DNA from: Nemertoderma westbladi
Lineage: Eukaryota; Animalia; Xenacoelomorpha
Direction of reading: 5' to 3'
Assembly: GCA_032718475.1 (NCBI GenBank)
Contig: JAUCBJ010001619.1
Location: 1 to 42,835 of the forward strand
Length of the DNA stretch: 42,835 nucleotides
Shown piece after piece: positions 1-42,835 of this stretch. A model generated the notes under the pieces. It worked only from the letters and a program-made list of their open reading frames with translations, searched no databases and was not told the DNA's origin. Position numbers and translations under genes: made by a program. How positions within the stretch are numbered: position 1 is the stretch's first letter; each line of letters opens with the position of its first letter.

Positions 1-28
1 TTACAAGTGCATTTCACGGATAGCGGTT
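1..28 (+). CDS. CUB-domain gene, partial internal exon (YKCISRIAV), truncated by window start
   Basis: Frame from base 2 reads YKCISRIAV, then donor GTAGGT at 29. Joins in phase 0 to the exon at 2494 to give a CUB-like C-x-x-x-I-x-V-P motif. Confidence 0.55.
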
Positions 29-136
29 GTAGGTGTCCTGTACTTCCCCAGCATATTATTTATATTTTGGCATTTATTCTAAAATAAGGTAGAGCTAATG
101 GTTTTCAATCGTGACTAAATACTTGTTTGGCCCTGA

Positions 137-2404
137 TAGTCCGGCAGCCACGTACCTCTTTTTGGCCCAACCGAAAATTTTTGGACGGATTACATTTTTT
201 GGATGTTTTGGTGTCTAGGGGTCCCTCTTAACATAAAAAAGTGGTTTATGGACTTTGACACCGTGGGCAATTTGAATTAATGACCCGTTTCTATGGACTA
301 CAGAAATTTCTTTGAAAGCTTGGCAATCAGAATTGAACTGGTTGCAATTTTGATCGAAAATATGAAAATTTTAGAGAAACTATTGAAGTGTTGCTATGGT
401 AACGAAGGCACTACAACTATCGCTGTATCTTTCCAAATGAAAACTACCGGTACTATGCTTAATGATATATTTGTTTTTTGGTTCGTCTGTGCACTTTGTT
501 AATAATGTTTTTCCCTAAATATTATGCACCACATCAATTTTGTGTAGAAGTATGGTTGGCAACAAATACCCGTATTCATGGAAACTACAGTAATTTATTG
601 CGGACATCACATCTGAAGCATTAAAAACCTTGACAGAAAATTATTACCTTAAAATGTATATATAAATCATTTGTCTCCAGCTTGTTTATTTAAGCATGAC
701 ACTTTTTTAATGCTAAATTTATAAAATTTAGTTAATGCATGGCGAATATGGAGACTATGCATTTTATATTATTCATTGTTTGATTATAATACTGTATAAT
801 ATTAGATTACGAAATGTTTGCGCATGAATCTTTATTGCAATTGCAGAATTCTGAGCAATCAGTTTGGTTTTTTCTGCAGGTGAACTTCTGCGATTTACAA
901 GGGATTTTGGAAGAACAGCTACACCGAATTAATTGCAAAATGCAAAAATGTAAAAAAATGTAAAAAAAATAATGATGTTCTAGAACACATATATTTTGTT
1001 TTAGAACATGTTGTTTAAATTGACTAATTTTATTAGAAATTATTTGTTATGTGTATTACATTGTTTAATTACATATAAACATTAAACGCTACCGATTTCA
1101 ATGCTTGCTAGCGATTTTGAAAGTTAGCTATTATTTTTTGAAAAAGCAACTTTAAGAACTAGCTACTACAAAACAAAATAACGTTTATGGGTACACATAC
1201 TATCTACATATTTTTTTACTAGCTATTTTTAAGCAGTTTTTTTTGCATATGACAATGTTCTAGAACATGTCCCGCGGCAAAAAAATATATTAATTTTTTT
1301 ATGGTATCTAGTATATTTTTTGTCTAGCTAGTGTTTTAAAAAAAATTTACTACCTATTTTTAAGCGCAGTTTTATTTTTTTCAAAAAATAAAAGATGCAG
1401 ATGACATTCTAGAATATTTTGTTACTTGCAAAGTAAAAAACTGTCACTAAACAATAACTGGAATTGAAAAGAGTAAATGAAAAGATGGAAGAAATCCATT
1501 CATGGAGATAATAAAGAAATAACAGCAACCTACCCTGTTGATTAAATCATACTGTTTAAATATTTATATGGTTAAATATAAATATCTTGAAACATGGTAA
1601 CAATGGTTTGTGTTATAAAATTGTAGTGTTATACGGAACTGTGACTCAAAGTATGTAGTACCCAACTCAAAATTTGGTATATATAAATATTATTATATCG
1701 TACTTTTGAAATATGGAACACAGGAACATACAGTAAAATCCACTCTAATCTACTTTGCTAAGGTACTTCTGCACTTTATTATCTGTACTATCCCTTACGG
1801 TATCGATTTATGAGACGGGTACAATAAAAAGAGATGCACAGTACAGTAGAAAGGAGCTAAACTGGAAATAACAAATATAGTTACCGTAGAAACATCAGCT
1901 GAATATTATAATCGCTGAAATTTGTAATCTTTAATAATTATGTTAGGTTAGGACATAAATATCAGCCCAATTTAGATTCTTAACCTTGTCTAAAGTTACA
2001 GAAAGGCCACGCTAATAAAATAAACATAATTTATCTAACGTTCCTGATTATTCTTGTAACTAATGGTATAATTAAAGGCGATTGAAATCGCAACACTAAA
2101 CTTTAATGCCGTCTCCATAGCAACAGGATCTAAAAATTAGACAAAAAAGATTGGGAATTTTTCGTAAATGAACTAAATTGACTTTGTAGAAGATTTTAAT
2201 CCATTATGACGTGCTGTTATGCAGTTGCTATGCCTTAAATGAGAATTACGTGGTCCTTAGCAACTAGGTCGTTATTTCAAAATGCCCAAAGTCAAAAATG
2301 TTATAATCGCCATTCCTCATTAAGTGGGACCTATAGAACTCAAAACATCAAAAAAATTAAATCCGTCCAAAAATTTTCGGTATACCATTGTGGCTGCCGG
2401 ACTA
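137..2404. mobile_element. Non-autonomous TIR DNA transposon, Academ-like, in an intron of the CUB gene
   Basis: Imperfect TIRs TAGTCCGGCAGCCAC...CCGAAAATTTTTGGACGGAT at 137 and the reverse complement ending at 2404. 3-bp TSD TGA at 134-136 and 2405-2407. No transposase ORF. Superfamily inferred from TAG..CTA termini and the 3-bp TSD. Confidence 0.75.
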
Positions 2405-2493
2405 TGATTGTAGAAGACGCTAAGAGATCCCTGGTTGACACATAAAAATTTGTCAATTCCTAAAAGTATTAAAATGTTTGATTTTATTTCCAG

Positions 2494-2609
2494 CCCGAAT
2501 CAGACCGAGCTGTTCGATTGCAGTTTACTGATGTTGCCGTGAATAACGTCAATGATGAATATTGCGCCAAGGAATATTTCAGTACTAAAGTGGGATCAAC
2601 ACAAACAAA
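2494..2609 (+). CDS. CUB-domain gene, internal exon (PESDRAVRLQFTDVAVNNVNDEYCAKEYFSTKVGSTQT)
   Basis: Acceptor TTTTATTTCCAG, donor GTAAGT, 116 nt, open frame. VRLQFTD...C.KEYF resembles the CUB core. Confidence 0.75.
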
Positions 2610-4020
2610 GTAAGTGATTTGTGTTGAATCAGTTGGCCTGTGTGTTAAACTGTATAATTTTGAGTTATTAGAGTATAGTTTTGAGTTTTGTTATACTTAA
2701 CACCGTCAGTTTAGCTTTGCGGTATTTCGGATATTTAGGATAGTACCCGTAGTACGTAGAATAAAGGAAAATGTGGGTCGAGCCAAATGATTGGATATGT
2801 TATCCATTTCAGGTATAATCTTTTAAAGGAGAGTGACTTCACTATCTTACACCAGTTACGTTTGAAATAATATTTAATTTCGCCAATTTATTTAATAAAA
2901 ATTTTCTTTACAAAATCATAATTTTTAATTTTTAATTCATAATACTTAATAGTAATCATAATTGTAAAGAAGATATTTCAATTGTATTAACCATGTATAT
3001 TGCATGTACAGTGTTGTAGCTTTTCTTTTCAAAAGCAGAACAATTAGGCCTAAGCTGATATAATACCTACATATTACGTTGCATATTTTTACAGCCCAGA
3101 ACATTATATTTCACAAGAGGACGACAGTCAACATATCTTATTCATTGTATCTGTGCATTTTATATTACGGCAACCTCAGAAACAAATACTGTATATAATT
3201 TATAATAAATATTAAGTGATCCCGCGCTAAGACAACTAATTGGTTATACCGGTAGAGGCAACAAACGCAATTTGCAATAATTTTTGAATGATGTGGATGA
3301 TAATTTTTAATATTAATGAAAAACAACATAAATTAATATGGTATACATTTTTGTTTTTATCATGAATCGTTTCGAATCGTTTCTTTTTTGAAATATTACT
3401 TTTTACATATTATAGTATTTTTCGTCCCACCAGACAAGCAGCAAAAATGATAGACGCGTCACCACGAATGATTTTTATCGAGTTGTATCGTGATCGGCGA
3501 CCTTAAAAACCGGCATAGCTTAATTACCAAATCAAAGGCAAGGTTTAACTGTTTGTAATTGTTTGCTACTTGTACTTTTCGTTCTGGAGCACCAGAACGG
3601 CACCAAAATTAGCTTTGCATTATCAGAAATATTTATGAATAGTTTCATCGTGATCAGAGACCTCGATAATCCGTATACCTTCAAAATTATCAAACCAAAC
3701 ACAAAATGTTTCAGTTTCAAATTATTTTATTTACAGTACTTGTACTTTTCGTCCTGGGGGACCAAAATAGCACCAAAAATGATGGTCACATTGCCAGAAA
3801 ATATTTTTATCAAGTTTTATCGTGATCAGCGACCTCAAAAACCCTTATACCATTAAAATTTTGTTTTTTGAGCCAATATCTAAAATGACCCCCACCCCCC
3901 GGGCTAATTACGGTGTGAAATAGACCGGGCCAGATAGGGTTAAGAACATGTGCCAACTACTACAACTGCCACTAACAAGTAAACAATCGGCTGAAGCCGG
4001 AGGCGAACCGAAGGCGAAAC

Positions 4021-5460
4021 TCCTATCTGCTACCCGAAGGTAGGGGTGGGCGCTATTCCTATCTGCTACCCGAAGGTAGGGGTGGCCGCTACTCCTATCT
4101 GCTACCCGAAGGTAGGGGTGGGCGCTACTCCTATCTGCTACCCGAGGGTCGGGGTGGGCGCTACTTCTATCTGCTACCCGAAGGTAGGGGTGGGTGCTAC
4201 TCCTATCTGCTACCCGAAGGTAGGGGTGGGCGCTACTCCTATCGCTACCCGAGGGTCGGGGTGGGCGCTACTCCTATCTGCTACCCGAGGGTCGGGGTGG
4301 GCGCTACTCCTATCTGCTACCCGAGGGTAGGGGTGGGCGCTACTCCTATCGCTACCCGAGGGTCGGGGTGGGCGCTACTCCTATCTGCTACCCGAGGGTC
4401 GGGGTGGGCGCTAATCCTATCTGCTACCCGAGGGTCGGGGTGGGCGCTACCATATCTGCTACCCGAAGGTAGGGGTGGGCGCTACTCCTATCTGCTACCC
4501 GAAGGTAGGGGTGGGCGCTACTCCTATCTGCTACCCGAAGGTAGGGGTGGGCGCTACTCCTATCTGCTACCCGATGGTCGGGGTGGGCGCTACCATATCT
4601 GCTACCCGAAGGTAGGGGTGGGCGCTACTCCTATCTGCTACCCGAGGGTCGGGGTGGGCGCTACTCCTATCTGCTACCCGAGGGTAGGGGTGGGCGCTAC
4701 TCCTATCTGCTACCCGATGGTAGGGGTGGGCGCTACTCCTATCTGCTACCCGAAGGTAGGGGTGGGCGCTACTCCTATCTGCTACCCGAGGGTCAGGGTG
4801 GGCGCTACTCCTATCTGCTACCCGATGGTCGGGGTGGGCGCTACCATATCTGCTACCCGAAGGTAGGGGTGGGCGCTACTCCTATCTGCTACCCGAAGGT
4901 AGGAGTGGGCGCTACTCCTATCTGCTATCCGAAGGTAGGGGTGGGCGCTACTCCTATCTGCTACCCGAATACAGGGGTAGGCGCTACTCCTATCTGCTAC
5001 CCGAAGGTAGGGGAGTGCGCTACTCCAATCTGCTACCCGAAGGTAGGGGTGGGCGCTACTCCTATCTGCTACCCGTAGGTAGAGGTGGGTGATATTCCTA
5101 TCTGCTACCCGAAGGTAGGGGTGGGCGCTACTCCTGTCTGCTACCCGAAGGTAGGAGTGGACGCTACGCCTATCTGCTACCCGAGGGTAGGGGTGGGCGC
5201 TACTCCTATCTGCTACCCGAAGGTAGGGGTGGGTGCTACTCCTATCTGCTACCCGAAGGTAGGGGTGGGCGCTACTCCTATCTGCTACCCGAAGATAGGG
5301 GTGGGCGCTACTCCTATCTGCTACCCAAAGGTAGGGGTGGGCGCTACTCCTATCTGCTACCCGAAGGTAGGGGTGGGCGCTACTCATATCTCTACCCTAA
5401 GGTAGGGGTGGGTGCTACTCATATCTGCTACCCGAAGGTAGGGGTGGGCGCTACTCCTAT
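4021..5460. repeat. 36-bp minisatellite, about 40 copies (CCTATCTGCTACCCGAAGGTAGGGGTGGGCGCTACT)
   Basis: Directly visible tandem repeat with a few shortened units. Each unit contains a CTACC-CGAA-GGTAG hairpin. Confidence 0.97.
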
Positions 5461-5560
5461 CGACTCCAAGGGATGATACGGCTGAGTGAACCCTGGTGAG
5501 AATCGAACCTACAACCAATAGATTGGAGTCCCGGCGCTCAACGAAATCAGCTAAACTAGG
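5461..5560 (-). mobile_element. tRNA-derived SINE head
   Basis: Minus strand reads TAGCTGATTTCGTTGAGCG (A-box-like) ... GGTTCGATTC (B box), then GGTTCACTCAGCCGTATCATCCCTTGGAGTCGATA, which resembles a conserved SINE central segment. Confidence 0.65.
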
Positions 5561-5916
5561 AATATTGTAGGAAACCCAATTTAATTGAGAATAAACCGTC
5601 AGATGTATAGGCCTTCCAGCTTAACATCATCATATAGTTATAGGCGCAGGTGTAGGTGTAGCATTTACCCCCCCACCCCCCCCCCCCCTAATTTAAATAT
5701 TCCTTTCATAGAGCAACTCAATTATATTTTTTTCATAAATAAACGTACCGGTACTGCAATTATTATGCCTCTCGGCTACAATATTATACACATAAACTTG
5801 TAAAGATGACTCATGTGCACACCATCATGTAATTTTAACCAAAAATAAAACTATATGACATTCAATTTACTTAACTAATTGTTTTCACATAATAATTCCT
5901 CTTTGAATTTCTCTAG

Positions 5917-6076
5917 GATGTGCTCTACAACATCGCAGTTCCAACTCCGCCTTTACAACGGTAAGGTCATTTCCTTTCCCCGCGGGCAGACTGTTACCGC
6001 CGAGAGTTACACGGGCTACAAGCCATATGGCGACAACACGGTAGACAAATTTAAAATTCTCGTCACCTTCGTATAA
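5917..6076 (+). CDS. CUB-domain gene, last coding exon (KMCSTTSQFQLRLYNGKVISFPRGQTVTAESYTGYKPYGDNTVDKFKILVTFV*)
   Basis: Acceptor TTTCTCTAG. Phase 2 matches exon 2494-2609 (AA+G = Lys). Completes a CUB-like pattern (xxC...IS...FKI.V) and ends at TAA. Confidence 0.7.
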
Positions 6077-7177
6077 ACAGTCGGTGTAACGCAACTCACA
6101 TTAATGACTTAATCTCTATTTATAGCAGAGTATTTATTGCTTCACACCGTCATATACAACGACGGGCTGGGTTGTTGGGTCTATGTGGTCTAAACTGGAC
6201 ATTCACTATTTTGTTGGGTGGATTGGTTTGTTGGGTGTCTAGCTTTGTATAATATTCTAAATATATTGTAAACATTCCTATAATAGGAGTTTTAAAATAA
6301 ATAAATAGTCTTACATAGACTACAGTAGAAGGTACCAACTCAGATGAGACACGGTGGAAATTTGCGCAAATCACATCTCATCGAATTGATATCTCGATGA
6401 ATAAACGATGTTAATTTTCAATTAAAGGAAAAGAGCAGGTTACAGGGACTCGACTGGAAATGTATTGTCGCGCCCTGAAGTCGACTTGCCGTTTGGTTAA
6501 CAACTTTAATTTAACAATAAGATGGCCCCTTATGATGTTAGGCAAGTGATAGTTCTGTCATGTCAGTGATGGGTAAGTGATTGTGCCCTTAGCGCCTACA
6601 ACGGCATACTCATGCGTACAGGTGGGACAATACCCCCCCCCCCAGTGGAGATGGTTCCCCTATGACACTGCACGAGAGATGTCTCTGATGTAGAGAAAAA
6701 TATCAAATATGCTGTGAACAAGTAAGTTTACCATTAAAATTCATATAACCCAAGTTTTTATTTAGTACTATAACTGCGGACGGCCTATTATAGACATATA
6801 TTTGTCGTAATTTATCTACACCTCGTACCAACATTGATTGTGAACCCTCGTACAAGTAGCCAATGCAATAGACCTATAGAACCAAGCCTTCGGAATAAAC
6901 AACCTTTACAATAGTGTATCCTTAATATAAACTTGATATTGGATGATCTTTGTGCCAATATTTTTTGGAAATGCTAAAGTTTAGTTGGTCCGATCTGATA
7001 TAAAACTATTGTGTGTTTGTTATATTGTGTGATTATATTATTATTTATTTTTGGATTTTTAGCACATTATTTCTGTATATTATAATCTATTATATATTCA
7101 CAAATATTAGGTATTATTATATTATGTATCAATATTTTGTTTGAGTTGAAATTTTGTTTGAAATTTCTAAGAAAGCT

Positions 7178-8938
7178 ATGAAATCGTCTGCTAAACTGAG
7201 TAAAAAGACAAAAGTTGGCGTAACAGGGTTAGAGAGTTTAGAGTCTGGCCAATGGTTTGAAGAGGATGGAGTTTGGGCATATAAAGAGTACACTGGGTCA
7301 GAGAAGCAGCGCCTTCCTCCCCATCTCTTATACAGACAGGATATCAAATCCGGGTACGAAACATCTTTACCGAGCATATCTCTCGTATGCGCGCGTAGCC
7401 AATACAAAACAGCCCACAAACTGCACGTGAAGCTCTACAACGAATTTAGGAGGAAGTCAACAATCGTTTATTTTGATAACGATGAGTCGTATTTATTAAC
7501 TTTGGAAGAATTTTCCACAAAGTTTATGTCTTGGTTGCGCTGGCAAAAGAAGCTGTCTGTTGATACAGTTGTGTTGTTGGTGAGTGAGGAATTAGCGGAC
7601 TGCAAAGGGAAAGGTCTTAAAAGGGTTGTAGATCTTGTGCCAACACTTAAGAAGAGTATTAATGAAGTTAATAAGAATGAGGGAAGATTGAGTGATATTG
7701 AAGATTGTAATCCTCCGACATTCATTGATTTGGTGTTAAAAGCCGCGAGGTACACTATCCTTGTAGAAATGGATCCGCCAGCTAGCAGTCAGCATCTTTG
7801 GCTATCAGCGTTTATGAATGGTAGACAGACTACAACTATTAAAGCCCCGGGCCCAGAGTTTTTGGAATCAGCGAGCAAAATTAACGAGTTCTTATTGAAA
7901 ATATATCCTCAAGTTTCTCAACCTTGTCTAACATATTTGGTGGAAATCGAACCGAAATTACAATTCTTTAACTCGGATAAACAGATTGAGGATGAAATCA
8001 TCGATGTTGTTTTAGAGATATTTGGAACAAAATTTATGAGTGGAAGAGTCCCGTTAAACATTTTACCAAGCGAAGACCATATCGTAAACGACCAGGAATC
8101 CACCGCCTTCCGCTTAGACCTCGGTAACCTTGGCGACGACATACTAAACATAATATTGACCATTACTGTTCCGGAATCATCCGCCCCTATACATATTGAG
8201 ACTCTGCAATTAATCGATATTATCCGTAACAAGACCACCGTATTTGTCGTAAACAGCACGTTCAATGCCAACCATCAAAATGTTTGTATATATCCAATCC
8301 CTAGCGACAACCTCAATTATAAGTTAGTGTTCTTAGGGGATCCCGGATCTGGAAAAACAAGCATCATATCTAAGTACACTAAAGGCACAGCAGTAGAACA
8401 AAAAATATACAGACCATCCATTGGAGTTGGTTATAAGGCTGTCGACTTTTCCAGAGAAGATGGAGACGTGACGTTAATGATTTACGACACGGCAGGCAGT
8501 GAGAAAAGGAATGACTCAAGCGGTGTGTTTATGCTGCTGACAAAGCAATACTACAGCGGAATTTTACGTTATTCTTCCTGTGTGGTTCTAGTAGTCGATA
8601 TATCGACACAATCCAACATAGACTTTGCAAGAAATATAGATTATTGGACGAACACTATCAAGAGTTACGCCCCAGAAGGGACTTTTATTTTAGTTATCGG
8701 CAACAAATCGGATGTTTCTAGACCACAAGATGAGATTGATATACTACGTAAGATCTGCATGCGAGAGAGGATTGGGTTCATTCCAGTTAGCGCCGTTACC
8801 GGATCGGCTATCCGAGACATGTTTCGCACGATTGTAGATGTACTGGTGGACAGGAAAGTTAGAAGCAGATATCAAAGCAAACTGATTCCCTCGGAAATTC
8901 TATCAAAAGGACCCCAGACTGTATCGGCGTATAACGAG
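7178..8938 (+). CDS. Rab-Roc-COR-TIR gene exon 1: unassigned N-terminus, PLAT/LH2-like domain (~7930-8295), Rab/Ras-like GTPase (~8315-8855), pre-Roc linker
   Basis: First ATG at 7178. Motifs G1 GDPGSGKT, G2 YRPSIG, G3 YDTAGSE, G4 GNKSD, G5 VSAVTG. Ends IPSEILSKGPQTVSAYNE (typical pre-Roc helix) at donor GTTGGT. Confidence 0.88.
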
Positions 8939-9534
8939 GTTGGTTAGGAATTCGTTAGATTTTAGATCATATATCAAGGATGGGGCGGGATTAGTTAGAT
9001 TTGTAAGATAATGCACTATTAGGGGTCATTCAAGTATTACCGTCATCACTTGTCGGTGGGTGGGTGGGTTTCGGCTGGTTGATGACCAATGCTTATTATT
9101 TTACTTATACTTATACTATATGCCAATACTTATCCGTTGGTTAATTTAATGCCTCCTCCTCATATACATTTTTACTTTTTACATTATACAGCTAAATGGT
9201 TTCACAATATTAAAATTAATTACAAACAGGGAACATTGCTTAAATTTACAATGTATTCTGATAAAATTCCGTAATCTAAACTAGATCTGAGTCAAATTTA
9301 AAAGCATCACATAATGTAAAAACCTATAAAATGCTATGAAATTTTCAAATTAATTAAAAATTATGCGAAATAAAATATGTAAAATGTTACCCAATGAAAG
9401 TTCGCTGTTACTCTGAAGCTGAGGTCATTTCCCAACTCTAATTTCCACAGCCGTAACGAGTGTAAATGTTTAATGGCCATCACCATTGCAAAATAATCCA
9501 AAAAATAACTTTAAATTTGTTTTTTCTTCACCAG

Positions 9535-9771
9535 GCCTGTCGTAATGGGGTGAAGCCGGTATATCGAACCAGATTAATGCTCGTGGGACAGGATAGGGCG
9601 GGTAAAACAAGCGTTAAAAGGGCGTTGCTGCAGCAACCATTTAATTCCAATGAGATATCCACAGACGGAATAGACGTGACAACCGAATTCACTGTTGCCA
9701 TAACAGAATCGATGTCATGGAAACAGTCAATGGATAAATTTAATAGAGATGTATCAACCACCAATATAAAG
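9535..9771 (+). CDS. Rab-Roc-COR-TIR gene exon 2: Roc P-loop and switch I
   Basis: Acceptor TTTTTCTTCACCAG, donor GTAAGA. RTRLMLVGQDRAGKTS and STDGID are Roc motifs. Phase 0/0. Confidence 0.92.
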
Positions 9772-9917
9772 GTAAGAAATTTAACTTAGGAAATATTAGT
9801 GTTTATTTCGATAACTAAGAAATTAATTGATCCCGATCTCTTATAAGTAGACATGATGATGTAATGGGACAGTCTCTCTCCCCCATAGAATGTAACAACT
9901 AATGCAACGTTGTTACA

Positions 9918-10418
9918 CTACCGTTTATGTATTCCAAGTTGAGTTGCGCAAACGGGACAGAAATGATGAACATCTTTAAAATCTTTCGCACACAACGGTA
10001 TTAAACAACAACACAAACAGAATCCAAAAATACAGCAAAGGCACGTTGAGTACCAACTGAGGTCCCCGTGTTTATACTGGACAGTGGTCTTTACTTTACA
10101 GTTACAATACGGGCAGGCTAACACCACTGGCTTATCGCCTAAGTAAGCCACCGCTCCTATTGGCTGGCTGGCAATCCCTTCATGGCTGACCTTGTAGGAT
10201 GTGGATGGAGGTACGGTAATGGGTGGGTGGCATTTATTGTCTGCGGTGAGCACTGGGGCTACAATTAAATTATTATTGGTTGGTATTAATGGAGCTTTTA
10301 TATCACTGGTTGATAAAAGTTGGTCTTTCATACCATTAGTTGTTAATAGCAATGAGTCTTTTTGGTCTTCGTCTGCTAGTTCTAGATGTTTTTTGGCTGC
10401 AGCTGTATTATAGTACAT
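9918..10418 (-). CDS. LITAF-domain (zf-LITAF-like) protein, coding region intronless, nested antisense in intron 2 of the Roco gene
   Basis: CPYC ... hydrophobic Cys-rich stretch CLCCIFGFCLCCCLIP ... KDVHHFCPVC...LG is the LITAF/SIMPLE signature. Confidence 0.92.
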   Translation of the reverse strand: MYYNTAAAKKHLELADEDQKDSLLLTTNGMKDQLLSTSDIKAPLIPTNNNLIVAPVLTADNKCHPPITVPPSTSYKVSHEGIASQPIGAVAYLGDKPVVLACPYCNCKVKTTVQYKHGDLSWYSTCLCCIFGFCLCCCLIPLCAKDFKDVHHFCPVCATQLGIHKR

Positions 10419-11910
10419 TCAGAAGTTGAATATTATACAATGAGAATATTTTGATTCAATCCGGTTCACATATGAATAATAGAAAATGGTGACTTCATTA
10501 TTTTAAAGGTCAGTGATAAATTCAAATAATATATACATTCATAAATAAGTAATTCAATAATACATATTTGGGATTGTTTACCAATTCTATTAAAAAGATT
10601 TGGGATTGATTAATTCCAGTACAAATTACTGATAATTAATAAATTAATATATTTGATATTTGTTCAATTTAAATTATAATTTATGTTAAATCAAATATCA
10701 TATTTTTGACGAATTCGAATATACATTTTGTAAATACATTATATTTTTAACTCAATTGAGAGTAATACAGCTGCATAAAATTCCAGAACACATTGGCCAG
10801 TTGAAATAATAATTATACAATGAAAATATTTATGTGAATTGGGTTGCCTTGTGTGTTAATTAGTAATGACATTAACGATATTGACAATTAATAACCACTA
10901 TATCCAGCATATCACATTTAATAATAATATGTCCCTGATAGCTATTAAATATCCCATATAATATACAGTGCATAATGTTTTAAGAACTACAGTACAACAT
11001 AATAATAATAATCCGTAGCTACACTAAGAATTCGCAAGCATTACTAATTTTTTCTTATAACAATATTCTAGAACAATAATTTTTTGAAGATACAATTTGG
11101 TAAATGTCACAGCGACATCTAATAGTCAAGTTAATCTAGCCAAAAAATGGTGTAAACCCACAACATATTCGAAATTCATCCAAACCTATTTTTTTATTCT
11201 ACATTACTTTGTTAATACCTCCAAAAATCTATAAAAATATATTATGCTGATCACTTTCAATTTCCGGTTTCTTTCCTTAGCAACATGGATTTTACATAGC
11301 AACAAGGGGTCTATTGATGGGATTTTCTCCAAATTTGGTACAGACAAACTTTACTCTAATGACTATCGATTGACAGAAGTATTCACTTCTATATAATTAC
11401 CAATTTAGTTTCCAGAGCAACGGAAATTTGTCTAATTATTTAACTATTTTTAATACCAATTTTGCTGGAACAATATAACGACCTTATTTACACAACTTCT
11501 CTACTAAACGGGTGGATGTAACCTCGCCCATCGGATTTATCGACCTCAAAAACCCTTATCCCCAAAAAATTATATGATATATTATATTATATACTGTTGT
11601 GGGTTTTAAACAAAAACAAATAAATAAATTACACCTAAAATCAATAAGACAATCACAATTTTATTATGTGAAAAATCTTCTCTAATAATAAATCTATAAT
11701 AAATATAATAATAATAATAAATCTAATATGAAAAATCTTCTCTAATATAACATGAAATGAAATTATAAAATTTCCTTAAAGTGGAATTGTCTAAATTTTT
11801 TCAACAGTTATTATATTAATATATCCTGAAATATATTTAAAAATTGGATGCGACTTCTAGTTACCGAGATACACCGAGATAGCAACCAATCTGTAACTCG
11901 CCAGTGTAAA

Positions 11911-13160
11911 TATTGGACGGATCCATCATGGATGTTGGACGGATCCATCATGGATGTATAACGGAGCCATCATGGATGTTGGACGGATCCATCATGGATG
12001 TTTAACGGAGCCATCATGGATGTTGGACGGATCCATCATGGATGTTGGACGGATCCATCATGGATGTTGGACGGATCCATCATGGATGTTGGACGGATCC
12101 ATCATGGATGTTGGACGGATCCATCATGGATGTTGGACGGATCCATCATGGATGTTGGACGGGTCCATCATGGATGTTGGACGGATCCATCATGGATGTT
12201 GGACGGATCCATCATGGATGTTGGACGGATCCATCATGGATGTTGGACGGATCCATCATGGATGTTGGACGGATCCATCATGGATGTTGGACGGATCCAT
12301 CATGGATGTTGGACGGATCCATCATGGATGTTGGACGGATCCATCATGGATGTTGGACGGATCCATCATGGATGTTGGACGGATCCATCATGGATGTTGG
12401 ACGGATCCATCATGGATGTTGGACGGATCCATCATGGATGTTGGACGGATCCATCATGGATGTTGGACGGATCCATCATGGATGTTGGACGTATCCATCA
12501 TGGATGTTGGACGGATCCATCATGGATGTTGGACGGATCCATCATGGATGTTGGACGGATCCCTCATGGATGTTGGACGGATCCATAATGGATGTTGGAC
12601 GGATCCATCATGGATGTTGGACGGATCCATCATGGATGTTGGACGGATCCATCATGGATGTCCTTATTTCTCACGCGTGTTTGTTTGTTTGTGTGTTTGT
12701 TTGTTTGTACACACAATTTCTGTCACTTAATGTTGATGGATTTGGATAAACTTTGATATAGGTTCATTATCGGACCTACTTGTGTATGCAAGGTTTTGGT
12801 TGCTAGGGACCTGTTGGTTGCCTAGCAACAGTGAAATTATTTCTAGAATGACCGATCATAATCGTAGAATTCATCTCAATCAAAGTTCTGTCGACACCCC
12901 ATGGGGAGCATCTATTGGACATGCTTTCTGCAAAATTTCGCTTTATTTCGTTCAGAATGGTAGGAGAAGATAAATATATACTTACATACAGTGTTTATTT
13001 TACATACAATATATACTACTATTGTGTACTTCGCCCAATGTTTGGTTTTGCGTTTTTCGTTATTAGACTGCCCTGCAAATTCGCGTATATTATTACAACA
13101 ATATTGGTAGCAATGGATCCGTCCATTATTGTAAGCTTGTGCAAGCTTGTATTACTCATT
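11911..13160 (+). mobile_element. Helentron-like non-autonomous element (HINE/DINE-1-type structure)
   Basis: 5' hairpin containing subTIR TGGACGGATCCAT, (GTTT/GT)n microsatellite at ~12677-12708, inverted subTIR ATGGATCCGTCCA at 13113-13125, then 3' stem-loop AAGCTT-GTGC-AAGCTT. Confidence 0.65.
11913..12660. repeat. 22-bp tandem repeat, about 34 copies (TTGGACGGATCCATCATGGATG)
   Basis: Directly visible, near-perfect. The unit contains the hairpin ATCCA-TCA-TGGAT. Confidence 0.97.
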
Positions 13161-13787
13161 TCCCATTGAATCACAGCTTATTGTTAAATAAATTAAATTA
13201 TTCTGCAACATTAGTAATTTGCCGCTTACTCTTGTGGCAAATTTCTTTGTTTGGCTTGTGTTATGCAAATTCACGCAGAATTTCCTTGAATAAACCAAGG
13301 ACTTCTAGAATAAACATATTATGATTCTCAAAATATAATTTTATAGACTTTTTTGGGCATTAACGAGGTAATATAGAATCCAAAATATGTGGTTCGGATT
13401 GATTACGAAATACTTATGGGTTTTTTCTAGATTGACTCGACTATAAGGAAATCTCCGAGAATGTAAATAAAAGCGAGTCATCCTATATGATTTCATATTA
13501 TTTTGCAAATTAATTTTTAATGTAGAACTCCGAAACTGTTTATAAGCCGATCTTGTTGATAAATCGTAGTAACAAATTAAATTTTAGATTAATATATTGA
13601 AGAAATGTGAATGTAGAGTGAATCGGACGAACACTGTATTTATATATTATTATATTTCATACTATATGTTTTTCCCGGAAAATTCATTTTTGGTTCCCTT
13701 TAGGATAAAAAAGCGCACAATATTACATGAATACATTTAACAGAACTGAATTTCTTTAATACTTATGTTGTTATTATATCGCTCTAG

Positions 13788-14090
13788 AGAAACTATACTT
13801 TACAGGCAGAATATTACGCACGTATCGCCAATCATATCGTCTCTAAACTCGAAGAACAGAAGGCAGCACTTCTAAGCGACGAGGCTGACAATAGACCCGA
13901 AAACAAGTTGGATTCCAACATGGAGCGGATACCTGAATCGGGTGACGAAACCACAGAATCCGTGAAAGATAATAAGCAAACACCCGAGCAAGCGGTTATA
14001 GAAGGAAGTCAGTTATCTGACAATGTTATGAAGCGTGGTTATGACAACGCTGATGTAACTAAACGAAGGCGGCGTAGCAATGAGATTGAG
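13788..14090 (+). CDS. Rab-Roc-COR-TIR gene exon 3: charged insertion within Roc
   Basis: Acceptor CTCTAG (alternative in-frame TTTACAG gives start 13806), donor GTAAAG. Open frame RNYTLQAEYYARIANHIVSKLEEQK...SNEIE. Phase 0/0. Confidence 0.75.
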
Positions 14091-14180
14091 GTAAAGTTGA
14101 ATACACAGGTTATTGTCACGAGTAATACAACGTTAGTTAACCTTCTCGTTATAGGCCTAATGTTAAATGTTCCATTTTTT

Positions 14181-14444
14181 TGGGGGTGGGGTGGCAAAGG
14201 GGGCTGATAAAGGGGGTGGTGGCAAAGGGGGCTGATAAAGGGGGTGATGGCAAAGGGGGGTGGGGTGGCAAAGGGGGTGGTAAAGGGGGTGGCAAAGGGG
14301 GTGGCAAAGGGGGAGTGGGAAAGGGGGAGTGGGGGTAGCAAAGGGGTTGGGGTGCAAAGGGTGGTTGTAGAGGGGGGTGGGTGGTGGCAAAGGGGGGTGG
14401 GCTGGGTGTCGCAAAGGGAGGAGGGGGGGGGGGGGGGGGGGGGG
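14181..14444 (+). repeat. G-rich degenerate ~12-bp repeat (GGGGGTGGCAAA) plus poly-G
   Basis: Many consecutive G runs, so G-quadruplex potential. Confidence 0.8.
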
Positions 14445-14590
14445 AATTGAGTAAAGAAAATTTAGAGTAAAGAAATGAACAAGTGCGGCGTTTTCTAATA
14501 TATTATGTGTGTAATTATGGGTCGCAATTGTCAATGATATACAATGATACAATGATATTTATCAATGATATACATTACATCTTTTTATCT

Positions 14591-14743
14591 GGATCCGGAC
14601 AATGGCGACCCGGACAATTGCGACCCGGTCAATTGCGACCCATCAATGTTTTCTAAAATCATGGGTCGCAATTGACCGGGTCGCAATTGTCCGGGTCGCA
14701 ATTGTCCGGGTCGCAATTGTCCAGGTCGCAATTGTCCTAACAT
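14591..14743. repeat. Foldback/MITE-like inverted array of 15-bp units GGACAATTGCGACCC / GGGTCGCAATTGTCC
   Basis: Three units on the left and five reverse-complement units on the right. No TSD found. Confidence 0.65.
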
Positions 14744-15964
14744 GTAGTTCGACATAGGTATTCTGTGTAAATTTTAATATTTACTCTCAACTATCATGTT
14801 CAACCTGCATTCAAGGAACTTCAAAGTATATATTTTTGAGTGCAAATTATTTCAATACAAAACTCTAAGCAGAAGAAACATAGCATATGAAAAATTGTTG
14901 TAAAAACAGTGAAATATTTGTAGGCCTATACAGCCTGATATTTGGAGGTAGTTAATCGAAACTAACGTGATATTCATAAACCTTATTACCAACCGTAATG
15001 ATTAGTAGGCTGAGATTGGCCCCGCAATCGTTGATCAATTTCATTAGTTTCAGGTTCAACATTTTTGTAAAGTTACTAGATTAATTAGCTTTCAGGGTCA
15101 CTGCTTTCCCTTCTAGCTCAGAGGTCCCGTGTTCGATTCGGGATCGAGTCAGTTACAATCTCCTAACTGGCATGCCCTCCATCGTTATTGGAACATGGCT
15201 GGAACATTTTGGTCCAAAATATGTCGAAATTTTTTTTATGGTCTATTATAATGCACCATTGAATGGTGTTTCCAAATCTGAAAACCGCTATTTAATAGCT
15301 CTTTTAGTTTTCAAGTTATCACAATTTCCATTTAGGGATTCCTATTGAAATTACTATTACTATGTATAAGGCAAGGTCGATTATCTCCAAATATTTTTTT
15401 TATGAAATTGTCAACTTCAAAACCCTACTACTACTACAATTTTTGAGCAATTAGTCTGAATCTTTCTGTGGGTGTCTACATAGCCAACCTGCATAAAATC
15501 ATCAGACAACTTTTCGAAATTTTTTGTTAATAAAATTTAATACTATTTATAACAAACCTAAAAATTTGCATAAATTTGCAGCGCCATCTAGCGGTGCAGA
15601 ATTATTTTCACAAAATTTCACCTGATAGTTATGTTGCCCCATCTTTGATCTATCATATAAAAAAACTTTCATGTGATTAGTTTCAAAACTGTAAAAGCCT
15701 TAGGGTTTTAAGCGTAACCAAGTTTTTTTTATTGTTAACTAGTATTAACTAATATTAAATAGCGAAAAAATTTTTTTTCTGAGCTGTCATGTAGAATAGC
15801 ATCTTAGGCACCTATATTCCAAATTTAAGCCAAAACCAAACAATTTTGAAAAGCTGAGAGTGATAAATCGAGGAGTTGTCCGAAAATGGTGTACCCCCCC
15901 CCCCCCCCCCCCCCTTAAGTAATGTTGAAATGTTAGAATAATAACCATTATTGTTTTTCTTTAG

Positions 15965-16179
15965 AATGATCTTATTAAGGCTGCTTACAGCGGCATTGAA
16001 GAAAAACTAGAAGAAGCAGATATTCCTGAAGAAGTTATTGAAATAGTGAAAAATAGATTAAATAATCCTCAGACTATAATTGAATCAGAGGATTCTACTG
16101 GTAAACTGAGTTTAAGTATTTGGGACTTCGCAGGGCAGTCTATATATTACACAACCCATCAGGTCTTCTTAACTCACAG
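15965..16179 (+). CDS. Rab-Roc-COR-TIR gene exon 4: Roc G3/switch II (absent from the ORF track)
   Basis: Acceptor TTTTTCTTTAG, donor GTAAGA. Translates ...LSLSIWDFAGQSIYYTTHQVFLTH, the Roc hallmark. Phase 0/2. Confidence 0.93.
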
Positions 16180-16581
16180 GTAAGAATGAAATACTTAGTT
16201 GTTACTGATAATTGGATCTATTAGTTAACAGAATGAACATCGGCTTTGGCGAATTATATTCTTGCATTTTATTTGTTTAAACAGTTGTTACCTCAAGGAA
16301 CAGTTCATTTCAGTGATTTCAAAGTGTACGTCGTTTAATAATATTAATATTAAAATATACCACCCTGAGGGGTAAATCTCAATGACAGGAATTTTACATT
16401 AGGATAGACATTAGATTCGAATTTCACTTAGAAAATTGAGTTGAGTGTTAAGTTGAAGCGAGAATGGCATGATATATGGGAATTGTACAAATTAGCTACG
16501 GTATATTATATTCTGTAAGCACTCAATCGGTGAGGCATTCTTACTGGCTAGGCTTTAAACGATGTGCTTTTCAATTTCTAG

Positions 16582-18073
16582 GGCTATTTATTTACTGGTC
16601 TTCAATCTCGAAGATAATTTAAAATCGCCCGCCAAAACTTTATTAAGGAGACAAATAATGGGCAACGATGCTGACCCAACCAGTGTTTTCGGATATCACG
16701 AGTTTTCCAATCTAGAGTTCATAAGTTTCTGGATGAATTCAATTTACGCATTCGCCGCTAAAAATCAACATAATTCTCAATATGGGGAGATTTGTTGGAA
16801 GTCAACAAACCCACCGGTATTCCTAGTTGGTACCCATAGAGGAAGTTTGCACCAAGACAAAGATATACAGTTCCAATTAGCTAAGAAAAAGTTTGCTGAA
16901 ATTATAGAACATGTTGCAGATAAACCGTATAGCGGACATTTCATACCCCGCTGCTATGCAGTGGAGAACTCTCTTGATGGCTTGGATGATGAGGTAATTA
17001 AACTACGGGAACACATCGAGGAAGTGGCTATGAAACAACCATATATGGGAGAAATGGTGCCCGTCAATTGGCTTCGATTTGAGGAATTTTTGAGCAATCA
17101 TTTACACAAAGGATCTAATTATATTTCTGTCGATGAAATAGAAATTGAGGCTAAAAGACTTAATTTTTATAACAAAGAATCCTTCAATACAATGTTAAGT
17201 TTCTATCACGATTTGGGAAGTTTGGTCCATTACAGTGAAGCGGGTGATAGCCAATACTTACAACGGTTGGTAATACTGAATCCGTGTTGGTTGATTGACG
17301 TATTCAAGAAGGTGATAACAATTGCTGACATCGACGACCAATGGCCATTGCTGCAGTCCAGCTGGACCAAATTAGACTCAAGAGGATTGCTGGAAGAACC
17401 TCTCTTGAATCATATGTGGTCTCAACATCTGGAGCAAAAAGATTCTCTTATCGCCTTAATGGAGAAATTTGACCTTCTTTGCGAACAAATACCTGTTAAG
17501 GACAAAAGAAATTTAGTAAATAAAACTGTTTTGAGAACATATTACGTTCCCACTCGCTTGAAACCCTGCAAAGATGTTAGTTTCCACAAAGCCACAAGCA
17601 ATGACATATCTTTGTACATAGTGTTCGATGGCTTTCTACCTGAAGGTCTGTACAATAGATTGATTATCCGAGCTATAAGATGGAGTCAGGGTAGAGGCGG
17701 ATCTCAACCTAGACTACACCACAGACGGGTTCGCCTTTATTACGACCAAGAACACGATTTTATATTAGTCATGGAGCCGATAAAATTTTCTCGCATCAAA
17801 CTCAATATACTCCGAATCAACGTACAAGGAATCCCTTGCACAAATACAACTGGGGACCAAAATCTCAACCCAAATCCAAGAGCTATTCTCGAAATTCGTC
17901 ACTTTTTAGACGTCAGTTTAAAAGAGTTGCGTATAAATTGGATGAGGAATGTATCATTTTCATGGAAAGTTATTTGTCAGTGTAACCAGGGATGCTCTTT
18001 ACATGATAACGCGCATTGCACGGAGGATGACTGCTTGCATTTCTTGGATTTCAACGATTGTTTAGAAAAAGAT
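16582..18073 (+). CDS. Rab-Roc-COR-TIR gene exon 5: rest of Roc, COR domain, Cys/His motif
   Basis: RAIYLLVFNL, PVFLVGTH, MGEMVPVNWLRFE, MLSFYHDLG, VILNPCWLIDVFKKVIT, LMEKFDLLC, YYVP, LPEGLYNRLI are COR motifs. Acceptor TTTCTAG, donor GTAAGT. Confidence 0.93.
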
Positions 18074-18451
18074 GTAAGTTTTAAATTCTTAGGTAACTAC
18101 ATCCAATCTCTTAAAGATTGCTTAACATCGTAAATGCATAAAATCGTGTACATAAACTCTTGACTATGACTGAAACAGTAAACCGATACATGCAGAACTG
18201 TCTCAAATATTATTAAACAATGGTTTTTCAGTTATATGGATTAGACTTAGGAGGGCAGTATTATTCTTGAGCTAAATATCAACTAGAAATAAAAACCAGC
18301 ACTGTAATGAAGGGGATTTAGGACTGGATGGGAAGATAGGCCGCACATACCTTTCACATAATTATGTTAATATCATGATAATTAAAAAATAAATAAGAAA
18401 TCATATAACAGAGATATAATAATTCTCTATATAATCGTTATTTATATGAAG

Positions 18452-18707
18452 GTGATGCAATGCGTCTATCACCAGCGTACATCAACTAAACATTACCACT
18501 CATGGAATCCGCAAGCATTAATTAACCAACTTTGTGGCGGACCACATAGCGAAGTACATGACACCTCAGTACCCATGAAAGAGACGAACAAAGTCGAGAC
18601 AACGAGTGATCCTGAACTGGCTGTTGAGTCTCCAGAGATTTTTATTAGTTACAACTGGAATATCCAGAACAGCGTGAAGGAATTAAAACAATTTCTGGAA
18701 TTACAAG
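18452..18707 (+). CDS. Rab-Roc-COR-TIR gene exon 6: linker and TIR start
   Basis: Ends EIFISYNWNIQNSVKELKQFLELQ-G (TIR box 1). Donor GTGAGT, phase 0/1. Confidence 0.88.
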
Positions 18708-19389
18708 GTGAGTCTAAACTTAGACAGTTTCTTGACAGTAGGCCGACTTTATTAATTAATAAGATGACATAGGAGTAATCGATATTATAGGTTAATATAT
18801 AATTAGTGGCCTAATATATTATTTTCCATTTTGTTAGTACAGTGAGGACGAGGACTAACACTGCAGGAATGTAAGACATTCGGTGGTACCGATATTTATA
18901 AGCCCCGTAATGGTATGAAACGTCTAACCTGTAGCCCACCTGAGTTCGATTCGGAGTTATGCCGATTTCACATAGATGTGATTATAATAATTATTTAGGT
19001 TCTACAGTATAGGTGTCAGTGCATATAGAAACCAGCCGATTTCGGGCTGAATTCATTTTGGAAAATAGGGAATATAAAGTTAAAAAATAAATTTTTTTCA
19101 AAATTTTTTTTTTCAAAATATGTTCATTAGTTATGTTTATATTCATTGGACATACAAATTTTGATAAAATTATATGTTTTGTCGGTCTGTCCGTCTGTCA
19201 GTCTTATATGTCTATCATATTGTCTGTCCAATTATTCAATGATTCTTAAACATTAGTGAGGTTGGGCGGATTGAAATTATGGGGCTTTTCTGGTGGTCGC
19301 TGATTTCATTTCTGATGTCAGTTTTAATGTATGATGGATTCAAGATTGTTTTTTATGTCAGTCGAGTCGGACAACAGCTCGACTATGGG

Positions 19390-22000
19390 CTAGTATTGTG
19401 TCGTTATGTCACGTCCATGAAGACCGGCCCCGTCGCCACACCTCGCGAACCTCTTCATGGCGCTTAACTAAACCCCCTGACTTGCAGCTCAGTGCATGGG
19501 AGGTAGAGAACTCGCATGTTCGACTGTTCTCCACCGGGGTGCAGGGATGGCTTCCAGTACAGAATCCCATTTCTCTATAAAGGTTACTTCCAGTTCTTCC
19601 CTGGATTTCTTGAGTTCCTGTTTTAGTTGCAAGATGTGATCGGCGACTTGTAGGATTTGTACCGTGTAGGACTTGTAGGCGATTTCGAATCGCCTCTGAA
19701 ACTAAGACAGTGCCTTCGGTGGATGCTTGACGTGCCGGCACTCTTCTAATCAATGGATCCCGAAGTCCAATTCCTCTGTGTCGCGTTGGTAGTAAAAGCA
19801 ACTCCTCATCCATATCCCCAAGAACTGGAAACCCGAAAATGGCAGGTATGAAGTCGAGGAGGAGAGCCGTCCGGATTGGGGCGATTTGGTCTATGGTTGT
19901 AGGGATCACTCTCAGCAGGTAGTCCCATTCCGCTTGGACGCAGAGTGAGACCGCAGTATGCGCCAATTGTGGGTATTCCTTGGCTACTGCTGAAAGTTTA
20001 TGGACACTGTCCTTCCAACCTGCCGCCTTCTCGCTAATGTAGATGTTCCTTCCTGACTCAGCCCCTATGAAACCGCCCAAGAAACGACGTCCGGATACGA
20101 TCTGTACCCCTGTCTGGGCAAATAATTCCTGGGCCTCAACTTCAGGCTTAACAATCAGGAATGTTTTTGACGGCTCGGGAAAGTAACCAAGCATCGGACC
20201 AATCTCCATAAGTACTTCCCACCACTCACGAATACTGGCGAGTTTACCAGCCGATGTGGAGTCATCGGCATACCAACATTGGGTATGATCCCTGTGGTTC
20301 GGGTCCGGTTGTGGAGTAATAACTGGAGCCGATGGCTCCTAGCGATGGTTGAGCGGTACTGATTGTGGAGTCGGTGGGATGAAGTCTGTGGAAGACAGTG
20401 ACTGAGATCCAACTTCGCGCAGCTTCCTAACCAATGGTAGTGGTTGCGCATGCGCATGCGCAGGCGTAGCCAAACATGGCGGCTGGATCCCCTTGCGTCC
20501 AGCCCTCACTGCTCCACAGTGGATCGTTACTGCTGTGTAGGTAGAGTTCTGCGTGTCCGTTATAAGAGTTATATAAAAACCGAGATGCACGGTGCCATAG
20601 GACTCTGCAGTTCCAAAGAGAAAGTGGCCGACTCACTGAGTTAAATGCGTTTTTTGCGTCAACGAGAAGCATTGCTTGAGTTTCATCATCCTCGAATACA
20701 GCTGTCATTGCGTGGACTGCCGCTTCGATGCTGGCCTTTATTCCTGCACACAACTGGTCGGCGCCGCACTTCTGAATGAGATCAGCCTTGGTTACTTCCA
20801 TAAGGCAATTCGCTATAAGGCGGTACAGCACTTCAGGGATTCCAACGGCCGAACTCCGGGTAGTTTGTCGAGTGCCACTAAACGGCAGGCCCGCAGTGCC
20901 CGAATCTCTCCCCATGGTACAACCGTATTGGCCAGACAATGAGTCAATCCCGCTATGGCTTCCCGGAGCCTGGAGCTGTGACCTTCATACCTCGTTAGGA
21001 GTGCGCACCAAAACTCACATTCACCTCCAACCGGTCCTACGCCACTATGCAATGCTCTCGCGTTTTTCGAAACAAGCTGCCCAGTAATATCGATCCCTTT
21101 GAACTGCGGCAGGTCGGGACAGGGGTCTAGTGATTCCACCGGAACTTCCATCTGAGGTGGGTGTTTCTCCACCAGGACGTCTCTAACCGTGACACCAAGG
21201 GGTTTACCCTCTGCCTGCGCATTTGGATCAAAAACTCCGCCAGAATCCCGATCTGTCACTAACCTCACTGTGGCCCGGTTCATCCCCACGAGAATCTTTC
21301 GGATGAATAACCGTGCTGAATTATCAGCTGTGGAAACGCCTCTACTCGAAGGGAACTTCACTTTACAGTGCACCGACTCGGTGAGGAGGGGGTCGAACTC
21401 GCCACGCTCCCACATCTCAACACGCCTCAGTATCGTTCTCCTGATATCAGGACTCTTTACTACATCCGGGTCCCTCTGAAATGTTAAGGCGATGAAGCAC
21501 AGAGGGCGCTCTGAAGGGTGCTGACCCTGAGTAAGGCCTTCAATCTCCTGGGTGAGAACATCTATGACCTTACGCCCAGCATTGCCACCCGGAACCACAT
21601 ACCTCCTACTGGGTAACTGAGCCAGACGAGCATGTCTAGCTTCCCAAACAGGATCCATTGAGCTTCCAGGACCGTTAATCCACATGCCACCGAAGGCGGA
21701 CTCGAGGACCTCGGAAGTTGAGACAGGCGTTGAAGGTGACGACTCACGAGAACCTGCTACCAGAGAAGGGCCCGAGCTAGTGGGAAAAAGTTGGCCTGCG
21801 TTAATTCCAGCTGCCAAGCTTGCATTACTGTTTAGAGCGGCTGTTTGTGGGTTTAAACAGCTTCCTGACGACGACGGCGTGCAATTTGCACATGGGCGTT
21901 GCGCCCTGACACATCCACATCGACTGGTGGGGCTACATCCACTACTCACGCAGCCACAGCAGCGCTGTTAACTGAGCGACATTGGATCCTGGTTGTTAAC
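19390..22000 (-). mobile_element. Decayed CRE-clade-like non-LTR retrotransposon (RT with frameshifts and stops, 3' endonuclease region missing)
   Basis: Cys-rich N-terminus (CCGC..RCGC..CANC.P...C.N), then ACRLVALDKLPGVRP, CGADQLCAG, LLVDAKNAFNS, TQGDP, QCWYADDS (~20257-20280) and GYFPEPSKT spread over several frames. Probable original ATG at 21982 with an early stop. GC-rich relative to flanks. Confidence 0.88.
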
Positions 22001-22129
22001 AGTACAACGTAATTTATTGCAGTATTTGTCAAATCGAAATATCAGTAGGCCTAATCTTACGGACATCTACAGAGACTGTGAAAATAATTACATATTTGTT
22101 GCTATTATTATCATATGTCTATTGCTTAG

Positions 22130-22331
22130 GATTCACTTGTTGGATGGATGTGGGACAAATGGGTGGAGGAGATAGACTATTCTCTCGCATCGATCAGGGC
22201 ATAACCAACTCACAGGTCGTTGTCCCTTGCGTTACGCGATCCTATCTTGCGTCGAGATTCTGCGTTGCCGAAACACTATTAGCGTTCGAACGCAGAAAAA
22301 TGATATGCCCAGTGATATTTGAGGACATGAG
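22130..22331 (+). CDS. Rab-Roc-COR-TIR gene exon 7: TIR core
   Basis: GFTCWMDVGQMGGGDRLFSRIDQGITNSQVVVPCVTRSYLASRFCVAE...ICPVIFE (TIR_2-type). Acceptor TTGCTTAG, donor GTAAAT, phase 1/2. Confidence 0.92.
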
Positions 22332-22486
22332 GTAAATTTACCCAACCCATCCAATCCACAAGTTTAACATATTTAAATTACATAAACTAAGCATGTAAGA
22401 GCTACATTAACTTATAACAGAACATATTAGTATAGTTCCTCTATAAACGTAATATTTGTCTTATGAAATTTAAACTTATATTCTAG

Positions 22487-22802
22487 AACTCAATGTTGGC
22501 CTCCGTCCGGAGACCTTGCTGTCCCTTTTACAGGGACGATCTACCTCGATTACACGACAGTTTGTGAAGGACACGATAAACGAGGTTCGTCATCACATGG
22601 ATTAAACGAGTTTGTGGACCGACTCAGAATATATCTTGATCATAAAAACTCAGGAATAAATAAGAGTAGCACAGTGGAAGGGAATAATGGTAGAGATGAT
22701 ACTCAGGGTACGAATAAACTACATCGATACTCTGAGTTTGAAGAAGAACTAGAATTAAAAATTGACCCGAAAATTACAACCAAATGTTGTGTTATTCTTT
22801 AA
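22487..22802 (+). CDS. Rab-Roc-COR-TIR gene exon 8: TIR end and CaaX tail
   Basis: Acceptor TTCTAG. Reads TQCWPPSGDLAVPFTGTIYLDY...KITTKCCVIL*. AATAAA signals near 22904 and 22993. Confidence 0.9.
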
Positions 22803-24844
22803 TGAACTTAAAACTAAAAAATTAACATTATGAATGGGAGATTATTTTAGTCTTATTAAGCCGGGGAATGTCTGTTCACCACCATGGCTATTCTCCCACA
22901 GTAAATAAACATTATTTTTGTAGAAAATTAACTGTAATAATAACTATTATTATTAATTTAATTATTGTTAACTACTACAATGATCTTTGAGTAATAAATG
23001 ATCTGATTTGGTTATATTGCTGTAATAATACGGGACATGCTCAAGAAAACAAATTGCTCTAATGTTGCAATGACGTCACTGCAAACCAGTATTACACCAG
23101 TAGTGCGTCAATATACCATTGTTTATATATATCGTTAATGATGCGAAAAAAAATTGTTATTTTTCTCGGTTTGAGATTAAATTTGTAAGGTATTTATTTA
23201 TTTACTGATTTGATAATTTATTTTAATTAATTAATTTATTACGTCAAGCTACTAAATATCGCGCGCTAGGCACCCACTGCGGCCTGTTCTGAAAAAGCTT
23301 GAAATGTACTATATTCGCACGCGCCAGCCAGTTATCAACAAGCAGAAACGTGATTGGCGCAAGTTTGCTGTGCTGCTTCCAAGTGGTTAGTTAGTATGTA
23401 TCAGCCCTATCACACTTTGCCTCTTCTTCTCCTTTGGGAACTTCACTCTACCGTCATCCTGCTAGTTTGAGCATCCTGAGAAAGCCCGCTGTATTGGGGC
23501 GAAACCTACCGATCAGCTGTCTGCAGTCGTTTGATCATTGATTACATGCATGTCTGGGTCTCCAGTCGACTTTTATTAACTCCGCGGCACGTAGCTCATA
23601 GACCATTTGACCTATGAGCTTGAAACTTATATCACAAACGCGCCTATATTGTTGGCATGCTCTCTGAAAATTTCAGCCAAAAGGCATGCAGTGGACAGCT
23701 AGGGGCAAGTCGTAGACATTGCGGCGCCAATTTCAGACAATTTGTGCCAATTTCGTAAGCGTTCTAGCTCTGTTACTATATAGCGGATCGAGACCGTTGC
23801 ACTTTTAATCAAAAGAGGGGGAGTGGAGCTACTTTATCAATATTTCAGATCCGCATCTCGATCAATTTTAGGGGGGTTAAAGGGGGGACAAAAAGGGGGG
23901 ACAAAAAGGGGGGACAAAAAGGGGGAAATCAATAAATCTCAAAAATACCACTTGGGGAAATTTAATTTTCTCAAAATTGTACGCTGAACTTTTTTTAAAC
24001 TTTAATATATTTTAGTACTATTCAATAGCTATCTACTGTATTTTGAACATTAAGCCTAAAACTATATTTTTCTGGGAGTAAATGGACAATGGAAATTTTT
24101 GTCCGCCAAAAATTCCGTTTTTTTTTTAAAAATCACGCAAATTTTAGAAAACCAATATCTCGATAAGCGTTGGTCTAGAGGTTCCAAAATAAAAATGAAG
24201 TCCGTCTGATTTTTTGAGTTCTACAAATCCACTATACATTGTTTTATAAAAAAAAATAATCTTCAGGGGCCATAGGGGGGACAAAATTTCTTTAAAAAGG
24301 GCCAATTTGTTTTACTAAATTGGCCATAAATTGGCCAAATGTGGTTTTCATTGAAAATGGTCTTATAACTTATTGAACCATTTATTCTTGCGCAACTTTT
24401 CACCAAATTTCAGCGTGTTTTTTATTTTTGGCCAAAAATCACAGTGCTTATGAGAGGAGAGTTGTAAATTTTTGATGATTTGCGAAAAAAAAAATTTTGC
24501 CCGAAAACACTTTTTCTGGTAAATATTGATGCGCTGATTCCAAATTTCGAAACCGTTTTCGATTACAATCAATAGAAAAAATAGAGCATTTTCAATTCTG
24601 GAATTTCAAATACAGTACTGTACGACAAAAAATTTTTTTTTTTGAATTTTTCCAAATCACTTAAATCTTATTGTATCAACTTATATTTGGTATTAGTAGA
24701 TGCGTAAACAGATTTTAAGTGTTTTAGGTATATTATGATGGAATTGTACCTATTTTACATACGGTGTTAGAAGCACTTAATTCCAGAATGACTGTGTGAA
24801 ACAAAAAGATAGCCATGAAACTGCAAAGTTAAAGTATTTTTATT

Positions 24845-25730
24845 CTTATAACGAACCTGCCTATTAATAGGCCAGGGTAGTTTTTGTCAAGAGTTGAGCC
24901 GTTCAAAAACACGATGTGGTTGTACGTGTGTGTGTATATGTATAACCATCCAACATCTCAAAACTCAAGCAGGTACGCAAAAATTTTAATAACAAACTCT
25001 ACATAGATTTTTGTTGCGCACAAAACTGTATATTTTTGTGGCGTTTCGATCACGGGGTTACTGAAAAATAGCGGTTTTGAAAATTTAATGTCGAATTCAC
25101 CGATTTCAACTCGTCGAGTATGCACCAACTTTTTCATTTGGGCTATTCAGTCATTTGAGCAACATATTTGAGCCTCAGAATCTTTTCAAATATCGCCAAT
25201 CTCGCACAGAACGTCGCCAAAATTTGTTAGTCCGGCAAAAAAAACTCACTAATTCGTCTAAAAGAGTTAAATTATTGGTTGCAGAATAATATGATTCAAC
25301 TAGAAAAGCCAGCAAGCTGGCTATAAGGAGACCGTCCATAGACAAACGTTGTGTTAGTTGGGTCCCTCCTCATTCATAATCATCAACCTATAAAACATTT
25401 GAACGGCCCAGTGCTTACAATGATATTCCCATAAGATTCACTGGGAAGAGCTATTTAGCTGGGGGGTAATACATTATACAAAATAACAGTTGATGTTTGA
25501 TTACTGTCTGGGTTAGAGTGAGATAGTAATAAATTTGGCAAGTAATATACTTCTCTTTTGTTTGGGCTATCCATTCAACAAATAGTAGTAGCTTACTAGG
25601 CCCACATGAGTACCAGCAGCTGGTGTTTCTATCGTTGAATTGATGGCAATTTTCGTGTTTTCATTTTCACTCTCCCAGGGTACTGGTTTCAGGGGCAGGT
25701 TCGTTTAAAGCCAGCTTGCTGGCTTTCTAG
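24845..25730 (+). mobile_element. Helentron/Helitron-like non-autonomous element
   Basis: subTIR AACGAACCTGCC (~24850) with hairpin, GT-rich microsatellite (~24926), inverted GGCAGGTTCGTT (~25694), 3' hairpin AGCCAGCTTGCTGGCT and terminal CTAG. Confidence 0.6.
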
Positions 25731-25812
25731 TGTAGAAAGTGTTTCTCCACAATCCTCATCAACACTTCTTGTGTTGATGGGATTGGGGCTATAAAATATA
25801 ATATGTTTATCC

Positions 25813-26687
25813 GGTGTTCGGACACTCCCCCCCCCCCCCCCCCGGACACTTCCCCCCGGACAGTTCCCCCCCGCTCATGTAGGACACTTCCCCCCCAAAC
25901 ACTCCCCCCCCCAGACACCCCCTTGCAATATTTTTAATAGGATTTTGTTGAATTATATAATATTGTAGTACTTTATATATTAATTTGGTTAACATTCAAT
26001 ACAGCTCCTACTTTAGGCTTAGTCAATTTATTATCTTATGATACAAACATGAATTGATTATTTCAAAACGGTCTCAAAGTCTACATACAAGTCTACATAC
26101 ACACGTCAACATTTGACTTACATTAGGAATATACTGGTTTCAATGGTGGTTGTTGTTTTATCCTAGTAGACTTATTGCTTGCTTATCTGTCAGTTTAGTA
26201 TTTTGTTATTAAAAAATAATGTGATTGATGTGTACTAATCCAAGCAGTAGACAATCTTGTGTTTCAATTTAACTTTACAACCCAGCCAAGTGAATGTCCT
26301 GGACCGTAATTGGTTGTATTCTAGCTTGTTGACCAGGGGAACTATCCAACCAGCGATTATCATTTCTGCCAGTTAGGCTAATAAAGATATTATAATAAAA
26401 AAAATGTGACTATGATATGAAAAACACACCATAGCACAAAAAGTACAAATGATGAAAAAAATATTTTATTACCATCAGAAAGCCAATTAAATTCTAGGAA
26501 AAGTCAATGAATTTCATAATAATACATAAAAATCATCATCATGAATTTCTAAAAATAAAAAGTGTTGGGCAGATTCTGCCCAACCCCAGGTGGAATAGGG
26601 TTAACTGGGGGGGAAGTGTCCGGGGGGCAAGTGTCCGGGGGGGAAGTGTCCGGGGGGGGGGGGGGGGGGGGGGAGTGTCCTAGATCC
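25813..26687. mobile_element. Mutator-like (MULE) non-autonomous foldback element
   Basis: Inverted subterminal arrays GGACACTTCCCCCC / GGGGGGAAGTGTCC, GG..CC termini, perfect 9-bp TSD TGTTTATCC at 25804-25812 and 26688-26696. Confidence 0.8.
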
Positions 26688-27083
26688 TGTTTATCCCCAT
26701 CCCTCCTGTATGACCCATCTATCCATGTATATTGCAGAGGTAACCAAATTTCTTATAACAATGGAATATTATACATACTATTATCTATTATATGTGGATA
26801 CGATAGGGGGGTAACAGGGGTTGTAGTCAGTGGGTTATGGAACAGAATGATGTGCAATTTTGTAAAATAACATATTTTAATGTTTTAGTATTTTAATTTT
26901 AACCTGCTCGCTCCCTTCTTCCCTCAATTGGTAACAAAATAGTTTTATTGTTTCGCTTAGAAAATTAATGATATAATGTTATTGTATGTCAGTAATGAGA
27001 ATTGTAATAATGTCAATATATTGTATTAATTGAAAGTACCGACATACTGACTAATGGGGCTTGGTGGTATAAAAATATAATAA

Positions 27084-30000
27084 ACTACTTAGGGCTTAAT
27101 GTCCTGATCCTATGTTTTTTTTGTTAGATTAAGGGGTGTAAGACTTCAGTGTTTAACCATTTATTATATTTATATACCACCAAGCCCCATTAGTCAGTAT
27201 GTCGGTACTTTCAATTATCACATTATGAAGTGAAGCAGAATTCCGACAATTACTGCAAATTGTAAAATCTAATATATTTTTTATACTGTGTGTGTTTGCC
27301 CCAGCAACCTACCAGTTTTCCAATGGTATCACTGATTTACTTACTGTATAGGGTTCCAATGTTCTGTGGTCTGATGTCTGTTTGGGATAGGTGGTAACAG
27401 AGTTCATGGTGCGATTTTTTAGGTCAATGGTGCAATATAGATAGGCTTTGGGTAATCCTTTGTCCAGCTGATGAGGTGTCGAGATTACCGCGTACTGGGT
27501 CTCAGACACCGAAACGCAACCATATTTTTGATAAAATTAATTATTTTTGCTTGAGTTCTACCCCTTTACGGCGACAAAATGTCATATATTTTTCTATGGA
27601 ATATAGGCTTAGCTATTGTGCAGTATACTACCGGTATCATTTAGTGTATGGCGGTTAGGTTAGGGTTAGGGAGCGATACATACCTGTATGTTGAGCATGT
27701 TTCAATATATTTGTTTATGTCGTTTTTTTTTGTATTATTTTGTGTCGTTTTTTTTTGATGGCCTTAGGGCTAAGTACTACTTAGGGCTTAATGTCCTGAT
27801 CCTATGTTTTTTTTGTTAGATTAAGGGGTGTAAGACTTCAGTGTTTAACCATTTATTATATTTATATACCACCAAGCCCCATTAGTCAGTATGTCGGTAC
27901 TTTCAATTATCACATTATGAAGTGAAGCAGAATTCCGACAATTACTGCAAATTGTAAAATCTAATATATTTTTTATACTGTGTGTGTTTGCCCCAGCAAC
28001 CTACCAGTTTTCCAATGGTATCACTGATTTACTTACTGTATAGGGTTCCAATGTTCTGTGGTCTGATGTCTGTTTGGGATAGGTGGTAACAGAGTTCATG
28101 GTGCGATTTTTTAGGTCAATGGTGCAATATAGATAGGCTTTGGGTAATCCTTTGTCCAGCTGATGAGGTGTCGAGATTACCGCGTACTGGGTCTCAGACA
28201 CCGAAACGCAACCATATTTTTGATAAAATTAATTATTTTTGCTTGAGTTCTACCCCTTTACGGCGACAAAATGTCATATATTTTTCTATGGAATATAGGC
28301 TTAGCTATTGTGCAGTATACTACCGGTATCATTTAGTGTATGGCGGTTAGGTTAGGGTTAGGGAGCGATACATACCTGTATGTTGAGCATGTTTCAATAT
28401 ATTTGTTTATGTCGTTTTTTTTTGTATTATTTTGTGTCGTTTTTTTTTTGATGGCCTTAGGGCTAAGTACTACTTAGGGCTTAATGTCCTGATCCTATGT
28501 TTTTTTTGTTAGATTAAGGGGTGTAAGACTTCAGTGTTTAACCATTTATTATATTTATATACCACCAAGCCCCATTAGTCAGTATGTCGGTACTTTCAAT
28601 TATCACATTATGAAGTGAAGCAGAATTCCGACAATTACTGCAAATTGTAAAATCTAATATATTTTTTATACTGTGTGTGTTTGCCCCAGCAACCTACCAG
28701 TTTTCCAATGGTATCACTGATTTACTTACTGTATAGGGTTCCAATGTTCTGTGGTCTGATGTCTGTTTGGGATAGGTGGTAACAGAGTTCATGGTGCGAT
28801 TTTTTAGGTCAATGGTGCAATATAGATAGGCTTTGGGTAATCCTTTGTCCAGCTGATGAGGTGTCGAGATTACCGCGTACTGGGTCTCAGACACCGAAAC
28901 GCAACCATATTTTTGATAAAATTAATTATTTTTGCTTGAGTTCTACCCCTTTACGGCGACAAAATGTCATATATTTTTCTATGGAATATAGGCTTAGCTA
29001 TTGTGCAGTATACTACCGGTATCATTTAGTGTATGGCGGTTAGGTTAGGGTTAGGGAGCGATACATACCTGTATGTTGAGCATGTTTCAATATATTTGTT
29101 TATGTCGTTTTTTTTTGTATTATTTTGTGTCGTTTTTTTTTGATGGCCTTAGGGCTAAGTACTACTTAGGGCTTAATGTCCTGATCCTATGTTTTTTTTT
29201 TTGTTAGATTAAGGGGTGTAAGACTTCAGTGTTTAACCATTTATTATATTTATATACCACCAAGCCCCATTAGTCAGTATGTCGGTACTTTCAATTATCA
29301 CATTATGAAGTGAAGCAGAATTCCGACAATTACTGCAAATTGTAAAATCTAATATATTTTTTATACTGTGTGTGTTTGCCCCAGCAACCTACCAGTTTTC
29401 CAATGGTATCACTGATTTACTTACTGTATAGGGTTCCAATGTTCTGTGGTCTGATGTCTGTTTGGGATAGGTGGTAACAGAGTTCATGGTGCGATTTTTT
29501 AGGTCAATGGTGCAATATAGATAGGCTTTGGGTAATCCTTTGTCCAGCTGATGAGGTGTCGAGATTACCGCGTACTGGGTCTCAGACACCGAAACGCAAC
29601 CATATTTTTGATAAAATTAATTATTTTTGCTTGAGTTCTACCCCTTTACGGCGACAAAATGTCATATATTTTTCTATGGAATATAGGCTTAGCTATTGTG
29701 CAGTATACTACCGGTATCATTTAGTGTATGGCGGTTAGGTTAGGGTTAGGGAGCGATACATACCTGTATGTTGAGCATGTTTCAATATATTTGTTTATGT
29801 CGTTTTTTTTTGTATTATTTTGTGTCGTTTTTTTTTGATGGCCTTAGGGCTAAGTACTACTTAGGGCTTAATGTCCTGATCCTATGTTTTTTTTGTTAGA
29901 TTAAGGGGTGTAAGACTTCAGTGTTTAACCATTTATTATATTTATATACCACCAAGCCCCATTAGTCAGTATGTCGGTACTTTCAATTATCACATTATGA

Positions 30001-32712
30001 AGTGAAGCAGAATTCCGACAATTACTGCAAATTGTAAAATCTAATATATTTTTTATACTGTGTGTGTTTGCCCCAGCAACCTACCAGTTTTCCAATGGTA
30101 TCACTGATTTACTTACTGTATAGGGTTCCAATGTTCTGTGGTCTGATGTCTGTTTGGGATAGGTGGTAACAGAGTTCATGGTGCGATTTTTTAGGTCAAT
30201 GGTGCAATATAGATAGGCTTTGGGTAATCCTTTGTCCAGCTGATGAGGTGTCGAGATTACCGCGTACTGGGTCTCAGACACCGAAACGCAACCATATTTT
30301 TGATAAAATTAATTATTTTTGCTTGAGTTCTACCCCTTTACGGCGACAAAATGTCATATATTTTTCTATGGAATATAGGCTTAGCTATTGTGCAGTATAC
30401 TACCGGTATCATTTAGTGTATGGCGGTTAGGTTAGGGTTAGGGAGCGATACATACCTGTATGTTGAGCATGTTTCAATATATTTGTTTATGTCGTTTTTT
30501 TTTGTATTATTTTGTGTCGTTTTTTTTTGATGGCCTTAGGGCTAAGTACTACTTAGGGCTTAATGTCCTGATCCTATGTTTTTTTTGTTAGATTAAGGGG
30601 TGTAAGACTTCAGTGTTTAACCATTTATTATATTTATATACCACCAAGCCCCATTAGTCAGTATGTCGGTACTTTCAATTATCACATTATGAAGTGAAGC
30701 AGAATTCCGACAATTACTGCAAATTGTAAAATCTAATATATTTTTTATACTGTGTGTGTTTGCCCCAGCAACCTACCAGTTTTCCAATGGTATCACTGAT
30801 TTACTTACTGTATAGGGTTCCAATGTTCTGTGGTCTGATGTCTGTTTGGGATAGGTGGTAACAGAGTTCATGGTGCGATTTTTTAGGTCAATGGTGCAAT
30901 ATAGATAGGCTTTGGGTAATCCTTTGTCCAGCTGATGAGGTGTCGAGATTACCGCGTACTGGGTCTCAGACACCGAAACGCAACCATATTTTTGATAAAA
31001 TTAATTATTTTTGCTTGAGTTCTACCCCTTTACGGCGACAAAATGTCATATATTTTTCTATGGAATATAGGCTTAGCTATTGTGCAGTATACTACCGGTA
31101 TCATTTAGTGTATGGCGGTTAGGTTAGGGTTAGGGAGCGATACATACCTGTATGTTGAGCATGTTTCAATATATTTGTTTATGTCGTTTTTTTTTGTATT
31201 ATTTTGTGTCGTTTTTTTTTGATGGCCTTAGGGCTAAGTACTACTTAGGGCTTAATGTCCTGATCCTATGTTTTTTTTGTTAGATTAAGGGGTGTAAGAC
31301 TTCAGTGTTTAACCATTTATTATATTTATATACCACCAAGCCCCATTAGTCAGTATGTCGGTACTTTCAATTATCACATTATGAAGTGAAGCAGAATTCC
31401 GACAATTACTGCAAATTGTAAAATCTAATATATTTTTTATACTGTGTGTGTTTGCCCCAGCAACCTACCAGTTTTCCAATGGTATCACTGATTTACTTAC
31501 TGTATAGGGTTCCAATGTTCTGTGGTCTGATGTCTGTTTGGGATAGGTGGTAACAGAGTTCATGGTGCGATTTTTTAGGTCAATGGTGCAATATAGATAG
31601 GCTTTGGGTAATCCTTTGTCCAGCTGATGAGGTGTCGAGATTACCGCGTACTGGGTCTCAGACACCGAAACGCAACCATATTTTTGATAAAATTAATTAT
31701 TTTTGCTTGAGTTCTACCCCTTTACGGCGACAAAATGTCATATATTTTTCTATGGAATATAGGCTTAGCTATTGTGCAGTATACTACCGGTATCATTTAG
31801 TGTATGGCGGTTAGGTTAGGGTTAGGGAGCGATACATACCTGTATGTTGAGCATGTTTCAATATATTTGTTTATGTCGTTTTTTTTTGTATTATTTTGTG
31901 TCGTTTTTTTTTGATGGCCTTAGGGCTAAGTACTACTTAGGGCTTAATGTCCTGATCCTATGTTGTTTTTTTTTGTTAGATTAAGGGGTGTAAGACTTCA
32001 GTGTTTAACCATTTATTATATTTATATACCACCAAGCCCCATTAGTCAGTATGTCGGTACTTTCAATTATCACATTATGAAGTGAAGCAGAATTCCGACA
32101 ATTACTGCAAATTGTAAAATCTAATATATTTTTTATACTGTGTGTGTTTGCCCCAGCAACCTACCAGTTTTCCAATGGTATCACTGATTTACTTACTGTA
32201 TAGGGTTCCAATGTTCTGTGGTCTGATGTCTGTTTGGGATAGGTGGTAACAGAGTTCATGGTGCGATTTTTTAGGTCAATGGTGCAATATAGATAGGCTT
32301 TGGGTAATCCTTTGTCCAGCTGATGAGGTGTCGAGATTACCGCGTACTGGGTCTCAGACACCGAAACGCAACCATATTTTTGATAAAATTAATTATTTTT
32401 GCTTGAGTTCTACCCCTTTACGGCGACAAAATGTCATATATTTTTCTATGGAATATAGGCTTAGCTATTGTGCAGTATACTACCGGTATCATTTAGTGTA
32501 TGGCGGTTAGGTTAGGGTTAGGGAGCGATACATACCTGTATGTTGAGCATGTTTCAATATATTTGTTTATGTCGTTTTTTTTTGTATTATTTTGTGTCGT
32601 TTTTTTTTGATGGCCTTAGGGCTAAGTACTACTTAGGGCTTAATGTCCTGATCCTATGTTTTTTTTGTTAGATTAAGGGGTGTAAGACTTCAGTGTTTAA
32701 CCATTTATTATA
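27084..32712. repeat. ~692-bp tandem array, 8 full copies plus ~85 bp
   Basis: Identical small ORFs recur at periods of 692, 693, 695, 692, 692, 692 and 696 bp. Visible differences lie in or beside T tracts. Confidence 0.97.
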
Positions 32713-33010
32713 TAATATATTGTATGTTATGGAGGGGGGCATGCATGGCGGGAATTGGGGGGTAAGAGGAATGTATGGGGTGTAATACAGGTTGGGAACA
32801 GCTAGCAGCTGTGAAGATTATTAGAGGTAACAGCTGTGAATTTATAGATTTAACATTAACTTTAATAAAATGATAAAAATACTGATAAACAATACTAATA
32901 ATATAATAACTAATGAATATTAATACTGATAAACATTATCGAATAAACCTCAAATTAACCAAGAATACAAAAATTACATCACTTAAAATTTTTTTTACGT
33001 GGTTGAAAAC

Positions 33011-34249
33011 ATGTTTAACATGCGTTTTTGTAAAAATTACAAAACATTAACTTTATTTACTTTCACGAGTGTAATAATACTTCTTTTGTACCTGGTACAG
33101 AGGAGAAGATATATTGTTCGAGATGGACTACTGATTCTTTCTAAGCCAGAAGCTGCGAAAAACGTGACGGAGAGATTGGTAGAGGAAATGGATGACATAA
33201 TATCAAACTCGGTTCAACCAAATGGAACGAATGCGACTATTTTGCATAGAAAATGCCATAGGAGAATGAATATTTTTTACCTGAAAACTCACAAAACCGG
33301 GTCCCGTACCACAGTTTCCATGGTTATTAATCACGTTATCGGTAACAATCTCACACCCGCGTTGTCTGACAAAGAATCCTTCGCGGAAAGGAGTGATCGA
33401 CAATGGAGTTACTGGTGGGGCCAACATTTAAACCCGTTCACTCGACACCCTAATGTTTCATTTGTCCACGGACGATTTAACATAGACGTTAAAAAGTTTA
33501 TGCCACGAGATACCCTGTATATTGTCGGCATCAGAGAGACTTCGAGACTTGTCCAATCATACATCACCTATTTTGGTCCTCACTCATTCTTTCGGGACGA
33601 AAATCATTTAGTACTCAAAAATGAGAATGTTATTTATAAATCTTTCATAAATAACGCAAAAGGTACGACGTTCAATAACAGATCTTTTATAAATCCTTTA
33701 CTATATGAACTGGGTTATAATGTAAATTCCCCCAATGAGAGTGATTATATTGATATTATAAAAGAAATTGATAGGGAATTTGATTTGGTGATTTTGTTGG
33801 AATATTTTGATGAGTCAATGATTTTGTTGAAAGATTTAATGTGTTGGGAATTTGAAGACGTTGTTTATAGGAGTAAAAAAAGTGGGAAAACCCAAAAACT
33901 TGACATTTTTGATGAAGAGAAACTCAGAAATATAAATATCGGAGATTGGAATCTTTACAAACATTTCAATAAAACACTTTGGGCTAAAATCGAAATGTAT
34001 GGGTTTGAGAGAATGGAGAAAGATCTAAAATTATTTAGAGAAATAAAGGAGCGAATTAATTCCTACTGTTTAGATGAAAAAATCAGCATTAAAACCAACG
34101 CGAATGAAGTAAAGTGTGTTATACTTTCCTGTGGTGATGAGAATAACATAGACCGAATGTTAACGGATCTGACAAATAAGAACAAAAACGTCGTTAAAGC
34201 TGTAGGTTTGTACCGCGAGGCAGTTCTAAATGGTACATTTAAATGTTAA
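33011..34249 (+). CDS. Galactose-3-O-sulfotransferase (GAL3ST family), type II membrane protein, coding region intronless
   Basis: N-terminal TM anchor, 5'-PAPS-binding motif IFYLKTHKTGSRT, family motif EFDLVILLEYFDESMILLKDLMCW, and DWNLYKHFNKTLW. First ATG at 33011. Confidence 0.93.
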   Translation: MFNMRFCKNYKTLTLFTFTSVIILLLYLVQRRRYIVRDGLLILSKPEAAKNVTERLVEEMDDIISNSVQPNGTNATILHRKCHRRMNIFYLKTHKTGSRTTVSMVINHVIGNNLTPALSDKESFAERSDRQWSYWWGQHLNPFTRHPNVSFVHGRFNIDVKKFMPRDTLYIVGIRETSRLVQSYITYFGPHSFFRDENHLVLKNENVIYKSFINNAKGTTFNNRSFINPLLYELGYNVNSPNESDYIDIIKEIDREFDLVILLEYFDESMILLKDLMCWEFEDVVYRSKKSGKTQKLDIFDEEKLRNINIGDWNLYKHFNKTLWAKIEMYGFERMEKDLKLFREIKERINSYCLDEKISIKTNANEVKCVILSCGDENNIDRMLTDLTNKNKNVVKAVGLYREAVLNGTFKC

Positions 34250-34903
34250 TAATGAAATAATAATTTAGTCTTCGTGATGTTAGAATAGGTATATTTACTA
34301 TAATTAATTTATTTGATGTTATATATAAAGTTATTTTTATCATCATTTACCCAATTTTGATGTTAACTCCACTTGACAAAAGAGGGATGAATTTAAGAGC
34401 ATAATTAATTATTATATGTGCAGATATAGAGTAAAGGAAGTTGAGGAAAGCCGGACTTTTAATTTAGTTTATATTACGCGATAAATTTTCACTCGTCATG
34501 AACCCAACATGTATGTGACCTTTTGTTAAATTTGTTGGCTATGCGTTTGCGGCTGTTTGGGCGGGCGTATGGTACACTTTTCACACTGAAACATTTTGGT
34601 TGTAAAATGTTACACGCATCAGAGATATTTCATTTATAATTTATAATAAATTAGTGTGAGAAGAAGAGCAAACAACGTATAATAACGTATGTAACGAAAT
34701 AATTGTTTTGGGGTTCAACTTGAAAGCTCAAAAACCTGCGAACCGACTGAGCGGGTTGCAGCCTAAGGAGGAACTACGAGCCTGAAAAAGGACTTGAAAC
34801 CCGACGGCAGCTGCATTCCCTCCCTGACTCGACGGACAGACACCCGACAGACATCGGACGGACACCCGACAGACATCGGACAAACACCCGACGGACACCC
34901 GAC

Positions 34904-34934
<31 letters not shown>

Positions 34935-35244
34935 GGGGGCAAAATATTATATAAAGTAAAGTCAGTGGCCTTATTAAATAAATTCATTTTACTGTAGGTT
35001 TATTTTATTGTGAATATTCTAATTTTTGGTGTGGGGAAACCCATATATTTTGAATCAGTTCATTTAGAAGGATCAGTAAATTTATGTTCAACCAACTCAT
35101 TCTTTTTACGACCTGGGTGACAAATTCTTCCCCATCAATAGTTCCGGTGACTATGAGGATCGCAAACCCACCAGGGAACTTACATCGGCGTCATTCCCCT
35201 GATCGAGAATTGATTGCAACAGTAATTATATTTCATATTATTTC

Positions 35245-36317
35245 CATGGTCATGGTCATGGTCATGGTCATGGTCTTGGTCATGGTCATGGTCATGGTCA
35301 TGGTCATGGTCATGGTCATGGTCATGGTCAAGGTCATGGTCAAGGTCATGGTCATGGTCATGGTCATGGTCATGGTCATGGTCATGGTCATGGTCATGGT
35401 CATGGTCATGGTCATGGTCATGGTCATGGTCATGGTCATGGTCATGGTCATGGTCATGGTCATGGTCATGGTCATGGTCATGGTCATGGTCATGGTCATG
35501 GTCATGGTCATGGTCATGGTCATGGTCATGGTCATGGTCATGGTCATGGTCATGGTCATGGTCATGGTCATGGTCATGGTCATGGTCATGGTCATGGTCA
35601 TGGTCATGGTCATGGTCATGGTCATGGTCATGGTCATGGTCATGGTCATGGTCATGGTCATGGTCATGGTCATGGTCATGGTCATGGTCATGGTCATGGT
35701 CATGGTCATGGTCATGGTCATGGTCACGGTCACGGTCACGGTCACGGTCACGGTCACGGTCACGGTCACGGTCACGGTCACGGTCACGGTCACGGTCACG
35801 GTCACGGTCACGGTCACGGTCACGGTCACGGTCACGGTCACGGTCACGGTCACGGTCACGGTCACGGTCACGGTCACGGTCACGGTCACGGTCACGGTCA
35901 CGGTCACGGTCACGGTCACGGTCACGGTCACGGTCACGGTCATGGTCATGGTCATGGTCATGGTCATGGTCATGGTCATGGTCATGGTCATGGTCATGGT
36001 CATGGTCATGGTCATGGTCATGGTCATGGTCATGGTCATGGTCATGGTCATGGTCATGGTCATGGTCATGGTCATGGTCATGGTCATGGTCATGGTCATG
36101 GTCATGGTCATGGTCATGGTCATGGTCATGGTCATGGTCATGGTCATGGTCATGGTCATGGTCATGGTCATGGTCATGGTCATGGTCATGGTCATGGTCA
36201 TGGTCATGGTCATGGTCATGGTCATGGTCATGGTCATGGTCATGGTCATGGTCATGGTCATGGTCATGGTCATGGTCATGGTCATGGTCATGGTCATGGT
36301 CATGGTCATGGTCATGG
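35245..36317. repeat. Hexamer microsatellite (GGTCAT)n, about 179 units, with a central (GGTCAC)36 block
   Basis: Directly visible. Variant block at 35722-35937. Confidence 0.98.
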
Positions 36318-37349
36318 AGGGCATGTTCCAAAATACTGTACGTAGATACTCCAAAAACTACGATCTTGACATCAACATTAATGTAGTCACGAAGAACCCC
36401 ACATCACTAGGACAAATACTAACCAAAAATAAAACTCAATCACAAACACACACAAATAACACCACTAATGAGCCATGTAACTCTAGCCGCTGCCTTACAT
36501 GCAAAACAATCACTAACATACAACAGACACCATGGGGTGAAAAGATAAAAGGACACTATACATGTAAGTCCCACACTGTATGTTACTTGGCCTGGTGCCA
36601 CTGCCACCCTACTCTATACTACATAGGCCAAACGATACAGAATATTCACGAACGCTTTAATGGACACCGCAACAACATACGACACTACCCCTCACGAGCC
36701 AATGACGGAAAAACACACGAAGACATACTCCTAGCTATGCACATTATTATATGGTTGTGGTTTAGAAAATCTACGCACCGCAACCATAAAACAATTCACA
36801 AACATACCCGAATTACTAGCGACGGAAGCTAACCTATTCTATACATACAACCCCCCACTTAACGTAGCATTTTGGTTTTTATGTGCTTTTCCCCTACTTT
36901 CCTTTTTGTTTTTGTCTTGGTTTTTCTGTTTCTTGTGATTTCTTACTCTGTAAAAATTACAGCTATCATTATGTTGCATTCTACCTAACCATGCGCTTTA
37001 AGTAGATACCTCATAATCCTATGTAACCTACCTAATCCAATTATACCATTCAGTATGTAGACACATGACCACTCCTGGGATTTCCCTATCAACTTCTCCC
37101 AACCTTATAACCCAACCTGCAACCCTATATTTGTACTTTAGATTGACAGCTTACAACTAACTCGGTGTATTTTCCCTATCACAATTACCTTACGTTATAC
37201 AGTACATACATACACGTTAACCTTTCTGGGATTCACCTATCAGGTATTCCCCTTTAAAACGTATATATATATATATAGACCCCACCTTTTCCTGTTAGTT
37301 GCCAGTACATAGTCTGATGCAGACTGGGAGGTCGAAAACGTTTACTATG
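36318..37349 (+). mobile_element. 5'-truncated Penelope-like element: GIY-YIG endonuclease remnant plus 3' terminal region
   Basis: KNPTSLGQIL, PCNSSRCLTC, YTCKSHTVCYLAWCHC...YYIGQT..IHERFNGHR match the PLE Cys-rich linker and GIY-YIG domain. Frameshifted C-terminus, hammerhead-like motif at the 3' end. Confidence 0.85.
37308..37349 (+). ncRNA. Minimal type I hammerhead ribozyme-like motif (Penelope-associated, variant core)
   Basis: CATAGT-CTGATG(C)A-GAC-TGGGAG-GTC-GAAA-ACGT-TT-ACTATG: stem I CATAGT/ACTATG, stem II GAC/GTC, palindromic AACGTT stem III. Confidence 0.65.
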
Positions 37350-38902
37350 GGGCCGTCCAAGTATGACGTCAGCACTTTAGGGGGGGGGGGGGGGGAGGGG
37401 GGTTGGGAAAATCTGATGACGTGCTGATGAGGGGAGGGGAGGGGGTCAGCCAAAATCTGACGTTGTAAAAGCTTTTGCGTAATTAACCGGTTATTTTCCC
37501 TTAAAGTACTCTGTAGTTGGTTTGCCAGGCATAAAAAGGCCGTGTCCTTGCTGTACTGGTGTTTTAGAGGACATAAAAGTCATTTCTTCTGTATTTGTAC
37601 TTTAGAGGACATAATCCGCAATCTCGTGACGCGATAAGCTAGATACTCTTGAAAACAGTGTCGCTACCATGACGACGGCTAACAGCTGATATTGCCACGT
37701 CGACATTTCTTTGTTTCTTTGTTCTCTCGTTGTTCGGTTGACCAATCAGAGCGTTTTTTGTCTCTGTGTTGGAGGTGGATACAGAACTCAGTAGTTCAGT
37801 GTTATGTTTTTGCCCAGAGCCTAAGAACACCGGCTTTTGGCACCTCCGTGTTTCAGCATTCTTTAGCTCTTACATTAGTAGGCTTAATTATAGAACGTAT
37901 ATCTGTTATCTTACTCACTCACTATCCATAAACTATTAATCTTACAAATCTTACTAATATTACTGCTTTTACTGTCGGTTATTCGTTATATTTGTTGATG
38001 AAATATTATATCGGAATACTGATCAATAGTCCGACATCCCAATCTTCTTGATATACTAAAGGTTAGAGAGACCGGTTACAGATAAACGATTGCGACCTAT
38101 GTTAAGTGGTTTGGAGTGAATCTAATGCTATTTCATAGGCCCGACATAAATTGTCTGTTGCTCTCTTTATACGTGACTAAATTTAGTGAAGGTCGGCAGG
38201 TTAGTGTGCAGTATTGTGCAGCATTGTGTATGAGTGTAACTGATAACAAAGCATCTCCTAAAGAATGCGCCATATACGTGAATCTATAGCCTTTTCGTTG
38301 TGTCTAGTTTAAGTCATAACTCTGTTTACATATTTAGAGCGCCACGTCCTAAAGGAACTGTTAATATTTCCCGAAAGTGAATAATATTTGTCAGAGATTA
38401 TATATTACGATCAGTCGAATAATACGGTAGGCTTACACCATCAATCATTAAGCTTCCGAATTCAGTCTCCCGGGTATATCCAGCGGGTGAATGATTGCGC
38501 ATAGACTGGCTTCGGCTAATGTAGTGTATCAAATACTCGTCATAAGCTAAAGAATATATATCATCTAAAAGACATCCTAATTTTGGCAGGTTAAACTGTC
38601 AAAGGTCTTAAAAGCGCAAACAATAACAGATATTGCTTCTGGATTGCGGTGTAAGCAATCTAGTCGAAAGTACCGGTCGACCGGTAACCAGTAGGCCTGA
38701 CTGCCTGATCATCCGGACCGGTACCTACAGTAGTACAGGTACAGCAGTATTATTCGATTGTGGTATTGTATACCGGTAGGCTGTTTAAGAGATTAGGGAC
38801 TGTACACCCCTTGTTTCTTTTGGAGCTTACTTATTTCTGTCAGTTTTATTTATTTGTAGGCCAGTATTGAGCAGAAGGCGTGTAAGCCTGCTCAGATTGT
38901 AC

Positions 38903-39470
38903 AGATAATTTGTAGGCTTGACTGTTGTCTAACTGTTGTTAAGTCTGAACGGATTGCAGTGTGTGTAGAGCATCTGTCCGATGAAGTGCTAGTTAGGAAA
39001 GTAGGGGCTTCAAGTGCTGTGAGGTAAACCCCCTGTGAAAGAATAAGTCGTACTACTGGGTTAGAACGCATACTAACTAATCATTTCGGAGTCTGCATAT
39101 ACTGTAGTGTATTTGGGCTTGATAGTAGTCTGCCATCGTTTAGTCTGTACTTTGTTTGTGTAGTCTGTACGGGTAGCGTATAATTTTATTTAGATAATTT
39201 GTAGGCTGGATAGTTGTCTGGCTGTTGTTGGGTTTGAGGAAATTTCGGTGTGTGTAGAGCATCTGTCCGATAAAGTGCTAAGTTAGGAAAGTAGGGGCTT
39301 CAAGTGCTGTGAGGTAAACCCCCTGTGAAAGAATAAGTCGTACTACTGGGTTAGAACGCATACTAACTAATCATTTCGGAGTCTGCATATACCGTAGTTT
39401 GTTTAGGCTTGATAGTAGTCTGTCAGTATTTGGTCTGCATTTTGTTTGAGTAGTTTGTACGCGTAGCGTA
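38903..39470. repeat. Tandem duplication of ~290 bp (38903-39180 and 39192-39470)
   Basis: Two copies with an identical core (GTTAGGAAAGTAGGGGCTTCAAG...GGAGTCTGCATATAC) and diverged edges. Confidence 0.9.
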
Positions 39471-40816
39471 ATATTTATTATTCAGAGTTTATGCGATTAT
39501 TCGCAACATTCATTCCCCAAGTTTATTCCTACAGTAATTGTGTTTGTTATACATACCGTTATAGTTAAACTAACCCCGGTACTACATCAGGGCTGCTCGG
39601 CGTAGGTAAAGACTGGAGATTTTGTGCTTTGGTCACTCCGGCAGATACCGTGGTTCTTTTAGCTGTTCAAGTATTTTTAACTACTAATTATTTGTTGTAC
39701 AAGTACTTGTACCTAATTTAGGGTTTAGTGTACAGTACTTTCCGAAGGTGATTAGTGTGTAGGCAGTATATTTGTGTTGTAAAGTGGTTAATAGGCACGT
39801 TGGTTCTGGTAGACCGCGGTAATTAACTTCTGGGTAGGAACACTCCGTGATACATAACGTAGTACCTATAGCGATACGGTTATAGGTCGTCAGGCGGTGG
39901 TATTTTCCTATCTGGACAACGCAGTATATTTACTACTACTTATTATTTTCAAATACCGTAGTAACCTGTCCGTTGTAATAACCAGATATTCTAACCCTTT
40001 GTTAGGCTGGTTAGTAGACTTCTTGTAAAATTACCCTAAAAATTCGTATTTGTGTATTGGTAATTAAATTTTTGTGTTTATTTAGAGATTGTAATCTCAA
40101 CCCGAATTGTACGTAATTTGTAGTATTAAGTAACTTAGGTAAATTAGAATTATTTGTTTTAGTGTCTAACAAGTAGCACTCCACTGAGAGCGCACAGCTT
40201 ATGTGTAGTGACTCCCCCAGAAATAATAACATTTATTTCAAACATTGACAAAACCCATTAAACGGGTATATATATATTATAAATCAACTCAAACGATTTA
40301 TAAATAGTAGGCCTGCCATATAACAATTAGGTCTCAATATCAGTTGGACTACTGCTCAAATAACGGTAATAAAGTAAGTTAAAGTAACCAAGTAACCCTT
40401 AAAATTCAGAAATTCAATTATTCTAAAATAATTGACATACCGGTATTTACAATAGGCTTATTATATTTATTTCATAAACTTAGGCTGAAATCATACCGGT
40501 ATTCTGTAATTAATTCTAGTTAATAATTATACTTATATATACTATAAGTGTAAACTGCATACCGGTATCCACGATAGGCCTATTATATATTTATATATAT
40601 TTGTGCTAAAATTATATACCGGTATTCTGTAAAAAACCTAGTCTGTAATAATACTTATATATACCATAAGCATACCGGTATTCTAACATTATATATATAT
40701 CACGCTACACTGAGTAGCAGTATCGGTAATTAATTACTAGGCTAGCAGTTAATGCTGAATTACTAGACTTGCTTAGACTGTAATATAGCAGTAGGCATTC
40801 AACTGTGCAAACAAAC

Positions 40817-42835
40817 ATGTCTGATACTAAGCAGAACCTGTCAGACAGTTTATTAGATGTAACTATCTGCGACTCAGATAAGGGTGTAGAACCGTCTACA
40901 CCTAAATTCAGTTCACCTCCCACTGTGAGGAAGGTCATCCCTCCAGTAGTAACAACAGAACCTAGGCTGGTCCAACACCGTAGGTCTATCATAGGCACTC
41001 GAGCTCAGGTCAAGCGGGACCAAGAAGCAGCGGAACAGCAACAACCCGCGAGCCAAGAACTTATTTCTCAGCGGCCCGACAGCTCCAGTAGTGAAGATAC
41101 TGTAGAGCTGACACCCGAGCGCGGAGCAAGGATGACGGATGCGGTTTATTCGGATCCCCTTCTCATCCTTCCTGCAGCCGTACTCACTAGGTTATTGATC
41201 GCGGTGGAAGAACACCAGATCGATTGGGCGAGAAGTAAGCGATCAACTAAAGATAGTTATGAGGGATACACAAGGGAAGAACTGAAGTCTATGGTCGAGT
41301 CGCAATGGAACTTCCCCGGACCCGGACTCCCGTTTGATTTATCAGAAGCTGCCTGGGAAGACATACACCGGATGGGAGTAGCCAAGGAAACCATCGATCC
41401 AGCTGTGTGGAAGAGGTCCGCAGCCGGATACGCACAGGGATTCTTCAGCTCTATGGAGCGAGTAAAAGAACAACTGTTTCAACAACCTCAAGGACCTCAA
41501 GAGCAGGGACAACTGCTTTATCAAGTTAGAGAAAGAATTCTGCGAATTAGGCTAATCTTATCGGCCTTTGAGGAGGCTTCTAAAAGAAGACAAGACACGT
41601 CGTTGCAAGTTGCCGTAAAGACTTGGTTTCAACGGGTGAGTCTCCAAGTTCAAGGAACGGCTCAGTGGAAAACTCAGCTGGAGGAGCGCTCAACCCATGG
41701 AGAATCAACAGACGCTACTTCTTCCCAAGTGGAAAGTGAAGCGACGGCAGAGAACCCGCATAAGAGGGATGCCATTGATATCTATCTGTCAGACTATCAA
41801 CGTTTCTTAGGTGATGAAGAGTTGAGGAGAAGGTTGGACGGACTTAACCCTAATAGTGAAGGAGCACAGCGTGTGCTTGACGCCATCGACGTGGATAGGT
41901 TAGCGGCGAACCAAGCTAAATTCGATGAACAACTCCGCATCGCTAGAGACCAAGAAGAAAGGGTGAAGAAAAAACGCATAGAAGACAGAAAGAAAGCAGC
42001 AGTAGCAGCTGCAGAAGCCGAAAGGAAAGCAGCCGAAGAGGAAAGTAAAGCAGCCGAAATGGAAAGAAAAGCGGCAGCGGCAGAGGCAGAAGCGGAAAGA
42101 AAAGCGGCAGCGGCAGAGGCAGAAGCGAAAAGAAAAGCGGCAGCGGCAGAGGCAGAAGCGAAAAGAAAAGCAGCCGAAATGGAAAGAAAAGCGGCAAGAG
42201 CAGCGGCAGAAGCGGAGCGGATAGCGGCTGAAGAGATTGCCCAATTAGAATTGGAAAATATTCAGGAGAATCAAGACTGCATAAATAAACAGTTAACAGC
42301 TAGTAATATGCAGATGATGAATCGATCTACTCCCAAAAGACAGGGATATACATCATCTGAGGAAGGCGATACCACCGATACTGAAGGCAAAGGAAATAGA
42401 TCTCACCTAAGCAGACGTAAAAGAACATCCCACCGTCAGAAATTGCCTGATTTGCCTCCAGCTGTTAGAAGGCAACTAAATAACACCAACTTAGGTAGTA
42501 CAGAACCCACAGACCAAATAATTACAATAGAGAGACTCCCTACTATAGTAGATGAGCCTGAAATAATTAGGCCTGTTCCCGAAGCCACCCTTTCGGTGGT
42601 AGAGACACCTGTACTCCCTGAATCTACCTCTAAATTCCCTTTGCACAGTACCAAGCTACCTGTGCCCAGCAGAACAGCCCATGAGACAGTTCATGCCCTG
42701 GACTCCGAGCGAAATATTCATGATTTGTCGCCCGTTGTCCCTCGTCCGCCCGCTACAACGTTGGCGAATCCCGCTTCGGCGGTCGAATGGGTGGATGAGA
42801 GACGACGGGGGATGGATCTCCTGCTCGGACAGATG
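40817..42835 (+). CDS. Long intronless ORF (at least 673 codons, open to window end) with an Ala/Glu/Lys/Arg coiled-coil repeat, possibly the gag-like ORF of a retroelement
   Basis: ATG in context AAACATGT. Reads MSDTKQNLSDSLL... with no stop to the end (hence absent from the ORF track). ERKAAAAEAEA repeats at ~41990-42230. No diagnostic domain seen. Confidence 0.7.
   Translation, partial: MSDTKQNLSDSLLDVTICDSDKGVEPSTPKFSSPPTVRKVIPPVVTTEPRLVQHRRSIIGTRAQVKRDQEAAEQQQPASQELISQRPDSSSSEDTVELTPERGARMTDAVYSDPLLILPAAVLTRLLIAVEEHQIDWARSKRSTKDSYEGYTREELKSMVESQWNFPGPGLPFDLSEAAWEDIHRMGVAKETIDPAVWKRSAAGYAQGFFSSMERVKEQLFQQPQGPQEQGQLLYQVRERILRIRLILSAFEEASKRRQDTSLQVAVKTWFQRVSLQVQGTAQWKTQLEERSTHGESTDATSSQVESEATAENPHKRDAIDIYLSDYQRFLGDEELRRRLDGLNPNSEGAQRVLDAIDVDRLAANQAKFDEQLRIARDQEERVKKKRIEDRKKAAVAAAEAERKAAEEESKAAEMERKAAAAEAEAERKAAAAEAEAKRKAAAAEAEAKRKAAEMERKAARAAAEAERIAAEEIAQLELENIQENQDCINKQLTASNMQMMNRSTPKRQGYTSSEEGDTTDTEGKGNRSHLSRRKRTSHRQKLPDLPPAVRRQLNNTNLGSTEPTDQIITIERLPTIVDEPEIIRPVPEATLSVVETPVLPESTSKFPLHSTKLPVPSRTAHETVHALDSERNIHDLSPVVPRPPATTLANPASAVEWVDERRRGMDLLLGQM

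Follow-up and report, generated by a model that had tools for sequence, protein, structure and literature searches.

The Nemertoderma westbladi stretch analysed here (42,835 nucleotides, referred to as the window) very probably holds one gene, with eight predicted exons that form a single chain on the forward strand, placing a Rab-like small GTPase domain directly ahead of a Roc-COR core, a TIR domain and a C-terminal CaaX motif. Comparative analysis indicates, with equally high confidence, that this gene derives from an invertebrate NHR-Roc-COR-Death-TIR-CaaX family, and points to a cassette of a likely PLAT and a Rab-like domain having replaced the NHR domain, and to a loss of Death.

Gene model

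Eight exons with AG/GT ends and matching phases join into 4782 nt and 1593 aa with a single terminal stop, in agreement with the exon coordinates and total lengths proposed in an earlier note on this DNA. Exon 1 (7178..8938, on the forward strand like all features below) covers aa 1-587, with an N-terminal alpha/beta domain, a PLAT-like domain, the Rab-like G domain and the first half of the pre-Roc helix, while exon 2 (9535..9771) supplies the end of that helix, the Roc P-loop (9586-9609) and G2. Exon 3 (13788..14090) encodes a long insert that separates Roc G2 from G3 and whose first helix is common to the NHR-Roc-COR-Death-TIR-CaaX family, and exon 4 (15965..16179) the end of the insert followed by Roc G3 (16121-16138). 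Exon 5 (16582..18073) contains Roc G4/G5, COR-A (17060-17515), a COR-B-like region (17603-18007) and a Cys/His-rich end, and exon 6 (18452..18707) a short linker free of a Death domain, with the TIR domain beginning at 18632. The TIR core, including the predicted catalytic Glu1469 (22270-22272), resides in exon 7 (22130..22331), and exon 8 (22487..22802) completes the TIR domain and adds a tail, the CaaX motif (22788-22799), which has a Cys next to it, and the stop; AATAAA follows downstream at 22904 and 22993. Searching Pfam exon by exon recovered Ras, Roc, COR-A and TIR_2, and the chain ends in CCVIL, congruent with the single-chain architecture claimed previously. The exon 1 open reading frame, previously given as 597 aa, is however 589 aa when read through from its ATG (600 from stop to stop). 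An exact-match lookup of three unspliced open reading frames of the window in a protein collection found none of them present.

The first half of the pre-Roc helix (8885..8938), the sole match to this helix across the six frames of the window, is completed in exon 2. Against a profile built from 83 homologous pre-Roc/Roc segments, the query not being among them, the 8938/9535 splice scores 101-102 bits versus 76 for exon 2 alone, 79 for exon 2 preceded by its own upstream frame and no more than 80 for any of eight other in-frame GT donors. The spacing from PxEI to the P-loop is 34, as in 74 of 77 homologues, and the earlier claim of a helix begun in exon 1 and continued in exon 2 is hence borne out. 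The donor of exon 1 (GAG/GTTGGT) is by eye the least consensus-like among the seven, and intron 1 holds AATAAA at 9369, which together make a short isoform possible. It is nevertheless very improbable that exon 1 represents a separate gene stopping at TAG 8947, with exons 2-8 having another or no first exon, or that the locus is a dead chimera: the weak-looking donor and the poly(A)-like hexamers of intron 1 would fit, but exon 2 completes the half helix with the spacing seen in the family, a gain of some 25 bits, the window is devoid of an NHR exon or a second pre-Roc helix, the 1593 codons are stop-free, and GC3 is 0.43 in exon 1, compared to 0.44 in exon 2 and 0.43 in exon 3.

Domains of the predicted protein

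The G boxes of the Roc domain are intact, with G1 at 605, G2 at 629, G3 at 820, G4 at 921 and G5 at 965. The domain falls inside the Roc clade (support 100/99), and Pfam detects parts of Roc in exon 2 and in exon 4, at 28 bits each (cut-off 27). COR-A follows directly (E 1.5e-17, 64.3 bits, cut-off 35.3), and COR-B reaches 17.3 bits, under its cut-off of 27.

The Rab-like domain (aa 381-557, 8318..8848) was delineated by Pfam Ras (aa 382-554, E 3.4e-20), PDB matches and alignment. The best 60 of 735 PDB matches are all of Rab/Ypt type, and among the matches listed the Rabs score 46.7-52.4 bits, with no single subfamily standing out. G1 and G4 are intact, in G2 the Thr is replaced by Ser, G3 reads DTAGS with the catalytic Gln exchanged for Ser, and switch II carries an insertion; Rap and Rab24 naturally lack the catalytic Gln. 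Helix 5 continues into the pre-Roc helix and the read-through frame ends without a Cys. As there is no stand-alone form with its own prenylated tail, we term the domain Rab-like rather than a Rab. An origin as a duplicate of Roc is ruled out by the Rab/Ypt matches together with the position in the tree, outside the Roc clade on a long branch (1.25). Two sets of G boxes are thus present, as proposed previously, although the distance between them, estimated earlier at about 40 aa, is 48 aa from the end of the Ras domain to the Roc P-loop.

Further upstream, aa 251-372 (7928..8293) likely constitute a degenerate PLAT/LH2 domain, as suggested by fold searches with a low-confidence model. In the VIA search, using a model of pLDDT 35, nine of the ten top rows are chains that we take to be PLAT-bearing (Z 4.5-6.5), the first with Z 6.5, an rmsd of 5.2 and 115 aligned residues. 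The top six rows of a second fold search are presumably PLAT-bearing too (E 0.09-0.49). The PLAT-like assignment made earlier consequently gains support at the fold level from the pLDDT-35 model, but not from Pfam, where the PLAT profile found no match in the protein. The single-sequence structure models are generally poor (pLDDT 36 and 35); that of exon 1 yielded weak Rab matches in Foldseek and, in VIA, merely weak, generic alpha/beta folds. A match of aa 328-370 to the STIV capsid was below cut-off and was discarded as a chance beta-strand match. The preceding domain (aa 62-247, 7361..7918) displays alternating strands and helices that resemble TIR/SEFIR by eye only, an identity that was not confirmed: profile-library and sequence searches gave no match, and hhalign to the family TIR returned 0.2%. 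Relatives of exon 1 were absent among proteins of 1029-2935 aa, in the Atlas and in metagenome contigs, and relatives of aa 1-378 among 1.84 billion representatives. Selection on the PLAT and Rab-like cassette is not measurable, since no close exon 1 relative was found.

At the other end of the protein, Pfam TIR_2 matches exon 7 (E 4.6e-11), and the TIR domain is 39-60% identical to those of 28 family relatives. Glu1469, which follows the alphaC Cys, aligns with a Glu of Cat1 and is retained in 26 out of 32 rows. Its presence is no proof of activity, because only 12 of 61 tested animal TIRs were active, and 49 without activity, according to a preprint (bioRxiv 10.64898/2026.04.20.719644), which also reports that TIRs from animals are able to form cADPR and names Roc and COR in the legend of its active-TIR figure, the active proteins being given in its Table S4. 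The CCVIL terminus represents a CaaX-Leu motif with one neighbouring Cys. CaaX is found in 22/22 relatives with a complete TIR versus 0/80 other proteins longer than 800 aa, the latter including six relatives whose records stop within the TIR, congruent with the membrane anchor suggested earlier. No transmembrane helix was detected in the protein (best hydropathy window 1.54).

Origin of the gene

In the tree, the Roc-COR of the query is sister to the invertebrate NHR-Roc-COR-Death-TIR-CaaX family (100/98), and nesting within its deuterostome or protostome members is not rejected (p-AU 0.128 each). The best exon 5 relatives are Roc-COR-Death-TIR proteins, mostly with NHR, and the NHR-Roc-COR-Death-TIR architecture has been noted in Strigamia and Crassostrea (PMC5094078). 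Compared to family members such as P0001 (Antedon), P0070 (Amphiura) and P0076 (Branchiostoma), the Roc-COR is at most 44% identical over trimmed columns, with the insert between G2 and G3, the type of TIR, the catalytic Glu and the CaaX terminus in common. On the other hand, the query has some 560 aa (alpha/beta, PLAT-like and Rab-like) in place of NHR, is missing Death and has one Cys beside CaaX where the family has CxxC. Pfam found no NHR in the protein, the family NHR profile has no match in the six frames of the window, and the Death profile none in protein or window; hidden exons for either domain in the window were thereby rejected. The distance from the COR-end motif to the TIR domain is 77 aa, versus 152-166 in 22 relatives. 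The loss of Death had been missed in the earlier reading, which also placed the Rab-like domain where LRRs sit, while the closest relatives carry Neuralized (NHR) there. Across 60 exon 5 matches, precomputed Pfam lists place NHR, TPR, ANK, NACHT, SH2/SH3, Macro, CARD and other domains before the pre-Roc helix, a variety such as an input slot would show.

Other fusions of a small GTPase to Roc-COR

The earlier note knew of no description of such a layout, yet PMC4104024 describes a Ras-like domain N-terminal to Roc-COR in three Trichoplax proteins (TRIADDRAFT_62404, 62498 and 57945), which by that published description alone resemble the query in having the domain before Roc in one chain. We found seven further fusions, with Ral-, Cdc42-, Rab8-, Ras- or Rap-like domains joined to Roc-COR, two of them chytrid Ras-Roc-COR-TIR proteins. 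The two-GTPase layout is thus already known rather than new here. The trees reject a Roc-COR origin that the query would share with them (p-AU 9.7e-8, 5.6e-34 and 0.014; all together 6.8e-44), and the phylogenies indicate that the layout arose several times.

The chytrid proteins (Nowakowskiella KAJ1569476.1 and KAJ1562077.1, on short contigs) have the same order of small GTPase, Roc, COR-A and TIR_2, with 45-63 aa from the Ras end to the Roc P-loop versus 48 in the query. However, their GTPase is Ras/R-Ras2-like rather than Rab-like, they have no PLAT region and no CaaX, and their Roc-COR is distant, a joint clade with the query being rejected (p-AU 0.014). In the Mercenaria Rab8-like-Roc-COR-Death and the Amphiura Ral-like and Cdc42-like Roc-COR proteins, the GTPase likewise directly precedes the pre-Roc helix and has lost the Gln, but TIR and CaaX are missing, the Roc-COR clades are separate and the fused G domains are only 20-24% identical to that of the query. 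The catalytic Gln is missing in 7 of 8 fused domains, the query's included, and kept in P0101, whereas 60/60 free Ral proteins, a control limited to Ral, retain all four motifs.

More than one G domain per chain, without Roc-COR or TIR, also occurs in the tandem-GTPase protein Miro. EhRabX3 and the p190RhoGAP pseudoGTPases are reported to share this feature, with some of the domains degenerate, and likewise carry no Roc-COR or TIR. LRRK2/LRRK1 with Rab29 have the Roc-COR core and Rab-linked membrane activation in common with the query, yet there the Rab acts in trans via ANK/ARM and the output is a kinase, with no TIR or CaaX; Rab29 recruits and activates LRRK2 (PMC6337361). Figure 2 of PMC11378527 displays about forty animal Roco architectures.

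Possible function

Our preferred, albeit tentative, reading of the sequence is that of a lipid-anchored Roco switch, with the Rab-like domain as input and the TIR domain as enzymatic output. The CaaX-Leu end would be geranylgeranylated and the neighbouring Cys perhaps palmitoylated, with PLAT adding lipid contact. The Rab-like domain would bind GTP and hydrolyse it poorly owing to the Gln to Ser exchange, and hence remain mostly loaded. A change there, through a microbial Rab-targeting factor that binds or modifies it or through Rab regulators of the host at a disturbed membrane, may then be passed via the pre-Roc helix to Roc-COR, shifting its monomer-dimer cycle, upon which the TIR domains would cluster and split NAD+ into cADPR-type signals. 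A gating role of the Rab-like domain on Roc-COR, as put forward in the earlier note, is plausible. The control of the Roc-COR cycle by Rabs and N-terminal domains is at issue in LRRK2-type proteins, and in a molecule that combines a small GTPase with Roc-COR and a TIR as enzymatic read-out, the coupling would be directly measurable via NAD+ products.

Alternatively, the GTP-loaded Rab-like domain may serve only to bind Rab effectors or tethers, setting the compartment together with PLAT and CaaX, Roc-COR and TIR being switched otherwise. All three elements (PLAT, Rab and CaaX) target membranes, and G1 and G4 are intact. Recruitment of LRRK2 to membranes by Rab29 (PMC6337361) also fits. We nonetheless consider this unlikely, as the effector surfaces are probably altered, the domain scoring only 47-52 bits against any PDB Rab and carrying the switch II insertion, and as relatives have the CaaX anchor without any Rab. 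Even less probable is the Civiero model, put forward for the Trichoplax proteins in PMC4104024, with Roc-COR as nucleotide-dependent dimeriser and the Ras-like domain as signalling output. Five of the seven other tandem proteins indeed show no TIR match in Pfam, but the query comes with a conserved output domain of its own that includes a catalytic Glu, its Rab-like domain occupies the former NHR place, and a lost catalytic Gln ill suits a switch output. We assign the same low likelihood to a real chain in which the TIR is a MyD88-like scaffold and no enzyme, and the Rab-like domain a passive, drifting spacer: a Death-TIR Roco protein of Aplysia is classed as MyD88-like (PMC9334734), inactivity prevails among the animal TIRs of the preprint mentioned above and the Rab-like branch is long, yet the chain has lost Death, the half of a MyD88-type adaptor that recruits the kinase, and the Rab-like domain retains G1, G4 and its fold pattern.

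Within the lipid-anchored switch, a more speculative and rather doubtful proposal is that Roc-COR proteins repeatedly captured small GTPases (Rab, Ral, Cdc42, Ras and Rap, at least five times, in animals, an amoeba and a chytrid) as integrated decoys, the query being a complete version in one chain, a receptor anchored in the membrane as bait for microbial effectors that target Rabs, with a TIR that would make cADPR or destroy NAD+ in answer. The motif alignment reveals a degenerate fused small GTPase. Pyrin senses Rho inactivation (PMC12802187); if true, the proposal would add a guard for small GTPases that uses Roco proteins as scaffold and is distinct from NLRs and pyrin. Our literature search, with most subscription papers outside its coverage, returned no report of a Roco-fused small GTPase as integrated decoy, of Roc-COR with a TIR NADase in immunity, or of a functional study of the NHR-Roc-COR-Death-TIR-CaaX family. 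Independent, repeated capture of degenerate small GTPases at one junction goes beyond the 2014 Trichoplax note and provides a decoy hypothesis that can be tested. The parent family, with its conserved CaaX, is widespread in invertebrates. Rather than expanded and fast-evolving, the family formed by the relatives seems conserved, a picture that fits a receptor arms race less well.

Gene model

The Roco gene at 7178-22802 (+) is real and well formed. Its eight exons (7178-8938, 9535-9771, 13788-14090, 15965-16179, 16582-18073, 18452-18707, 22130-22331 and 22487-22802) lie at the coordinates claimed in an earlier note, with GT-AG introns and compatible phases throughout, and splice into 4782 nt encoding 1593 residues with a lone stop at the end. 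The exon 1 ORF, previously put at 597 aa, reads through for 589 aa. Pfam scans of the single exons place Ras at aa 382-554 of exon 1 (E 3.4e-20); exons 2 and 4 hold fragments of Roc, exon 5 matches COR-A (E 1.5e-17), with COR-B below the cut-off, and exon 7 matches TIR_2 (E 4.6e-11). PLAT gave no match.

The 8938/9535 splice was judged by homology, using a profile from 83 pre-Roc/Roc segments of other proteins. The spliced form scores 101-102 bits, versus 76 for exon 2 alone, 79 when exon 2 is extended upstream in its own frame and 75-80 for eight other in-frame donors. PxEI motif and P-loop are spaced by 34 in the query, a value shared by 74 of 77 homologues with a measurable spacing. The final 54 nt of exon 1 give the sole match to the pre-Roc helix across the window's six frames. 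The proposed join is supported, and the predicted single chain is, as far as sequence can tell, very probably correct; two separate genes are an unlikely alternative. The exon 1 donor nevertheless looks weaker than the remaining six and an AATAAA lies at 9369, inside intron 1, hence a short isoform may coexist with the full chain.

The N-terminal region

For the Rab-like domain (aa 381-557), all 60 PDB matches listed, of 735, are of Rab/Ypt type and point to no clear subfamily. G1 and G4 are intact, Ser replaces the G2 Thr, G3 reads DTAGS, and switch II holds an insertion. In the tree the domain sits outside the Roc clade (100/99), which rules out an origin as a Roc duplicate. The entire captured cassette, including the Rab-like domain, is contained in one intron-free 1.76-kb exon (7178-8938), so that it may have arrived by retrocopying; large exons also occur in other genes of the window.

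For aa 251-372, the proposed PLAT-like domain, the single-sequence structure model is poor (pLDDT 35). Searched against 48,161 chains, this model returned nine PLAT bearers among its ten best matches (Z 4.5-6.5), including lipoxygenases, lipoprotein lipase, polycystin-1, Rab6IP1 and the clostridial alpha-toxin C-domain; the best six Foldseek matches were likewise PLAT bearers, without significance. A PLAT-like fold is likely from modelling, though unmatched in Pfam. Relatives of aa 1-378 were absent among 1.84 billion representatives. A TIR/SEFIR reading of aa 62-247, suggested by eye, was not confirmed.

Parent family

Searching with exon 5 matched 60 proteins of 871-2485 aa. The best six, from crinoids, a nemertean and molluscs (38-42% identity), all carry Roc-COR-Death-TIR, five with a Neuralized domain (NHR), and are followed by rotifer members at 29-30%; a later search added sea urchins, a brittle star and a lancelet. 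The domain order was confirmed on re-examination. In a 30-row tree, picked from a 59-row one, the query Roc-COR is sister to the NHR-Roc-COR-Death-TIR proteins (100/98), while nesting within deuterostome or within protostome members was not rejected (p-AU 0.128 each).

Query and family share a CaaX end. Of the relatives whose TIR is complete, all 22 have it, as against none of 80 other proteins above 800 aa, six of the latter being relatives whose records end inside the TIR. In the family, to which P0001-P0006 and P0070-P0079 belong (among them Antedon, Amphiura and Branchiostoma members), it takes the form of a conserved CxxCaaL motif (22/22 complete records). Unlike the family, the query has neither NHR nor Death, neither profile matching anywhere in the window, and its COR-to-TIR linker spans 77 aa versus 152-166 aa in 22 relatives. 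The NHR-type architecture is mentioned for a centipede and an oyster (PMC5094078), and a Roco protein of Aplysia with Death and TIR is listed as MyD88-like (PMC9334734); the literature excerpts consulted hold no mention of the CxxCaaL ending.

Two-GTPase Roco proteins

Protein and literature searches returned no other case of a chain uniting PLAT-like and Rab-like domains with Roc-COR, TIR and CaaX, in line with the earlier suggestion of an undescribed architecture, but the two-GTPase layout is published and recurrent: Civiero et al. 2014 describe at least three Trichoplax proteins in which a Ras-like domain precedes Roc, and propose a model for them (PMC4104024). Such tandem proteins made up 3 of the 60 unbiased exon-5 matches, and 7 of 107 Roc-bearing proteins once the search was steered towards them. 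Amphiura has a Ral-like (P0012, 61% to its free Ral) and a Cdc42-like fused domain (P0062), Mercenaria a Rab8-like one (P0054 and paralogue P0048), and Paramoeba P0106 one that by eye resembles Rap, ANK and LRR lying between small GTPase and Roc-COR. The chytrid Nowakowskiella has Ras-like domains with Roc-COR-TIR (P0100 and P0101; accessions KAJ1569476.1 and KAJ1562077.1), contrary to the statement that fungi lack Roco genes (PMC4104024); on contigs of 3.8 and 4.2 kb, these may be contamination.

With quick LG+G4 trees, in which the chytrid branch is long and Paramoeba was left out, AU tests rejected grouping the query Roc-COR with Mercenaria (9.7e-8), Amphiura (5.6e-34), the chytrid (0.014) or all tested tandem proteins together (6.8e-44). 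None of the eight fused small GTPase domains, query included, keeps all four canonical motifs, and seven miss the catalytic Gln, against a control of free Ral proteins only, canonical in 60 of 60. Rap and Rab24 naturally lack this Gln. Of these findings, the repeated appearance of the layout with degenerate motifs most merits further study.

Proposed mechanism

Monomer-dimer cycling is thought to operate in Roco proteins, and Rab29 brings LRRK2 to membranes (PMC6337361); some forty architectures are on record for animal Rocos (PMC11378527), bacterial proteins that pair Roc-COR with variable effectors are interpreted as counter-invader switches (PMC8195603), and animals guard host small GTPases, e.g. 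pyrin for Rho (PMC12802187). Of 61 animal TIRs tested in a 2026 preprint, 12 were active, with cADPR as main product, and Roc and COR are named in the legend of the active-TIR figure (10.64898/2026.04.20.719644). The query TIR has a Glu aligned with one of Cat1 and matched in 26 of 32 alignment rows. From these observations we infer a prenylated, membrane-bound switch, in which a GTP-loaded, slowly hydrolysing Rab-like domain would occupy a variable input slot, a change there would shift Roc-COR, and this shift would cluster the TIRs. Alternatively, the Rab-like domain could be an address label or a signalling output, or the TIR could be a scaffold only.

Other features of the window

Antisense within Roco intron 2 lies a single-ORF LITAF-like gene (9918-10418 (-), 166 aa, Pfam zf-LITAF-like E 3.6e-19), and the same intron holds a 22 bp x 34 array (11913-12661). 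Intron 6 contains broken non-LTR retroelement remnants (19409-21967 (-)) with reverse-transcriptase-like motifs across shifted frames, lacking Pfam matches in the two frames scanned. Further tandem arrays are 36 bp x 40 (4019-5461), about eight copies, >99% identical, of a ~692-bp unit (27084-32720), and CATGGT x 179 (35245-36317). Past the last, at about 36350-36832 (+), an ORF end with Cys pairs resembles by eye a GIY-YIG/Penelope-type retroelement tail. A single-exon galactose-3-O-sulfotransferase ORF occupies 32987-34249 (+) (Pfam E 6.2e-48).
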